From NCBI GenBank assembly GCA_965223325.1, contig CBDCWI010000002.1, positions 1 to 64,000 of the forward strand: a stretch of DNA of 64,000 bases, read 5' to 3'. The notes under the pieces were generated by a model. It worked only from the letters and a program-made list of their open reading frames with translations, did not search any database and was not told the DNA's origin. Shown in pieces: positions 1 to 64,000 of this stretch (its first letter is position 1; the number at the start of each line of letters is the position of its first letter). Origin of the DNA: Candidatus Multivoradales bacterium (GTDB taxonomy: Bacteria > Acidobacteriota > Thermoanaerobaculia > Multivoradales > Multivoraceae). A program made the translations under genes and the position numbers.

Positions 1-541
1 CAGGGAGTACACAACGATCAACCGCGGCACCGGCTTCGGCGGTGGCCGCACGACCATTGGCGCTGACAATCTGTTCTTGACTGGCGCTCACGTCGCTCAC
101 GACTGCGTGATCGGTGATCAGACGGTGTTCATCAACAATGCCACCGCCGGAGGGCATTGCGTCGTCGAAGACTGGGCGACGCTCGGGGCGTTCAGTTCGA
201 TGCACCCCTTTTGTCGACTCGGGCAGCACGCCTACGTCGGCGGGTACACCATTGTGACGATGGATGCCCTGCCGTCGCCACGACGGTGGGGCAGAAGCCA
301 CAGTGTTACGGAGTCAACCGAATCGGTCTCGAGCGGCGAGGCTTCGACGGTGCGCAGATTCGATCACTACAGGCGGCGTTCAGGTTCTCCTGCGTTCGTC
401 GTTGAACACGACCCAGGCCGTCGAGCACTCGAGCGCGACCACGCCGGCGATCCTTCGGTGGAGGTCTTGCTCGAGTTCATTCGCTCGAGTGAGCGAGGGG
501 TCATCAAGGCCGGCCGGCGCGGTGCCCGGGGCGCCGGGTGA
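1..541 (+). CDS. lpxA: Acyl-ACP--UDP-N-acetylglucosamine O-acyltransferase, 5'-truncated by the window edge, with about three apparent frameshifts
   Basis: REYTTINRGT...AHVAHDCVIG...GGHCVVEDWATLG hexapeptide repeats; C-terminal GVNRIGLERRGF and FIRSSERGVIK are split over three frames. Confidence 0.9.
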   Translation, partial: REYTTINRGTGFGGGRTTIGADNLFLTGAHVAHDCVIGDQTVFINNATAGGHCVVEDWATLGAFSSMHPFCRLGQHAYVGGYTIVTMDALPSPRRWGRSHSVTESTESVSSGEASTVRRFDHYRRRSGSPAFVVEHDPGRRALERDHAGDPSVEVLLEFIRSSERGVIKAGRRGARGAG

Positions 542-614
542 GGAGGTCCAACGATCGTCTCCCTTCGCGATCGGCCTGTCTCGTCATGCACTCTCTGCAC
601 TGGACATCTTCTGA

Positions 615-1544
615 ATGAAGACACTACGCACTGGCGTTGTCGGTACTGGCGCACTCGGTCGGCATCACACCCGAATCCTGACGCATTTGGACGGTTCGCA
701 GCTGGTCGGAATCTACGATTCGAACCCCGAGACCTCGAGCGTGGTGTCCGAAGAGTTCGGTGCACGGGTGTTCCCAGACGTTGCCAGCCTGGCAGCAGAA
801 GTCGAGGCGGTGGTGGTCGCCGCACCGACCATTCACCACGCCGAGCTCGGATGTCAGCTGCTCGAGGCCGGGGTGCATGTTCTGATCGAGAAACCCATCG
901 CGGCGAGCCTGGAGGAGGCAGATCAGCTGCTCGCCGCGGCCGGGGACCGTGTTCTGTCGGTCGGCCATGTCGAGTTCTTCAATCCGGCGGTTCAGGCGCT
1001 CCTGGCGGTGGGAGAGACGCCTCGGTTTGTCGAGATCGACCGGCTTTCGGTGTTCTCCCCGCGCAGCCTCGACATTGATGTGGTCCTCGACCTGATGATT
1101 CACGACATCCAGATTCTCCACGCCCTCGACGCGTCCGCCATCGAGGAGGTACGCGCGATGGGAATCGAGGTCCTGTCGCCGCGTATTGACATTGCCGATG
1201 TGCGACTCGAATTCGGATCGGGGTGTGTCGCCAACGTGACCGCCTCACGGGTTTCGGCTGAGCGTGTCCGGCAACTGCGAGCTTTCTACTCAGAGCGCTA
1301 CTATTCGCTCGACTACCAACACCAGAGTCTCAGTGGAGCGCGGCTCGAGAGCGCCCCGCAGGAGGCGCTGGGACGCGCGATTGTGCCCGAGACGTTCGAG
1401 ATCGAACCGCAGGAGCCTCTGCGGGCTGAGCTCGAGTGCTTCCTGGCAACCTGTGGCGGAGAAGATGTCGCGGCGGTAGATGGCCACGCGGCCCGCCGCG
1501 CTCTGGCTACGGCGCTCGATATTGTCGAGGCGATCAAGAACTGA
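615..1544 (+). CDS. Gfo/Idh/MocA family NAD(P)-dependent oxidoreductase
   Basis: GVVGTGALGRHH Rossmann motif, HVLIEKP, GHVEFFNP, DLMIHD; commonly adjacent to lpxA. Confidence 0.9.
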   Translation: MKTLRTGVVGTGALGRHHTRILTHLDGSQLVGIYDSNPETSSVVSEEFGARVFPDVASLAAEVEAVVVAAPTIHHAELGCQLLEAGVHVLIEKPIAASLEEADQLLAAAGDRVLSVGHVEFFNPAVQALLAVGETPRFVEIDRLSVFSPRSLDIDVVLDLMIHDIQILHALDASAIEEVRAMGIEVLSPRIDIADVRLEFGSGCVANVTASRVSAERVRQLRAFYSERYYSLDYQHQSLSGARLESAPQEALGRAIVPETFEIEPQEPLRAELECFLATCGGEDVAAVDGHAARRALATALDIVEAIKN

Positions 1545-1656
1545 AGCCAGGTCGTTGTGCGACCTGACAGAGCACCCCGTCTAGCAGAACCCAACAATGT
1601 CGAGTTTCAGGTAGGCGCTCGCCGAGCGGCAAACCTCGCCAGGGAACGAGAACGAG

Positions 1657-2449
1657 ATGACCCGCAAGAACATGCCGACTGGCGAGAAGCCCGAGATCGT
1701 CCTCTCGAATGACGACGGTGTGTTCGCCGAAGGGTTGACGGCGCTCGCTGATGCCCTTGCCGAGATCGCCCACGTATGGGTCGTGGCACCGGGATCGTGA
1801 GCGGTCGGGCAGCAGTCACTCAATCACCCTGCATCATCCCCTGCGGGCGCGAGAGCTTCCTGATGGTCGCTTTGCGGTCGATGGGACGCCCACCGACTGC
1901 GTCAACCTCGCCCTGCATCATCTACTTGCCGACCGCGAGATCAAGATGGTGGTTTCGGGAATCAACGCCGGGCTCAACATTGGCGACGACGTCACCTACT
2001 CGGGCACCCTCGGAGCAGCCTTCGAGGCACATCTGCTCGAAGTACCGGCGGTCGGGTTCAGCCAAGACACCGGTGGCGAGTACTCCTACGAGCGCGCCGC
2101 GGAGTGGGCCGCGGAGCTCGTCAGAACTCTTCTGGGGGACCCACTCGAGCCGTCGCTCCTGCTCAACGTGAACTTCCCGGCGGGCGACTTCGAAGGTTGG
2201 TCGATGACCCGCCTCGGTCGGCGGTTCTACCGCGAAGTCGTCGTCGAGAAGGAGGACCCGAGGGGGCGCTCGTACTACTGGATCGGTGGCCGCCCTGAGT
2301 GGCAGGGTGGCGAGGGGACGGATCACGATGCGCTCGAACACGGCGTGATTTCGGTCACCCCGCTCCATCTCGACCTGACCGACTTCGCCCAGCTCGAGAA
2401 GCGCGCGGCCTGGCACCGCCGTCTCTCCGCGCCGGCCGGAGCGCGCTGA
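1657..2449 (+). CDS. surE: 5'/3'-nucleotidase SurE, with one apparent frameshift near 1791
   Basis: N-terminal IVLSNDDG...VWVVAP in one frame; [33 protein letters not shown] in the next; extra G in gcaccgggatcg. Confidence 0.9.
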
Positions 2450-2457
2450 GGGCAGCC

Positions 2458-3120
2458 ATGGTTGGGCTGGACTACGCTCGCGACCGGATGCTGCGCGATC
2501 TCGAAGCGAAGGGAATCCGTGATCAGCGGGTGCTCGAGGCGATGCGTGCGGTGCCGCGTCACGACTTTGTCGACAAAGCCCTTGGGGCACGCGCCTACAA
2601 GGACTACGCCCTTAGGATCGGGGAAGGGCAGACCATCTCCGCTCCCTGGATCGTCGCTCGGATGACCGAGTTGCTCGAGCTCGAGAAGGAGCACAGCGTG
2701 CTCGAGATTGGTACGGGTTCTGGCTACCAGACGGCAGTCCTGGCCCAGCTGGCGCGCGTGGTGTACAGCATTGAACGGGTGTCGGCGCTGGCCCGGCAGG
2801 CAGTCCAGCGGATCCAGGCACTCGGGTTCGACAACGTCAAGATCCAGGTCTTCGATGGCTCGATCGGCTTCAGCGATCGGGCGCCATACGATCGCATCCT
2901 GGTCACCGCTGGGGCGCCGGATGTTCCACCCCCGCTCATCGAGCAGCTCGCCCCACGGGGCCGGATGGTCATTCCGGTGGGTGAGCACGGCAATCAGCGT
3001 CTGGTATTGCTCGAGCGTGACGCCTGGGGCGCCGCCAAGAAACGCGTCGGCGAGGCGGTGTCGTTTGTGCCGTTGCTCGGCCGACATGGGTTCGAGCGGC
3101 CGGGCGGCGAGGGCACTTGA
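2458..3120 (+). CDS. pcm: Protein-L-isoaspartate O-methyltransferase
   Basis: VPRHDFV, GQTISAP, VLEIGTGSGYQTAVLA, APYDRILVTAGA; follows surE. Confidence 0.95.
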   Translation: MVGLDYARDRMLRDLEAKGIRDQRVLEAMRAVPRHDFVDKALGARAYKDYALRIGEGQTISAPWIVARMTELLELEKEHSVLEIGTGSGYQTAVLAQLARVVYSIERVSALARQAVQRIQALGFDNVKIQVFDGSIGFSDRAPYDRILVTAGAPDVPPPLIEQLAPRGRMVIPVGEHGNQRLVLLERDAWGAAKKRVGEAVSFVPLLGRHGFERPGGEGT

Positions 3121-3193
3121 GTGGAGTTGTGCGCTCACTGATCCGGTGAGAGTGCCGAGTCTGGAATACGCGGAGCTCGCAGGGTGGGGGCCT

Positions 3194-3238
3194 GTAGGTG
3201 GGGGCGTTGTAGGCGTGGGCGTTGTAGGCGTGGGCGGG
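3194..3238 (+). repeat. Short G-rich tandem repeat (TGTAGGCGTGGGCGT-like, about 3 copies)
   Basis: gtaggtgggggcgttgtaggcgtgggcgttgtaggcgtgggcggg. Confidence 0.6.
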
Positions 3239-3270
3239 AGTGTGGGGTTGTGTGGGTGTGCCAGGGCGCC

Positions 3271-3562
3271 GGGCGGGAGGTGGAGCTTCCGGGACTGCCC
3301 GCTCCGCGACGGCCGGCGCATCCAGCTAAGGGGTGCCCGGGGCGCGTGGCGGGGGTGGGCAAAACTCGCTGCGCTTCGCTGGGAGTGCGGTGGACCTCGA
3401 CGATTCATCTGCGTTCGATGCCGCCCGGTCTTCGGGTGGGCGCTCCGCTCAAACACTTGCCCACCCTGATCCGCCCCGCGCCCCGGGCACCCCTAAGCTC
3501 GATCCTGCGCCTTTACCGTCTGACTGCTCCGCGGGCAGTCCCGGAAGCACCACCTCCCGCCC
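3271..3562. repeat. Long imperfect inverted repeat (foldback, MITE/REPIN-like element)
   Basis: 3271-3362 is the reverse complement of 3457-3562 with scattered mismatches and small indels. Confidence 0.85.
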
Positions 3563-3600
3563 TTTCGGAGTCTGCGCACAACGGGGTTGGTGAGGGGGGT

Positions 3601-3760
3601 GCACGCTCGTGCTTCGCACATCGCGCATTCATGCGCGCGCCTTCGGCGACTTGCGCGGAGTGATTGGTCTCGGAGCCGGATGGCTGGTCTCGCACGCTCG
3701 TGCTTCGCACATCGCGCACTCATGCGCGCGCCTTCGGCGACTTGCGCGGAGTGATTGGTC
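3601..3760 (+). repeat. 69-bp direct repeat x2 (3601-3669 and 3692-3760), one mismatch
   Basis: gcacgctcgtgcttcgcacatcgcgca(t/c)tcatgcgcgcgccttcggcgacttgcgcggagtgattggtc. Confidence 0.9.
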
Positions 3761-3900
3761 CCCGCGCTGGGGGCTCAACTTTGGGGGGATCTCGGCGTTT
3801 CTGCTTCGGAGCGCCCTACGACGGGCCTTTCGCCTTCCTCACACTCCTTTGCCGTGTTGTCTACAATTTTGCGACGCGCTACGATCTGCGCTTGCGCGAG

Positions 3901-3977
3901 GCGCCCGTAGCTCAGCAGGATAGAGCACCGGTTTCCTAAACCGTAGGTCGCAGGTTCGAATCCTGCCGGGCGCACCA
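3901..3977 (+). tRNA. tRNA-Arg (anticodon CCT), prophage integration target
   Basis: Acceptor stem GCGCCCG/CGGGCGC, D-arm GCTC..GAGC, anticodon loop TTCCTAA, T-loop GTTCGAATC, encoded CCA. Confidence 0.97.
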
Positions 3978-3978
3978 G
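3932..3978 (+). repeat. attL core, 47 bp
   Basis: Identical to 50218-50264; begins in the anticodon arm. Confidence 0.97.
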
Positions 3979-4025
3979 AAAAGACGGCAACTTCGAAAGA
4001 TCGGCTAGACTCCCAAAACACCGCG

Positions 4026-4042
4026 TGGGCCAATATGGGCCA
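4026..4042 (+). promoter_or_regulatory. Putative integrase arm-type sites (TGGGCCA x2)
   Basis: Tandem TGGGCCA at 4026 and 4036; matching pair at 50074 and 50085 just inside attR. Confidence 0.6.
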
Positions 4043-4069
4043 CTGCAGATAATAGTTTTGGGGGGAACG

Positions 4070-5134
4070 ATGGCCAGCTATGCCCGCCGAGTCGCCAAGA
4101 ATGGCAGCGTCTCGCACCGCTTTCGCATCCGGATGAAGGGTGTCGACCTGTCCGAAACCTTCCAGCGAAAGAGGGACGGGGAGGCCTGGGCGACGGCTAC
4201 CGAGACGAAGATCCGGCTCGGCGATGTCTCTGGGATCGTCGCCGGCCAGCTCAAGGTGGCTGACGTCTTCGATCACTTCCTGGCCAGTGGTCTGGAGGGT
4301 CGGTCGGACGCTTACGCACGGGACTGCCGACAGCGCCTGGCGGAGTGGCGCTCGGAGCTCGGGACGCTGCCCGTGCCGCTCCTCACGCCGCAGATGGTGC
4401 GCGACGCATGGGAGCGGATTGCCGCACGCCGGCCTGACCGTCCTGGCGCTCGAGGTAGGCAGGCGCCGAACACCCGCATTCACTACCTGCGTGTTCTCAA
4501 GCGCTCGTTCGCCTTCGCGGCCAGCGAGCGATTCGTGGAACGGAGTCCGATCGAGAGCCTGGCCATCGGGAAGCTCGCCCCCGGGCGAGATCGGTTTCTC
4601 ACCGATGACGAGGTGGCGGCCCTCCTGGCCGCGTGCCGGCCAGAGAAGCCCGCACGATGCTCGCCGCGCCTCTATCCGCTGGTCGTTCTCGGGATCTGCA
4701 CCGGGGCTCGAGAGGGGAAGCTGCTTGGCCTTCTGCGGCGCGATCTCGACCTCGAATCTAGGATCGTCTACCTCATGCAGACCAAGAACAAGACTCACCG
4801 CAGCGTCGGGCTCTCCGAGCTCGCCATCTCCGTGATGGACGATTGGTGCAGCGACATGGCGCTCGCTCCTGACGATTTCGTTTTCGAAGAGCGTGGGCAC
4901 TGCCACTTTCCGCGCAAGGCGTGGAACTCGGCGAAGGTACGGGCAGGAATCGAGGCCTCGTTTCGCTTCCACGATCTGCGGCACACCTGCGCGTCTCGCC
5001 TCGCGGAGCGCGGTGCGACGCTGATCGAGATCGGGCAGGTCCTGGGGCACAAGAGTCTCCAGTCGACCATGCGCTACGCGCACCTTGTGAGGGACCGGAT
5101 TCATGATTTGGCTCGGGATGCGGCGCCGCACTGA
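4070..5134 (+). CDS. int: Tyrosine recombinase (phage integrase)
   Basis: TGAR, TKN, FHDLRHT, LGHKS, TMRYAH catalytic motifs; adjacent to attL. Confidence 0.96.
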   Translation: MASYARRVAKNGSVSHRFRIRMKGVDLSETFQRKRDGEAWATATETKIRLGDVSGIVAGQLKVADVFDHFLASGLEGRSDAYARDCRQRLAEWRSELGTLPVPLLTPQMVRDAWERIAARRPDRPGARGRQAPNTRIHYLRVLKRSFAFAASERFVERSPIESLAIGKLAPGRDRFLTDDEVAALLAACRPEKPARCSPRLYPLVVLGICTGAREGKLLGLLRRDLDLESRIVYLMQTKNKTHRSVGLSELAISVMDDWCSDMALAPDDFVFEERGHCHFPRKAWNSAKVRAGIEASFRFHDLRHTCASRLAERGATLIEIGQVLGHKSLQSTMRYAHLVRDRIHDLARDAAPH

Positions 5135-5343
5135 GAGGTGTGCTCCAAGTCTCTCCATGGGTCACCAACCCTGTCGCCACTGTCAGCCTTGTAACGGTCG
5201 GACCCAGGAACCTCCTCGTCCAGCACTTCGAGGAAAGGTGATCCGCAGCAGCCGCAACCTCCAATCACAATCTTGTGTTTGCGCGTCAGAGCCGAGAGCT
5301 CATCCAGGAATTCAGCGACCCTCTGCTCGTTCTGCTGCTCCAT
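5101..5343 (-). CDS. Hypothetical phage protein with GGCGCCGSP motif
   Basis: Last gene of the coupled leftward operon. Confidence 0.6.
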   Translation of the reverse strand: MEQQNEQRVAEFLDELSALTRKHKIVIGGCGCCGSPFLEVLDEEVPGSDRYKADSGDRVGDPWRDLEHTSQCGAASRAKS

Positions 5344-5607
5344 CTAGACCGTCCCTCCCTTCCGCAGCCACACCACGTAGCGCGGCCAGTTGATCATCAC
5401 CTTCCTCACTCCAGGCGGTCTCCAGACGCCGCCACACTCTAGGAGCCCGTTCTTCTTGCACGCCCGGACCTGATGCCGGATCTGATGATCAGTCAGCCAA
5501 GAGATCTTCTCTGCAGCCTGGTCGATCGTGATCATCTGGTTCAGTTCCTGGGCGAGCTCTTCGACAGAAGGGGGCAGGTTGGGATCGATGTGTTCTGCAA
5601 CGCTCAC
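5344..5607 (-). CDS. Excisionase-like winged-HTH protein
   Basis: GTG start overlapping the upstream stop; MITIDQAAEKISWLTDHQIRHQV...KVMINWPRYVVWL; near int. Confidence 0.55.
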   Translation of the reverse strand: MSVAEHIDPNLPPSVEELAQELNQMITIDQAAEKISWLTDHQIRHQVRACKKNGLLECGGVWRPPGVRKVMINWPRYVVWLRKGGTV

Positions 5608-5765
5608 TTCTTCTTTGCCTCCTCGGCGAGCATGGCGACAATCGCCCCCATCGCTACCCCGCCAATAGTCATGAGGGTTGTTATCAGCGCGGTCCGCGTA
5701 TCGGCCAGGCACCAGACCAGCGCGAGACCTCCAGTCAGCAAGCCGCATCCAGGTCCAGTCTTCAT
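5604..5765 (-). CDS. Small 53-aa membrane protein (not in ORF track)
   Basis: MKTGPGCGLLTGGLALVWCLADTRTALITTLMTIGGVAMGAIVAMLAEEAKKK; start/stop overlaps at both ends. Confidence 0.65.
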   Translation of the reverse strand: MKTGPGCGLLTGGLALVWCLADTRTALITTLMTIGGVAMGAIVAMLAEEAKKK

Positions 5766-6022
5766 ACCTGTCCTCCAGGAATCGGCGGAAGAACCACCGG
5801 CCCAAGAATGCCGGCGTCACCGGCTGCCGTTTCGCGCCGGCGCAGCCCCTCGAGCCGGCGAGAGTTCTCTACCTCGCCCTTCAGAAAATCGCGCTCGGCC
5901 CGAAGCTGTTCCAGCTTCTTGGCTGCTGCGATGGGGTCATCCATGACCCGAAGTGCGTTTGCCACGTCCACGCCTTCGCGCTCGCAGCGCTCGAGCAGAT
6001 CGGTGATTCCTGAGATGTTCAT
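5762..6022 (-). CDS. Hypothetical coiled-coil protein
   Basis: ATGA coupling to both neighbours. Confidence 0.6.
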   Translation of the reverse strand: MNISGITDLLERCEREGVDVANALRVMDDPIAAAKKLEQLRAERDFLKGEVENSRRLEGLRRRETAAGDAGILGPVVLPPIPGGQV

Positions 6023-6231
6023 GAAGCCGCCTCCGTAAGAAGCTCAGGGCGCCCCACAGCCTCGAGCGGCTCCCGGCGTTTCCAGTCCTGGACAGGCACC
6101 AATCGCACGCGCCCAGCGAGCACCTCGAGCGGAAGCAGCGAGGTCGAGCAGCAGGACCAGCAGCCGCCCTCGCGGTCAACCTCGACCAGGGCGTCGCACT
6201 CGACGCAAACGGCGTACTCGTTGAGCCTCAT
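6019..6231 (-). CDS. Small zinc-ribbon-like protein
   Basis: CVEC...CWSC motifs; coupled in operon. Confidence 0.6.
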   Translation of the reverse strand: MRLNEYAVCVECDALVEVDREGGCWSCCSTSLLPLEVLAGRVRLVPVQDWKRREPLEAVGRPELLTEAAS

Positions 6232-7277
6232 GCCGCACCCTGCCTTTCGGCAAGAGCTTCGGCTATCGCCGCCCTCTGCTCATCCGACATTTCCGGCTCC
6301 GGTGTTGGTTGGTTGCCCCTGATCGCCTGCTGCTCCATCTCGAACTGCGCCGTGACTCGATCCCTGCTCTTGGGTGGGTTGCGCGCCGCCGCCGCAGCCT
6401 TCGCCAGCCAGTCCTCTGCGTACGTCTCCGGGTCTTTCACCCAGTTCAGGACCGACCTCACCGGCCGATCGGTCATCTCGCAGAACGCGAGATATGCCGC
6501 GCCGTTCTCGGTCAGCCGGTGCGGTCCGTGTGCCGCATCTGCCGCCAGCACGAACTCGCGCTGCACCCTCGAGACGGCCGCCGGCGACATCGGCCGGTGT
6601 GGCTCGGGCCACAGGCCGAGAAGCGAATCCAGACTCTCCGAGTATTCACTGTCTAAAAATTGTTCTTCGTCCTCGGGGGAGCCCCTCCGGAATCCCTCTT
6701 CCCTCTTCCCTCTTCCCTTATCCCTTATCCCTCTTCCCTCTTCCCTATTTGCCATAGGCTTTGGTGAAGGGTCTCCGGAAGGGTCTGGCAAAGGCTTTTC
6801 TAAAGGGTTGGGCAAAGCCTTTCGGGCCCAGCCTGGCAGGGCGTTTGCGAAGGCGCGAGAGGTCGGCTCCGAGAGATTCTGAAAGGCTTCCGCGGCAGTC
6901 TTCAGCTGCCGGAACACCAGGTCGACCCGGGGAAGCGAGTCAAGAATGTGACCCAGACTCTTCGCGACGTTGGGGTTCTCGGGGGGGTTGTGTTCGAGGA
7001 AACGCGGGAGCCGAACAAGCTCGTTTTCCTCGTCCCACTCGGCCCAACCTGAGCCCTCGAGTTCGGCCAGTGCACTCTCGAGCCCGGACTTCGAGAGCTT
7101 CGCCTGGCGGCACATGGTGGACAGGGCCATCTCCATCACCCCGAGCCGAGTCATTTTCGGGTGGGTCATGAACATGAGGAACAGGAGCCGGGCGTCGTTC
7201 TCGAAACCTATGAACGTCGGATGGTTCCAGATCCTCACGAAGACCCGCCGATAGATGCCACGGTCGCGGTCACTCAA
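6228..7277 (-). CDS. Phage replication initiator / replisome organiser-like protein
   Basis: YRRVFVRIWNHPTF...ARLLFL N-terminal HTH-like region; central low-complexity repeats. Confidence 0.7.
   Translation of the reverse strand: MSDRDRGIYRRVFVRIWNHPTFIGFENDARLLFLMFMTHPKMTRLGVMEMALSTMCRQAKLSKSGLESALAELEGSGWAEWDEENELVRLPRFLEHNPPENPNVAKSLGHILDSLPRVDLVFRQLKTAAEAFQNLSEPTSRAFANALPGWARKALPNPLEKPLPDPSGDPSPKPMANREEGRGIRDKGRGKREEGFRRGSPEDEEQFLDSEYSESLDSLLGLWPEPHRPMSPAAVSRVQREFVLAADAAHGPHRLTENGAAYLAFCEMTDRPVRSVLNWVKDPETYAEDWLAKAAAAARNPPKSRDRVTAQFEMEQQAIRGNQPTPEPEMSDEQRAAIAEALAERQGAA
6693..6830. repeat. Eight tandem TCCCT(CT/TA/AT) heptamers plus 12-nt-period AAGG repeats; putative origin
   Basis: Heptamers at 6693-6748; 12-nt periodicity at about 6760-6830, inside the initiator gene. 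Confidence 0.6.
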
Positions 7278-7522
7278 GACATACTCCTCGAGGTGATGAT
7301 CGAGTTCACCAGCACCTGGCGGTCCGCCAGCACCCCGGGCTCGATCTCGACCTTGCAGGTCTCGAACCGGCCACAGCCAGACGTCTCGCCGCTGCGGCCG
7401 ACGATCTTGACCATTCGCTGCATGACACCCTGCTCGTAGTAGAGCCCCCGAGTGATCCGGTGCTTACCCCGCACGATGCCAGGGCTCTCGTCCTGGCTGG
7501 GGTTGTAGGCCGAGCCGCTCAT
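7274..7522 (-). CDS. Hypothetical protein
   Basis: Coupled to neighbours. Confidence 0.55.
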   Translation of the reverse strand: MSGSAYNPSQDESPGIVRGKHRITRGLYYEQGVMQRMVKIVGRSGETSGCGRFETCKVEIEPGVLADRQVLVNSIITSRSMS

Positions 7523-7849
7523 CTAGAGAGGCCACCATGTAGCTGTGTTAGAGCCCAGGACTGTGCAACGACGAGCCTCACCTCGGCGGATGTACTCGTC
7601 CTCTTTGAGATCGCTGAGCCGGCGCCTCACCTCCATGAGCCGGCGCGTGTCGTCGACGCATATCGCTCCAGTGCCGGCGGCGAGCTCCGCCGCTGTCCGA
7701 CCAGGCCGGAGCTTGACCAGGCCCAGAACGATCTCGGCGTGTTTCACACGGGTGCCGCTTCGGTCCTTCTTCTCGGCCGCCTGGAAGCTCGAGAGGGGGT
7801 CGGTGCGGTGGACGATCGGGGCCGTCAGGGTGAGTTTTGCCTGCATCAC
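7523..7849 (-). CDS. Winged-HTH DNA-binding phage protein
   Basis: RTDPLSSFQAA...RTAAELA...RRRLSDL pattern. Confidence 0.6.
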   Translation of the reverse strand: MMQAKLTLTAPIVHRTDPLSSFQAAEKKDRSGTRVKHAEIVLGLVKLRPGRTAAELAAGTGAICVDDTRRLMEVRRRLSDLKEDEYIRRGEARRCTVLGSNTATWWPL

Positions 7850-8646
7850 TTCGTCCCCTCTGCCGGCGAAACCTCAAGGACGTAGTCCGACCACGTCGAC
7901 TCTCCGCCCTTGATTGAGGTGTACATCACGCGCAGTTCCTCGAGCTCCTTGGGGGATGCCTGGCCGACCTTCTTGCCGAGCCAACCCTCGAGGTCCTTCA
8001 CCTCGACGTTCAGGTCGCCGAACGCCGTAATCACCTCTTTACGCAGTCGATCGGGGTCCTCAGCGGCCTTTGAGCGCATGCGTCCGCGACACTTGTCCAT
8101 GGCGTCTTCGATCAAGTGCTTTGGAATCAACTTCAGGATGGCGTTGCGCTCCAGGATGGCTCCTCGGCGGTTGACCAGCTCGCGGCGATCTCGCTCGTCC
8201 GTCACCACCCATTCGGTCTGCCCGGTTTGCTTGTTCTTCCGCTGCACTTCCTTCTTGAAATGGTCGTCCGAACTGGTCTTCGTGTTCGTCTGGAGGTCCC
8301 AGGCCCACCCTCGAATGTGCACGTGCGTGTCGTCCTCGCGGACGATGTCGACGCCGGATCGGACGTTTCCCCAGCATCGCGCTGCCTCACGCGCCAGGTC
8401 GACGCTTGGCCCCTCGATCTTTGATCCACCTCGAGGGAAGGAATAGATAGCGGCCGCCGCGAACGTCTTGCTCTGGCAAGTCTTCATCAAGGCAGCGAAG
8501 GCCTCGTCCTCGTTTCGGGGCCTGTTCTGTGCCACGACGATCGCGCCATGGATCTCTGCCTCTACCGCTCGAGCAGCCGCAACGGTGGATAGCTCCACGG
8601 AGCCACTGGCGTCGTTGGTCGTTGGGAGGAGCTGCATTTCAGACAT
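7846..8646 (-). CDS. Conserved phage early protein, possibly recombination-associated
   Basis: AEIHGAIVVAQNRPRNE, YSFPRGGSKIEGPSVDLAREAARCWGN motif; function not established. Confidence 0.55.
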   Translation of the reverse strand: MSEMQLLPTTNDASGSVELSTVAAARAVEAEIHGAIVVAQNRPRNEDEAFAALMKTCQSKTFAAAAIYSFPRGGSKIEGPSVDLAREAARCWGNVRSGVDIVREDDTHVHIRGWAWDLQTNTKTSSDDHFKKEVQRKNKQTGQTEWVVTDERDRRELVNRRGAILERNAILKLIPKHLIEDAMDKCRGRMRSKAAEDPDRLRKEVITAFGDLNVEVKDLEGWLGKKVGQASPKELEELRVMYTSIKGGESTWSDYVLEVSPAEGTK

Positions 8647-8670
8647 CTGTTCAGGTTTCCTTTGGGACTT

Positions 8671-9309
8671 TTAGTGACATGGCAACGCTTCGGCGTCGCG
8701 AAACACGGGCGGCGCAGTCGCCCAGCGTCCGTGCTCGCCAATGGCGTAGCTGAAGTAGGTGCGAAGCAGGGAAGTCTCGTTGTCGATCACGTGGATCTCT
8801 GTTGCGCGAAACGTGGCGCCGGCGATCCGCACCCGCACGAAACCGGTGCGCGCACAGTCGTCTGTGATGGACACCATCCCGACCGGCTGCAGGGGCCCTG
8901 ACTCCCAGGCCACCGCATGCACGCCACCCGCCTCGAGCGGCTTCGTTTCCAGCGCCTGGTAGGTCGCCGAGCGGAAGGACTCCGTCATGAGGTTCGTCGG
9001 GTTCTCGATCACGACGACTTCCCAGCGCCCATCGGCCAGGCAGTTCGGCTCGGCCTGGTCACACGATCGAATTCCGAGTTCGACGATGTGGTTGCGCGAC
9101 AGTTGTGCGTCGGCAACGGCGGGGAGGATGAAGAGGATCAGAAGACCCACCAGGGCGCCGTGCTGGCGCTGTCTGGCGCGCCGGATCTTCCCCTGCCAGA
9201 TCTCCCGCCCAGAGACGAGCCCGCGATGGTAGGCGGGGTAGTAGACGCCGACTCCGCCTGTGACGAGGCCGGCGATGAAGACGAAGGCCGCAAGCCAGAA
9301 GTCCATCAT
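8671..9309 (-). CDS. Membrane-anchored or exported hypothetical protein
   Basis: N-terminal TM segment, then a second hydrophobic segment ending ADA|Q. Confidence 0.55.
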   Translation of the reverse strand: MMDFWLAAFVFIAGLVTGGVGVYYPAYHRGLVSGREIWQGKIRRARQRQHGALVGLLILFILPAVADAQLSRNHIVELGIRSCDQAEPNCLADGRWEVVVIENPTNLMTESFRSATYQALETKPLEAGGVHAVAWESGPLQPVGMVSITDDCARTGFVRVRIAGATFRATEIHVIDNETSLLRTYFSYAIGEHGRWATAPPVFRDAEALPCH

Positions 9310-9608
9310 TCGGGCGCCCCCTTCGGGTCGATCCGCAGCTCGTCGAGGTAGCGGAACATCTGATGCGTTCGGAGCGCCTCGTCGTCGTCCTCAGGCTTGA
9401 CGAAGGCAACTCGGCACGCGCCGGCTGCGCCGACCTCAAGACTCTCGATGATGCCCCGGTACCACCAGTTCCCGACCAGGAGCCACACGAGCTCACCAAT
9501 GTGCACGGAGTCGGCTGATGGCTGCTGCTTCGTTGGAGCGGTATCGCTCCGTGCCGCAACACGGAGAAGCTCCTCGGGCGAGAAGACCAGCTCTGGCGCC
9601 GTCATCAT
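9306..9608 (-). CDS. Hypothetical protein, possibly SH3/Tudor-like
   Basis: IGELVWLLVGNWWYRGIIESL. Confidence 0.5.
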   Translation of the reverse strand: MMTAPELVFSPEELLRVAARSDTAPTKQQPSADSVHIGELVWLLVGNWWYRGIIESLEVGAAGACRVAFVKPEDDDEALRTHQMFRYLDELRIDPKGAPE

Positions 9609-9823
9609 GCTGCCGTCCGGTAGAGGTGGCGAACACAGTCGGGACAGGGGCAGTCACTGGTGCAGATGAGGCCCCGCCGGGCGCTCCGGCGCAGGTTCTC
9701 GATCGCGGTCGCGGTGACCGCCGTCCAGGTGCCGTTCTTTCGCCTTGCGCGGCCGCATCCGTGGGGACAGACAACCACTGTGGTTTCCTTCCGCCTGGGG
9801 TGGGTTTGGTATCGTTGGTTCAT
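9605..9823 (-). CDS. Cys-rich hypothetical protein
   Basis: CPHGC...CTSDCPCPDC. Confidence 0.5.
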   Translation of the reverse strand: MNQRYQTHPRRKETTVVVCPHGCGRARRKNGTWTAVTATAIENLRRSARRGLICTSDCPCPDCVRHLYRTAA

Positions 9824-9894
9824 TCGGGAGCCCTCCTTCGTTTATCCAACTGGTGGTTCTTCGGATTCAGACCGGCCTGAGGTGTGTCAGCACC

Positions 9895-10155
9895 TCAGGC
9901 CGTTCGCTTCTGTAGCGGCTGCCGCTCGACGGCATCCCAGTCACGGCAGGGAATCAGCCCTCCGGTGACAGTTTCGATGCGCGTGGCGGTATCGCGGCGG
10001 GGCAGCTTCCTGGCGAGTTCGAAGTTCGAGACGTCAGACCCGTAGCAGCCGAAGCCTTCGGCGGCTTCTTCCTGGGTAAGGCCTTCCAAGAGGCGCCAAA
10101 CCCGCATCCGCTCGTTTGCGGGCAACGTAGCCAGATCGAGAGAGTGGATAGCCAT
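9895..10155 (-). CDS. Cro-like XRE HTH protein, probably leaderless
   Basis: LTQEEAAEGFG...VSNFE...IETVTGGLI. Confidence 0.8.
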   Translation of the reverse strand: MAIHSLDLATLPANERMRVWRLLEGLTQEEAAEGFGCYGSDVSNFELARKLPRRDTATRIETVTGGLIPCRDWDAVERQPLQKRTA

Positions 10156-10156
10156 A

Positions 10157-10191
10157 CGGCTACCATACGGTAGCCGAGATAGTCTTGTCAA
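10157..10191 (-). promoter_or_regulatory. Leftward sigma70-type promoter with overlapping operator palindrome
   Basis: TTGACA (10191-10186), 18 nt, TATGGT (10167-10162), 6 nt, ATG; palindrome CGGCTACC-N4-GGTAGCCG at 10157-10176. Confidence 0.75.
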
Positions 10192-10243
10192 TAGAAAATT
10201 TAGCCCGTGGGGCATTGGCATCGACCGCCGGCGCCAATAGTCT

Positions 10244-10263
10244 TCTTAGTCATATGACTAAGA
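10244..10263. promoter_or_regulatory. Perfect 20-bp palindrome centred on the repressor start codon
   Basis: TCTTAGTCAT|ATGACTAAGA. Confidence 0.65.
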
Positions 10264-10622
10264 GGCACCGGATTACGTCGTCCGGGGATGCGGGCGACAA
10301 CGAGCGGCCCCGGGTACCAACCAGGAAAGAGCTTGGAGAAGCGCTTCGTAAGCTACGCGGCAATCGGACGCAGCGCGAAGTGTCCGCTGGCGCAGAGATT
10401 CCCGCGCCTAACTACTCGGTCTATGAGTCGGGCGGGTCGGGCATGACTGTGGAGGTGCTGTTTCGCATCCTCTTCAGCATGGATGCGGATATCGGCGATC
10501 TGGCCGTCGCTATGGGGTTTGCGCCCTCGGACGAAGATCTGGCCCTGACGATCCGCGAGATTCGGGACGCTGTTGAGGCGACCATGGCTCGTCGTCAGCG
10601 CGACGAGAGCACCGGCGGATGA
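10254..10622 (+). CDS. CI-like XRE HTH repressor (no peptidase domain seen)
   Basis: LGEALRKLRGNRTQREVS...YSVYESG; divergent from the cro-like gene. Confidence 0.8.
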   Translation: MTKRHRITSSGDAGDNERPRVPTRKELGEALRKLRGNRTQREVSAGAEIPAPNYSVYESGGSGMTVEVLFRILFSMDADIGDLAVAMGFAPSDEDLALTIREIRDAVEATMARRQRDESTGG

Positions 10623-10857
10623 GCTCGTCGCCGGCGTTGCCCTCGATCGCGTGTAGCTTCCTTAGTGAGGCGACCAGACCGACCACCTCGATCCAGGTCT
10701 TAGCTCTGCTTGCTGGCATGCGCTGTCAAGATCCTTTTTACTTCAGAGGGAGAGGAAAACAAGGAACCAAGCAGAGAGATAGGAAGAAATGCGCAGAAGA
10801 CATATCCTGGATGAGTCGAGACCTTAGCATTACGAGCAGGAAAGCGCAGGCGACGCA

Positions 10858-11403
10858 GTGATGAAATCAATGAAAACGAGTAAATGCCTAATGGTGCAGT
10901 GGTTTACGCTTTTGTTCGTGCCGTCGGTGGCTCACGCTCAGAGTCCGTTCGATGACGGAAACGTGCGGGCGGGCAAGAGAATCGAGGTCTCTGAACACGA
11001 TCACGACCAGGCTCGCTTCGGTCTCTGGATTCGTCTTTACCAAAGGGGCTCTGACCCACACCGGCTCCTGGTCGAGCTTCGGGACCGCGATTTCGCCGAG
11101 GAGTCGCCGCCCGAAGAACCCCTGCGAGAACTTCGCTTTGCTGTCGACGGAGACGTCCATGTCGTCAAGGGGGAAGAGTGCGAGCGCGTTACCTATTGGG
11201 ACCGCGCGAACAACTCCCTGATCGACTGTCCACTTGCCCCTGAGACTCTAGAGGCGCTCTCCAGTGCCGTGGGAATGGTGATTGTGCAGGGCCTGAACTC
11301 GCTTGGCCACTACAGCCATGAGGGAGAGCTCGGGCCGAAGAAGCGCGTCCGATGGCTCAAGCTCAAGGACGAGAGTTGGGTTGATTTAGTGGAGCCGGAC
11401 TAG
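10858..11403 (+). CDS. Exported hypothetical protein (moron); start uncertain
   Basis: Signal-like FTLLFVPSVAHA|Q. Confidence 0.6.
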   Translation: MMKSMKTSKCLMVQWFTLLFVPSVAHAQSPFDDGNVRAGKRIEVSEHDHDQARFGLWIRLYQRGSDPHRLLVELRDRDFAEESPPEEPLRELRFAVDGDVHVVKGEECERVTYWDRANNSLIDCPLAPETLEALSSAVGMVIVQGLNSLGHYSHEGELGPKKRVRWLKLKDESWVDLVEPD

Positions 11404-11408
11404 AACCC

Positions 11409-12008
11409 TTGGATCTCCACGAGCTTCTTCAAACCCCGCTTGCCGGGGCACTTGGGGCCGGCCTGGTCGCTATAGTCACCTGGTGTCTTCAGGAGTGGAA
11501 GAACGGCCGCATTCGGATCGCTGACCGGAAGAACGCTGACCGCCTTCGTCTTGAGAGTCAATGTCGCGAGGATTCGATCAGAGCTCAGTCTCACGAGAGG
11601 GAGGATCAGCGACGGTACGACCGGGAGAAGATGGACGCCTACGTGGCCTACATTTCGGCTGTCCGACGAGTTATCCAAATCGACACACCGTCAGTCGAAC
11701 TGAGGTCGGCTGCATGGGAGGGGGAGGCTGGGGCGTTGATCGACCGAATGTCCCACGAGTACACGCTGCTCCAGTTCTACGCGTCCAGGGAAGTTCAGAA
11801 CAGCGCCGTTATTCTCGAGAGCAGGCTCCGGGCCTGCCTGCGGGACCGTGTGGCCCGTCGCAACGACCCTGACGAGGACATAGAACTGTGGAGTCTTCTG
11901 TACTTGTTCACTGACATCGCGAGGAAGGACGTCGGACTGCCCGACAGGTCTCCGTCGGGCGACAATGAAAGGCTCCAGCGTGATCTGGCCCGGGTGCTGA
12001 AAGATTGA
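11409..12008 (+). CDS. Single-TM hypothetical protein (moron)
   Basis: N-terminal TM LAGALGAGLVAIVTW followed by a charged helical domain. Confidence 0.6.
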   Translation: MDLHELLQTPLAGALGAGLVAIVTWCLQEWKNGRIRIADRKNADRLRLESQCREDSIRAQSHEREDQRRYDREKMDAYVAYISAVRRVIQIDTPSVELRSAAWEGEAGALIDRMSHEYTLLQFYASREVQNSAVILESRLRACLRDRVARRNDPDEDIELWSLLYLFTDIARKDVGLPDRSPSGDNERLQRDLARVLKD

Positions 12009-12226
12009 CCTCCCGCCGCCGCGGCTCCACCCGTGCCTGGCGCAGGCTCCGCGCAGCCATCCTGCGCCGTGACCCCATCTGCTGCATCTGCGGCCTGGCA
12101 CCCAGCACCCAGGTGGACCACATCGTCCCCGTCTCAGAGGGCGGCACTAACGACCCGGGCAATCTCCGGGGCACGTGCAAGCCCTGCAACCTGGGCCGGC
12201 GCGACCGGGCGTTCTACCCGGGATAG
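12005..12226 (+). CDS. Packaging-associated HNH endonuclease
   Basis: WRRLRAAILRRDPICCICG...VDHIVP...GGTNDPGNLRGTCKPCN; upstream of terminase. Confidence 0.9.
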   Translation: MTSRRRGSTRAWRRLRAAILRRDPICCICGLAPSTQVDHIVPVSEGGTNDPGNLRGTCKPCNLGRRDRAFYPG

Positions 12227-12235
12227 AGTTCTTGA

Positions 12236-12733
12236 ATGGACGTCGGCGAGGTATTACGTGATCGGATCTGGGAAAGCATGCTTGACCAGGACTTCAAAGC
12301 CAGGTACTGGGCCTACATCGCCGCGCGGCAGCACAGCATTGACCGCTGGGCCACGGCAGCCACGGCTTCGATGTCAGCGCTTGGAGTTGTTCTCGGTGCG
12401 AGTGTTAACCCATGGTGGGCGGTGGTGTTTGCGGCCGCGGCAACCGCGACGGGGACAGTAAGCTTCTTCTCAAGATTCTCCGACAGGGCGGGCGCCGCTG
12501 CCTCTGCCTGTGCACAACTCTCGACCGCATGCATGGATCTGGAACACCTTTGGACCGATGTGTCCGACAACGATGTCACCGGTGAAGTCGCAAAGGCTAG
12601 GCTCGAAGCCGTAGAAAAACGCATCGACGGACTGACCGAAAGCCTCAGCAAGGAGCGCCAGGTACCGAAGCTGATCGAGAAGGCAAGGCGATCAGTGATC
12701 GCGTCCAGGGGTCTGGATGAGCTCGAAGCGTAG
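12236..12733 (+). CDS. Two-TM SLATT-like membrane protein
   Basis: Helix, two adjacent TM segments, then a helical C-terminus. Confidence 0.55.
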   Translation: MDVGEVLRDRIWESMLDQDFKARYWAYIAARQHSIDRWATAATASMSALGVVLGASVNPWWAVVFAAAATATGTVSFFSRFSDRAGAAASACAQLSTACMDLEHLWTDVSDNDVTGEVAKARLEAVEKRIDGLTESLSKERQVPKLIEKARRSVIASRGLDELEA

Positions 12734-12884
12734 GCCACCGGATAAGACTCGCCAGAGGGGTGGACCTCCGCCTGATCGCCCGAGGCCTTGGCCGAAGCCC
12801 AAAGAGGACACCAAGAGGGCGCCGCGACACAAGAAGAAGCCCGAGCCCAAACCCAAGGCTACCCGGGGTAGGGGGGTCGAATAG
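12717..12884 (+). CDS. 55-aa Pro/Lys/Arg-rich small ORF (not in ORF track)
   Basis: MSSKRRPPDKTRQRGGPPPDRPRPWPKPKEDTKRAPRHKKKPEPKPKATRGRGVE. Confidence 0.35.
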   Translation: MSSKRRPPDKTRQRGGPPPDRPRPWPKPKEDTKRAPRHKKKPEPKPKATRGRGVE

Positions 12885-12945
12885 CTGAGGCTGACGCAAC
12901 CATCGCGGACACGACCGCCGCGAGTGTGCATGCGCGAAATTGAGG
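12859..12945 (+). other. Putative cos region
   Basis: GGGGGGTCGAA...GACCGCCG...CGCGAAATT between HNH and P27-type TerS, the usual position and pattern in such phages. Confidence 0.6.
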
Positions 12946-12976
12946 TGCTGGTCGTTTTTCGTATATTGGTGGAGCG

Positions 12977-13432
12977 ATGGCACGTGGACGCAAGCCCAAA
13001 CCGACCGGCCTGAAGCTCGTCCAGGGCAACGCAGGCCGACGACCTCTGCCGGCGAACGAGCTCAAGCCGGCCCCATCGGTCCCCGACCCCCCAAAGTGGC
13101 TTTCGAAGGCGGCGCTAGCGGAGTGGAAGCGCCTCGCCGAGCCGCTGGCGATGCTCGGGTGCCTGTCGGACCTCGACCTAGCGAACTTCGCCGCCTACTG
13201 TTCGAGCTACGCCGCCTACCAACAGGCCGAAAGGGACTTTCGGGCCGCTGAACAGTGGGGACTGGAGGAGCGCCGAGAGGCTCGGCTCGTCCTGGGAGCC
13301 GCCGAACGCGCCCTCCGCAGCTTTTCGTCGGAATTCGGACTCACGCCAGTCGCTCGACTGAGGCTGGCGATGCAAACTGGCGACGAGGAATCGGACGGCC
13401 TGGACGAGTTCCTCAGTGGCAGCGCGACGTAA
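12977..13432 (+). CDS. Terminase small subunit, P27 family
   Basis: GRKPKPTGLKLVQGNAGRR, PPKWLS..A..EW, EFGLTPVAR. Confidence 0.93.
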   Translation: MARGRKPKPTGLKLVQGNAGRRPLPANELKPAPSVPDPPKWLSKAALAEWKRLAEPLAMLGCLSDLDLANFAAYCSSYAAYQQAERDFRAAEQWGLEERREARLVLGAAERALRSFSSEFGLTPVARLRLAMQTGDEESDGLDEFLSGSAT

Positions 13433-15215
13433 GAAGAAGAAGGCGTCATCGGCCAAGAAGAGCCGCCGAAAGAAGCCCAAAGGCAAGCGCCGCAACTCGA
13501 AACCAGTCCGACCGGAGGTGGAGTACGCGAACCAAGTGCTCGAGGGCAAGGTACTCGCGTCGAAATGGGTATCCCTGGCTTGCCAGCGCCACCTGGACGA
13601 CCTCAAAGATGGCGGCCAGCGGGGCCTAGTCTTCGACGGCGCTCGAGCCGACAGAATCGTCACCTACATCGAGCGGTATTGCCGGCACTTCGAGGGCGAG
13701 TGGGCTGGCAAGCTGATCCAGCTCGAGCTGTGGCAGAAATTCTGCTACGGGGTCGCGTATGGGTGGGTGGACGAGGCCACTGGTTTCCGGCGGTTTCGGG
13801 AGTCTTACAAAGAGGTGCCGCGCAAGAACGGCAAAACGCTGACCGCTGCCGGCGAGGGCCTTTACCTGACGCAGGCCGACGGCCTGGTCGAGTCCGACGG
13901 GGTCTTCCGCCCGGAAGGCGGCGCGAAAGTCTATTCGGCCGCCACGAAGAAGCAGCAGGCGAAAATCATGTTCGACGGTGCGCGCCTCATGGTGAAGAAC
14001 TCGCCGGCGCTGCGCAGCCGACTAGGCGTCTACATCGCCAACATCCACGATCTGGCTACCGCGAGTTCGTTCGAACCCCTGGGGTCGGACTCCGACAAGC
14101 AGGATGGCCTAAACGTCCACGGTGGGCTGCTCGACGAGCTCCACCAGCACAAAACCCGAGGGATGTACGACGTAATTCGCACGGCTTCCGGTGCGCGTCG
14201 GCAGCCCATGCTTTCGAGCATCACCACGGCGGGCCTGTACAAGCCCGAGTCGATCGGCTGGGAACTCCACACCATGGCCAAGAAGGTGCTCGAGGGGTCG
14301 ATGACGAACGATCGATTCTTCGCCTACATCGCGACGATCGACGAAGGCGATCCCTGGGACGCGGAGAAAAGCTGGATCAAGGCAAATCCCAACTGGAACG
14401 TATCGGTGAAGCCGGAGAACATCCTCGAGGCCTACGAGCGGGCACTGGTCAGCGTCGGCGCGAAGTCGTCGTTCATGCGCTACCACCTCAATGTCTGGGT
14501 GAACTCGGTCGATCGGTGGATCGAAATGGAGAGGTGGGCGCGCTGCGGTACGCGCGAGCTTGGTCGGAACGATCTCGAGGAACTTCGCGGGCGCCCTTGC
14601 TTCGGTGCCCTCGATTTGGCACGCAAAAAGGACCTCTCGGCGCTGATTCTGTACTTCCCGCCGCTCGAAGACGAAGAGCCCGCCCGAGTCCTGAGCTATT
14701 TCTGGGCGCCCGAGCAGCAGATTGTCGAGCGCTCGAACGTTGACCGCGTGCCCTACGTCGAATGGTCTAGATCTGGCGCCATCGTGTCGACTCCGTCTGC
14801 GACGACGGACTTCGCCTTCATCCGCGAGTCGATTATCGAGATCATCGGTCAGTTCGCGGTCCAGTCGATTTCCTACGACCGGGCGTACGCGGACCAGCTT
14901 GTCCTCGAGCTACAACAAGAGGCCATCGAGATGGTTCCGCACGGGCAGGGGTTCGAGGCGATGACAGGCCCGATGGAGGAACTCGGCCGCCAGGTCTACG
15001 CCGGCGAGATCGCGCACGGCGACAACCCGGTCCTCACCTGGATGGCCTCGAACGTCGTGGTCCGACAGAGTCCCGACGAGAAGATTCGACCCGACAAAGG
15101 CCGGTCCGCCGAGAAGATCGACGGCATCGTGGCGCTGATCATGGCGATCGGAGCGTGGATGCGCGCAGAGGCACAGGGCTCAGTTTACGACGAACGAGAG
15201 CCCGTCCTCGTGTAG
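13416..15215 (+). CDS. Terminase large subunit
   Basis: VPRKNGKT Walker A, LLDELH Walker B, ITTAG, ALDLA, KIDGIVALIMA. Confidence 0.96.
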   Translation: MAARRKKKKASSAKKSRRKKPKGKRRNSKPVRPEVEYANQVLEGKVLASKWVSLACQRHLDDLKDGGQRGLVFDGARADRIVTYIERYCRHFEGEWAGKLIQLELWQKFCYGVAYGWVDEATGFRRFRESYKEVPRKNGKTLTAAGEGLYLTQADGLVESDGVFRPEGGAKVYSAATKKQQAKIMFDGARLMVKNSPALRSRLGVYIANIHDLATASSFEPLGSDSDKQDGLNVHGGLLDELHQHKTRGMYDVIRTASGARRQPMLSSITTAGLYKPESIGWELHTMAKKVLEGSMTNDRFFAYIATIDEGDPWDAEKSWIKANPNWNVSVKPENILEAYERALVSVGAKSSFMRYHLNVWVNSVDRWIEMERWARCGTRELGRNDLEELRGRPCFGALDLARKKDLSALILYFPPLEDEEPARVLSYFWAPEQQIVERSNVDRVPYVEWSRSGAIVSTPSATTDFAFIRESIIEIIGQFAVQSISYDRAYADQLVLELQQEAIEMVPHGQGFEAMTGPMEELGRQVYAGEIAHGDNPVLTWMASNVVVRQSPDEKIRPDKGRSAEKIDGIVALIMAIGAWMRAEAQGSVYDEREPVLV

Positions 15216-15270
15216 CAGTTGCATTGACCCCTACGTTATCTCGTATATTGACAAATGAGAGCAGGAGTCG

Positions 15271-15453
15271 GTGTCGCCTTTGAAAACCATTGCCCGTCCC
15301 GAGACCCAAGGCGTTGTTGCTCTGGTGGTGTTGGTGGCGGGCGCTGAAACCGGGTACTACGGTCTCGCCCTTGCGGGCCTGTTGCTGTTTGTCGACTACT
15401 TCGTCGACCCCTGGCGCCCGAGGTTGCAAAGCGACGGAGACACCGAAGGTTGA
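15271..15453 (+). CDS. Small membrane protein preceding the portal
   Basis: Two hydrophobic stretches; overlaps the portal start. Confidence 0.55.
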   Translation: MSPLKTIARPETQGVVALVVLVAGAETGYYGLALAGLLLFVDYFVDPWRPRLQSDGDTEG

Positions 15454-17150
15454 TACTTCCAGGCTTGTTTGGCGGCGCCAGCGCCGTCTCCCTCTCGAGA
15501 ACGACACCAGGCTCCTACCACCCGTCAGACAGCAATCTGCCCGGCTGGCTCGTCGACTCACCGAGCACGAGCTCCGGCATCGAGGTCGGCACGACGGGCG
15601 CCCTGCGCGCGTCGACGGTCTTCGCGGCGGTTCGATTGATCGCCGACGTATCTTCGACGCTACCGCTCCAGACGTTTCGCCGTGGTGCCGACGACAGCCG
15701 GGAGATAGCCGAGCGCCACCTGGTCCGCGAGCTACTGGCCGTCGAGCCGAATCCCGAGCAGACGGCGAGCTCGTGGCGATCGCAGTTGATCGCACACCAG
15801 TTGCTGTGGGGCAACCATTTCGCCGAGATCGAGCGCGACAAAGCAGGGAGGCCGGCGTGGATTTGGCCCATACACCCGCCGTCTCGAGTGTCTGTGCGGC
15901 GCGTAGGGGTCCGTAAACGCCGACTTGTCTACGAGGTGACTCGAGAGCAGGAGGGCAAGAAGCGGGTCAAGCTGCGGGCCGAGGACGTCCTCCATTTTCC
16001 GAACACGCTTTCGCTCGACGGCATCGTCGGGCAGGGCCTGGTCGATCTTGCTCGAGAGGCGATCGGGATGGCGATGGCCACCGAGCGCCACGGATCGCTG
16101 TTCTTCGGCAACTACCAGACCCCCACGGGCTACCTGAAGCACCCAGGCCGCTTCAAGGACCCGGCTGCAGCCGGCAAGCGCATCCGCGCGCAGATGGACG
16201 CTGTTCACGGCGGAGACGGTCGCCATCGGCTCGCCGTGCTCGAGGAGGGCATGGAGTTCGTGAAGATGGGGTACACCGCAGAGGAGGCGCAGTTCCTCGA
16301 GACCCGGCGCTTCCAGGTCGGTGAGATTGCGCGGTACTTCGGCGTCCCACCTCACCTGCTGATGGACCTCGAGCGGGCTACTTTTTCCAACATCGAGGAG
16401 CAGGACCGAGGTTTCCTGAAGTACTTCCTTCGTCCTCGACTCGTAAAGATCGAGCAAGAGCTCGAGAGGAAGCTCTTCAGGGCCTCAGAGCGCCGGCGCT
16501 ACTTTGTGCGCCACAACGTCGACGCCCTGCTGCGCGGCAACACACAGACGCGCTACGGCGCGCACGCCATCGGCCTCCAGAACGGTTTTCTCAGCCAGAA
16601 CGAAGTCCGCAAGATCGAGGACCTGAATCCGATCGAGGGCGGCGACGTGTACCGTACGCCCCTCAACCTCGGCGACAGCGCAGGATCGGAAGAGGAACCG
16701 CCACCCGATCCCGCAGATGAGGCTCAGCCGGTCAGAAGTGGCCTAGACCGCGCGTCAGCCGCCGGTGCATTCGAGGTCCTGTTTGCGGACGTGTTTGCTC
16801 GGGCGATCCGACGAGAGACGCGCGCAATCGAGAAGGGTGCCCCTCGAGCGCTGGCAAGCGGCACCCTTGCGGACTGGGCCCGAACCTTCTACGCCGAACA
16901 CCGCGGCGTCCTAGCGCTCTTCCTGGACCCGCTGTGCGAGGCCTGGTCGTCGCTGATGGCCGTGCCCTGCGACGCCGAGGACCTCGCCGGTGCGTGGTGC
17001 GCGTACTCGGAACGCAACCTGGTTGCTGTTGTCGAAGCCGACGCCCCTGCAGAACGTCTTACGGAGCTGCTCGACGAGTGGCTATCTACCCGCCCCGCAG
17101 AGTACAGCCGCGGGATCATCACACTCGGAGACTCGGCCGATGCAGCATGA
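15450..17150 (+). CDS. Portal protein, HK97 family, with C-terminal extension
   Basis: VFAAVRLIA, EPNPEQT, QFLETRRFQVGEIARYFGVPPHL, SQNEVRKIEDLNPIEGGD. Confidence 0.95.
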   Translation: MILPGLFGGASAVSLSRTTPGSYHPSDSNLPGWLVDSPSTSSGIEVGTTGALRASTVFAAVRLIADVSSTLPLQTFRRGADDSREIAERHLVRELLAVEPNPEQTASSWRSQLIAHQLLWGNHFAEIERDKAGRPAWIWPIHPPSRVSVRRVGVRKRRLVYEVTREQEGKKRVKLRAEDVLHFPNTLSLDGIVGQGLVDLAREAIGMAMATERHGSLFFGNYQTPTGYLKHPGRFKDPAAAGKRIRAQMDAVHGGDGRHRLAVLEEGMEFVKMGYTAEEAQFLETRRFQVGEIARYFGVPPHLLMDLERATFSNIEEQDRGFLKYFLRPRLVKIEQELERKLFRASERRRYFVRHNVDALLRGNTQTRYGAHAIGLQNGFLSQNEVRKIEDLNPIEGGDVYRTPLNLGDSAGSEEEPPPDPADEAQPVRSGLDRASAAGAFEVLFADVFARAIRRETRAIEKGAPRALASGTLADWARTFYAEHRGVLALFLDPLCEAWSSLMAVPCDAEDLAGAWCAYSERNLVAVVEADAPAERLTELLDEWLSTRPAEYSRGIITLGDSADAA

Positions 17151-18030
17151 CGACATAGACCTTACGCACAATCCGGCTTGCCTTGCGGCTCACCTGGGCC
17201 TCTGGATGGTGGAGCCACGAGCCCTCGAGAGCGCCCTCGCGCAGCTCCAGGCCGGCACCTGGCGGCCCGAGCCCCAGCAGGCGGCGGCGACTCGGGAAGG
17301 CGACAGGAAGTACGACGCGGGGCCAGGAGGGGTCGCGGTGGTCGCACTGCAAGGTGCTCTCATGAAAGGGCAGACGAAGTTCGGCACGTCGACCCTCGAG
17401 GCACGACGAGCGCTTCGCCAGGCGGTTCGAGACGAGGACGTGCGGTCGATTCTGCTCCTGGTTGACTCGCCAGGCGGCCAGGCGGCCGGCACGCACCAGC
17501 TTTTTGAGGACGTCCGCGCCGCGGCACGCTCGAAGCCGGTTCATGCGCACGTTGACGACCTCTCCGCGTCTGCCGCCGTCTTTGCGATGGCGGGCGCGTC
17601 CCGCGTGACGGCGAATGCGCCGGCGAGAATCGGATCGATTGGCGCCTACGCTGTCGTGACCGATACCTCTGCCGCTGCGGAGCTCGAGGGGGTCAAGGTT
17701 CATGTGGTCTCGAGCGGCGGCGTCAAGGGCCACGCTGACGGCGCACCGGTCTCTGAAGAGCAGCTCGTCGAGGTGCAGCGCGAGGTTGACCATCACAACA
17801 ACTTCTTCGTGCGTGCCGTGGCCGAGGGTCGTGGCCTTTCCGATGCGCAGGTACGCGAGATGAACACCGGCCAGATGTTCAGCGCTCGCGAGGCGCTTGC
17901 ACTCGGCTTGATCGACGAAATCCAGTCGTTCGACGACACGCTGCGCGACTTGATGGCCGTACCGACGCGCAGCATCGCGCGGGCGCGAACAGAGCTTCGA
18001 CGCCATGAACTTGACATGGTCGCGTCGTAG
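17140..18030 (+). CDS. S49 family prohead protease
   Basis: ILLLVDSPGG, SASAA, IGSIG; between portal and capsid. Confidence 0.9.
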   Translation: MQHDDIDLTHNPACLAAHLGLWMVEPRALESALAQLQAGTWRPEPQQAAATREGDRKYDAGPGGVAVVALQGALMKGQTKFGTSTLEARRALRQAVRDEDVRSILLLVDSPGGQAAGTHQLFEDVRAAARSKPVHAHVDDLSASAAVFAMAGASRVTANAPARIGSIGAYAVVTDTSAAAELEGVKVHVVSSGGVKGHADGAPVSEEQLVEVQREVDHHNNFFVRAVAEGRGLSDAQVREMNTGQMFSAREALALGLIDEIQSFDDTLRDLMAVPTRSIARARTELRRHELDMVAS

Positions 18031-18200
18031 TTCGTAGATTGATTTAACAGCGAACCGCAGCGCGCTGTGCTCCGCGTAGGAGTCGAGCCCGAAGGCTCAG
18101 CAGTCCAGCGCTGACGGGGTGTAGGCAAGCCGCATCCGTCGATAGGCGCCGCCTCACCGGATCGAAGCAATTCGATCGGTGGGCGGCGCTTTGTCGTTTC
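18011..18200 (+). promoter_or_regulatory. Putative promoter and structured leader upstream of the major capsid gene
   Basis: TTGACA-N18-TAGATT (18011-18040); several hairpins, the last a 19-bp stem with GCAA loop (18146-18189) followed by a T-rich tract. Confidence 0.6.
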
Positions 18201-18258
18201 TGATCTTCAAATCCCTGACCCACCGGTACATACCGAACCAGTGGAAAGGGCTTTGACG

Positions 18259-19629
18259 ATGACCCCCCAAGAAATGCGCGAGCTCCGTGCGAAGGCGGTC
18301 CATGACGCGCGCGCCATCCTCGAGCGCGCCGAGGCCGAAGGCCGGCCGATGACCAGCGAGGAAGACGCCAACTACAGCAAGGCGTTCGACGACGCGACGA
18401 ACCTCAAAAAGCGAATTGACCAGGCCGAGAAGCTTGCGCAGCTCGAGGCTGAGGAAGCCAACGAGATCGATCTCGCTGCCCAGGCCCGACGAGAGTCGGC
18501 CGGAACACGCCGTCTCTCGGAGCTGGTTGACCCCGCTACCGCCGTAGAGGCCACTCTCGAGGAGCAGGGCCTCGCACTGCTCCGCGAACAATTTGGCGAC
18601 GTCGAACAGGGCGAGGCCGGATGGAACGTTCGCGAGCAGCTTCGAGCCACTCCCGCGTTTAGGCGCGCGTTCTGGAAGGAAATGCTTTTGAAACACGGTG
18701 CGACTGGTGCTGATGGGGAACTGGTTGGCCGCGTCCGCGCCGACCTGGTCTCAGACTCGGCTGTCGACGGCGGTTACCTCAATACGCCCATGGAGTTCAC
18801 CGGTGGACTCCTCAAGGCGTTGGAAGAGGCCTTGCCGCTTCGGTCCTTCTTCCGCACCTTCCGTGTTCGTGGTGCCGACTCCCTCGGCGTTCGCCGGCGC
18901 ACCGCCAAGGCTTCGACGTACGCGCGCGGCGGTGAGATCACGCCGCCCACGCCGGACAAAAGCCTGAAGTTCGGCATCAAAACCCTCACCCCTCACTTCT
19001 ACACGGCGGAGATCTTCCTATCTCGCGACCTCATTCGCCGCGCGGTAATGCCGGTCGAGAGCATCGCGATCGACGAGGTCACCCGAGACGTCGCCGAGAA
19101 GCAGGAAGACGAGTGGATCGCCGGCAACGGCAGCCAGGAGCCCCTAGGGCTCTTCACACCGTCGACTGACGGCATCTCGACGGCACGTGACTCCGAGTGC
19201 GGTTCTGCCGCCGGCGCCGCGTACAACTTCGACGACCTCAGAGATGCGAAGTACACAGTGTTTCGCTACTGGAACAACGCTCGATGGATCTTCCCGCTCG
19301 ATGGCGAGAAGGAGATCTCGAAGATCAAGGACGGCGACGGCCAATACATCTGGCAGCGCGACGTTCGAGTAGGCGAGCCGGACCGGCTTCTCGGCCTGCC
19401 TGTGCATGTGCACGAGCGCTTCCCGAGTGACTTCTCGACCGCCGGCAACTACACCGGCATGGTCGGAGACTTCTCCTACTACTGGGTCGCCGAGTCGCTC
19501 GACATGGAGGTCCTGCGCCTCTCCGAGCTGTACGCCGAAATCAACCAGGTGGCCCTCCTCTTCCGCGGGAAGAACGACGGCATGCCGATCCTTGAAGAGC
19601 CGTTCGCGCGCCTCAAGCTCAAGGCATAA
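18259..19629 (+). CDS. Major capsid protein, HK97 family
   Basis: Coiled-coil delta domain, GGYL, GNGSQEPLG, KDGDGQYIW, LLGLPV, GDFSYY. Confidence 0.96.
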   Translation: MTPQEMRELRAKAVHDARAILERAEAEGRPMTSEEDANYSKAFDDATNLKKRIDQAEKLAQLEAEEANEIDLAAQARRESAGTRRLSELVDPATAVEATLEEQGLALLREQFGDVEQGEAGWNVREQLRATPAFRRAFWKEMLLKHGATGADGELVGRVRADLVSDSAVDGGYLNTPMEFTGGLLKALEEALPLRSFFRTFRVRGADSLGVRRRTAKASTYARGGEITPPTPDKSLKFGIKTLTPHFYTAEIFLSRDLIRRAVMPVESIAIDEVTRDVAEKQEDEWIAGNGSQEPLGLFTPSTDGISTARDSECGSAAGAAYNFDDLRDAKYTVFRYWNNARWIFPLDGEKEISKIKDGDGQYIWQRDVRVGEPDRLLGLPVHVHERFPSDFSTAGNYTGMVGDFSYYWVAESLDMEVLRLSELYAEINQVALLFRGKNDGMPILEEPFARLKLKA

Positions 19630-19641
19630 GGAGAAAACGCA

Positions 19642-20082
19642 GTGATCACGAAGCAACTCAGCAACGAAGTCGACATTCTTCAGGCTGCCAGCTCGGAAAC
19701 GGCGGCGACCGGTGAGACGGTCGGCGACGCGTTCGACATGGCGAACCGGGAGGGCGTGCTTATCCTGGTGCAGTTCGATACCGCCAACGCAGGCCACACG
19801 GTGAAGGTCCAGGGCGGGGAGGCGTCTGACGGCGCCGATGCCGCAGACCTCGAAGGCACCCTCATCACCACAACTGGCTCCGAACCGTACGTAGTCATCG
19901 AGATTCACAAGCCGATGCAGCGGTATCTGACGCTGGTGACGAACCGAGCCGTTTCGACGGCCCTCGGGACCGCTTTCGCGTTTCGGTACGGCAAGCGAAT
20001 CGAGCCGGGTGACATCTCTGGAGCCGGTCCAGGAGTCATCGCTAGCGCGATTCATGTGTCGCCCGCGGTTGGGACGGCCTAG
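19642..20082 (+). CDS. Putative capsid decoration/cement protein
   Basis: Beta-rich 146-aa protein immediately after the capsid gene. Confidence 0.55.
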   Translation: MITKQLSNEVDILQAASSETAATGETVGDAFDMANREGVLILVQFDTANAGHTVKVQGGEASDGADAADLEGTLITTTGSEPYVVIEIHKPMQRYLTLVTNRAVSTALGTAFAFRYGKRIEPGDISGAGPGVIASAIHVSPAVGTA

Positions 20083-20085
20083 ACC

Positions 20086-20316
20086 ATGGAAGTAACCGTG
20101 CGCATGTTGACCAACCATGCCGGGGCCGATGGCTCCTACAAGCGTGGTGACCTGGCCACTTTCGCGGCGGCCGAGTGTAAGGCGAAGGCCGAAGCGGGCC
20201 GCGTTGAGTTCCAGTCCGAAGAAGACCGGGCGAAGGTCATGGGCAAGGGCGCGTCGAGCGCCGGCGCCCCGCCCGCCAAGTCGACGACGAAGAAGGCAGC
20301 AAGCAAGAAGGGGTAG
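20086..20316 (+). CDS. Small virion-associated protein
   Basis: VRMLT...YKRGD...AGRV with a Lys-rich tail; resembles 33264-33470. Confidence 0.55.
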   Translation: MEVTVRMLTNHAGADGSYKRGDLATFAAAECKAKAEAGRVEFQSEEDRAKVMGKGASSAGAPPAKSTTKKAASKKG

Positions 20317-20322
20317 GCGTCT

Positions 20323-21879
20323 GTGGCAATCACAGTCACAGGAGTAACCACCATCACCACCGCCGAAACCGGCACCTGGGTCGACGTCGGTGGCGGTGGT
20401 GGTTCGTCGTTCAACACGGACGTTGTCCGACAGGGCTCCAACTCTCGCGCTCGCAAGGTGAGCAACGGCGTCAAGGGGTACCTGTTCGACAACGGCTCGG
20501 GTATCGACATCACCGGCCAGATGGTCGCAGTGTGGGTGAACGTGACCGGCGGCGTGGGTTCCCTGGACACCCTCGCGAACGGAGGAATTCGGATTCGCAT
20601 CGCGTCTGCGAGCGGAACCGGGAACTATGCCGAGTGGTATGTCGCCGGAAACGACACCTACGGTGGCGGCTGGGTGAAGTTCGTGATCGATGTGAGTAAG
20701 ACCGCGTCCGCGACCGGAGGTACGGGACTCTCGATGACGACGGCCCGCTACTTCGGGGTGATCTTCGACATGACCGCGAGTGTAGGCGGCGGCGACCCCA
20801 ACACCTACGTCGACGCGATTCATCGCTGGGATGACGTGGTTGTTACCGGAACAAGCACGTCGCTGTGCGCTGACCTCGTTGCCGCAGATGACACGAACGG
20901 ATGGGGGATCTTTCGGGACGAGGGCGGAATCACCTACAGCAAGGCGCTCATCATCCTTGGCGGTACCTCCGCGACAGACGTCAGTGACGAGGGCTGTGTC
21001 CTCGTCTTTGAAGACCCGCAATACCACAACGGTACGTCGGTTGTGAGTGCGCTGACTGCGTCGAAGATCGGCCTAAAGGCCGACCGGACGGTCATCAACG
21101 CGACCGACATCACCTTCGGGACAAAAGTCGGATCTGTCGGCGTCGACGGGGCAATTTTCCTCTCGGCCGGTCTCGCATACGTTTTCGACGCCAGCGACAC
21201 CGACCTCGATTCCTTTGAGTTGTATGGCTGCCTCGTTAAGGGCGCCGGCGATCCGACTTTCGGCGACTCTGCATGCGAGATTCTGAGCTCGACGTTCGAC
21301 ACTTGTGGCCAGATCGATCCGGGCAGCGCGTCTTTTCGCGAGTCCTTCTTCATCTCGTCGACGTCGACGACCGGTGCCGTCCTCTGGAGCGATTCCGCCG
21401 ACGTTGAGGACTGCAGTTGGATCAACAACGCTAAAGGCATCCTCATCGACACGGTGCCAACCGGCGGAACGGACGAGTTCACCGGGCACAGCTACAGCGG
21501 CAACACCAAAGACGTCCGCAACGACAGCGGGGGCGCGGTGACGATTGACGTCCTGGGCGGTGGTGCGACGCCCACGGTCGAGAACATCACGACCTCGACG
21601 ACCACGGTCAACAACCCCACGACCTACAAGTTGACCGGGCTCGACGCCGGCAGCCAGATCACAATCGCCAAGACCAGCGACCGAACAGTTCTCTCACAGG
21701 GCAACCCCACGGCGGGGGTCTACACCTACACCTACAACCACACGGCCGACACCGCGGTCGACGTGATGATCCTCGACCTGGACAAGCGCGCCGTCGAGTA
21801 CGCCGACACTTTGACGGCAGCCGACCGCGAGCTCCCGATAACCCAAGCCGACGACCTCGTTTTTGAGAACCCAACCTAA
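20323..21879 (+). CDS. Thr/Gly/Asp-rich putative virion protein with beta-sandwich and beta-helix-like regions
   Basis: In the structural operon; ends ITQADDLVFENPT. Confidence 0.6.
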   Translation: MAITVTGVTTITTAETGTWVDVGGGGGSSFNTDVVRQGSNSRARKVSNGVKGYLFDNGSGIDITGQMVAVWVNVTGGVGSLDTLANGGIRIRIASASGTGNYAEWYVAGNDTYGGGWVKFVIDVSKTASATGGTGLSMTTARYFGVIFDMTASVGGGDPNTYVDAIHRWDDVVVTGTSTSLCADLVAADDTNGWGIFRDEGGITYSKALIILGGTSATDVSDEGCVLVFEDPQYHNGTSVVSALTASKIGLKADRTVINATDITFGTKVGSVGVDGAIFLSAGLAYVFDASDTDLDSFELYGCLVKGAGDPTFGDSACEILSSTFDTCGQIDPGSASFRESFFISSTSTTGAVLWSDSADVEDCSWINNAKGILIDTVPTGGTDEFTGHSYSGNTKDVRNDSGGAVTIDVLGGGATPTVENITTSTTTVNNPTTYKLTGLDAGSQITIAKTSDRTVLSQGNPTAGVYTYTYNHTADTAVDVMILDLDKRAVEYADTLTAADRELPITQADDLVFENPT

Positions 21880-21900
21880 AGCCCCGAAGGACTCACCGAT

Positions 21901-23520
21901 ATGGCCAAGATCGTCGACCCAGATCAGCTCAACCAAGCGACCGAAGTCGTGTTCACCACGACCGGGTCGCCCAAGACGTTCCAATTGCTCGTTGCCGGCA
22001 ACCTGGACGACAACGCGCCCGGACAAACGTCTGGTGTCGCATTCCAGGCGTTCTACTCGTTCTGCAAGGAGGAGTGGCTGACCGACACGGCGCTGAACAA
22101 GCATCGGTTCCCGATCGACCCGATTTTTGAGGCGAAGTTCAACGTCGTGAACGACTGGGAGCCTGCGGACGCCCAGACCCGCGACCTGCTTCGAGATGGT
22201 GGCTGGCGCGAGGACACCTCCGGCGCCGAGTACGCAGTCATCATCTCCCTCGGTGGCTTCGACAACTCGTCGACGGACCAGGCCTACTATCAGCAGGTCT
22301 CGGGCTTCTCGGCGACGACCACGGACTTCGACAAGACCGGCGAACTCAACGAGGCGATCGAGATCTTCGACGGCTCGGCGACGGACAACCGAGACTTTCT
22401 GAAGGTCTATCTGCGCGAGCAGGGGAAGACCATCAGCGAGGGCAACCTGCTCGTTGACCAGGATCTCTCGGTCCTGACGTACCAGGCCTATCGTCTGCCG
22501 CTGTCGAACTCGACCGACCCGAAGATTGTCGAGACCGACGCAAACATCGACGCGAACACCCCCTATACGGGGATGACGATCAACTACCTCGACGGCTCAG
22601 GGTTTACCACCTGGGCGAACTCGACGGTCTATCCGGCCGGCGCGGTAGTGCTCGATGCTGGGCGCCAGGCGTCGGGGTCGTCTAACGGCACCTGGTGGTT
22701 CACGCCGGCCGGCGGCACCTCGAGCGGCACGGGTACATCCGACGACACCGGCGTGACGGACTGGGAGTCCTACGCCGGCGAGCGACAGATCGGTACCGAG
22801 TGGTACGCGTTCAACCGGATTATCGATGGTAACTCCGGCTCAGCCGAAGAGATCTACGAGTTCGAGCGTCGTGAACTGCGTCGGACGACGGACATCAACG
22901 ACGACACCCTGGGCAGCCCAAACCAAGACGGCGTGGGCACCATCAACGGCAACATTGCAGTCCCGTTTCTCGACTTTCTGGGCGAGACCCTGCAGACGCG
23001 CGCCGGTGTGTACGTCGACGATTTCGACGTCAACGACCAGAACCGGATCGAGTTCTTCGACATCACCGTTGACAGTGGCGGCTTGGACTCCGAAGGAACG
23101 CCGTCGACGTCGACAAAGCGCGTGTTCCCGTTCGTTGCTGCCGGCAACCTGGTCTTCTCGAGCAACCTCGTCAGCGAGACCAACGCCGACACGCTCTACC
23201 GGATGTACTTCACCAACGATGACGCGGGGTCGAACGCCGGATCGGACTTCGACACCGACAACGCAATCGTCGTCAACGACAACGCCGCCGCAGCAATCGA
23301 AGGACAGGTGACGGCGACCTCGATTCCGTTCACCTACGACTACGACGGCAACGTGCAGCGGGGTGGCGGTAGCGCCGCGACGGACGTGCCGGTCACGGTC
23401 GTCGCCCAGGGGCTCAGTGACTCCAAGTGGGTCGTCGCCTCGTTCACCATCACTCGCGCGACAGGGTTGACATTCCAGATCAACGCCGGCGACGAGCTCG
23501 TCTACCAGAACCCGGTCTGA
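21901..23520 (+). CDS. Acidic putative virion protein
   Basis: MAKIVDPD...FYSFCKEEW; CBM-like WANSTVYPAG insert; ends GDELVYQNPV. Confidence 0.6.
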   Translation: MAKIVDPDQLNQATEVVFTTTGSPKTFQLLVAGNLDDNAPGQTSGVAFQAFYSFCKEEWLTDTALNKHRFPIDPIFEAKFNVVNDWEPADAQTRDLLRDGGWREDTSGAEYAVIISLGGFDNSSTDQAYYQQVSGFSATTTDFDKTGELNEAIEIFDGSATDNRDFLKVYLREQGKTISEGNLLVDQDLSVLTYQAYRLPLSNSTDPKIVETDANIDANTPYTGMTINYLDGSGFTTWANSTVYPAGAVVLDAGRQASGSSNGTWWFTPAGGTSSGTGTSDDTGVTDWESYAGERQIGTEWYAFNRIIDGNSGSAEEIYEFERRELRRTTDINDDTLGSPNQDGVGTINGNIAVPFLDFLGETLQTRAGVYVDDFDVNDQNRIEFFDITVDSGGLDSEGTPSTSTKRVFPFVAAGNLVFSSNLVSETNADTLYRMYFTNDDAGSNAGSDFDTDNAIVVNDNAAAAIEGQVTATSIPFTYDYDGNVQRGGGSAATDVPVTVVAQGLSDSKWVVASFTITRATGLTFQINAGDELVYQNPV

Positions 23521-23900
23521 TGCCGATACTTCGCTACACGAAGGTCGAGATCGAGGAGCGCCGGCGGTTGCTTGCGCCCGACGCCCGCCGCGAGTTTCGG
23601 ACGACTCGATACTGGATGTTTCGGCTCCAGAACGAGGCAGCCGGAGGTTGCACGGCAGATGGTGTGCCAAAGGAGCTTGTCGATCGCTACGAGGCGACGC
23701 CCGGCTTCGCTGGCTGGCCTGAGTTCGCGAAGTCCTGGGACATCGACCCACTCAGTCCGACCACGATCATCCTCCGCGAGAAGAGCGTTTGGGATGAGCA
23801 CGACGAAGAAATCCTGAAGTCGGTGCCCATCTTGCCCGCGATGGTCGAGAAGAAGGTCAAGAAGAAGGCCAAGAAGAAGAAGTCCAAGGGGGCGAAGTAA
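23520..23900 (+). CDS. Hypothetical protein with Lys-rich C-terminus
   Basis: TGATG coupling to the upstream gene. Confidence 0.55.
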   Translation: MPILRYTKVEIEERRRLLAPDARREFRTTRYWMFRLQNEAAGGCTADGVPKELVDRYEATPGFAGWPEFAKSWDIDPLSPTTIILREKSVWDEHDEEILKSVPILPAMVEKKVKKKAKKKKSKGAK

Positions 23901-23904
23901 GTGA

Positions 23905-24471
23905 ATGGGCGCGGTCGCCACCTACGACGCTGTGAACAAGCTGATCACGCTGACCGCTGCGCCGGTCGGCGGGTTTGTCACGGTCGACGTACAGAAGGAT
24001 CTCTACTCGGCAGCCAAGAACGATTGGCTGTCCGATCCGGTCTTGAACCGCTTCACCTTTCCTTGGAGGACGGTCGGCGGGGACGACGTGGGCGGCGGCA
24101 AGGCGGTCGGCGCGTACTTCTTTCTCCGCAACGATCTCGGGTGGCGCATTCGGCCCTACGACGCGGATCACGAGCTGATCTTGGTTGGACAACTGTTCGG
24201 CCAGGACGGCACGCAACAGGTAGTCGTTCCGACGTCGAGCTCGCACCAGGTACTCGTCCAGGCGGAGAGGTCCTTGCTTACGCAATCGATTCAGGCCGGG
24301 TCCGGGCTCGACACTTCGCAATCGAACCAGCTTCGCGAGGTTTGGAAGCTGCTCGGGCTTGACGTGGCCGATGGGGTCCTCAGAACCGACACCCGTACCC
24401 GCACCGAGTCCAGCGACATCGTGATCGACCACGCAGACGACGGAACAACGACCAGTACCAACAGACAATGA
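23905..24471 (+). CDS. Putative virion protein resembling the N-terminus of 21901-23520
   Basis: LYSAAKNDWLSDPVLNRFTFP vs FYSFCKEEWLTDTALNKHRFP. Confidence 0.6.
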   Translation: MGAVATYDAVNKLITLTAAPVGGFVTVDVQKDLYSAAKNDWLSDPVLNRFTFPWRTVGGDDVGGGKAVGAYFFLRNDLGWRIRPYDADHELILVGQLFGQDGTQQVVVPTSSSHQVLVQAERSLLTQSIQAGSGLDTSQSNQLREVWKLLGLDVADGVLRTDTRTRTESSDIVIDHADDGTTTSTNRQ

Positions 24472-24695
24472 CCCTCGACCGATACACCCAGACCCATCTC
24501 GGAATCCGGACGCGCCCGTGTGATTGCGTTGCGGCCGGCAGCACGATTGTGGCGCCTTCGCTCAAGCGCGCAGACCTGCCCGAGGTTGACCTGGTGGCGC
24601 TGCCCGTCAAGGTGCGTCGGCGCGGCCGGGTTGCAGGAGCGGCGGCTACTGGTGGTCGTAGCGTCGCGGCGGCGCTGGGAAGGCGGGCGGCGTGA
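24468..24695 (+). CDS. Hypothetical protein
   Basis: Overlaps both neighbours by 4 nt. Confidence 0.45.
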   Translation: MTLDRYTQTHLGIRTRPCDCVAAGSTIVAPSLKRADLPEVDLVALPVKVRRRGRVAGAAATGGRSVAAALGRRAA

Positions 24696-25939
24696 GCGCT
24701 CTTTGTCTAGACCCCAAGGACCCGAGCGAAACCAAGTGGTACATCGTTCGATTTGGCGCCCAGGACTGGGCCGCTGGATCGTTTGTCGTGGGGGACGTCC
24801 GGCGAGACCCTGTCGGGGACCTCTACTACGAGTGTGTTCTCGGCCACAGTTCGAGCGGGTCGGTGATCGGTGACGACGCGGCGAACTGGCGGCAGATCGA
24901 CCGGTTCGAGCTCGACGATTCGGTCGGTGAGGACATCGCAAGCGCGACCGTCGAAACCTCTGGCCTGACCCTTGTTTCCGACGAACTGTTCGAAGGTGCG
25001 AAGGCTGTCCGGTTCTTCGTCGCCGGTGGCGAGGACGGTGTCGACTACACGGTAACGGTTCGCATCACGTCGGACCTCGCGCCAACACCGCAAATTCTCG
25101 AAGAGAGCGTGATCATCCCGGTTCGGGACTCGACCTCTCCCGCGACGACGATCACAGCGCCCACGGTCCAGCTCGAGGTGGCCATCCCAGCGAGTAGCAC
25201 AGACCTTCTGACGCTCGATGCGGTCAAGGCGCGATTGAGCATGACTGATGACGACGCGGTGATTCTCGACTACATCGCCGAGGTGAGCAGCGCGATCGAG
25301 GACGAGGCCGGCTGTCTACTTCGTCAAGGCTACCGAGAGGTTCCGGACGGACACGGCAAGTCGACGCTTCTGTTGTCGCGGCACCCGATTGAGCTCGGGA
25401 CGATTCGGGTCTGGATTGCCGGCGAGGAGGTCTTTGATTGGCAGGTCGATTCTGACGAGTACGCCATGCTCTACCGCGACAGTTGTTGGCCGCGTGGCTC
25501 CGGTTGGAACTCTGAGGGCGTCCCACGCATCCTGGTCGAGTACACCGCGGGCTACGTGCTCCCCTCGGCGGTCGTCAAGTGGAGTGCGGGCGAAAGCGTA
25601 GCGGTGGGGCAGTGGGTCAAGGCCACACAAACGCGGTATCTGCTCGAGGTAACCAGTGCCGGCGTGCTCGGCGCGAACGAGCCTGTCTGGCCGACCGAAT
25701 CAGGTGCTTCTGTCACCGACAACACGGCGACGCTGGTCACGCGTGAGGCCCAGATCCTGCCGCGCCAGGTTCTTACCGCGGCCTACATGACGATGGCTGC
25801 GATTCGCGATGAGAGCCGGGCGCTCGGCCTCGTGTCGCAGAAAGCCGACGGCTTCGAGGAGCGCTATGGCGCGGACCTCGGCCTCATTCCGCCGGCTGCC
25901 ATGCGCCTCCTCGATTCCCTGCGGAGGTACGCGGTATGA
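24692..25939 (+). CDS. Fibre-adaptor-like domain fused to a head-tail connector (gp6-like)
   Basis: KDPSE...GGEDGVDYTVTVRIT adaptor; LLTLDAVKARL, VEYTAGY, IPPAAMRLLDSLRR connector motifs. Confidence 0.7.
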   Translation: MSALCLDPKDPSETKWYIVRFGAQDWAAGSFVVGDVRRDPVGDLYYECVLGHSSSGSVIGDDAANWRQIDRFELDDSVGEDIASATVETSGLTLVSDELFEGAKAVRFFVAGGEDGVDYTVTVRITSDLAPTPQILEESVIIPVRDSTSPATTITAPTVQLEVAIPASSTDLLTLDAVKARLSMTDDDAVILDYIAEVSSAIEDEAGCLLRQGYREVPDGHGKSTLLLSRHPIELGTIRVWIAGEEVFDWQVDSDEYAMLYRDSCWPRGSGWNSEGVPRILVEYTAGYVLPSAVVKWSAGESVAVGQWVKATQTRYLLEVTSAGVLGANEPVWPTESGASVTDNTATLVTREAQILPRQVLTAAYMTMAAIRDESRALGLVSQKADGFEERYGADLGLIPPAAMRLLDSLRRYAV

Positions 25940-26511
25940 AGGTGCGAGACATGGTGGGCCGCCGCATCCGCTACAACGGTCAAGACGGCACCGTGACGCT
26001 CCAGCGCAACCACTCGCTGGCCGATGACGTTTCGGGCACCGCCGCAGCCCTTGAGGTGGGTGCATCGGCACTGGCGGGCGCCACCCAGATCCTGGTCCGC
26101 GGGACGGGGCTGTCGGGTTCCGTGCCCGCCGGCCTGGTGGTGACGGTGGGCGGCCAGGACTATCTCGTCTCGAGCGACGCGACGGCCTCCGACCACGAGA
26201 TCACTCTAGATCTGACGGCGGGCCTGGCGGCCTCGGTGGCGGAGTCGGACCCTGTAACCGTTTCTCCAGCGGTTCTCGAGTTCTTTGCGTTCGAGCCCGC
26301 GAGCCGGCGAGGCCTTGCGGTCGGCACCTCGGAAGAGTTCGGGCAACGGGAGATCTGGCTCTACAGCGAGGACCACCGTCCGCGGGTGGGCGACCTGCTC
26401 CTCGAGGCAGACGGTGCAACCGAGATGGTTGTGCGATTCCGGCGACTGTCTGGACGACCGGAAACGCCGGTCGCATGGCGTGTCGAGTTCGGAAGCGAGC
26501 GTGCCATATGA
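25936..26511 (+). CDS. Putative head-closure / neck protein
   Basis: Position after the connector; PRVGDLL motif. Confidence 0.5.
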   Translation: MKVRDMVGRRIRYNGQDGTVTLQRNHSLADDVSGTAAALEVGASALAGATQILVRGTGLSGSVPAGLVVTVGGQDYLVSSDATASDHEITLDLTAGLAASVAESDPVTVSPAVLEFFAFEPASRRGLAVGTSEEFGQREIWLYSEDHRPRVGDLLLEADGATEMVVRFRRLSGRPETPVAWRVEFGSERAI

Positions 26512-26885
26512 GGGTAGGAGGACGCTTTACTAGCTTCGATGCCGCCGGTCGTGCTTTTCGGCGTCAGGTGCCCTCGATGATCAGAGCTCTTCGCGTCGAC
26601 ACGGCAACCCACGTCGACAGGGAGCTCGACGCGCTCGCGTCCAGGTCGCCGAAACGAACCGGTGAGTTGGCCAGTGGGTGGCGCAAGGTCCGCTCTGGCG
26701 ACCGGACGCGCTACCTCAACACCGTCGACCACGCTTCGATCATTGAGGGTGGCCGTCGTCAGGGAACGCGGGGAGTGCTCGGTTCCCTCCAAGCGCCCCG
26801 GGGAATCGCCGGTCCGATCATCGAGAAGCTGGCGCGCAACTCGACGCGCTTTCTCCGCGGTCTTGTTCGGAGGCGTGGCGGATGA
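26508..26885 (+). CDS. HK97 gp10-like tail-completion protein
   Basis: SPKRTGELASGW...NTVDHASIIEGG...SLQAPRGI. Confidence 0.75.
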   Translation: MRVGGRFTSFDAAGRAFRRQVPSMIRALRVDTATHVDRELDALASRSPKRTGELASGWRKVRSGDRTRYLNTVDHASIIEGGRRQGTRGVLGSLQAPRGIAGPIIEKLARNSTRFLRGLVRRRGG

Positions 26886-27316
26886 ACTACGTAGAAGAGC
26901 GCGAGGCGATCGGCGAGGTTTTCTCATCCTGGGCACCGCCCGGCGCCCTGGTCGTGTTCTCGCCAAACCAGAAGTTTTCGCCACCCACACCGAACGGCTC
27001 GATCAACGCTCCGGCGGTCTATTTGACGTGGGACGTCGAGTACCTGTTTTCGGAGCATCTCACGTTCGAGTGTGTCCGGATCGAGGGCGAGGTGTCGGCG
27101 ATCGTGCATGTCGAGCACGGCGCTCGAGATGGCCGGGCCCGGGAACTCTTTGACGCTCTCGTCCAGGCCTTCCACTCGGCAAAGCCAGCCGGCGAAATGG
27201 GCTTCTCGGTTCCTCTGCCCGGCCAGAGAGTCAAGGACGAGGAGTTCGACCGCCGCGATCTGCGTATTCCGTTCGACCGATTCACGGACTCCTCAGACCC
27301 GGCGCTGGTCGCATAG
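26882..27316 (+). CDS. Tail terminator-like protein
   Basis: PNQKFSPP motif, ~144 aa, position after the gp10-like gene. Confidence 0.6.
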   Translation: MNYVEEREAIGEVFSSWAPPGALVVFSPNQKFSPPTPNGSINAPAVYLTWDVEYLFSEHLTFECVRIEGEVSAIVHVEHGARDGRARELFDALVQAFHSAKPAGEMGFSVPLPGQRVKDEEFDRRDLRIPFDRFTDSSDPALVA

Positions 27317-27324
27317 GACGCAAC

Positions 27325-29058
27325 ATGAAGAGAATCATCACCATCGCAGTACTTGCCGGGACCCTCGCGTTGCCCGCCTACGCACAGCGGATCTCCCAGT
27401 TGCCGGCGGCGGGCTCGGCCTCTGGCTCCGATGAGCTGCCCTCCAACCAGGGCGGCACGACGCGCAAGCTCACCGTTACGCAGATCCTGGCGCTGATCAG
27501 CGACTCGAACGTTCCCGACAATCTGACGATCTCGAGCTCGTCGAATCTCGAAACCGCGGGCTGCCTCCAGATCGGGAGCCTGACCTCGAGCTCTGCCACT
27601 TGCATCTGCGACGACGCAGACCGAGCGTACGCCGACAAGGACTGCGACGGCACCAAGGACGCCGGCGAGGAGTACCTCGACGCGTCGGGTGGTGGCTCGT
27701 CTGACTCGTTCGTGACGCAGGACACGCCGAGCGGCACCGATCCGGTGGCAGATTCGGCGACCGACGTCCTCCAGTGGCTCGCCGGGCAGGACATCACGAT
27801 CACAGGCAACTCGACAAACGACTCGATCACCATTGCGTTCGACGGCAATCTGACCGCCGGAACCACGCTCGACGGCGCCACGATCCAAACCGGCACGGAC
27901 GGCATGAACGACCTGTCTGACATGTCGACGTCGGGCTGCGACAGTGGCGAGGTTGTGGAGTACAACGGAAGCTCGTTCGTCTGCGCTACGGACAACACGG
28001 GCGGCGGTTCCGCGAACTCGTTTGAGACCCACTCGACGCCCTCGGGCACGTCACCGGTTGCGAGCTCGGCCACCGACACGTTGACCTGGTCCGCCGGCCA
28101 GGACATCACGATCACCGGCACCGCGGGTACCGACACGATTGCGATCGCACTCGACGGAGACCTGACCGGAGGAACCACCCTGGGCGGCGCAGCAATCCAG
28201 ACCGGCACGGACGACGACCAGCCGGACTCAGACGGTGAGGTGCCAGACGACATCACAGTCGCCTCGAGTGCGAACCTCGCCACGGCCGGGAGGGTGCAGC
28301 TCGGGAGCCTGACGGTAGGTTCTGCGTCCTGCGTCACGATCGACTCAGACCGGCCATATGCCGACAAGGACTGCGACGGCACCAAGGACGCCGGCGAGGA
28401 GTACCTCGACGCGTCGGGTGGCGGTGGCGGCGCGGACAGCGTTGGGACCTCGGAGCTTGACGACGGGACGGATACGCCGCTGGCCGGTGAGTACGTCCGG
28501 GTTGATCCGCTCGACACCACGCAGTTCCAGTACCGCACCTCGGCCGAGGTCCGTGGAGACATCGGGGCAGCCTCGACGACCGATCTCATCGACGCCGGCG
28601 CCACGGTGACGGCGGCCGATGACCAGATCATGATCGGTGACGGCAGCGAGTTCGATGGCGAAGCGATTCCGAACGGGGTCCTTTACTACGACGCCGCGAA
28701 CAACGACGTCGAGGAGCACGAGACCTGCGACAGCACGACGATTCAGTCGATGCAGGCCGCCGACGATGATCTTCTGATCCTTGGCCCGTTCCCCTATGCG
28801 GTGACGGTCGAGCAGGTGGGCTGCCGCTACGAGGGCACGGGCACAACCGTCGGCCAGGTGAGTCTCGAGGACACCGGCGGCAATGCGATGACGCACACAG
28901 TCCCGACCTGCACGACGGGCGGAACCGCCGCGACGTTTCAGTCAATCAGCGCCGGCGGCGGCCTGACTGCTGGCGAGGGGCTTCGCCTGGACGTCGACAA
29001 CACGCCCGACCCAACCACCGATGACTACATCATCACCGTCTGCTGGACGAGGGATTGA
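27325..29058 (+). CDS. Fibre-like repeat protein with Sec signal peptide
   Basis: MKRIITIAVLAGTLALPAYA|QRISQLPAA; two pairs of internal repeats; 12 Cys. Confidence 0.7.
   Translation: MKRIITIAVLAGTLALPAYAQRISQLPAAGSASGSDELPSNQGGTTRKLTVTQILALISDSNVPDNLTISSSSNLETAGCLQIGSLTSSSATCICDDADRAYADKDCDGTKDAGEEYLDASGGGSSDSFVTQDTPSGTDPVADSATDVLQWLAGQDITITGNSTNDSITIAFDGNLTAGTTLDGATIQTGTDGMNDLSDMSTSGCDSGEVVEYNGSSFVCATDNTGGGSANSFETHSTPSGTSPVASSATDTLTWSAGQDITITGTAGTDTIAIALDGDLTGGTTLGGAAIQTGTDDDQPDSDGEVPDDITVASSANLATAGRVQLGSLTVGSASCVTIDSDRPYADKDCDGTKDAGEEYLDASGGGGGADSVGTSELDDGTDTPLAGEYVRVDPLDTTQFQYRTSAEVRGDIGAASTTDLIDAGATVTAADDQIMIGDGSEFDGEAIPNGVLYYDAANNDVEEHETCDSTTIQSMQAADDDLLILGPFPYAVTVEQVGCRYEGTGTTVGQVSLEDTGGNAMTHTVPTCTTGGTAATFQSISAGGGLTAGEGLRLDVDNTPDPTTDDYIITVCWTRD
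27631..28421 (+). repeat. Exact 62-nt in-frame direct repeat (27631-27692 and 28360-28421)
   Basis: Both copies encode ADKDCDGTKDAGEEYLDASG; 729 nt apart. Confidence 0.95.
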
Positions 29059-29062
29059 GCCC

Positions 29063-29905
29063 ATGCGCCTCGCTCTAGTCGCACTCACTATCGTCCTCGC
29101 GGCGCAGTCGGTGGCCGCTGGCAACCTGATCAGGCGCTCGTTGCCGCCCGACGAGACTGCGTCGATGACCGGGTACTGGTCGCTCGATGAGTCGAGCGGA
29201 GACAGGGACCTGACCGCGGGCACGGCCGGCACCGATTGTGATCTGACGCAGGAGGGCACCGTTTCGTCCGAGGCGGGCATCCTGGGCAACGCTGCTTCGT
29301 TCCCCGACACGAATTCTGATCGGTTCGTCGCGACAGACGCGACGTGTGACGAGGTCGATGCGACCGACGAGGACGTCGTGGTCTGCACGTACTTCCGGAT
29401 GGACTCGACGACCACGTCTGGTGGCTACATCATCGAAAACCGAAACGGGTCCGGTGGCTGGGACTTCTGGTACTCGAACTACTGCGCGAACTACGCGATC
29501 GATTTCGAGGTTCACGACGGAACGACCGTGTTTCGCAACACCGACTTCCCGTCGAACGAGTGCGACAACTGGGTCGCGATGTGCGGGCGATGGGATGACT
29601 CCGCGGGCACCGTCGACATCATGTTGAACGGCACCGTCGACACGCTGAGCCCTGCGAGTCCTGGTGTCGTAGACGGGACCCAGGATCTCCGGTTCGGAAA
29701 CGGATTGAAGGGTGAGCTTGACGAGGCGTGGATCGATATCTCGACCGGTGGTGCACTGACCGATACCGAGCTCCGGAAGATGCAGGCGTGCGGCCCGACA
29801 GGTGAGCTATGCCGCTGCCGCGGCGACGTCTACGTTGACCGCGGCTTCTACGACGACGAATCGATCAGCGGCGACCTAGGAGACTGCGATGCGACTGTCT
29901 TCTAG
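29063..29905 (+). CDS. LamG/ConA-like protein with Sec signal peptide
   Basis: MRLALVALTIVLAAQSVAA; GYWSLDESSG, GILGNAASF, GELDEAWI; 10 Cys. Confidence 0.75.
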   Translation: MRLALVALTIVLAAQSVAAGNLIRRSLPPDETASMTGYWSLDESSGDRDLTAGTAGTDCDLTQEGTVSSEAGILGNAASFPDTNSDRFVATDATCDEVDATDEDVVVCTYFRMDSTTTSGGYIIENRNGSGGWDFWYSNYCANYAIDFEVHDGTTVFRNTDFPSNECDNWVAMCGRWDDSAGTVDIMLNGTVDTLSPASPGVVDGTQDLRFGNGLKGELDEAWIDISTGGALTDTELRKMQACGPTGELCRCRGDVYVDRGFYDDESISGDLGDCDATVF

Positions 29906-32900
29906 CGCTCTCCTGATTCTGTTCACCCTTGGGGTGAACGGTTTCGCTGCGGCCGAGCTCGGCGACCACAAGGGTCGCGGCTACGAGGCGCGGGTTTGTG
30001 GTCTTGACCTGGACGACGACGGCATCGTGGGCGAAGCCTCTGACTGCGACGTCTGCGACTCGACCTCGGGCTCGAGCATGGTTGCGGTCGACTGGGACGG
30101 CGACAGCACGACAGAGTCCGAGGTCTACGTCGACATGACGTCGGGTGCCGATAGTGGGTCTTGCGGCACACCAGATTCTCCGTGCGCGACTCTCGCGTAC
30201 GCCATCGACAACCGCTCGGGCCTGGCCGCCGGCGAAGACGCCTACTGCGTCAAGGGAACGGGCGGCACCGGCGACGACCTGATTGATGACATCCCGAGCG
30301 GCGACGCCGGGACCAGGTGGGACCAGTCTGGCGACGAGGCTTTCCCGGTCGCGGTTCCGACAAACCCGACCCTGATCGTTGCCTGGGACGACGACAACGA
30401 CGGCAACTATCACGAGGACATGCCGATCTTCGACGGCACAGACGACGAGGTCTTCCTCTGGGAGACCGGCGTGTCACGAGTCGAGCTCGCGCATCTACGC
30501 TTCGACAACATCACCGATCCGATCTGGTCGCCCAGCGGTGTGACCTCCGGCGAGCGGGACTCCTGGTACCTGCACGACCTCGAGGTCAACGACATCGCAT
30601 CCTTCCAGCTTTTCAACGTCTTCGGGTGCCAGAACGGAAACAGTGGTGACGACCTGCTCTTTCGCAACATTCTGGTCGATGGCCAGGCGGTCACCGAAGA
30701 CAACTTCTTCTATGCGATGCGCGGAGAGTGTGACGGGACCGGTTTCACTCGCCGCACGAGGTGGAGGTTCGACAACTACACCTATCGCGATGTCATCGCG
30801 GCCGGCGGCGGGGATGCAACCCACGTCCTTTTCGACGTCTGGGGCAGCGTCGACCACGTCGAGTTTCGCGACATCCGCATTGAGGGGACGAGCGACGGGC
30901 ACGCCCTCGACATGCCCAACTTCGGGAGCCCGGCCCAGTGCATCCAGGACGTATGGGTAACAAACGTCTTCTGCGACCAGTGCGGGAGCTTCGTGGTCGA
31001 GAGTGCCGATAACACCTTCTGCGACGTCGACGAGATCACCGGCCCCGTCATCGTTGATCGCCTCGAGTGGTACGGGGACGACGACCACACCGGATTCGGC
31101 GACGTGATCTTCGTCACGATCGACAACGTCGGTGACGGCGACTCGCGAATCGAGAACTTCACCCTTCGCAACAGCACGATGGTCGACGGGGACTCGGCGC
31201 AACGCAACTGCGTCCGTTTGGACGTGGGCCAGAACACCGAGGCCTACACCGCCGGCGCAGAGTTCGTGTTCGACGGCAACACCTTCGTCGGTTGTATCAA
31301 CGGGATCTACGTCGAGAACGAGGGCTCAGCGACGCACGTGCTCCAGAAAGTCACGATTCGCGGCAACGCCTTCTACGACAACGGCGACAACATCGACGAC
31401 CGCACCGGCGGGTCGAACTGGACGATCGAGGACAACAGCTACGACGCCGGAAACTGGCGATGGAACTCGACGGAGTACTCAACGGGCGCCTTCGCGACTT
31501 GGGAAACGGCCTCGGGCGATACGGGAAGCGACCTCTGCACACCGGTTTTTGAGGATTCGGCCGGCGATGACTGGCGACCCGCTCTGCACGACACCTGCAT
31601 CCTGGGCGCCCGCACGTCGGCGCTCACGAGTGCCATTGACCGCGCCAACAAGCAGCGCGGAGACGATCCCTCGCGGGGCGGTCTCGAGCGGGACACGATG
31701 TACCCGAGTCATCTGCGGGCGGCTGTGGCAGCTCAGTACGATGATGATCGAGGGCCCACCGACTCGCCGACCATCCCCGGCGGTGCAACTGTCATCGATT
31801 GCGATGCGGCCGGCGATCCCTCGGTCACGATCACCAGCAGCGGCGATTACGAGATCCGCGGTACCTGCCGACCCGCCGGCGTGATCGACCCCGGCGCCGG
31901 AACCACAAACATCGTGTGCGAGGACAGCACGACTCTGATCCTCGGGAGCAACGACATTTCGCCGGCGACCGTCGCCTGGACGTCTGACACGGGCGACTGG
32001 TACGTGACCGGCCAAACGCAGGACTCGACCGACTACACCCAGGGGTGTCAGAGCGGGTGGACGAACTGCGAGGAGTCGGAGGCGGTCTATCTCGACGGGG
32101 TCCACCTGACTCCGGTCACGAGTAAGGCCAACCTCGACCAGGACGACGAGTTCTACTTCGACTACGCCGCCGACCGCATTTACTTGAACTTCGATCCCGA
32201 GCTCAACCAGGACCTGGTCATCGAGGCGACGTCCGAAGAGAAGGCCTTCGATCTGTCCGACAGTACAGAGGCGAACCCGCACACGGTTCGAAACTGCACG
32301 GTCAAGTTCTTCAACGCGTCGGCCGAACCTCCGGTCGAGACGAACAACGTGATCGACATGGGCGCCGGCGCGATCTTCGAGTACTCGTACCTCGGCCAAA
32401 GCGGCGGCGTCGGAATCATGATGGACGGCGACGGCTCGACAGTCCAGCACTCGATCATCGAGGACATCGGCCGGCTCGGTATCGGTGGCAACAACGACGA
32501 CCTGACGGTCGAGAACGTGGCGATCAGGCGGGTCAACCGCGACAAGGGGCATTCCTACGTCTGGGAGGCCGGCTGCACCAAGTTCGCAACCGGCAACGTC
32601 GACAACCTGCTGCTCGCCAACAGCACCGCCGAGGACTGTCTCGGACCCGGCTGGTGGACCGATATCGACGTGGGCGATGCCGTTGATTCAAGCATCGTGT
32701 TCCGAGACCTCTGGGCGTCAGGCAATCAGGAAGGCGTCCGCCACGAGATCGCGTTCGCCGCCACGATCGAGCGCGTCATCGCGATGCGAAACGAGGATGC
32801 CCAGATCGCCGTGGCGAACAGCGAAGACACGATCGTCCGCGACTCCTGGATACAGAACACGATTGTCGACTCGCCCGGGGTCAACAGCGGCCTGAGTCTT

Positions 32901-33263
32901 GGCAACGACTGCCGCACTTCGCCGGCGAACTACTACACCCGCGACGTCACGGTCGAGAACAACATCTTCGTCTCTGAGGGCGATAACGACGGGTGCTGGT
33001 CTTGCGGATACGTGGTGTCGATGCAGGTAAGCCCGACGACAACGTCCGGCTGCCCGCTGAACCTCGATTCGACGCTGGCCAACTGGTTCAACGGAACGAA
33101 GAACCCCACGAAGATCGACAACAACCGGTACGTGCTGCTCGGCGAGGAAGCGTTCGTGGGGCAGAGCGGCTCAGACGGCCGCGCGGAAATCAACTGGTCG
33201 AGCTGGCAGGGGCTGGGGCTCGACACCAACAGCGAAAAGGTCACAACCCGAGGAGGCAACTAG
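29889..33263 (+). CDS. Large acidic right-handed beta-helix protein (two solenoid regions) with Sec signal peptide
   Basis: MRLSSSALLILFTLGVNGFA; VYVD...GADSGSCGTPDSPCATLAYAI; TIRGNAFYDN and TVENNIF repeats; DxDxDG motifs. Confidence 0.75.
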   Translation: MRLSSSALLILFTLGVNGFAAAELGDHKGRGYEARVCGLDLDDDGIVGEASDCDVCDSTSGSSMVAVDWDGDSTTESEVYVDMTSGADSGSCGTPDSPCATLAYAIDNRSGLAAGEDAYCVKGTGGTGDDLIDDIPSGDAGTRWDQSGDEAFPVAVPTNPTLIVAWDDDNDGNYHEDMPIFDGTDDEVFLWETGVSRVELAHLRFDNITDPIWSPSGVTSGERDSWYLHDLEVNDIASFQLFNVFGCQNGNSGDDLLFRNILVDGQAVTEDNFFYAMRGECDGTGFTRRTRWRFDNYTYRDVIAAGGGDATHVLFDVWGSVDHVEFRDIRIEGTSDGHALDMPNFGSPAQCIQDVWVTNVFCDQCGSFVVESADNTFCDVDEITGPVIVDRLEWYGDDDHTGFGDVIFVTIDNVGDGDSRIENFTLRNSTMVDGDSAQRNCVRLDVGQNTEAYTAGAEFVFDGNTFVGCINGIYVENEGSATHVLQKVTIRGNAFYDNGDNIDDRTGGSNWTIEDNSYDAGNWRWNSTEYSTGAFATWETASGDTGSDLCTPVFEDSAGDDWRPALHDTCILGARTSALTSAIDRANKQRGDDPSRGGLERDTMYPSHLRAAVAAQYDDDRGPTDSPTIPGGATVIDCDAAGDPSVTITSSGDYEIRGTCRPAGVIDPGAGTTNIVCEDSTTLILGSNDISPATVAWTSDTGDWYVTGQTQDSTDYTQGCQSGWTNCEESEAVYLDGVHLTPVTSKANLDQDDEFYFDYAADRIYLNFDPELNQDLVIEATSEEKAFDLSDSTEANPHTVRNCTVKFFNASAEPPVETNNVIDMGAGAIFEYSYLGQSGGVGIMMDGDGSTVQHSIIEDIGRLGIGGNNDDLTVENVAIRRVNRDKGHSYVWEAGCTKFATGNVDNLLLANSTAEDCLGPGWWTDIDVGDAVDSSIVFRDLWASGNQEGVRHEIAFAATIERVIAMRNEDAQIAVANSEDTIVRDSWIQNTIVDSPGVNSGLSLGNDCRTSPANYYTRDVTVENNIFVSEGDNDGCWSCGYVVSMQVSPTTTSGCPLNLDSTLANWFNGTKNPTKIDNNRYVLLGEEAFVGQSGSDGRAEINWSSWQGLGLDTNSEKVTTRGGN

Positions 33264-33470
33264 ATGCTGGTCGAGATTGAGATGTTGACAACAGAGGGCA
33301 AGTACAAGAAGGGCCAGGCCTACGAGGTGGACGCCCAGCGCGCGGCCGCGTGGGAAGCCGCCGGCGTGGCGCAACGCCCAGGAGCTAAACCAGAGCGCCG
33401 CTCAAGTGGCCTCAAAACACGAAGGCCCGCGGGCGCGGAGCCATCACCAACTGACGACCAGGAGGTCTAG
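33264..33470 (+). CDS. Small virion-associated protein
   Basis: EMLT...YKKGQAYEV...AAAWEAAGVA. Confidence 0.55.
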   Translation: MLVEIEMLTTEGKYKKGQAYEVDAQRAAAWEAAGVAQRPGAKPERRSSGLKTRRPAGAEPSPTDDQEV

Positions 33471-33473
33471 ACA

Positions 33474-34208
33474 ATGGCAGGCGAGAAAAGAGTGGTGGTT
33501 CGAAACGCCACAGTGATCTACGAAGAGTTCAACTACGCGCCATTCGCAAACGACGTGTCGATTGATCTGTCACAGCAGGACATCGACGCTTCGAACTTCG
33601 AGAGCCCTGGGGGCTTCGAAGACACGTTACCCGGCAACAAGAGCGCGACGTTCACCGTCAGCGGATTCGCAATGTCTGGCGACCTCGAGCGGGCACTGTG
33701 GACCCGCGAGGACGATGTCCTCGTGTCGTTCTCACGTGAGCGGCCGGTCGAGGCAGGCGATCTCGTGTACTTCGCGAAGGCGCGACGCAGTGGCAACCCG
33801 ATCCAGACCCGAGTGGGCCAGATCGCGACGCTGTCCGCGAACTTCAAACCGATCGAGGGCATCGTGCAGGGTTATGGCGCATACAGCAGCCTGGCTATCA
33901 CGGCCAGCGACACCGGCGGCGAGATCAACATCCCCGGCGGCGTGCCTAACGGCTCGACGCTCAAGATGATCGTGCATTGCACGGACGCGTCCGGCACGAC
34001 CCCAACGATGGACATCATCGTGCGCAGCGCTGCGGCGACCGGCATGGGTACGCCGACAACTCGCGGAACGTTCACTCAGATCACAGCGGCGGGAAGCGAG
34101 CTCCTCGAGGTCGATGGCCCGATCACTGACGAGTTCTGGGACGTCGATATCACGGTGGCCGGTACGACACCCAGTTTCGGCGTGATGGTTGCGATCGGCG
34201 TCATCTAG
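33474..34208 (+). CDS. Major tail (tube) protein with C-terminal beta-sandwich
   Basis: IDASNF...EDTLPGNKSATFTVSG; directly precedes the chaperone and TMP. Confidence 0.75.
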   Translation: MAGEKRVVVRNATVIYEEFNYAPFANDVSIDLSQQDIDASNFESPGGFEDTLPGNKSATFTVSGFAMSGDLERALWTREDDVLVSFSRERPVEAGDLVYFAKARRSGNPIQTRVGQIATLSANFKPIEGIVQGYGAYSSLAITASDTGGEINIPGGVPNGSTLKMIVHCTDASGTTPTMDIIVRSAAATGMGTPTTRGTFTQITAAGSELLEVDGPITDEFWDVDITVAGTTPSFGVMVAIGVI

Positions 34209-34214
34209 ATCCCT

Positions 34215-34310
34215 GCGGCGGTTGAGGGGGCCCGGGCTGCGGCGAGACACCGTCTCCACTCTCCCCCGTGAGAGGCGAGTTGCTCGGGCGCCCTCACGGC
34301 CGTCGCTTTT
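34215..34310 (+). terminator. Branched stem-loop followed by TTTT between tube and chaperone genes
   Basis: gcggcggttgagggggcccgggc pairs with gctcgggcgccctcacggccgtcgc; two inner hairpins. Confidence 0.5.
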
Positions 34311-34324
34311 CCATGGAGAAAAAC

Positions 34325-34969
34325 ATGTCTACAAGATTCGACCTGACCAACGTACTCGGCGCGATGCAGGAAACGCGGCGCGTCGTCGACCCGTGGGGCT
34401 TCGGTTGGGAGTTCGAGATCGCTCGACTCGATTGTCGTCCCTACGCAGAATGGCAGCGTCAGGAGCAGGCCCTCAACCCGCTCGCTAGGGCAATGACCAA
34501 CGTGTCGGCACAGGCGGCGCTTGCGGCAGCGGCCGAAGGCCAGAACCTCGGCGGTGAGGATTTCGAAGCGACCCGGAAGCAGGTCATGCTTAAGGCCTCG
34601 GAAACGTTCGAGCTCGACCCAGAGCAGATGGCCGAGAGCACCGCTCGAGCGGCGCGAGGGGTAGCGGAACACCTGATTCGCGGCTGGGCCGGCGTGCTCA
34701 GTGCTGACGGCGTGACCGTGCCCTACACAGTCGACGCCGCGGTCGAGCTCCTGACGGACACGACATCGTTTCCCGCGACCAAGAAGCACCCAGACACCGG
34801 CGAGGACGTCGAGATCCCACACGGTGGAAACACCGTCGGCCAGGCGGTGCTGTCGTGGGTGCTCGAGGAGGCGGCCAAGAACGAGGCCTATCGGGCCGTT
34901 GAGCTGAGGGCCGTCGAGGGAAAATCCGAAGCGCGCTCCGATGGCACATCGGCACCTGGGGCCAACTGA
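34325..34969 (+). CDS. Tail assembly chaperone (G-like)
   Basis: Between tube and TMP; GGAG RBS; slippery G GGA AAA at 34918-34924. Confidence 0.75.
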   Translation: MSTRFDLTNVLGAMQETRRVVDPWGFGWEFEIARLDCRPYAEWQRQEQALNPLARAMTNVSAQAALAAAAEGQNLGGEDFEATRKQVMLKASETFELDPEQMAESTARAARGVAEHLIRGWAGVLSADGVTVPYTVDAAVELLTDTTSFPATKKHPDTGEDVEIPHGGNTVGQAVLSWVLEEAAKNEAYRAVELRAVEGKSEARSDGTSAPGAN

Positions 34970-35316
34970 GCGCGCATGTACGCAACGCGGCAGAGGGCGT
35001 CTACCAGGAGCGGCGGAAGTCGGGAGACTCTCGCCCGCGCCACGTCATCCTGGGCGAGCTCCTCGAGTACGAGGTTCCCGAGGACGATGCTCTCGTGAGT
35101 GAGACGCTGTTAGCCGACTCGCGCATGGCCCGCGACGTGAACGGGCGGACACTCCTCTCTGAGCAGCGTCAGTTCCTCGACGAGCGTGGGATCGTTGATC
35201 CCAGCGAACGAGACTTCTGGCTGCGTCTCTGGGCGGTGTGCAACGACGAGAGGGCCCAGATTCGGGCGGACGAGCGAGAAGAGGGTCCGGCCGGCGGCCA
35301 GGGCCTGGAGGGCTAG
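34918..35316 (+). CDS. -1 frameshift extension of the chaperone (GT-like)
   Basis: The -1 frame is open from the slippery site to the stop at 35316 (IRSALRWHIG...GQGLEG). Confidence 0.75.
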   Translation, partial: GKIRSALRWHIGTWGQLSAHVRNAAEGVYQERRKSGDSRPRHVILGELLEYEVPEDDALVSETLLADSRMARDVNGRTLLSEQRQFLDERGIVDPSERDFWLRLWAVCNDERAQIRADEREEGPAGGQGLEG

Positions 35317-35319
35317 TCC

Positions 35320-38300
35320 GTGAGCGCTAGGTACCGCATCGAGATCGACGTCAGGACGATCAACGCCCGTCGTGCGCGCCGCGAGGCCGAGGAGATGGGC
35401 CCTGCGTTTGACAAGGCGAACCGCGGGGCCAGGGGGCTGACTGCCAGTCTCGGCGGCCTGGGCAAGGTGGTCGCGGTCCTCGGGCTCGCCAAGTTGACGG
35501 GCAGCCTGATCAGGTTCGCCACAGACTCGGTTGCGGCGTTTGACGCCCAACGGCAGTCGATCGCGCAGCTCGAGGCCTCCATCGCTTCGACCGGTGGCGC
35601 TGCTGGACTCACCTCCCAGCAGCTGCAGCAAATGGCCAGCTCGATCCAGGCCAACAGCACGTTCGGCGACGAGCTAGTCGTCCAGGCCCAGGCGATTGGG
35701 TTGACCTTCACCAAGATCACCGGTGAGGTCTTTCCGCGATTCATTCAGTCCGTTGCGGACGTCTCGCAGAAGATGGGGCAGGACCTCAACACCACGGTGG
35801 TCCAGTTGGGCAAGGCGCTGAACGATCCGATCGCCAACCTCGGCGCCCTCTCGAGAACCGGCATCCAGTTCTCGAAGGATCAGAAGGAAGCCATCAAGGC
35901 GATGGTCGAGATGAATGACCTCGCCGGCGCGCAGTCGATCATTCTCGCGGAGCTCGAGTCTCAGTTCGGTGGCTCGGCGAAGGCCGCCTCGGAGGAGTTC
36001 GGTGGCCAGGTCAAGCAGCTGAAGAACGATCTCGGCGACCTGGTCGAGGAGTTCGGAGAGGTCGTGGCGATTGTCCTGGGACCATTCGTCGGTGCCGCGG
36101 TCGACGGTGTGGGCTCCTGGAAAGAGGCATGGCTCGAGCTCAAGCCTGCAGTTTTCCAGGTGCTTTCTGCGATCCTCGATCGCGGAATCGAGGTCGTCAA
36201 CGAACTGCTCCGACTGTTCAATCGATTCGCCGTCGTAGGTGTGCAGATTGCGAGCATCGTTCCGGGTGGCGACGCGGTGGCGTTCGGCCTGGCCGGGGTT
36301 GTGGCCGAGGTGAACAAGTCGGTTCGACAGAACGCGCGGCTAGCCAAGGAGATCTCGGACAACTTCTCGGCGGCGGCGGAACGCGCTTTGGTGGCTCAGG
36401 GAGCGTTTGCCAGTGGCGAGGCGTCTTCGGCGGTCGTAGCAAAGAACGTAACCGCAGCTGCAGACGAGGCCGAGCGCGTCGCCCGTGCCTTCGAGGGCAT
36501 CCAGAGGATCAAGTTCCAGGAGTTTGACAACGTCAACCTTCGAGAAACGGCGATCAATGAGCAGAACCGGGCGGAGGCGGAACGGCGTCGTGAGGCCCAG
36601 TTCATACTCGGCGCCCTGCAGGACTTCACCGCAGACGTGAAGCGGACAGAGACCCTCGTCAAGAACGAGAGTCTCGAAGCCTCTCGGGCGTGGGTCGATG
36701 CCGTACAGACCGGTGCAGACGTTCTCAGTCAGAGCAACAACGAGTGGGTTCGTGCGGTGGGCCAGGCCGCGAACACGTTTCTCCGGGCCGTGGAGCAGGG
36801 GGCCAGCGCACTTCAGGCTGCCGGCGCTGCGGCGGGCCAGCTTGCCGGGCAGGTGTTGGACAGCATCGCGGACGAGCGCGCGAAAGACTTTCAATCGAAG
36901 GAAGCTCGCGAGTCCGCCGAGGTTGGCCTTTCGCTGACCAAGGATACCGGCCAGGAGCAGTTTGAGGTGGGTCGAGAGGTCGCGTTTCTCTTCGGCAAGA
37001 TCATCGGCGACTACTTCACAGGTGGACTCTTCGGAGACGCGATCGGATCGGTGTTCGACATCGCCTTTCAGGAGGGATTCAAGATCGAGCAGGAGCGTCA
37101 GCCCGGTCAGAACTCGCTCGACTTGTTGCTCGGCACGGGGAACTTCTTCGAGAACCTGGTCACCAACTTCTCGAACATCATGACGCTCGGTATCGACGAC
37201 CTGATCAGCGACGCGACCGGGCTTGGCATTCAGGACATCGGACAGGGCGACCCGTTCGGGCCAGGCGGCCCATTTGCACCGTCGACGCCCTTCACGAACT
37301 TCGACATCGGTGCCGAGAACGGCGTGTTCACACAGGTGAACCTGGACGAGAACAAGCGAGACGTGGAGGAGCTGCAAGGGCTCGGCGCGCAGATCACCGA
37401 CTTCCTCAACGGTGTGGTTGCCGCACTGGGCGGCACGGTCGAGAGCATCGGGAACCTGAACTTCTTCGAAGAGGCGGGAAACATTCAGGTCCGCGTTAAC
37501 GAGCAGGTGATCGGTGAGTTCGGCAGCGACCTACAGGCGGCCGTCGAGTTCATGATCACGGAGGCCCTCCAGATCGCTGACATTTCCGGAATCCCAGATC
37601 ACCTCCTGACCGCTCTTCGAGACTCTGCCGCCGAGGCACAGGCTAACGGTGACTTTGCAAAGTTCGCGCGCGAGATCGGATTCCTGGAGTTCTTCAACAA
37701 CTTCGAGAGCGCCGCAAGCAAGCTTGGCGCGCAGGTGCAGGTCTCAACCCAGATCGTGCTCGAGGCAGCCGCAGCGGCGACCAAGTATGGCGCAGACATG
37801 GATGCTGTTCGGCTCATCGCTGAGGGAGCATTCGCAGGGTTGAAGGACCAGATTCTCGGTCCGATCAGTCAGTTCTTGCCAGACATGACGCGCTGGGAGC
37901 TCATCTTTGCGCAGGTTCGAAACCAGGCCGAAGCCTACAACCAGGCCCTCCTCGAGCAGATCGCGGCACTCGAGGCCGCCGGCGACAACGCCGACATCCT
38001 CAAAGAGCAGCTCATTGACATCGCCCAAATCGATGCGGCTGAGCAGCAAGCCAAGAAGCAGCGCAACCCCGGAGCCGCATCGCGCCGCGAGGCGCGCGAG
38101 CGTGGCCGCGAACAGATCGCCAAGACTCTCGAGCAGATGTCACGGCAGGGGTTGCCCGAGTTCGATCTGGCGCTTCTCGAGCTCCAGGACCGACTGGACG
38201 CGATGCGAGCGACCGCCACTGATGTCGGGTTCGACCTGTCGCTTGTCGAAGACGCTTTCGCACGGGCCGGCGAAGAGCTGCGCTCTCAGTTCGCCGCGCA

Positions 38301-39255
38301 GGCCTCGAGCGATGCCGATTCCCTGCTCCTGGATGTCCTCGATCTCCTGGGCCGGGAAGAGGAAGCTGCCCAGCTCCGTCACGATCTGATGCTCGCCGAG
38401 CTCAAGATTCGCGAGGCAGAGCTAGCGATCGCGGTCGAACGCGGGCTGCTTGAGGCCGAGATCTTCGACCGAATCTCCGGCTTGATCAGCGAGATCCCTG
38501 CGACGCTCGAGGGGCTCAACGACGACGCGAATGACTCGACCGAGATCATCGGCGATCTGGGGACCAAGTTCACGGACATGCTCGCGGCTCAAGAGGCCGA
38601 GACGCAGAGGATCGCGAAGGAGCGCCGTGACTTCAACGCCCAGCTAGATCGGATCATCAACCAGGGCTCTCAGAGTGGCGGTTCGTCGGACCGGCTCGAT
38701 GCCCTGAACGAGCAGTTCGAGGAGCTGTTTGCCACGGCCGAGCGGCTGGGGCTTGGCGTTGAGCGAGTGACTGAGGCGTGGGCTGCCGCATCGGATCGGT
38801 TGCTGTCCGACATCTTGGCGCCGATCCTCAGCCTTCGCGACGAGATCCTCGCCGGCGGCCCCGGGTCTTTGTCCTCAGCGGACCTCTTCTCGAGCCTCCA
38901 GGACCAGTTCCAGCAGCTCAGCCAGGCGGCGCTAGGCGGCGACCTGGACGCGGTTGACGATCTACCCGATGTGATCCAGCAGTTCCGGGAAGCAGCGCTC
39001 GACCAGCTTGGCGGGTCTGGCCTGGGAGTGATCGACGAGCAGATTCTCCAGGTGCTCGACGCACTAGGACGCGGCGAACTTGTCGGCAATCCAGCCGACG
39101 GCACCGTTCGGTTCGAGCCGGGGACCCTCCGCAACGAGTTTACGGGCGCTCTCGCCGGAACCGAAACTGGTCTGCGCGGCATTCGCGAGGAGATGCGCGG
39201 TCTCCGCGGGGACATCTCCACTCTGCTGCGCGATCGCGTCCAGAGGGTCGGCTAG
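35320..39255 (+). CDS. Tape measure protein
   Basis: 1311-aa Ala-rich helical protein; LGKALNDP...LSRTGIQFS...ELESQFGGSA motif. Confidence 0.92.
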   Translation: MSARYRIEIDVRTINARRARREAEEMGPAFDKANRGARGLTASLGGLGKVVAVLGLAKLTGSLIRFATDSVAAFDAQRQSIAQLEASIASTGGAAGLTSQQLQQMASSIQANSTFGDELVVQAQAIGLTFTKITGEVFPRFIQSVADVSQKMGQDLNTTVVQLGKALNDPIANLGALSRTGIQFSKDQKEAIKAMVEMNDLAGAQSIILAELESQFGGSAKAASEEFGGQVKQLKNDLGDLVEEFGEVVAIVLGPFVGAAVDGVGSWKEAWLELKPAVFQVLSAILDRGIEVVNELLRLFNRFAVVGVQIASIVPGGDAVAFGLAGVVAEVNKSVRQNARLAKEISDNFSAAAERALVAQGAFASGEASSAVVAKNVTAAADEAERVARAFEGIQRIKFQEFDNVNLRETAINEQNRAEAERRREAQFILGALQDFTADVKRTETLVKNESLEASRAWVDAVQTGADVLSQSNNEWVRAVGQAANTFLRAVEQGASALQAAGAAAGQLAGQVLDSIADERAKDFQSKEARESAEVGLSLTKDTGQEQFEVGREVAFLFGKIIGDYFTGGLFGDAIGSVFDIAFQEGFKIEQERQPGQNSLDLLLGTGNFFENLVTNFSNIMTLGIDDLISDATGLGIQDIGQGDPFGPGGPFAPSTPFTNFDIGAENGVFTQVNLDENKRDVEELQGLGAQITDFLNGVVAALGGTVESIGNLNFFEEAGNIQVRVNEQVIGEFGSDLQAAVEFMITEALQIADISGIPDHLLTALRDSAAEAQANGDFAKFAREIGFLEFFNNFESAASKLGAQVQVSTQIVLEAAAAATKYGADMDAVRLIAEGAFAGLKDQILGPISQFLPDMTRWELIFAQVRNQAEAYNQALLEQIAALEAAGDNADILKEQLIDIAQIDAAEQQAKKQRNPGAASRREARERGREQIAKTLEQMSRQGLPEFDLALLELQDRLDAMRATATDVGFDLSLVEDAFARAGEELRSQFAAQASSDADSLLLDVLDLLGREEEAAQLRHDLMLAELKIREAELAIAVERGLLEAEIFDRISGLISEIPATLEGLNDDANDSTEIIGDLGTKFTDMLAAQEAETQRIAKERRDFNAQLDRIINQGSQSGGSSDRLDALNEQFEELFATAERLGLGVERVTEAWAAASDRLLSDILAPILSLRDEILAGGPGSLSSADLFSSLQDQFQQLSQAALGGDLDAVDDLPDVIQQFREAALDQLGGSGLGVIDEQILQVLDALGRGELVGNPADGTVRFEPGTLRNEFTGALAGTETGLRGIREEMRGLRGDISTLLRDRVQRVG

Positions 39256-42200
39256 ATGGGCGTTTACCTCCTCGAGCTCGAGGTCTACAACCTCGAAACC
39301 GACAGCCTGGAACAGCTCTATCTCGCGACCGATCCCTGGGTCTCGCGACCGACGGATACGCCGGCGAATCAGCCGTACGCTGCACGGCTCGAGCGGCCGC
39401 CGAAGATCTCCCGGAGCCTTTACTCGCCAGGAACGATCGGCGGCCGGTCTGTGGCTAGTGCCGGCGAAGCGTGGATCAGCAATCTCGACGGGGAGATGGA
39501 CTTCCTCGAGCGCTGTGCGGTCGACAGCCGCAGCGTGAGGCTGCTTTACCACCCGACGGGCAAAGCTGCCCGAGACGAGTTCTCGACGGTCTTCGTCTCG
39601 ACGATGGACGATGTTCTCCCGGGCCACGACCGAATCGTGCTGATGATCCGAAGCCCACAGTTCCGGCTCGACGAGTCGCCGGCTGCACCAGACTTCTTTC
39701 TGCCTCATCACACTGCGGCGGTTTTCGGTACGGAAGCGAAGACCGCCCAGGCGCCGAGCGTTGCCTCGCCTTACAACCTCGCCAACTACACCGTTGAGTT
39801 TCGGTTTCGAATGCAGCCCGGGGCCGCTTGGGGGGCCCTCGTGTCCTTCGGCCGGGACGACACCAACCCGAACGGCCAGGCCTCGGTGCGCATCGGGAAC
39901 AGCAGCTGGGGCGGCGGTGCTCAGATCAATATCAACGGGACCAGCGCCACCTACAGCGGCCGCAGCTACCTAGATGGCATGGCACATCACGCAGCTCTAC
40001 GCCGGCGTGGAGACGACTACGAACTGCTGATCGATGGCGAGATGGTTTGCGAAGCGACGGTTTCAACGACCACGGTCACGAACAACTACTACACGATCGG
40101 CGCGCGCAAGACCGCAACCGGCCTGCGGGAGCACCCGGAAGCGGAGATCTGGGAGGTGCGCACTTGGGACCACGGCCGTACTGACGAGCAGCTCCTGTCT
40201 CTGCGAGAGGCTCGGCTCGAGGGAACCGAGGAGGGTTTGCGGTCCTATTGGCGCTTGGACGAAGGCGTCGACGTGACGACGGGCCTGGTCGCCACGGATT
40301 CGAACTGGTACGACCCATCGAACAACTCGAATGGCATCTTCTTCGACTCTGGCCCCAACAAGCACCACGGCATCTTCGTGACGGACGGTGAGTGGTCGTC
40401 CACAGGCGAGGGGCCTGGCGGCGTCCGCAAGCCTCTCCCCGTCGGCCACGTCTTCAACCTGGAACCGAGCCTTCTCGACGCCCGGGCTCAGCGCTACGCG
40501 GTGTCGGACGGCCCGGTGCGTCATGTAGAGGTGACGGAGGGCGGGCGCGTCCTGATCGACCAGCCTCGAATCGATTTCGACGGGACCGCCACCAAGGTGA
40601 CCATCTCTGGTTCGTCCGACTACGCGTTCACGGTCTCTGACGAGTTCACCGTCGAGACGCTCTTCCAGATCGACGATCCAGACTGGGCCGCCGGCGACAT
40701 CGTCAACCTGCTGGACCAGCCGGGCACCGGGAGTGCCAACGGCTGGTATCTGCGCGCGATCAAGGCTTCCACCGGAAAGTTCCGGGTGTTTGGGGTGGCC
40801 ACAACAGGCGATGGCTCCGGAGGCCTCACCGTCTGGTCGAACACCCTCTTGAGTTCGGGCCGCCGATACCGGATTTCCTTTGCGGTCAACGCGGCCGAGG
40901 ACAGGGGCGCGCTCTACCTGAACGGAAGGCTGGAGAACACCGCCGAACCGGTCGACCCGGCCTGGACAGGCGGTTTCGGTCTCTCCACCACCGACATCCT
41001 CGTCGGTGTCGAGGCCGGCGGGAGTCCTGACTACTTTCCCGGCAAGATCTGGGATCTGCGTCTCTGGGAGACGGAACGCGAGCCCGACGAGATCGAGTCC
41101 TGGGCGTTCCGACCGATCCGCTCGGCCCCAGCCTCACTGGTGGGCTACTGGAGGATGAACGAGGGCACCGGAACGACCGCCGGCGACCTAGCAGCCGGCG
41201 CCAACGACGGCACAATCACCTCGGGCACTTGGGTTGACGCGCAGGTTGCGATTGATCGCGTTCGCGGCCTCTTCGACCTCAGCTTTGCACCGACCGCGCC
41301 GATCCGCGCGAACGTCGAGGGCTGGATGCCGTTCGGACCATCGGTAGCCCTGGACGGTAGCACTGGTCGGGTCAAGTTGGTCGCGGCAGAGATACCGGCG
41401 GGCTCGTTCACGGTGGCTGGCTGGTTTCGGTCGGATCGATCGGCCGGCGATGCTGGTTCGAATCAAACGATGATCTATCGGTGGGACGCGAACGCGGGCG
41501 CCTTCCAGCTACGACTGTCGGACCAGTCCGGACCGCTGGAGAACTCGCTCGAGCTTGCCCTTCAAACCTCAACCGGAAGCCACACCGTTTCGACCTCCGC
41601 ACTCGAGTTCGAGGTTGGCCGCTGGCACCACGCTGCCGCCGTCTTCGACGAGACCGCCGGCGAGGCTCGGCTGTACCTGGACGGCCGGCTCGGTCACTCC
41701 GAGAGTGTCACCGGTACGCGCCCAGCACATACGCGTCTGATCAACATCGGGTCCGGGTCCTCCTCGAACCACGTCCTGGGCGCCGTGTCGGACGTCTTGA
41801 TTGCGACACGTGCGATGGACGCCGACGAAATCGCAGCGCTTCCGTACACGCGCCCGGCACCGGACGACTCGGCGCTTTACCGGTGGCTTCCGATGAATGA
41901 AGACACGGGGACCACCACGCACGACCTGAGCACCAACCTGGACTCGGGCACCCTTGACGGGGGTGCGGTCTGGGACGATGGTGTGTTCCCCGAGACGCCT
42001 GGCGAAGCGATTCGGTGGCTGGTGGCAAGCCGTGCGGCGCTCTTGGCTACCGAAGTCGATCTCGAGTCGCTACGCGACTACGACGCCCTGCTGTCATCCC
42101 CTCGAATCGGCTGGCTCGCAGAAGACAGCTCGGTCTCGGCAGTTCTCGACGACCTACTCCGGCCCGCCGGCTTCTTTGGATTCGGCCCGAACGGCGAACT

Positions 42201-43413
42201 CGAGCTCGGCAGGCTCACCGCACCGGATGTCTACCGCGAACTCCGACTCCATTCGGGAGGCTACGCCGGCGCGTCCGCCTACGCAGAAGTGCAGTACGGG
42301 CAGTTCACTGCGGGCAGTCAGAGCCGCAGGATCACCGCGGAGCTTTGGGCCGAGCGACTCGGCGAGGGCAGCACGACCGAGGAAACGCTTTTCGAAGTGA
42401 CGGCGAACTACGCGATCTACTTCGACAACGCCGACGGGCAGCTGCACGTCAAGGAATGGAACGGCGACTTCCCAGGTGACCTGGTCGACTGGACTGACTC
42501 AGGGTGGAAGCTTGATCCCGGAAACCGACGACACATTGCGCTGGTGCTCGGCGGTTCCGAGCCGATTCTGTACCTGGACGGCTCGCCGGCGTCATCCGGT
42601 ACCAGCTCAACGACGGCCGAGAGCGGCAGCCATGTTGCTCAGTCCATTGAGGTTGGCAGGGGAGGGAACGTACGCGTCTCTGAAGTGAGGGTCTGGTCGC
42701 GGGCTCGCACACCGAGCGAGATTGCTTCGAGCCGTTTCGCGCGCCTCGACGGCGAAACCGATCACCTGGTCGGCTACTGGCGAATGGACCAGGCGGAAGG
42801 TACGACAGTGCCGAACCTTGCATCGTCTCGCCACGTTACCGCCGGCGAGGATCTTCTCCTGTTTGGGTCCTCGTCCTGGGATCTCGTGGCCCGGCACAGC
42901 GAGCCATTGACTCCCGACTCCACCGAGATCGTGCCGGGTATCCATTCGAGGGTCGTGCCGATGCCTGCCGAGGTGCCACGCCAGGGCGTGGTCGTGAAGT
43001 ACCGAAAGAACTGGTCTCCGATGAGCCGGGACGACCTCCTGGGGCTGGTCACCGAGTCGCCGGCCGACGTAGAGCGCTACACCCGCGCCAGCTCTCTGGC
43101 GCGGCGCGACGTCGCGAACGACGTCACCGAGCGACACCCTTCTGCACCAGGAGCGCTGACGCTCGAGACGGCGCTTGTCGACGCGGCGGACGCCCAGGCC
43201 GCCGCGAATCTCGAGGCCGCGAACTTCGGTGTTCGCCGGCGACCGTGGAACCTTCTGTTGCACGAGGGAGCCAGTCTCGGACTGCGCGCCGGCGACGAGA
43301 TTCTGGTCAAGAGTCGCCGCGAGACTTTCGGAGTGATGGGGAAGGGTCTGGTAGTTCTAGACGACCGGCTTGATCCGTCGCGAGACGTTCTCGAACTGGT
43401 GGCGTGGGGGTAG
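39256..43413 (+). CDS. Tail tip protein with about four LamG domains
   Basis: FTVE/FTVAGWF, HHAA, LYLDG, EVRVWS, LVGYWRM patterns recur four times within a tail scaffold. Confidence 0.8.
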   Translation: MGVYLLELEVYNLETDSLEQLYLATDPWVSRPTDTPANQPYAARLERPPKISRSLYSPGTIGGRSVASAGEAWISNLDGEMDFLERCAVDSRSVRLLYHPTGKAARDEFSTVFVSTMDDVLPGHDRIVLMIRSPQFRLDESPAAPDFFLPHHTAAVFGTEAKTAQAPSVASPYNLANYTVEFRFRMQPGAAWGALVSFGRDDTNPNGQASVRIGNSSWGGGAQININGTSATYSGRSYLDGMAHHAALRRRGDDYELLIDGEMVCEATVSTTTVTNNYYTIGARKTATGLREHPEAEIWEVRTWDHGRTDEQLLSLREARLEGTEEGLRSYWRLDEGVDVTTGLVATDSNWYDPSNNSNGIFFDSGPNKHHGIFVTDGEWSSTGEGPGGVRKPLPVGHVFNLEPSLLDARAQRYAVSDGPVRHVEVTEGGRVLIDQPRIDFDGTATKVTISGSSDYAFTVSDEFTVETLFQIDDPDWAAGDIVNLLDQPGTGSANGWYLRAIKASTGKFRVFGVATTGDGSGGLTVWSNTLLSSGRRYRISFAVNAAEDRGALYLNGRLENTAEPVDPAWTGGFGLSTTDILVGVEAGGSPDYFPGKIWDLRLWETEREPDEIESWAFRPIRSAPASLVGYWRMNEGTGTTAGDLAAGANDGTITSGTWVDAQVAIDRVRGLFDLSFAPTAPIRANVEGWMPFGPSVALDGSTGRVKLVAAEIPAGSFTVAGWFRSDRSAGDAGSNQTMIYRWDANAGAFQLRLSDQSGPLENSLELALQTSTGSHTVSTSALEFEVGRWHHAAAVFDETAGEARLYLDGRLGHSESVTGTRPAHTRLINIGSGSSSNHVLGAVSDVLIATRAMDADEIAALPYTRPAPDDSALYRWLPMNEDTGTTTHDLSTNLDSGTLDGGAVWDDGVFPETPGEAIRWLVASRAALLATEVDLESLRDYDALLSSPRIGWLAEDSSVSAVLDDLLRPAGFFGFGPNGELELGRLTAPDVYRELRLHSGGYAGASAYAEVQYGQFTAGSQSRRITAELWAERLGEGSTTEETLFEVTANYAIYFDNADGQLHVKEWNGDFPGDLVDWTDSGWKLDPGNRRHIALVLGGSEPILYLDGSPASSGTSSTTAESGSHVAQSIEVGRGGNVRVSEVRVWSRARTPSEIASSRFARLDGETDHLVGYWRMDQAEGTTVPNLASSRHVTAGEDLLLFGSSSWDLVARHSEPLTPDSTEIVPGIHSRVVPMPAEVPRQGVVVKYRKNWSPMSRDDLLGLVTESPADVERYTRASSLARRDVANDVTERHPSAPGALTLETALVDAADAQAAANLEAANFGVRRRPWNLLLHEGASLGLRAGDEILVKSRRETFGVMGKGLVVLDDRLDPSRDVLELVAWG

Positions 43414-43416
43414 AGG

Positions 43417-44928
43417 ATGCTGATCTTTCCGAAGCGAAACCTCGTCGACCTTGCCGGCGACATTGGGGGTTCCGATCCGTTGCTGGTAGGGCCGGACTCC
43501 CATCCTCACTGGTTCGTGACTTCGGCGTTCACGTCGTCTCGTCTCCCTCTCACGCACCTGCAGGACCGGCGGCTGTCGAACGTGTATCGCGTTCTTTCTG
43601 CCGACAGAGCTAAGACCTTCGCCTCGATCGAGTTCGGCGGGGCGAACGCGGGACGAACCGTACGCGGCCTCGCCCTGGTCGGCCACACGCTCTCACCTGG
43701 TGCGAAGGCTCGGGTTACCGTCGCCTCTGCCGAGACCGCCGGCGAGGCGACGTATCCGCTCCGTCAGGAGAAGCCCACGAGCATCGAGGCTAACTCCGGG
43801 TACTCGTCGCCGAGTGTCAACAGCGTCGACGACGATCCAGACGACCCGGGAGCGGATCTCCTTGCTCCATCCACCGCCACGTCGACGACAGATGTCCGTC
43901 TGAGTTTCGGCACGCCAGCAAGCGGAACGGACCTTCTCAGCGGCGCGAACCTCCAACAGTTCCGGGTCCTGGTCGGGCTCGACGACGGTACTGGCGTCGC
44001 CCAGGCTGACAGCGGAGACTCGGCGACCGTGGAGATCGAGCTCTGGGAGTCCGGATCTCTGGTCTCGGCACTTGAAACCGCCTGGTCGCTGACAGCCGCC
44101 GCGGTCGACGGCGGTGAGGCCCGGAGCTTCTTCTTCGATGCCACGCTCCTTTCCAACGCGCAGGGCGCGAACGTCGAGCTACGGATTCGGTGCGTGCCAG
44201 ATGGTGGGTCCACTCTGACGGGAACTCTGATGGCTGCCATGTGGTACGCCGACCTGGACGACTACGACTACGACTCCGGCTGGCTCGACGTGTACCCGTC
44301 CGCCGCCGAGGACGTCGACCTCTGGCCCTTCGGGCGAAACTTCGTCCACGTGCTCGCCACGCCACTGGTCCTGGACTCAACCGTCCAGGTGCTCGAAGTG
44401 CGGTTCTGGGACCCGAGCAACGTGGCGGGGTTCGTGGACCTCGGACGCCTAATCGTTGGCGATGGGGTAGTCCCTGCGATGTCCTTTTCTCTCGGCCAGC
44501 CGCTCAACGTTGACGATCCGTCGCCAGGCGCGCACTCCATTGGAGGCGACTACTTCGCCGACAATCGGCGCCGGCGTCGTGGGTGGAAGTTCCGCCTGCC
44601 TGGTCTCGCGCGGGCAGGGGCTCACGAGTTGCTCGACCTATTCGCTCGAGCGGGCAACCACGGAGAGGTCGTTGTCGTCCCTTCCTCGAGTGATCCCGAT
44701 GTCTACGGATACGAGGCGGTCTACGGGCGCATCCTAGGCAGACCGTCGGTCATTCCGCTGACCCCCAATGCCCTGGGTATCTGGACTTCTCGATTCAGCG
44801 TTGAGGAGATCAACGTCCAGCTGCTCTCCGAGCAGATTGCCGGGACTGAGTCCGCCATCGTCGGCGCGCTCCTATCCGAGTCCGGTTCCCCGCTTCTAAC
44901 CGAGGGCGATAGCCCGATCCTTACCTGA
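43417..44928 (+). CDS. Minor tail protein
   Basis: YDSGWLDVYP, GFVDLGRLIVG; C-terminal LLSESGSPLLTEGD repeats. Confidence 0.65.
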   Translation: MLIFPKRNLVDLAGDIGGSDPLLVGPDSHPHWFVTSAFTSSRLPLTHLQDRRLSNVYRVLSADRAKTFASIEFGGANAGRTVRGLALVGHTLSPGAKARVTVASAETAGEATYPLRQEKPTSIEANSGYSSPSVNSVDDDPDDPGADLLAPSTATSTTDVRLSFGTPASGTDLLSGANLQQFRVLVGLDDGTGVAQADSGDSATVEIELWESGSLVSALETAWSLTAAAVDGGEARSFFFDATLLSNAQGANVELRIRCVPDGGSTLTGTLMAAMWYADLDDYDYDSGWLDVYPSAAEDVDLWPFGRNFVHVLATPLVLDSTVQVLEVRFWDPSNVAGFVDLGRLIVGDGVVPAMSFSLGQPLNVDDPSPGAHSIGGDYFADNRRRRRGWKFRLPGLARAGAHELLDLFARAGNHGEVVVVPSSSDPDVYGYEAVYGRILGRPSVIPLTPNALGIWTSRFSVEEINVQLLSEQIAGTESAIVGALLSESGSPLLTEGDSPILT

Positions 44929-44956
44929 TTCCTCTTCTTCTAAAGGACCCCGCGAC

Positions 44957-45385
44957 ATGGACTTCCAGTATCAACCAACCGAGATCGGCGTCATCTTCCT
45001 TGCTTTCCTCGGGCTGCTCAAGCTGGTCGTCGAAATCTGGAACGCCTGGGCGGTGCGCCAGGGCAAGAAGGACGATCCCCTCACGACACTCGTCGACCTC
45101 CTGAAGACCATGACGTCGGAGGTGAAGGAGATCCGCGCGGAGGTGAACGACCTGCACGCCTGGCACAACATCGCCGACCCCAACGAGCCAACGGCGATGA
45201 ACTGGCACAACACCCAGTACGACCGGCAGAAGGTCGCTGAAATCTCAGCCAAGTCGGACCGCATTCTGGCGTCCCACGCCGACACCAGGCAGGTCGTTGA
45301 CGCGATGAATCAGGACCTGTCTCGCGTGCTGAACGAACTCGTTGCGCTGCGCGAGTCGATCGATCGCCGGGAGCATGCGAGGTGA
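44957..45385 (+). CDS. Single-TM lysis-cassette protein (holin/antiholin candidate)
   Basis: N-terminal TM plus coiled coil; overlaps the amidase start. Confidence 0.45.
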   Translation: MDFQYQPTEIGVIFLAFLGLLKLVVEIWNAWAVRQGKKDDPLTTLVDLLKTMTSEVKEIRAEVNDLHAWHNIADPNEPTAMNWHNTQYDRQKVAEISAKSDRILASHADTRQVVDAMNQDLSRVLNELVALRESIDRREHAR

Positions 45386-45858
45386 TACGCCGGCGGTGGC
45401 AGGGGATCGTTGTGCACCACACCGCGGGGCCCGACTTGGTCACGATGGAGATGCCCTCGATCAAGCGATGGCACATGGAGGGCCGCCGCTGGCGCGACAT
45501 CGGGTACCACGCCGTTGTCGAGCGCGTTGGTTCAGACCACGTGGTGATTTCCGGTAGGCCGCTTTACGAGAACGGTGCCCACGAACCCCTCGCTAATCGC
45601 ACTCACCTGGGCCTCGCGTTTGTCGGCGACTTCAGCGATCGCGAGCCGGCGAACGACGCCCTGGTCGAAGGCGCCCGGTGGGCTGCCGGCATGGCGATGA
45701 TCTGCGGCTTCGAGCCTCGCGACATCGAACCCCACCGGAACTTCAAGGCAACGGCCTGCCCCGGCCACGAGTTTCCGATGTCGGATTTCCGCGCCCTCGT
45801 GGCGCTACACATGGGGCTCCCTGCCCCGCAACAAACGAGAGGTCAGCAACATGCCTGA
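45382..45858 (+). CDS. Endolysin, N-acetylmuramoyl-L-alanine amidase (Amidase_2/PGRP-like)
   Basis: IVVHHTA, WRDIGYH, GAH, HRNFKATACPG. Confidence 0.92.
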   Translation: MIRRRWQGIVVHHTAGPDLVTMEMPSIKRWHMEGRRWRDIGYHAVVERVGSDHVVISGRPLYENGAHEPLANRTHLGLAFVGDFSDREPANDALVEGARWAAGMAMICGFEPRDIEPHRNFKATACPGHEFPMSDFRALVALHMGLPAPQQTRGQQHA

Positions 45859-46054
45859 ACTAGACGACGCAGCAGTCGCCGAACGCATTCGCCAGGTCCG
45901 GGAGTACTTCGAGGTTGGCTCCATCGCATTCGATTCGCAGATGGAGACCGTCGTGCCCGACAAGCAAATCATCCAGGAGGCGGGCTTGCTGATGGCTGCC
46001 GTCGGCTCCCGGCTCGCCGACTGGGCCGAAAGCGAAAGCGAAGGCGGGGTCTAA
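45851..46054 (+). CDS. Hypothetical protein
   Basis: Overlaps the amidase stop. Confidence 0.5.
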   Translation: MPELDDAAVAERIRQVREYFEVGSIAFDSQMETVVPDKQIIQEAGLLMAAVGSRLADWAESESEGGV

Positions 46055-46055
46055 A

Positions 46056-46427
46056 GTGGCCAGCGGGGCAGTGGTCGGCACGATCCTGGGCAGGATCGCT
46101 GCCGAGGTCGTGCCGGCCGTGCTCTCGCAACGCGGCAAGAAACGTCACGCCCGAATCTCGTGGATGGTGTGGGACCTGGTCCTTCGCGCCAGGCGGATGA
46201 CCGACCTACCCGGAACCTCGAGGGCCGCGTGGGTCGTAGGCGAACTCTACGAGCTCCCAACCCGAGGCGGCTGGTGGCGCCGCCGGCGTTGGAAATGGAT
46301 TCGCCGCGAGGAGATCTCCGCTGTTACCGAGCTGGTCCGGCGGGTCTACCAGGAGCAGCAGAAGCTCGGCGCCCTCGATATGGCCGATCTGCCGCCCGCG
46401 CCTCCAGGGTGCGAAAACTGCCCCTGA
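46056..46427 (+). CDS. Hypothetical protein with amphipathic N-terminus and Trp/Arg-rich segment
   Basis: Last rightward prophage gene. Confidence 0.5.
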   Translation: MASGAVVGTILGRIAAEVVPAVLSQRGKKRHARISWMVWDLVLRARRMTDLPGTSRAAWVVGELYELPTRGGWWRRRRWKWIRREEISAVTELVRRVYQEQQKLGALDMADLPPAPPGCENCP

Positions 46428-46572
46428 ATCTGTCCCATTTACCCCTAGGGTATCGGGGGAAGATTCACGGCAGTTTTGGGTGGGGGAAGAAAAAGTCAGC
46501 GACCCGGCGGAGCAGTCTGCTCGCACGGGTAGTTTGGAGGGAAACCCGACCCGGGCCGCTGTGCCCAAACCT

Positions 46573-46926
46573 CTAGGACCATCGGGATACATCGCCGGCC
46601 TCGAACCCGTCCTCGAACAACGGGCCACTTTCCGCCGGCGCCTCCTTCCAGGACGGGAAAGCGGGACGGCACCCGTGCTGGCGCTCTGCCCAGTACCTCC
46701 GGAGGACCATCGGCCCCCGGGGGCTGCGCACACTCGAGAACTCTCGCCATAGGGCATAGTTGTCGGCGTTGACGCGCTGTCCGTACTCTGAGCAGGATTC
46801 GTTCGACTGGCGCTTCCACTCGGCGGCGCCGCTTCGCGGTAGCAGCGTCGCAACTGCCAGACCTCCGATGATGCCGGCGGCTCCGAGGGCGGCGAGCACG
46901 TTCTCGCCGGCTTTGATGGCCATCAA
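46573..46926 (-). CDS. Exported small protein with C-terminal FxDGFE-type motif
   Basis: N-terminal hydrophobic segment; ends LFEDGFEAGDVSRWS. Confidence 0.65.
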   Translation of the reverse strand: MMAIKAGENVLAALGAAGIIGGLAVATLLPRSGAAEWKRQSNESCSEYGQRVNADNYALWREFSSVRSPRGPMVLRRYWAERQHGCRPAFPSWKEAPAESGPLFEDGFEAGDVSRWS

Positions 46927-47493
46927 TCAGACCCCCTGATTCTTTTCGAGATAGCCCCCATACACCGCGTCCCAATCGGTTTCAGGGTCCTCGGCTGCTC
47001 TCTTGGCTGCAAGCCGCGCGAAGAAGTCAGCCTGTCGCCTTTCGTGCTCTCGGCGCACGGTCTCGCGGTAGTGCGCGAGGCGCTCGTCGTCCTCTTGGTC
47101 GCAACGGGCTCGCCACGCCGTGTGCTCCTGCGCGACGATCTCCGCCCAGTCCTCGTCGCTCGACACCTGCTCGGAGATACTCGACAGGTCGAGCCAAAGC
47201 TGTTCCAGGCGCCGCCCATCCACCACGCCAACGAGAACGGCGCGGCGCTGCCATCTCTCGCGCTCGGCGATGAACTCATCGAGCGTCGGCAACCCAGGGT
47301 CGCCGCCAGGCAGGTAGTACGACCAGGGAGGCGTTTCGTCGACCAGGTCGAGCCCCTCGAAGATCTCGTGCATCGTTCGGCCCAAGGCGCGGGTAACAAA
47401 GCGCATGTCTCGAGACTGAAAGACCCACAGCCTCCGCAGCTCAAGCAACTGCTCCTCGGTCCATTTCGTCGACGTGCCGTCACGAGGCGGCAT
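46927..47493 (-). CDS. Hypothetical protein with Myb/GcrA-like N-terminal HTH
   Basis: KWTEEQLLELRRLW...VTRALGRT. Confidence 0.5.
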   Translation of the reverse strand: MPPRDGTSTKWTEEQLLELRRLWVFQSRDMRFVTRALGRTMHEIFEGLDLVDETPPWSYYLPGGDPGLPTLDEFIAERERWQRRAVLVGVVDGRRLEQLWLDLSSISEQVSSDEDWAEIVAQEHTAWRARCDQEDDERLAHYRETVRREHERRQADFFARLAAKRAAEDPETDWDAVYGGYLEKNQGV

Positions 47494-48085
47494 CGCGATA
47501 TGTACGTCCAGCGAGGATCGCCCGCACGGTACTGTCGCCTACGCCGAGGCGCCGCGCGATGGCCCAGGGCTTCCACCCGGCGCGAGCCATTTTGAGAGCA
47601 TCTCGAGCTTGTTGGTTGGTAAGCCTGCGCCGCTTGGGCTTGCTGTAACGAGCGAGGTGGCGATGTCGGCAAGGGTGGTCAAGCACTTCATAGTGGTCTG
47701 GCTTGATGCAGCCTCGGGTGCCGCAAGTTCGGACGACATATTTGCCCTTGGGCACGGTCTCTTTCAGGGCCACGTGCATCATCCGCGTCAGGGAGTACTG
47801 GGTCGGCCTGTGCTTTCCTCGGCCGACGCTTATGCGCGGCGAAGAAGGGCCGCACAGTGCGTACGTCGTCAGCCAGTGGCCTTTGTGCTCGAACGTTCTT
47901 TGCGAGACGCGTCTGAGGATGAGTGCGCAGCGCCGCGGGTGGAGATCGTACGTTGCTGCCATTTCCATCAAACCGCCCGGCCTCACGCTTCGCTCAATCG
48001 CGTCGAACTCTTCACAGGCCTGCGCGATTAGCTCGGGTGGCATACCGATCTGGTCGAAGATCTCCTCGAGGCGGTTGCTACTCAT
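47480..48085 (-). CDS. HNH-like (zinc-binding loop) protein with C-terminal HTH
   Basis: VRTCGTRGCIKPDH; WAIARRLGVGDSTVRAILAGRTY. Confidence 0.7.
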   Translation of the reverse strand: MSSNRLEEIFDQIGMPPELIAQACEEFDAIERSVRPGGLMEMAATYDLHPRRCALILRRVSQRTFEHKGHWLTTYALCGPSSPRISVGRGKHRPTQYSLTRMMHVALKETVPKGKYVVRTCGTRGCIKPDHYEVLDHPCRHRHLARYSKPKRRRLTNQQARDALKMARAGWKPWAIARRLGVGDSTVRAILAGRTYRDAAS

Positions 48086-49674
48086 CGTCGCGCTTTCCTC
48101 TTCCGCCACCAGCTAACCAACCAGCCGACCAGGCCGGCGAGCGCCGCAGCGACCAGACCCTTCTCGAGGTCGTCGTCGTTGTCCGGCTTGGGGATCTGCC
48201 CGCTGGGCTCGGGCATGGGAACCTGCCCCTCGCGGGACAGGACCAGCCTTCCGTCGGTTCTCCAGTGCAGATGGACCTCGTGCGGGGACTGCGGACCGAA
48301 CGCCCAGGTCACCGGCTCACGGGGGCTCGTGGGCATAGCGACCAGGGACCTGCCCTGCACCTCGACGACTACAACCCCCTTGGATTTCAGCGGTGGCCCC
48401 GGAGACCCGGCCTTGATGAAAGTCGATCCGCCGTCCTTCTCGATCGCGACGATCTCTGCGGCGTCGTTCCAGCCGCGATTCATCCAGCTGACGCCCCAAG
48501 ATGCAGTTCTTCGAACGTGCAGCTCGGTGATCAGCTTGGCCGGCGGGAGTTCGTTCCAGAGTTCCACCGCTGCTTCGGGCCGGCCGTGAACAACCGCCTG
48601 ACGCAGCGCTTCTTCCATCCGGGGGCCGGCGAAGTGGGCTCGGTGCTCGAGGAGCCACTCGACCCCCGGGATGGTCCAGCCGCGGTCTGGGTCCATCTCG
48701 CCGGCGGGCAAGATCGGATCAGGTACTGCCTTGCTCTTGCGCAGTAGCTCGAGGCCGGCGAGGTTCTCGATCAGGCTCGTGACCGGAGCCCAGCCCGTGC
48801 TCACGCCCCACTTGGTTCGGAACCCGGCGGATGCCGTCCACCACCGTTGGCCGACCTTGGGTGCTCGCTTCGCGTCTTCGCTGGAGTCCAGCCAGGGGAA
48901 GGTGTTGAGCCCGTGGAGAATCGACCATCGCCGCAGCCAGGCCCGGGCATAGGCGCGGTGCCCCGCATTGCCCGAGTAGAGGAGCACGCAGAGCCACGCG
49001 ACTGCCGACCAGACCCCGTAGTTGCCTCGGTTGCCCAGCTCGCCCCCGTGCCAGCCGACAACCTGCTCGTCCCTGATCAGGACGTCGCACAGGTCGGGGA
49101 AAAGAGCCGCCAACATGGCGGCCCAGTTGTCGGACCGCCCGCCGCCGATCAGTGGTTCGCCGTCGTCGAGCTTCGCGCGGAATCGGGCGGCGATTCTCAG
49201 GACCTTCTCCCAGATCGGCTTCGGAATGTCGTCGCCTAGAAGCCGACAGCCGACCGGCTACGCCGAGAGCCTCTTCGTTCTGCCCGTGGCGAACCACGCC
49301 CTGGGCGTCGTGGTTGGCCATAGCGATCGCGAGCCGCCGGCGTTGTTCGAGGGCTCCCCAGTCGCCATTCGGAGTCGAACCCTGCGTGCCACGTGGTGAG
49401 CAGGCCTGTTCCCGGTAGCAGGCGCTCGTATCGCTCTTGGCACGATCATGCTCTGGCCAGAAGAGCGCGATTACCCAGGCCGGGATCGTGGTGAAGCCTT
49501 CGGCCAGGCAGTCTTGGGCTGCTGGGTGGCGCCGGAGACATCGGCTCGGCTCGTCCCATCATGAAGAGTCTTCTTCCCGTGGCGGCCTCAGGCAGGCGCC
49601 ACCACGCAAGTCGCAAGCCTGATCAGGGGCGGCGCGAGGATGCGGTCCTCGAAGCTAGCTTCCTCACGACTCAC
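48082..49674 (-). pseudogene. Tail-anchored hypothetical protein; 3' part open (48082-49257), 5' part apparently broken by frameshifts
   Basis: C-terminal TM plus RKRKARR; protein-like reading switches frame several times between 49250 and 49670. Confidence 0.4.
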
Positions 49675-50058
49675 CCCCAGATGAGTCCAGACGGCCACCG
49701 GCTTCGGCGGAGGGTGCCCCGCCGGCGGCCGCCTGGGTCTCAAGCTGGCTGCTTGTGTGTCGTTCTAGGCCGTCACCCCCGTTGTTGGGGTGGAGCGGGC
49801 AGACGACGGAGTGTTCGCGGACGATGGCGGGTTCCGGCCCTGGACCTTGCCGTCGGAATCCGCAGTCGGGCCACCGGCAGCTATCGACACGACCCCATTC
49901 GTCAGTGTCCAGTACGGCCTCGCGCAGGTACTCTAGGAACACGGTGATGCTCACCCCAGCCGGCCAGTCTGGTGGTAGCGCCGCCACCGGCCGTCGCGGA
50001 GACGAGTGGAGGTGCCGGCAGTTGTCGCACTCGACACCGGGCAGGTGGGAGCAACTCA
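49664..50058 (-). CDS. Cys/His-rich hypothetical protein; start uncertain
   Basis: ECDNC; CRWPDC...HSVVCPLH. Confidence 0.4.
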
Positions 50059-50217
50059 CAATCGCGACACCCGTGGGCCACTGGTGGGCCACTCCTGCCC
50101 GCGGGGGTCGCCTTGAGCGCCAATAGCCGCCATTCGACCTATCTGGAGGCCCCTGATTTTGCTAGGGTTTGCGGCGGTTAACGTATTTACCGGCGTCGAT
50201 GCGCGGCCGACTTTCGC

Positions 50218-50264
50218 TTTCCTAAACCGTAGGTCGCAGGTTCGAATCCTGCCGGGCGCACCAG
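50218..50264 (+). repeat. attR core (3' part of tRNA-Arg)
   Basis: Identical to 3932-3978. Confidence 0.97.
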
Positions 50265-50356
50265 GGGCAAACCGGCCCCACGAGCGACTTCCCGATCCAC
50301 CAACCATCGAATCGGCCCTACCGTACGCCGCCGGTTCGCAGAGCAGGCCTAGCAGT

Positions 50357-51079
50357 ATGAATCGACAGGACATCAAGCGCGACGAGGTTCGCGAAACCCT
50401 CGAGATCTGGTTCGACTGGATCTACGACCACCTGAAGACCATCGTCTGGGCTGCCCTGGTTCTTCTGGCCGCGGTGGTCGTTGGCGTTCTGATCTGGACG
50501 AATCAGCAAAACAAGATTGCGCGCGCCAACGATGCCCTGGCGGACGCGGTGCGGGTGTACGAGGCGCCGGTCATTGCCCCCGATGTGGTGGAGGAGCCGA
50601 CGCCCGATGATCCCACCAATCCGAGCTTCGGCTCTCTGGAGGCTCGCCAGTCGAAGGCTCGTGAGCTCTTCGAGGTGGTGCGGAGCGAGTACGGTTCGAG
50701 CGAGGCGGCTGATATCGCTGGGGTCTATCTGGCGCGGCTGGCGCTGGCCGACGGTGACCGGGCGACTGCTCGCCAGCTGTGGGAAGGGTTTCTCACGACC
50801 CGCCGCGGCCACGCCCTGTCGACCGCAGTGCGCCTGAACCTCTGGAGCCTCGAACGCGCCGAGGGCAATACCGAGCAGGTCGCGGAACAGATTCGCTCGC
50901 GAATCGACTCCGCCGACGCCCAGATTCCACAGGACGTCCTGTTGTGGGAACTGGGCGTCACGCTCGAGGAGGCCGGCCAGGCCGAGGAAGCACGGCAGGC
51001 CTTTCAGCGGCTTGTCGATGACTACCCGACCTCGCCTTGGGCGCAGTCTTCGCGCCAGCGCCTCGACAGCCCGTCTTGA
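50357..51079 (+). CDS. YfgM-like membrane-anchored TPR protein
   Basis: N-terminal TM, TPR helices, FQRLVDDYPTSPW. Confidence 0.75.
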   Translation: MNRQDIKRDEVRETLEIWFDWIYDHLKTIVWAALVLLAAVVVGVLIWTNQQNKIARANDALADAVRVYEAPVIAPDVVEEPTPDDPTNPSFGSLEARQSKARELFEVVRSEYGSSEAADIAGVYLARLALADGDRATARQLWEGFLTTRRGHALSTAVRLNLWSLERAEGNTEQVAEQIRSRIDSADAQIPQDVLLWELGVTLEEAGQAEEARQAFQRLVDDYPTSPWAQSSRQRLDSPS

Positions 51080-51082
51080 GCG

Positions 51083-52426
51083 TTGAAGAGAGCGCCTGAC
51101 ACTCCGGATGACCCGCCGGAAGGTTCCTCGGATCTAGCGCTCGAGCCTTTCGCGATTCTCAATCGAAAGCGGTTCGGCGAGGAGCTGTCGCGGAGCGAGC
51201 TCGAGGCGGTCGCGCGCGGTGCAGCGCAAGGCTCCTGGGACGACGCTCAGCTCGGTGCCTTCTTGATGGCTGCTGCGATCCAAGGTCTCGGCGAGCTTGA
51301 GGCCGCGTCTTTGACCACCGCGATGCGCGATTCGGGGACTTGTTGGCGGCTGGCCGAGGACGTTCCAGGGGTGGTGGACAAGCACTCGACGGGGGGAGTT
51401 GGCGACAAAGTCTCGTTGGTGCTGGCGCCGGTTCTCGCAGCGCTCGACATTCCGGTCGCGATGTTGACGGGGCGGGCGCTCGGCCATACCGGCGGCACCG
51501 CGGACAAGCTCGAGAGCATCGCTGGGGTGGACCTGGCGCTCGATAGAGACGGTGCCGTTCGCTCTCTCGAGCAGACTGGAATGGCGATCGGAATCGCTAC
51601 CGAAGAGGTCGCACCGGCCGATCGACGGTTGTACGCCCTGCGTGATCGCACCGCGACGGTGAGTTCGATTCCGCTGGTCATCGCCAGCATCTTGTCGAAG
51701 AAGCTGGCCACCGGCACCGCGGCAATCGTCTTCGACGTCAAGACCGGCGACGGTGCCTTCTTCCCAGATCCTGAGGTGGCCTCCGAGCTCGCCCAGCGCC
51801 TGGTCGACGTGTCGAACGAAGTGGGTTGTCCAGCCCGGGCGCTTTTGACCGACATGAGCCAGCCGCTCGGCCGGGCGGTAGGGCATGCGGTCGAAGTCGA
51901 AGAAACGATCGCCTACCTCGAGGGTCGCGCTGATGAGCGCCTCAGCGAACTGACCAATCGTCTGGTCCTCGAGCTGGCTGCACTCCGCGACCAGGGCGTC
52001 GATCTGGTAGCGATCGAGGAGACGATCACCAGTGGCAGGGCTCGGGAGTGTTTCGAAGTCTGGGCGCGGCACCGGGGGGCTTCTTCCGACTGGCAGGCGA
52101 AGCTCGAACGCGCCCCTTCGGAGCATGTCGTGTGTGCAGAGGGAGCCGGGTATCTGGCCAGGGTTGAAACTCGGCGCCTCGGTGAGATCGTCGGACACGG
52201 AGGGCGTCCTGGTCAGCACGGCTCGCGTGGCGCCGCGGGGCTCGACCATGGAGTCGGTCTGATCTACGAAGCGCGCCTCGGCGAGCGCGTGGTGGCCGGC
52301 CAGCCGCTGGCCCGCCTCTTTCTCAGGCAACCCGACGAAGGCCTGGTCTCGGCTCTCGAAGGGTGCTTCGAGGTTCGCGAAGAACGGATCCAGGCGCCGG
52401 CGATCGTTCGCCGTTCGTTCGTCTAA
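51083..52426 (+). CDS. Thymidine / pyrimidine-nucleoside phosphorylase
   Basis: DKHSTGGVGDK, GRALGHTGGTADKLESI, SILSKK, DVKTGDGAF. Confidence 0.95.
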   Translation: MKRAPDTPDDPPEGSSDLALEPFAILNRKRFGEELSRSELEAVARGAAQGSWDDAQLGAFLMAAAIQGLGELEAASLTTAMRDSGTCWRLAEDVPGVVDKHSTGGVGDKVSLVLAPVLAALDIPVAMLTGRALGHTGGTADKLESIAGVDLALDRDGAVRSLEQTGMAIGIATEEVAPADRRLYALRDRTATVSSIPLVIASILSKKLATGTAAIVFDVKTGDGAFFPDPEVASELAQRLVDVSNEVGCPARALLTDMSQPLGRAVGHAVEVEETIAYLEGRADERLSELTNRLVLELAALRDQGVDLVAIEETITSGRARECFEVWARHRGASSDWQAKLERAPSEHVVCAEGAGYLARVETRRLGEIVGHGGRPGQHGSRGAAGLDHGVGLIYEARLGERVVAGQPLARLFLRQPDEGLVSALEGCFEVREERIQAPAIVRRSFV

Positions 52427-52456
52427 GGCCTCCCGGGGGTGGCGTCGCTCGTTTCT

Positions 52457-54427
52457 CTAGCGCGTGTCGGCGCTGCACAGGCAGTGCGCCGTGAGAGCTC
52501 GCGGGCTGTCGATTTGTTCGAAGAGGAGCTTCAACTCCGCGGTCAGTGTGAGCCAACCAGGGCCTTTGTGAGTCAGACTCTGTGGAGAGGCGAGAAACGG
52601 CAGGCGCTCGCTGAGCGATGCCCGCATCGTCGTTTTGACACTCTGATTGAACGCCTCCAGGAGTAGCTCCTGCCAGGTTGGCTCGTCGCTTGCGAAACGG
52701 CGTGGCGCGTCGTCGGGAAGCTCAGCCAGCTCGCGCGCCTTCGCGACGGCGGCATCGAGGTCGCCTAGAACGTCGACCAGGCCGAGTTCGTGGGCGTCGT
52801 GGCCGCTCCATACCCGCCCCTGGCCGATCTCGTCGACTCGTTCGACGGTCATCCCGCGGGCCTTGGCCACGCGATCGAGGAAGCGGCGGTAGCCCTTCTC
52901 GACGCTCTGTTGGAGGACGTCACGCAGGGGTTCGGAGGGACTGCGGTCGAGCGTCAGACCGCCGGCGAGTGGGCCGGTCTCGACACCGTCACTGTGAACG
53001 CCGAGGCGTGCGAGGCTGCGCTCGAAGGTCGGGAAGCCGCTGAAGATGCCGATTGAACCGGTGAGGGTCGTCGGGCTCGCGACGATGCTGTCTGCGGCGG
53101 TCGCGATCCAGTATCCACCCGAAGCGGCGACCGAACCCATCGACACGACGACGGGGGTGCCGCTCTCACGAATGGTCTGCAGCTTGCGACGAATGACCTC
53201 GGAGGCGAAGGCGCTACCACCCCCCGAGTCGATGCGAAGAACGAGTGCCTTGGCATGCTTACCTTCGGCCGCCCGGTCGAGACGGTTCGCAAGGGTGGTG
53301 CCACCGATGGCGCCGGCAGGTTGCTCGCCGTCGAGGATGACCCCCGCCGCGGTGACAATGACCACTCCGTCTTCGCGGAGGCGACGGTCACGCTCCGGCC
53401 GCTCGTTCTGGAGGTAGGTCTTGATGCTGACGCTCTTGAAAGAATCGTTGTTCTCACCGAGCTCTTCTTCGAGTTCGGCCTCGAGCTCTTCCCAGCCCAG
53501 CAAGCGATCGACCATTCCCAGGGCGAAGGCCGCCTCTGCGGCATCTCCGTCGTGGTCCCGCAACACCTCGGGGTAGGTCGCGACCCAGCGATCAAAGGTC
53601 TCCGCCGAAAGCTCGCGGGCGCCGAGCACCCGCTGGCGGTAGGCCCGCCATAGGTCGCCGAGCCAGTCCAGCCGCGACTCGCGGTCGGCATCTGACATCT
53701 CGTTCGAGAGGTACGGCTCGAGAGCCGACTTGAACTCGCCGACCTTGAAGATGTTGTAATCGACGTCGAGCTTCTCGAGTGCCTCGGCGAAGTACATGCG
53801 ATAGCTCGAGAAACCGGAGATGCTGAGCTCGCCCATGGGGTCGAGCACGATCTCATCGGCGTGCGCGGCCAGCAGGTAGTCGGACTGGCCGAGGTTGTCA
53901 CCGTAGGCAATGACCTTCTTCTCGGCCGCTCGGAAGCGTTTGATGGCGGCGGCCACCTCTTCGAGCTTGCTGAGGCCTCCACCGGCGAGGGAACGCAGGT
54001 CGAGAACCATCGAGTCGATGTCCTTGTCACGGGCGGCGAGGTCAATGGCGTCAATGACGTCGCGAACCAGGGTCTCCTGGGGGCTACCAGCGACCACGCC
54101 GAGGAGCGAGTCGGTGCTCAGCTCCTCGACCAGCTGGCCACTCGGGGCGACGACCAGAGCGGCACCACGCGGCACCTGGGCCGGGCTACCAACCGCTACG
54201 GCGCTCAAAAAGAGCATCAACAGGAAGCCGAAGAGGAACAGAATGGCGACCGTCAAGAGAATGCGTGAGCCGACGTCGAGGATGCGCCACATCCACAACA
54301 GCGCCTGAACCGGAGCCGAGTGCTGCTGGGCGGGCGGGCGCGGCTCCTGGGCGATTGCCGCTTGCGGTTGGCGAGGAGGAGGGTCGAACCGCGGGGACTG
54401 GGGTGGAGTGTTGTCGCTCGGTTCCAC
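52457..54427 (-). CDS. sppA: Signal peptide peptidase SppA, 67-kDa type
   Basis: VGEFKSALEP, LRIDSGGGS, SMGSVAASGGYW, TGSIGIF, GQGRVWSG. Confidence 0.95.
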   Translation of the reverse strand: MEPSDNTPPQSPRFDPPPRQPQAAIAQEPRPPAQQHSAPVQALLWMWRILDVGSRILLTVAILFLFGFLLMLFLSAVAVGSPAQVPRGAALVVAPSGQLVEELSTDSLLGVVAGSPQETLVRDVIDAIDLAARDKDIDSMVLDLRSLAGGGLSKLEEVAAAIKRFRAAEKKVIAYGDNLGQSDYLLAAHADEIVLDPMGELSISGFSSYRMYFAEALEKLDVDYNIFKVGEFKSALEPYLSNEMSDADRESRLDWLGDLWRAYRQRVLGARELSAETFDRWVATYPEVLRDHDGDAAEAAFALGMVDRLLGWEELEAELEEELGENNDSFKSVSIKTYLQNERPERDRRLREDGVVIVTAAGVILDGEQPAGAIGGTTLANRLDRAAEGKHAKALVLRIDSGGGSAFASEVIRRKLQTIRESGTPVVVSMGSVAASGGYWIATAADSIVASPTTLTGSIGIFSGFPTFERSLARLGVHSDGVETGPLAGGLTLDRSPSEPLRDVLQQSVEKGYRRFLDRVAKARGMTVERVDEIGQGRVWSGHDAHELGLVDVLGDLDAAVAKARELAELPDDAPRRFASDEPTWQELLLEAFNQSVKTTMRASLSERLPFLASPQSLTHKGPGWLTLTAELKLLFEQIDSPRALTAHCLCSADTR

Positions 54428-54428
54428 C

Positions 54429-55340
54429 TCAGCCGTCTCCGACCTTCACTTCGACACCGCGCAGAGTGTTCATCAAAGAGAGTGCCGGAGCGCGCCAGCG
54501 GTAGGCTTCGAGACGCCCCGTTTCCTGGCCGTCGACGTAGATGATGCCGGCAGGAATGCGGTTGAAGCCCGCCCGCTTGACCTCGGGATCGCTCTCTCGA
54601 TTCTGGGGGATGCCGTAGTACTCGAAGGTGATGTTGGATCCCTGGAGCTCTTCTTCGAGCCGCAGAATGTTGGGCAGCATCTCAGAGCACACCGAGCACC
54701 AGGTGCCGTAGTAGACCTTGATGTGAACCGGCTTGTCGAATTTCTTGAGTGCATCAACGTAGGCGGGCTGGACGATGGCACGCGCCGCCTTCTGGGCGTA
54801 GCTCGGGTTGTGGTCGATGACCTTCTTGCGGCTCGCCGGGCCGAGTAGCGGAGGCCTCGAGATGAGTCGCACGCGATGGTCCTCGATCTCGAAGGCGGGG
54901 CCGCCACCGGCGACCGAGTAGCGGCCCGTCCAGGTGACCGGCGCCCCGCTGATGAAGTCGACGCTACCGTCAGCCGCCTCGTCGAGGTCGGCCTTGTTGT
55001 AGGCCTCGAGACGCTGACCCGAGGGCAGGATGCGGACGATGCTCGAGAGCTCGGGGCTTCGCAAGACGACTCCGCGTCCCTGGGGACCGAAGTAGATGCG
55101 CGACTCGGGAGACTTCTCGCCGTCAATCTCGACATCGAAAGTGCCGATCAGATCGAAGCGCGGCGCCTTGGTACCGGTGGCGAGAGACTGCGCCTCGGCA
55201 ACGCCGGTGAAGATCGTGCCGGTTCTCGGGTCGCTGGGCGAGCACAAGAGGGCGACAACCAGAGCGCCGGCGGTGAACCCACCGAGGTTTCGCCCGCTGA
55301 GCGAACGTTTGCGGGCCGGATCGAGTCTGGAGTACTGCAT
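54429..55340 (-). CDS. Exported thioredoxin-fold protein
   Basis: GTWCSVC CxxC; N-terminal signal-like segment. Confidence 0.75.
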   Translation of the reverse strand: MQYSRLDPARKRSLSGRNLGGFTAGALVVALLCSPSDPRTGTIFTGVAEAQSLATGTKAPRFDLIGTFDVEIDGEKSPESRIYFGPQGRGVVLRSPELSSIVRILPSGQRLEAYNKADLDEAADGSVDFISGAPVTWTGRYSVAGGGPAFEIEDHRVRLISRPPLLGPASRKKVIDHNPSYAQKAARAIVQPAYVDALKKFDKPVHIKVYYGTWCSVCSEMLPNILRLEEELQGSNITFEYYGIPQNRESDPEVKRAGFNRIPAGIIYVDGQETGRLEAYRWRAPALSLMNTLRGVEVKVGDG

Positions 55341-55479
55341 GTTGGGGCCTCAGGCGTTGAGGAGATGGGCGAGCGATCAGACGGAGGTCTGTTGGTCGGG
55401 GCTGTCCGAGCTGGTCGAAGGGCGCTTCTGACCGGCGGCTCAGGCGCCGAGGAAGCTATCACGCAGCGGGTGATCCAGG

Positions 55480-55544
55480 CCGGGCACTCCCCGGGCACTC
55501 CCCGGGCACTCCCCGGGCAATTCCCGGGCGATTCCCGGGCAATT
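55480..55544 (+). repeat. 11-bp tandem repeat x6 (CCGGGCACTCC degenerating to CCGGGCAATTC)
   Basis: Read directly; intergenic. Confidence 0.9.
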
Positions 55545-55585
55545 GACTGGGGTGATTCTGGGATTTCGCGGCTCGACGACCCGCT

Positions 55586-56713
55586 CTAGCGGTTGGTCGA
55601 CGCTTCTTGAACATGGCGCGTGGTCTCCCAAATTCCGACTTCGAAGCGTCCACTGGCGTCGGCTGCGCCGCGAAACATTCCCGGACTGTTGAACTCGAGG
55701 GCAATGCGACCGCGAGGATCGACCGCGATCACGCCGCCGTCGTTCTCAGACAGCACTTCGTGGACGACCTGGCGGGCGGCTTCATCGACGTCGAGATCGA
55801 GGTGCTGGACGCGGGCGGCGATTTCATGCGCAACGTTGTGGCGAATGAACTCTTCGCCGCGTCCGGTGCAGGAGACGGCGACCGACTCATTGTTGGCGTA
55901 GGTGCCGGCGCCGATCAGCGGGACGTCGCCAACCCGGCCCCAGCGCTTGTTGGTCATCCCACCGGTCGAGGTTCCGGCGGCGAGATTGCCGTAGCGGTCC
56001 AGCGCGACCGCCCCGACCGTCGCCATGGCGCCCCCTCCGCCACCCGAAGAGGTGCCGCTGCGCTCTCTCTGCTTCGCCTCTTGTAGCTGCTGGTAGCGCC
56101 GCGGACTGTGGAAGAACGCCTGTCTGACCATCTCCACGCCGTTCTGTCGGGCGAAGTCGTCGGCGCCCGCGCCGCTCAAGAGAACGTGCGGCGAGCGCTC
56201 CATGACCCGGCGCGCCAGGGTGATCGGATGACGGGTATTGCGCACGCCTGCCACGGCGCCACACGCCAGGGTGCGGCCGTCCATGAGAGCTGCGTCGAGC
56301 TCGTGGGTCCCCCGTGAGGTGTAGACGGCACCGCGACCAGCGTTCCAGCGCTCGTCGTCTTCCATGATTCTGACCAGCTGCTCGACGACCTCGAGCGCCG
56401 CGGTGCCTTTTGCGAGCGCGCGACGACCTTCGGCAAGCACCTCCTCGAGGGCGCTCAGGTAGCCGTCGGCGTCGGTGTCGTCACGCGCGATGACCCCGGC
56501 ACCGCCGTGAATGGCCAGGGCCCATTCGAGTCTGGGCTCTTCAACGGGCTCCGGGGGAGGGGTTTCGCTGCTGCGCTCTGATGGCTCCGGAGTGGATCGG
56601 CTGTCCTGATCTCTGCTGCAGCTCGCCGACACGATGAGCACCATCATGAGCGCGACGGCCGCCGCCCAGCGCCGGGAGCTTTGCACCTGTGAAACGCCTG
56701 CTAGGGAACGCAC
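55586..56713 (-). CDS. iaaA: Isoaspartyl peptidase / L-asparaginase (Ntn hydrolase), probably a lipoprotein; start uncertain
   Basis: LAIHGGAG, TVGAVA, TSTGG, GRVGD, CTGRGE; SASC lipobox-like motif. Confidence 0.9.
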   Translation of the reverse strand: MRSLAGVSQVQSSRRWAAAVALMMVLIVSASCSRDQDSRSTPEPSERSSETPPPEPVEEPRLEWALAIHGGAGVIARDDTDADGYLSALEEVLAEGRRALAKGTAALEVVEQLVRIMEDDERWNAGRGAVYTSRGTHELDAALMDGRTLACGAVAGVRNTRHPITLARRVMERSPHVLLSGAGADDFARQNGVEMVRQAFFHSPRRYQQLQEAKQRERSGTSSGGGGGAMATVGAVALDRYGNLAAGTSTGGMTNKRWGRVGDVPLIGAGTYANNESVAVSCTGRGEEFIRHNVAHEIAARVQHLDLDVDEAARQVVHEVLSENDGGVIAVDPRGRIALEFNSPGMFRGAADASGRFEVGIWETTRHVQEASTNR

Positions 56714-56937
56714 GCTTGAACTCGCTCTCGCAGAAAGGCCTGGACCACCGGTCCAGGAATGAAGGGTGAGGGCGAGACTATCGGATGTCCCTCGAAGGTC
56801 TGCCGGCTGCCCACACCGTCGGCTACCTGGTCTCGACTGAGGAAGACCCAGGAGGGCTGGTTATGATGGTCGCCTGTTTTCATTCTGAGTCGAGACGATC
56901 GAATACGGCCACGCACTCGACACGGGCCGTGAGGAAG

Positions 56938-57246
56938 GTGCGCGTGATCGATCCACAAGAAGCCGACGACCGGAAGCCCTCGCCGCTGCCAGAGTACGCC
57001 GACCAGCAGGACCTCGCGCGTCTCTGGGCCGAGGCAGCACCGGACTCTGAGCCGGCGAGGACTCGCTGGTTTCTTCCGGTAGTGGCGCTTCTGCTCCTGC
57101 TCAACGTTCCCTGGTATTTACCGCAGGCGTTCGCCGGGCACATCTACGCGGGTCTTCCTGGCTTCGTGTGGATGGCGCTCTTGACCTCGGTCGGCCTGGC
57201 GGCGGTGACTTCGTTCGCGGCTCTCAGGGAGTGGCGCGACGGATGA
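56938..57246 (+). CDS. Small membrane protein paired with the symporter (DUF3311-like); start uncertain
   Basis: Two TM segments, VPWY and GLP motifs; ATGA overlap with the symporter. Confidence 0.6.
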   Translation: MRVIDPQEADDRKPSPLPEYADQQDLARLWAEAAPDSEPARTRWFLPVVALLLLLNVPWYLPQAFAGHIYAGLPGFVWMALLTSVGLAAVTSFAALREWRDG

Positions 57247-58739
57247 ACGACGGCTCGATTCACTTCGGTCAGGGGCCCATGGTGGTCATGGGCATCTACC
57301 TGGCGGTGGTTCTGCTGCTCGGTTGGATCGGCCGGCGCTCGCGTCGCGAGGAGTCGTTGCGCGACTTCTACCTCGGAGGCAGCTCTTTCGGCTTCGTAGT
57401 CCTCTTCCTGACCATTTTCGCCACCCAGTACAGCGGCAACACCTTGCTCGGATTCTCTGGTCGATCCTACCGCCAGGGGACGACCTACATCGTGAGTGTC
57501 ACCTTCATGATTCTGGTGGTGACCGTGTACCAGGTCTACGCGCCGCGCCTGTTCAAGCTCTCGCGTCGCTTCGGCTACATCACCCCGGCGGACTTTGTGT
57601 ATCACCGCTTCGGGTCGCATCGAATGCGGGTGCTGGCGGTTTGCCTCTTGTGCTGGGGGCTTGCCAACTACGTTCTCGAGCAGCTCGTCGCGATGGGGCA
57701 TGCCGTCGAAGCGATCAGTGACCAACGGCTCAGCTTCATGCAGGGAGTCGTGCTCCTGGCCCTGGTGATGGTGGTCTACGAGAGCCTGGGCGGGATGCGA
57801 TCGGTGGCATGGACCGACGTCATCCAGGGCGGCCTTCTGTTGGTGGGCTGTGGGGTCCTCTTGTATCTCTTGATCGGGTCGGAGGGCGGACTGCCACGAG
57901 CCAGCCGGGTGATCGCCGAGACGGCTCCCGAACGGCTCGCTCCTCCCTCCACGGCCGGCCTACGGAACTGGATCTCAGATCTCGTTCTCTTGGGTTTTGG
58001 TGTTGCGATCTATCCCCACGCCATTCAGCGTCTCTTCGCTGCGCGTTCCCTCAGAAGCCTCCGGCGCTCGCTCGCACTCATGGCCTGGATGCCTTTTGGC
58101 ACGACCCTGCTTGCCTTTCTGATCGGCTACGTCGCGCTGAGTCACTACCCGGATCTCTCGGTCCTCGAGAGCGACAAGGTGACGGTTCTGATGCTCGGTC
58201 GTCTGCTCGATCGCGGCCCGTTCGAGTACTGGCTGGTGGTGCTGGTTTTCTCAGGAGTCGTGGCAGCGATCATGTCGACGGCTGACTCGGCGCTCCTGGC
58301 CATCGGTTCGATGGCAGTCAAGGACATCTACAAGCCCTATCTGCGTCCGTCGGCGTCGTCGCGGGAAATGCTGCTGGTCGGTAAGTCGTTCGCCTGGGGC
58401 TTGATGCTCTTCTTGATGCTGATGGCCTGGGTCTCGCACCGCACCGAGAGCTCTCTGTGGCTGTTGATCAAACTCAAGCTCGAGTTCATGGTGCAACTGG
58501 CACCAGCGATCGTGCTCGGGGTGCAGTGGCGTCGCCTGGCAACCAGCCCGACGTTCTGGGGTATGGCCGCGGGGACGCTGCTGACCCTCGTGCTGTGGGT
58601 CGGGGTGCCCTTCGGTTGGTGGGTGGAACGCTCACCGGTGGGAATCTCGGCCGGGGTGTGGGGGCTGGCGCTGAATGCGGCCATCGCCGTCGGGGGAAGC
58701 CTTGCGGCGCGAGAACCAGCCCCCGCCGAGCAGAGGTGA
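57243..58739 (+). CDS. Sodium:solute symporter family protein
   Basis: DFYLGG, ATQYSG, GGMRSVAWTDVIQG, AAIMSTADS. Confidence 0.93.
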   Translation: MNDGSIHFGQGPMVVMGIYLAVVLLLGWIGRRSRREESLRDFYLGGSSFGFVVLFLTIFATQYSGNTLLGFSGRSYRQGTTYIVSVTFMILVVTVYQVYAPRLFKLSRRFGYITPADFVYHRFGSHRMRVLAVCLLCWGLANYVLEQLVAMGHAVEAISDQRLSFMQGVVLLALVMVVYESLGGMRSVAWTDVIQGGLLLVGCGVLLYLLIGSEGGLPRASRVIAETAPERLAPPSTAGLRNWISDLVLLGFGVAIYPHAIQRLFAARSLRSLRRSLALMAWMPFGTTLLAFLIGYVALSHYPDLSVLESDKVTVLMLGRLLDRGPFEYWLVVLVFSGVVAAIMSTADSALLAIGSMAVKDIYKPYLRPSASSREMLLVGKSFAWGLMLFLMLMAWVSHRTESSLWLLIKLKLEFMVQLAPAIVLGVQWRRLATSPTFWGMAAGTLLTLVLWVGVPFGWWVERSPVGISAGVWGLALNAAIAVGGSLAAREPAPAEQR

Positions 58740-58928
58740 TGGGCTGGCTGGGGGGTACGGCGCCCTCAGAAAACTTGCTTTTCTTGGGATAGACTTGATG
58801 GGCTCAGGTTTCCTCGGCGATTGCTGTTCTCTGGGAATGGCTGTGCTGTGCCGTCTCGGGCGAACCCGTGCTCTCAGTTCCCGTCCTCTAGTGCCACCTT
58901 CATCTCCCGGAATCGAATCGTACGCTCC

Positions 58929-61154
58929 ATGGCCTCGCGCTCAAAGTTCTGGTCGCGCCTGAAGGGTGACTTCACCTCTGCCGGGGATCTCTACTACCGC
59001 GAGGGGGAAATCACCAAGGCCGCCGAGATGTATTCGAAGGCCGGGAACATCCTGCAGGCTGCCGAGGTGTGCGGCGAGGCTGGGATGATCGACGAGGCGG
59101 TGGCGTACTTCCTGGAGGCAGGCGAGAACCGCAAGGCTGGTGAACTCCTGGCGACAGCCAAGCGACCGCGTGAGGCGCTGCCGCTGCTCGAGAAGGCCGG
59201 TGCCTGGTGGAAGGCAGCCGAGGTCGCCTCGGCACTCGGCGATCACGGGCGCGCCGGTCGTTTGTTCAAGCGTGCGAATCGCATGGAAGAAGCGGCTGAT
59301 GCTTTCGAACGGTCAGGCGATCTCGACGCGGCGCTGGTGCTGTGGAAGAAGGAGTCCGAACGCTTGTCGCGCGACACGAACTCGGGTGCAGATGCACTCG
59401 AGCGGCGTCGCAAGATCGACGAACGCCGCGCGCTCGCCATGGCACAGGTGGGGCGCGTCGAAGATGCGGCCGAAATCCTCCGCGGGGTCGGAATGCACGA
59501 GCAGGTCGGTGCCTTGCTCGAGCGTCTGGGGCGCTACGACGAGGCCGCCACCGCCTACCTCGAAGCCAATCTCAATCAGCGCGCTCGACGAGCCCTCGAG
59601 CGCGCCGGTGGTCTCGACAAGCGTACCCAGGCTGAGATCTACCAGCGGGCCGGGGAGTACAAGCGCGCCGCGCTGTTGTGGCGCGACATCGGTGAGCTGG
59701 GCGACGCCGCCGAGGCTTTCGAGGCGGCGGGCGAATGGCAAGAAGCCGCGATCACCTGGGAGCAGGACGAGGACCCCGCGCGCGCTGCCGAGCTCTTCTA
59801 TCGCGCCGGCTACCGTGCCGACGCCGCCCGCTGCTACGCCAGGGCCAACGATCATCGCCTGGCTGCCGAGACCTTTGCCGACGTCGGCGATCATCAGTCG
59901 GCGGCCCGCTCGTACCAGCAGGTCGGTCGGCACCTGCGCGCTGCCCAGCACTTCCTGAAGGCGGGCGACCGTCCGGCTGCGGCAGAGACTCTGCAAGAGA
60001 TCAGCCCGGATGATCCGTCGTTCGAGCACGCGACGCTCTTGTTGGTACCGCTCCTGCTCGAGGAACGCCTCTTCGAAGGGGCCCTGCATCGTCTCAAGAT
60101 GCTCTCGAAAGATGCCTCGACGAGTACCTTCGCGGTCGAGCGGCTGTACTGGGAGGGGCGCATCCACGACGCTCAGGGAGACCTCCTGGCCGCCGAGCAG
60201 AGCTACCAGCGGGCGGCCGGGCTGAGGCGCGAGCACCGCGACCTGACGGCGCGTCTGATCAGCCTCCGGCAACGGATGAAGCGCGCCGGCATCGAGCCGG
60301 GCTCACGACCGCAGCACGGCGTCATCCCAGGGGTGCTGGACTCGGGCACCGTACTGCTCGATCGGTACGAGGTTCTCGAGGAGATTGGCCGTGGCGGGAT
60401 GGGCCGCGTGTACCGAGCGCGTGACCGTCAGCTCAACGCCGACATCGCCGTCAAGACCCTGATCCCGCGCCAGAGCGACAAGTTGAACTCACCGGCACGC
60501 ATGCGGCGGGAGGTGCAGATTTGCCGCAAGATCTCTCATCGCCACGTGGTGCGGGTCTTTGACATCCATGACTTCGCCGGCTGGCAGTTCGTCACCATGG
60601 AGTTGCTCGACGGCACGACGCTCGACCACGAGATTCAGTCGGGTCGTCGGATCGAGCTCGATCGGGCACGCGCCATGTTCATCGAGATCCTGAGCGGTCT
60701 GACCGCGGCACATGCGCTCAAGGTCATTCACCGCGACCTCAAACCGGCCAACATCGCATTGACCAGTAGTGGTGCCAAGATCATGGACTTTGGCATCGCC
60801 CACCTCGAAGATGCCGATGTCAGCCTGACCCAGACCGGTCAGGTCGTCGGCTCACCGATGTACATGTCGCCCGAGCAGATTCAGGGGCTGCCGCTCGACG
60901 TGCGAACCGACCTCTACAGCTTTGGTGTCCTTGCCTTTACGACCTTGGCTGGGCGCGAGCCCTTCACCGGCAAGACCGCAACGCAGATTTCGCTCAAGCA
61001 TCTCCAGGAACCCGTACCCAGTGTCCTGGCGCATCGTCCCGAAGCGGACCCGGCGTGGGACGCCTTCCTGCAGCAGTTGCTGGCGAAGAAGCCGGAGCAA
61101 AGGTACCCTAACGCCCACGCCGTGCTCGAAGCGATCCAAGTGCTCTTGGTCTGA
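58929..61154 (+). CDS. TPR/alpha-solenoid Ser/Thr protein kinase
   Basis: IGRGGMG, AVK, HRDLKPANI, DFG, YMSPE; long KAAExY-type repeats N-terminally. Confidence 0.92.
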   Translation: MASRSKFWSRLKGDFTSAGDLYYREGEITKAAEMYSKAGNILQAAEVCGEAGMIDEAVAYFLEAGENRKAGELLATAKRPREALPLLEKAGAWWKAAEVASALGDHGRAGRLFKRANRMEEAADAFERSGDLDAALVLWKKESERLSRDTNSGADALERRRKIDERRALAMAQVGRVEDAAEILRGVGMHEQVGALLERLGRYDEAATAYLEANLNQRARRALERAGGLDKRTQAEIYQRAGEYKRAALLWRDIGELGDAAEAFEAAGEWQEAAITWEQDEDPARAAELFYRAGYRADAARCYARANDHRLAAETFADVGDHQSAARSYQQVGRHLRAAQHFLKAGDRPAAAETLQEISPDDPSFEHATLLLVPLLLEERLFEGALHRLKMLSKDASTSTFAVERLYWEGRIHDAQGDLLAAEQSYQRAAGLRREHRDLTARLISLRQRMKRAGIEPGSRPQHGVIPGVLDSGTVLLDRYEVLEEIGRGGMGRVYRARDRQLNADIAVKTLIPRQSDKLNSPARMRREVQICRKISHRHVVRVFDIHDFAGWQFVTMELLDGTTLDHEIQSGRRIELDRARAMFIEILSGLTAAHALKVIHRDLKPANIALTSSGAKIMDFGIAHLEDADVSLTQTGQVVGSPMYMSPEQIQGLPLDVRTDLYSFGVLAFTTLAGREPFTGKTATQISLKHLQEPVPSVLAHRPEADPAWDAFLQQLLAKKPEQRYPNAHAVLEAIQVLLV

Positions 61155-61258
61155 ACCCCCAGCGACACGGCCAACGACCAACGCCGGTGCGACCGGCGAG
61201 CCGAAGAGCCAGAAGGGCCAGGAGCGCCAGGAGCGCCAGGAGCCAGGAGAGACAGCGC

Positions 61259-62278
61259 ATGGCTGACATGAAGAGAGTGCTCTCAGGCATTCAACCCAGC
61301 GGTTCCCTGCACCTGGGCAACTACCTGGGGGCGGTGAAGCAGTGGGTCGAGCGCCAGGATGAACGCCACAGCTTCATCTGCATCGTGGACTTGCATGCGA
61401 TCACGGTTCCGCAAGACCCGGATTCGCTGCGCCAGAAGACCCGCGCACTCGCGGCCCAGCTCTTCGCCTGCGGTATCGACCCGATGCGCGCGACGTTGTT
61501 CGTTCAGAGTCACGTGCGCGCCCATGCCGAGGCGCAGTGGATTCTCAGTTGCGCGACACCGCTCGGTTGGCTCGAGCGCATGACGCAGTACAAGGCCAAG
61601 GCAGCCAATCAGGAGCGGGTGAGCACCGGGTTGTTGACCTATCCGGTACTCCAGGCCGCTGACATTCTGCTCTACGATCCGGACGAAGTGCCGGTGGGCG
61701 AAGACCAGAAGCAGCACATCGAACTGGCGCGCGACGTGGCGGCGCGCTTCAACCACCGTTTCGGCGACACCTTCCGGATTCCCGAGCCAGTGATTCCGGA
61801 GGTCGGCGCGCGCATCATGGGTCTCGACGATCCACTGGCGAAGATGAGCAAGAGTGCCGCCGACAATCGTGGCCACTCGATTGCACTCAACGACAGCGAC
61901 AAGGAGATCGAACGCACCTTCAAGCGGGCGGTCACCGATTCGGGGCGCGAGATCGTATGGAGCGATGAGCCGGAGAAGGCTGGGGTGAACAATCTGCTGT
62001 CGATCTACCGCGCACTCACCGGCAAGAGCCCGGAACAATCGCTCGCCGACTTCGCCGATGCGCGGGGCTACGGAGATCTGAAGATGCGGGTTGCCGAGGT
62101 CGTCATCGAGACCCTGGCGCCGATTCGTGAACGCTACGAGGCGCTGCTCGATGACCCGGCCGAACTCGATCGTCTGCTCGATCAAGGCGCCGAAAGTGCG
62201 CGCGCGGTCGCTGAGCCGATGGTTGCGAAGATGAAGGATCGGGTCGGATTTCTCAGACCGGGGCGTACCGACCGTTGA
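61259..62278 (+). CDS. trpS: Tryptophan--tRNA ligase
   Basis: SGIQPSG, HLGN, YPVLQAADIL, VGEDQKQH, KMSKS. Confidence 0.97.
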   Translation: MADMKRVLSGIQPSGSLHLGNYLGAVKQWVERQDERHSFICIVDLHAITVPQDPDSLRQKTRALAAQLFACGIDPMRATLFVQSHVRAHAEAQWILSCATPLGWLERMTQYKAKAANQERVSTGLLTYPVLQAADILLYDPDEVPVGEDQKQHIELARDVAARFNHRFGDTFRIPEPVIPEVGARIMGLDDPLAKMSKSAADNRGHSIALNDSDKEIERTFKRAVTDSGREIVWSDEPEKAGVNNLLSIYRALTGKSPEQSLADFADARGYGDLKMRVAEVVIETLAPIRERYEALLDDPAELDRLLDQGAESARAVAEPMVAKMKDRVGFLRPGRTDR

Positions 62279-62323
62279 CCATGTGAGACCTTGTGGCCCC
62301 GGGCCCCTGGGCTCGGCGATGAC

Positions 62324-63613
62324 TCAGCGGTAGGAGGCGACCAGGCGCTCGAGCCGGTCGAGCCCCTTCTCGAGCGACTCCCGGGCGGACCCGAAGGAGA
62401 AGCGAGAGAAGCTCTGGTAGCGCGTGCCCGCACGTCGCCGGCCGGGATTGACGTCGAAGAACCCGCCCGGCACCGTGATGACCTTCACCTCGAGCGCCTT
62501 CTCGAAGAAGCGCATGCCGTCGTCGAGCGGCAGCGGAAGCTCGCTCAAATCGCCCCAGACGTAGAACGCTCCGGTTGGTTCGTGAGTCACGACCACGCCA
62601 ATCTCCCGCAGGCGATCGACCATCAAGCGCCTCTTGGCGTGGAACTCCCTCTGGATGGCGCGCGTCTCGGCGAGGGTGGTGGCGGGATCGAGCAGCTCTG
62701 CCGCCTGGCGCTGGAACGGGTGGTTGGCGCCACCATCGAGAAACGAACCGGCGCTCGAGACCTGATCGATCAAGGTCCGGGGCCCGACCGTCCAACTCAA
62801 GCGCCAGCCAGGGTAGCGCCAGTTCTTGGTCAAACCGTCGACCATCACCACCGGGTCCTTTTCGATGTCTTCGACGTAGCGCGCGGCAGAGACGGTTGGT
62901 GGGTCGGTCTCGTCGTCGGCCTTGCCGTCGCCGTAGACATAGTGCGAGTAGAATTCGTCGAGGATCAGGGCGCTTTCGCACTCGCGCGCGGTTTCGACCC
63001 AGGCGTTGAGGTCTTCGCCAGCCACGACCTGGCCGGTGGGGTTGCATGGATTGCTCGCCAGGATGGCCGACAGGCCGCGCCCGACGATCTCTTCGCGCAG
63101 TTGGGCGGCGGAAGCGCGGTAGCCGGATTGCGGGTCGAGCAGAATGGGGATGGGGACAAAGCCTTTGAACGCGGAGAGCAGTTCTTCGTAGGCGGTGTAG
63201 TCGGGAATGAAGTGGCCGAGGTTGACTTCAGCCATCGACGCCACCAGGCGGGTCACCGAGGTGCGGCCGCCGCCGGCGATGGCCACGTTCTCGGCGCTGT
63301 ACTGGGCGGGCAGTCCACGCCGGTAACGACGGTTGTAGAGCTGCGCGACGCGGTCGCGAAGATCCATTGAACCGGCGACCGGACCGTAGGCGAGCTCACT
63401 GGGATCGACCGACAGGTTCTCGAGGCGCGGCGGAGCTCCCGGGAGGTCACCGGTTTCGGGAGAGCCCTGGCCGAGGTTCGTCCACTGGTCGTCGCCGCGC
63501 TGATAGCCGGCCTGGCCGGCGCGATGCATGACGTAGATGACGCCGGTGCGCGGCACTGCGCGAAAGCCGGGCAGCGGGCGTTGTCGGCGGAGGTTCTGTT
63601 GAGAATCGTTCAT
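62324..63613 (-). CDS. PLP-dependent class I/II aminotransferase
   Basis: NLGQG, SNPCNPTG, ILDEFY, GLTKNWRYPGWR. Confidence 0.92.
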   Translation of the reverse strand: MNDSQQNLRRQRPLPGFRAVPRTGVIYVMHRAGQAGYQRGDDQWTNLGQGSPETGDLPGAPPRLENLSVDPSELAYGPVAGSMDLRDRVAQLYNRRYRRGLPAQYSAENVAIAGGGRTSVTRLVASMAEVNLGHFIPDYTAYEELLSAFKGFVPIPILLDPQSGYRASAAQLREEIVGRGLSAILASNPCNPTGQVVAGEDLNAWVETARECESALILDEFYSHYVYGDGKADDETDPPTVSAARYVEDIEKDPVVMVDGLTKNWRYPGWRLSWTVGPRTLIDQVSSAGSFLDGGANHPFQRQAAELLDPATTLAETRAIQREFHAKRRLMVDRLREIGVVVTHEPTGAFYVWGDLSELPLPLDDGMRFFEKALEVKVITVPGGFFDVNPGRRRAGTRYQSFSRFSFGSARESLEKGLDRLERLVASYR

Positions 63614-63728
63614 CGAAGGTCTGCGGGCGGCGGGCTAGAGCTTCGTCGCCGCGGGCGACGAATGGTAACCGACCGCCGGCGATTCTGGCGATCTTCGACG
63701 GTCTAGAACGGTCCCGTCTCTGCCGCCC

Positions 63729-64000
63729 TCAGACCTCGATCGCGGCCGCTGGGCGCAGTTTCTGCCAGCTCGCCTGGCGGCGCAGTTCGCGTGCACGGGC
63801 GGCGATCGTTCGGCCGGTATCGCGTTGCCAGGCCAGGCGCACGGGCTCGGCGACTCGCGCCCAGTGCTGCTCGTGGTCGCGGCGGGTGGCGGCGACCGCA
63901 CGATCGAAGCCCGCGACGGCCAGGTGAGTGCTTGCGGCGTGCGGATCGCAGTCAGCCAGGGCGACCGCTGCGACGAGCAGGTGCAGAAGCTCTTCGTGGG
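63729..64000 (-). CDS. 3' end of a hypothetical protein truncated by the window edge
   Basis: Open frame HEELLHLLVAAVALADC...AAAIEV*. Confidence 0.4.
   Translation of the reverse strand, partial: HEELLHLLVAAVALADCDPHAASTHLAVAGFDRAVAATRRDHEQHWARVAEPVRLAWQRDTGRTIAARARELRRQASWQKLRPAAAIEV

Follow-up and report, generated by a model that had tools for sequence, protein, structure and literature searches.

Genomic context of the cassette

The window, i.e., the whole stretch of 64,000 nucleotides analysed here, carries a siphovirus-like, temperate prophage in which a cassette of three genes (ORF1, ORF2 and ORF3) lies between the tail terminator and tail tube genes (Table 1). Recomputed distances bear out the tight coupling that a sequence-only reading of this DNA had described: ORF1 follows the end of the terminator gene at 27316 after a gap of 8 nt, ORF2 follows ORF1 after 4 nt, ORF3 starts inside ORF2 (an overlap of 17 nt), and 0 nt separate ORF3 from a 68-aa ORF. 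This small ORF is weakly similar to another small ORF at 20086–20316 and probably occupied the terminator–tube spacer ancestrally. The accompanying claim that promoters or terminators could not be accommodated between the genes likewise holds, as the gaps are small, sigma-70-like promoters (the one promoter type scanned) were not found between 24 and 36 kb (0 found vs. 1.3 expected), and terminator-like sites showed no excess over shuffled sequences (7 found vs. 6.3 expected). The GC3 of the cassette genes (0.78–0.84) does not deviate from that of the neighbouring late genes (0.72–0.85). A host island instead of a phage was set aside in view of the genes on the flanks, which range from terminase to endolysin.

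A second copy of the prophage (C1), located on the other contig of the genome, carries all three genes, and the tail terminators of the two copies are 88% identical. The dN/dS ratios between the copies (0.14 for ORF1, 0.16 for ORF2 and 0.05 for ORF3) indicate purifying selection and substantiate the view that the three genes are real, selected and packed into the string of tail genes. The longest ORF2 reading frame begins at 29021; the start chosen was the Met at 29063, which is the start of the longest ORF in the C1 copy.

Table 1 Positions of the cassette genes, their parts and related tail genes in the window
Feature	Position	Strand	Description
Head-tail adaptor, N-terminal Gp77-like (fibre-tail adaptor) domain	24692..25939	+	PF23148, phrog_442
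Tail terminator gene	26882..27316	+	phrog_179, E 2.6e-5; upstream border of cassette
ORF1, exported fibre-like protein (predicted)	27325..29058	+	577 aa, 12 Cys
ORF1 signal peptide (predicted)	27325..27384	+	MKR, hydrophobic core and AYA, followed by Q; 20 codons
ORF1 Cys/Ca module, copy 1	27550..27678	+	approximately residues 76-118, DKDCDG
ORF1 Cys/Ca module, copy 2	28282..28410	+	approximately residues 320-362, DKDCDG
ORF2, probable LamG-type (concanavalin-like) lectin, predicted exported	29063..29905	+	280 aa, 10 Cys
ORF3, two-domain beta-helix protein, predicted exported	29889..33263	+	1124 aa, 28 Cys
68-aa ORF, spacer between cassette and tube gene	33264..33470	+	conserved in C1 copy
Major tail protein	33474..34208	+	phrog_9522, E 7.6e-25; downstream border of cassette
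Signal-less tail-tip protein, four LamG domains	39256..43413	+	Laminin_G_3, E 1.8e-48

Predicted signal peptides and start sites

Signal peptides were called with our own heuristic, defined by a positive n-region, an uncharged hydrophobic h-region of at least nine residues and small residues at positions −3 and −1, all within the first ~35 residues. At the annotated starts, 3 of 24 late proteins pass its strict form, and these are exactly ORF1, ORF2 and ORF3; the Sec-type N-termini proposed earlier for all three thus set them apart from the 21 other late proteins, which fail. Cleavage is predicted between PAYA and QRIS in ORF1, between SVAA and GNL or nearby in ORF2 (predicted signal MRLALVALTIVLAAQSVAA, followed by G), and between GFA(AA) and E in ORF3. 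Lipoprotein signals were rejected, as Cys is missing at position +1. As a measure of the chance background, a permissive form of the heuristic was applied to 3888 crude gene calls: all members were signal-like in 40 of 3886 same-strand adjacent triplets, and 53 of 896 signal-like proteins genome-wide had a Cys content of at least 2%.

Comparison with the C1 copy shows that the first 20 residues are the least conserved stretch of both ORF1 and ORF3. In ORF1, 10 of these 20 residues are identical and the next 140 of 140 are identical; in ORF3 the signal retains 12 of 20 residues and the sequence directly after it is near-identical. The ORF2 signal retains 15 of 20 residues in a protein that has diverged throughout. 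Despite this replacement of 25–50% of their residues, the C1 segments, which are in frame, retain the charge, the hydrophobic core and the small residues at −3 and −1, so that the signals are conserved in n/h/c character while their sequence has diverged.

The same data bear on whether the proteins are exported at all. The N-termini could remain uncleaved and anchor the proteins in the membrane, or translation could begin further downstream, e.g., at a TTG codon at 27370 that would yield a leaderless fibre beginning with MPAYAQRISQLP. This TTG is present in both copies, and the signals are calls of our own heuristic. However, the TTG was set aside as a start since the two copies share no Shine-Dalgarno-like sequence before it, whereas the ATG starts are preceded at proper distance by ribosome-binding sites (AGGA in ORF1, GAGGGA in ORF2 and AGGAG in ORF3). 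The retained n/h/c character further argues against such a reading, as does the family of ORF3, in many members of which the conserved domain begins right after the predicted cleavage site. Moreover, the presence of a signal tracks Cys richness in the families of ORF1 (median Cys of 1.82% in signal-bearing vs. 0.26% in signal-less homologues) and ORF2 (1.17% with vs. 0.42% without signal). We therefore regard a lack of export as very improbable; export of the three proteins, as predicted from their N-termini, is well supported.

Cysteines, charge and calcium-binding-type motifs

The description of the proteins as acidic and Cys-rich, with DxDxDG motifs in the first and third, was confirmed. 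Their 12, 10 and 28 cysteines correspond to 2.1–3.6% of residues, compared with 0–1.5% in the 21 other late proteins; a signal-less 539-aa protein contains 1 Cys, and the signal-less tail-tip LamG protein, an internal comparison for ORF2, has only 2. Net charges are −74 (ORF1), −33 (ORF2) and −129 (ORF3), and DxDxDG motifs occur at residues 104 and 347 of ORF1 and at residues 40 and 167 of ORF3. All 50 cysteines are conserved between the window and C1 copies. The host's own exported proteome is Cys-poor. DsbA-like proteins are present in the genome, in which DsbB and VKOR were looked for and not found. Taken together, Sec-type signals and Cys richness suggest that the three proteins probably fold outside the cytoplasm, the compartment where the particle is built.

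Affiliation of the three proteins

In ORF1 the signal is followed by a fibre N-terminal motif, then by a pair of Cys/Ca modules and a pair of repeats, and the protein ends in a beta domain. The predicted mature protein starts QRISQLPAAGSASG..GGTTRKLT, a sequence that aligns with residues 4–40 of gp53, a leaderless fibre of Roseobacter phage CRP-4 (E 2e-4, the match covering mature residues 2–53); weak matches of the N-terminus were obtained to the tail fibre of Erwinia phage phiEt88 and to two Rhizobium phages (E 0.07–0.2). The protein also matches the tail-fibre connector phrog_677 (E 8.8e-6), and its repeats (two copies of SFxT..PSGTxPVAxSATD) recur in proteins with T7-tail-fibre, collagen and Mtd_N domains of Pfam. 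In an alignment of the Cys/Ca module (A5), a Cys pair and Asp, Gly and Glu columns are invariant in 6 of 6 sequences, and copy 2 of the module matches a signal-bearing fibre of an IMG/VR contig (L062). The nearest language-model clusters of ORF1 are all viral (score 0.87), which we treat as a lead only. No match was found for ORF1 in cultured-phage records at E 1e-5 or for the module at E 0.1, among 400 other genomes of the phylum that were searched, in Pfam families or in a sequence search of the PDB. The AlphaFold monomer model is poor (pLDDT 59.6), and its matches in BFVD, long fibre-like and collagen-like viral proteins, carry no weight because TM scores are 0.1–0.16 and rmsd values very large. 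Overall, the N-terminal motif, repeats and connector match support the assignment of ORF1 as a derivative of a phage fibre.

ORF2 itself matches no Pfam family at E ≤ 0.01. It has 429 distant relatives (phmmer), and Laminin_G_3 (PF13385) was detected in 16 of the 17 that were scanned, in 14 of them above the Pfam cut-off. ORF2 is weakly similar to the signal-less LamG protein of the tail tip and retains 10 of 10 cysteines at 78% identity to the C1 copy. Judged by its relatives, ORF2 is probably a LamG-type lectin.

The C-terminal part of ORF3 is a beta-helix (PF13229, residues 830–985, 30.3 bits vs. a gathering score of 25.9) with paralogues in the same host. Its N-terminal half places it in a secreted-protein family whose genes lie at ordinary host loci of Acidobacteriota-type genomes; among 108 ORFs flanking these relatives, none was a head or connector gene and one had a weak tail-domain match. 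No match was found for ORF3 in cultured-phage records at E 1e-5 or in a PDB sequence search. Weak fold matches to PL6 lyases, chondroitinase B and tailspikes were obtained with Foldseek (best match 8bwk, E 1.9e-4; TM 0.18–0.26), but these are only a lead because the AlphaFold model is poor (pLDDT 46.0). By the company that its relatives keep, ORF3 does not descend from a phage protein. The earlier view that the cassette has the domain types of phage fibres and receptor-binding proteins is supported for ORF1, a phage-fibre derivative, and needs correction for ORF3, whose relatives are secreted proteins of the host type.

An accessory insertion, and signal-bearing fibres in other phages

In three distant relatives of the phage (L014, L015 and L016) the terminator and tube genes are adjacent, ~195–210 nt apart, and there is no cassette. 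Its absence from these relatives indicates that the cassette is an accessory insertion rather than ancestral, and that particles can presumably assemble without it. Between the two prophage copies, divergence is highest in a block that contains the cassette along with the terminator and tube genes, as if all had been exchanged together. For the signal region and parts of ORF2, contigs from four DNA runs of one study showed no variant other than the C1 type; they provided no reliable joining contig for a cassette-less form, as the joints listed have 21–24 letters on one side.

An insertion of this kind could be lysogenic-conversion cargo (morons), expressed from the prophage in the uninduced host and equipping it, for its surface or nutrition, with an adhesin, a lectin and an enzyme that degrades glycans. 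The host-type ORF3 and the maintenance of two prophage copies in one genome would fit such cargo as well, and signal-bearing, phage-fibre-like proteins act as surface adhesins in Bdellovibrio (PMC10769870). Nevertheless, the string of tail genes offers no intergenic room for a promoter or terminator, sigma-70-like sites (the one promoter type scanned) were not found in 24–36 kb, the base composition of the cassette is like that of its neighbours, and its apparent exchange along with the terminator and tube genes ties it to the tail. Moron-type cargo is an improbable explanation on these grounds.

Signal-bearing fibre homologues with many cysteines are also encoded on four further contigs of uncultured phages (L053, L055, L056 and L062), in each case within a tail module. 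In L053, of which 20.7 kb were examined, a signal-bearing fibre lies between a gpV-like hub and a PAAR gene, and a second signal-bearing protein directly follows a gpI-like gene. For the 759-aa signal-bearing protein of this contig, the only match was a 42-residue stretch of an annotated tail fibre (E 3e-4); for the gpI-like protein, cultured phages gave none. In L055, a signal-bearing fibre is followed by a signal-bearing LamG protein and an NlpC/P60 gene. The signal-bearing fibre of L056 adjoins a free-standing Gp77 fibre-tail adaptor gene, and the signal-bearing protein of L062, from IMG/VR, contains tail-fibre PHROG domains (E 8.5e-20). Searches of IMG/VR yielded no match for the major tail protein, ORF1 or the fibres of L053 and L055.

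Proposed export and role of the three proteins

In the textbook view, tailed phages assemble wholly in the reducing cytoplasm, and signal peptides are not expected on their structural proteins. We propose that the cassette consists of accessory late genes whose expression most likely coincides with that of the tail proteins. After Sec-dependent passage through the inner membrane and removal of the signal peptide, each product would acquire its fold in the periplasm, where disulfides would form and calcium would probably be bound, and lysis by holin and endolysin would then release all three. Processed ORF1, predicted to begin two residues ahead of the motif that opens ordinary phage fibres, would attach to completed particles once the cell has lysed and serve them as an additional fibre for host recognition, while the lectin ORF2 and the beta-helix, putatively glycan-active ORF3 would act bound to ORF1 or free. 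The Gp77-like domain of the head-tail adaptor (PF23148, 29.5 bits vs. a cut-off of 27) is a candidate docking site for ORF1. The Cys-poor exported proteome of the host, the failure to find DsbB and VKOR, the relatives that lack the cassette and the absence of a recognizable docking domain from ORF2 and ORF3 count against this reading. The steps from joint transcription through export and cleavage to disulfide formation are ones that we infer, as is, most of all, attachment to the particle, and we consider a late cassette that is exported and whose ORF1 docks on virions after lysis to be slightly short of an even call. It is also possible, although we put it forward tentatively, that some tailed phages of diderm environmental bacteria complete their particles outside the cytoplasm, docking Sec-exported, disulfide- and calcium-stabilized fibres on heads-with-tails at lysis, and that the cassette is an exchangeable siphovirus version of such a recognition module, complete with lectin and glycanase and placed beside the neck and tube genes.

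Alternatively, the three proteins may be exported without ever becoming part of the particle. They would then be late-made helpers, either soluble or bound to the envelope, that target glycans of the host surface or matrix, with ORF3 cutting these glycans and ORF1 and ORF2 binding them. Progeny could thereby escape from the matrix, or receptors on the dying cell and on its debris could be destroyed or masked, which would save progeny and exclude rivals. Such a role is suggested by the secreted bacterial beta-helix family of ORF3, with its host paralogues and weak fold matches to polysaccharide lyases and tailspikes. Neither ORF2 nor ORF3 shows a recognizable phage docking segment, and the cassette is dispensable in related phages. 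Llp of T5 and Cor of phi80 and N15 are exported, encoded beside receptor-binding genes and block the receptor, and free forms of phage depolymerases are released as well; by analogy, these could be parallels. However, a free helper would not need a fibre N-terminal motif, which ORF1 has kept without any change between the copies. Lysis frees cytoplasmic enzymes anyway, so that a signal would be required only if the protein had to fold outside the cytoplasm or to act before the cell lyses. In addition, signal-bearing fibres hold fibre positions in the baseplate modules of other contigs. We regard free helpers as a possible but rather doubtful explanation.

If Sec-signal-bearing fibres with conserved Cys pairs do recur in tail modules, they would represent either two-compartment assembly or an unrecognised class of fibre-derived exported late helpers. 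Either reading would alter the prediction of receptor-binding proteins, where pipelines often drop signal-bearing proteins as non-structural, the way such fibres are expressed for study (in the periplasm or under oxidising conditions) and the inference of host range from genomes of uncultured soil and sediment phages. With the prophage present in two copies and the genome assembled into two contigs, the case is directly testable.

Comparison with known systems

Signal-bearing proteins encoded inside or next to tail gene clusters include Lom and Bor of lambda, Llp of T5 and Cor. These are small outer-membrane proteins or lipoproteins that function in exclusion or serum resistance and often have their own promoters, whereas the fibre, lectin and beta-helix proteins of the window are large and encoded without gaps in the string of tail genes. 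ORF3 can be compared with virion-borne and free tailspikes and depolymerases of the P22, HK620 and CBA120 type and with two-domain PL6 alginate lyases on account of its right-handed beta-helix (PF13229) and of its weak fold matches, which are a lead only. It differs in that it has a predicted signal peptide, lacks a phage N-terminal adaptor and has host secreted proteins as its sequence relatives. Soil phages carry carbohydrate-active auxiliary genes, and ORF3 resembles these as a host-derived, putatively glycan-active gene on a phage whose host lives in soil or sediment, but differs by its location inside a tail operon and its pairing with a predicted exported fibre and lectin.

The literature covered, with most subscription journals outside its scope, held no description of Sec-signal-bearing tail fibres in tailed phages (including PMC3556154, PMC5723332, PMC12923769 and PMC3517404). 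The mosaic adhesive trimer (MAT) fibres of Bdellovibrio bacteriovorus are chromosomally encoded adhesins shown on the predator's own surface, with an N-terminal domain of ~130 aa that is conserved and, in many members, an S74 domain (Caulton et al. 2024, PMC10769870). Like ORF1, MAT fibres resemble phage tail fibres and have a signal peptide, and they work outside the cytoplasm, as ORF1 is predicted to do. ORF1 is set apart by its place in a phage tail operon, its phage-fibre N-terminal motif and its lack of a Pfam match, because of which no S74-type domain is seen. ORF1 shares its fibre-like build and the motif I-S-x-L/M..A..S..G....GGTTKK.T with gp53 of CRP-4, annotated as a putative fiber protein, and with the product of gene 83 of phiEt88. 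In those two fibres, however, the motif stands at residues 4–5 of leaderless proteins in which Cys is scarce, whereas in ORF1 a 20-residue Sec-type signal precedes the motif and the protein contains 12 Cys.

Late region and the three-gene cassette

The window covers the first 64 kb of contig C2 in a two-contig genome and includes the late region of a temperate, siphovirus-like phage. A first block of late genes encodes an HNH endonuclease, small and large terminase, portal, S49 protease and major capsid protein; several genes without assignment, the head-tail adaptor, two small genes and the tail terminator follow. ORF1, ORF2, ORF3, a 68-aa ORF and the major tail protein (tube) gene come next, then those for an assembly chaperone, the tape measure, the tip protein, a 503-aa protein, a putative holin and an amidase endolysin.

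Positions of the phage features discussed
Feature	Contig or locus	Positions	Strand	Remarks
Late region	window	about 12.9 to 46 kb
Early region	window	3,932-10,884
Small ORF	window	20086-20316		beside accessory block
Accessory genes	window	20323-24471		518, 539, 188 aa
Small ORF	window	23521-23901		lysine-rich tail
Head-tail adaptor	window	24692-25939		N-terminal extension about 160 residues
Tail terminator	window	26882-27316		upstream of ORF1
ORF1	window	27325-29058
ORF2	window	29063-29905
ORF3	window	29889-33263
68-aa ORF	window	33264-33470		beside accessory block
Major tail protein	window	33474-34208		tube gene
Tip protein	window	39256-43413		1385 aa, four Laminin_G_3 domains
Second prophage	C1	about 2,000-60,500	minus	pairs with window 1-50,264
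Beta-helix protein	L053	7270-9522		leaderless, 12 cysteines
PAAR protein	L053	12622-13011

The spacing described in the sequence-only reading (8 nt, 4 nt, a 17-nt overlap and 0 nt) is exact, and a Shine-Dalgarno-like sequence precedes every cassette start. Its view that the gaps leave no room for intergenic promoters or terminators agrees with a consensus scan of 24-36 kb, which found 0 sigma-70-like promoters vs 1.3 expected and 7 terminator-like hairpins vs 6.3 expected, no excess. Beside this arrangement, we regard it as improbable that the three genes are cargo expressed in lysogeny.

Of 300 genomes from the order, 4 (that of the window included) encode relatives of the major tail protein. 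At the loci of three distantly related prophages from foreign genomes (L014, L015, L016), only about 195-210 nt separate the terminator homologue from the tube gene downstream, and the coding-looking ORFs of these 20-kb stretches include no signal-like proteins. The cassette is, from this gene order, accessory.

The N-terminal extension of the head-tail adaptor contains a domain resembling Gp77, the fibre-tail adaptor of podophage GP4, and suggests that fibres could dock at the neck of this siphovirus-like phage. Three genes whose products have no Pfam or PHROGs family and no signals lie downstream of the head genes and ahead of the adaptor; distant relatives of the phage have just about 1 kb there, and the three may form a second accessory set, e.g., head or neck fibres. 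Two small ORFs, each directly before or after an accessory block, have a similar start, MxVxxxMLT..G.YK(K/R)G (pairwise E-value 0.003, 21 residues). Another small ORF, whose C-terminal lysine-rich tail derives from AAG repeats, coincides with a spike in depth and numerous loose ends among aligned contigs, most likely low-complexity cross-matching.

Predicted export and cysteine content

Signals were judged on annotated starts by our own strict n/h/c rule rather than a dedicated predictor. Exactly ORF1, ORF2 and ORF3, for which Sec-type signals had been proposed, are picked out among the 24 late proteins. The cysteine richness noted earlier was likewise recovered (12 in ORF1, 10 in ORF2), with 28 in ORF3; the three range from 2.1 to 3.6% and the remaining 21 late proteins from 0 to 1.5%. 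The signal-less tip protein has 2 cysteines per 1385 residues and the tape measure 0. The phage encodes both a leaderless LamG tip protein and a predicted-exported, cysteine-rich LamG-type protein (ORF2). We consider the three cassette proteins probably exported; that none is exported is very improbable.

A permissive version of the rule, applied to 3888 crude gene calls of the genome, classed 896 as signal-like. Because all-signal-like, same-strand adjacent triplets number 40 of 3886 and only 53 of the 896 contain at least 2% cysteine, a signal triplet with high cysteine is unusual for the host too, in which median cysteine by this crude rule is 0.45% in signal-like proteins vs 0.88%. The host, presumably diderm, encodes two DsbA-like proteins, both with leaders; DsbB and VKOR were not found with their Pfam models in the genome, which is 98% complete.

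Origins of the three proteins

The C-terminal half of ORF3 matches PF13229, and its N-terminal half belongs to a family present in 6 of 41 related genomes, with 30 loci in species genomes, mostly Acidobacteriota and Thermoanaerobaculia; from this we take the host to be an acidobacterium. By the n/h/c rule, 21 of these 30 loci have a signal or lipoprotein leader, often stopping right before the conserved RGYxxR..CGxDxDxDG start. The 108 flanking ORFs closest to the family match, chosen from 194 listed in 21 of the loci, gave 0 hits to head, connector or lysis PHROGs and 1 short tail-domain hit; when the 23 other phage proteins of the window were compared with the 30 loci, the LamG tip protein alone matched. 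Since its relatives lie in non-phage loci with leaders and the host genome holds several signal-bearing paralogues of both halves, ORF3 is a captured host-type secreted protein. Fold matches to PL6 lyases, chondroitinase B and tailspikes (model pLDDT 46) are a lead only.

ORF1 has no Pfam family and a weak PHROG match to a tail-fibre connector. A word-indexed search returned 73 proteins (ORF1 counted) having 5-40% of its length in common; what they share is mostly the repeat SFxT..PSGTxPVAxSATDTL..ITITG plus a module spanning about 45 residues, and certain homologues bear T7-tail-fibre, collagen or Mtd_N domains. In 6 of 6 aligned copies, this Cys/Ca module has a DxDCDGTxDxGEE loop and a pair of invariant cysteines. 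After the predicted cleavage, ORF1 would begin with residues that align to the extreme start of gp53 from Roseobacter phage CRP-4 (E 2e-4); the Erwinia phage phiEt88 tail fibre gives a weak alignment. Of the cassette proteins, whose domain types were earlier likened to those of phage fibres and receptor-binding proteins, ORF1 is a phage-fibre derivative, and ORF3, with its host-type family, is not a phage protein by descent. Within the phylum ORF1 occurs in 1 of 401 genomes, its own; the nearest ESM-Atlas clusters, all viral (score 0.87), are a lead only. ORF2 has no close relatives beyond the C1 copy; exhaustive phmmer gave 429 matches, and 16 of 17 scanned relatives match Laminin_G_3, 14 of them over cut-off.

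Recurrence in other phages

Signal-like homologues are richer in cysteine for both ORF1 (21 of 72; median 1.82% vs 0.26%, one-sided Mann-Whitney p 9e-6) and ORF2 (51 of 149 listed; 1.17% vs 0.42%, p 4e-5), p-values that overstate the case since the homologues are kin. Even cysteine counts occur in 25 of 34 signal-like ORF2 homologues vs 18 of 34.

The arrangement recurs, as judged from contigs that place signal-bearing homologues in tail modules, a check that the sequence-only reading had proposed. A single metagenome scan yielded 10 loci. Among them L053, which belongs to a 65-kb contig, carries a string of baseplate genes resembling that of P2: gpV-like hub, beta-helix protein, signal-bearing 754-aa fibre, PAAR, gp25-like, gpJ-like and gpI-like. 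The mature start of this fibre again has the ORF1-type motif, and the gene directly past that for the gpI-like protein encodes a signal-bearing protein of 759 aa and 12 cysteines. The leaderless beta-helix protein and the PAAR protein flank the fibre gene. In L055, a signal-bearing 846-aa fibre (28 Cys) precedes a signal-bearing Laminin_G_3 protein, the fibre-then-lectin order of ORF1-ORF2, followed by a membrane protein and an NlpC/P60 enzyme. L056 encodes a 2525-aa portal-domain protein, a signal-bearing 1055-aa protein sharing a domain with cultured cyanophage and Flavobacterium phage tail fibres (E down to 2e-13), and a Gp77 fibre-tail adaptor (PF23148, E 2.6e-13). L062, a 58-kb viral contig recovered from IMG/VR by scanning with the Cys/Ca module, encodes a signal-bearing 1092-aa protein (28 Cys, tail-fibre PHROG domains, E 8.5e-20), with a second signal-bearing gene next.

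If exported, the proteins might act as free helpers, a plausible if doubtful reading favoured by the host ancestry of ORF3, by the dispensable cassette and by the fact that neither ORF2 nor ORF3 has a docking segment. Given export, docking on released particles is favoured by ORF1's conserved fibre-type start and by the fibre slots that signal-bearing proteins occupy on other contigs; we tentatively prefer this reading as a quite possible outcome.

Divergence between prophage copies

A related second prophage on C1 is 94-96% identical in nucleotides. The early region flanks it on either side, a layout like that of a tandem or partly duplicated insertion, and each of the two copies sits close to the start of its contig. 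All three cassette genes are intact on C1, with dN/dS of 0.14 (ORF1), 0.16 (ORF2) and 0.05 (ORF3) from 97, 110 and 209 synonymous differences. Residues 1-20 of ORF1 are identical at 10 of 20 positions and the following 140 all identical; those of ORF3 at 12 of 20 vs about 19-20 of 20 elsewhere; those of ORF2 at 15 of 20 (whole protein 78%). Substitutions preserve the charged start, hydrophobic core and small -3/-1 residues, so that n/h/c character is retained in all three despite residue turnover, and 50 of 50 cysteines are conserved, ORF2's 10 included. Signal peptides evolve by fast sequence turnover under physicochemical constraint.

Capsid and tape-measure genes aside, dS is 0.27-0.95 from terminator to tube, at most 0.15 in flanking late genes and about 0.002 from terminase to protease, a mosaic divergence. 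The elevated block argues that the cassette travels with its neighbour genes in a wider phage gene pool.

Comparison with known systems

In the literature searched, mostly outside subscription journals, we found no description of Sec-signal-bearing fibres of tailed phages. MAT fibres of Bdellovibrio are covered in PMC10769870. The gp53 protein of CRP-4 is a leaderless fibre, whereas ORF1 places the corresponding start behind a predicted signal. The P2 fibre gene directly follows gpI; in L053, the signal-bearing 759-aa protein occupies this position.
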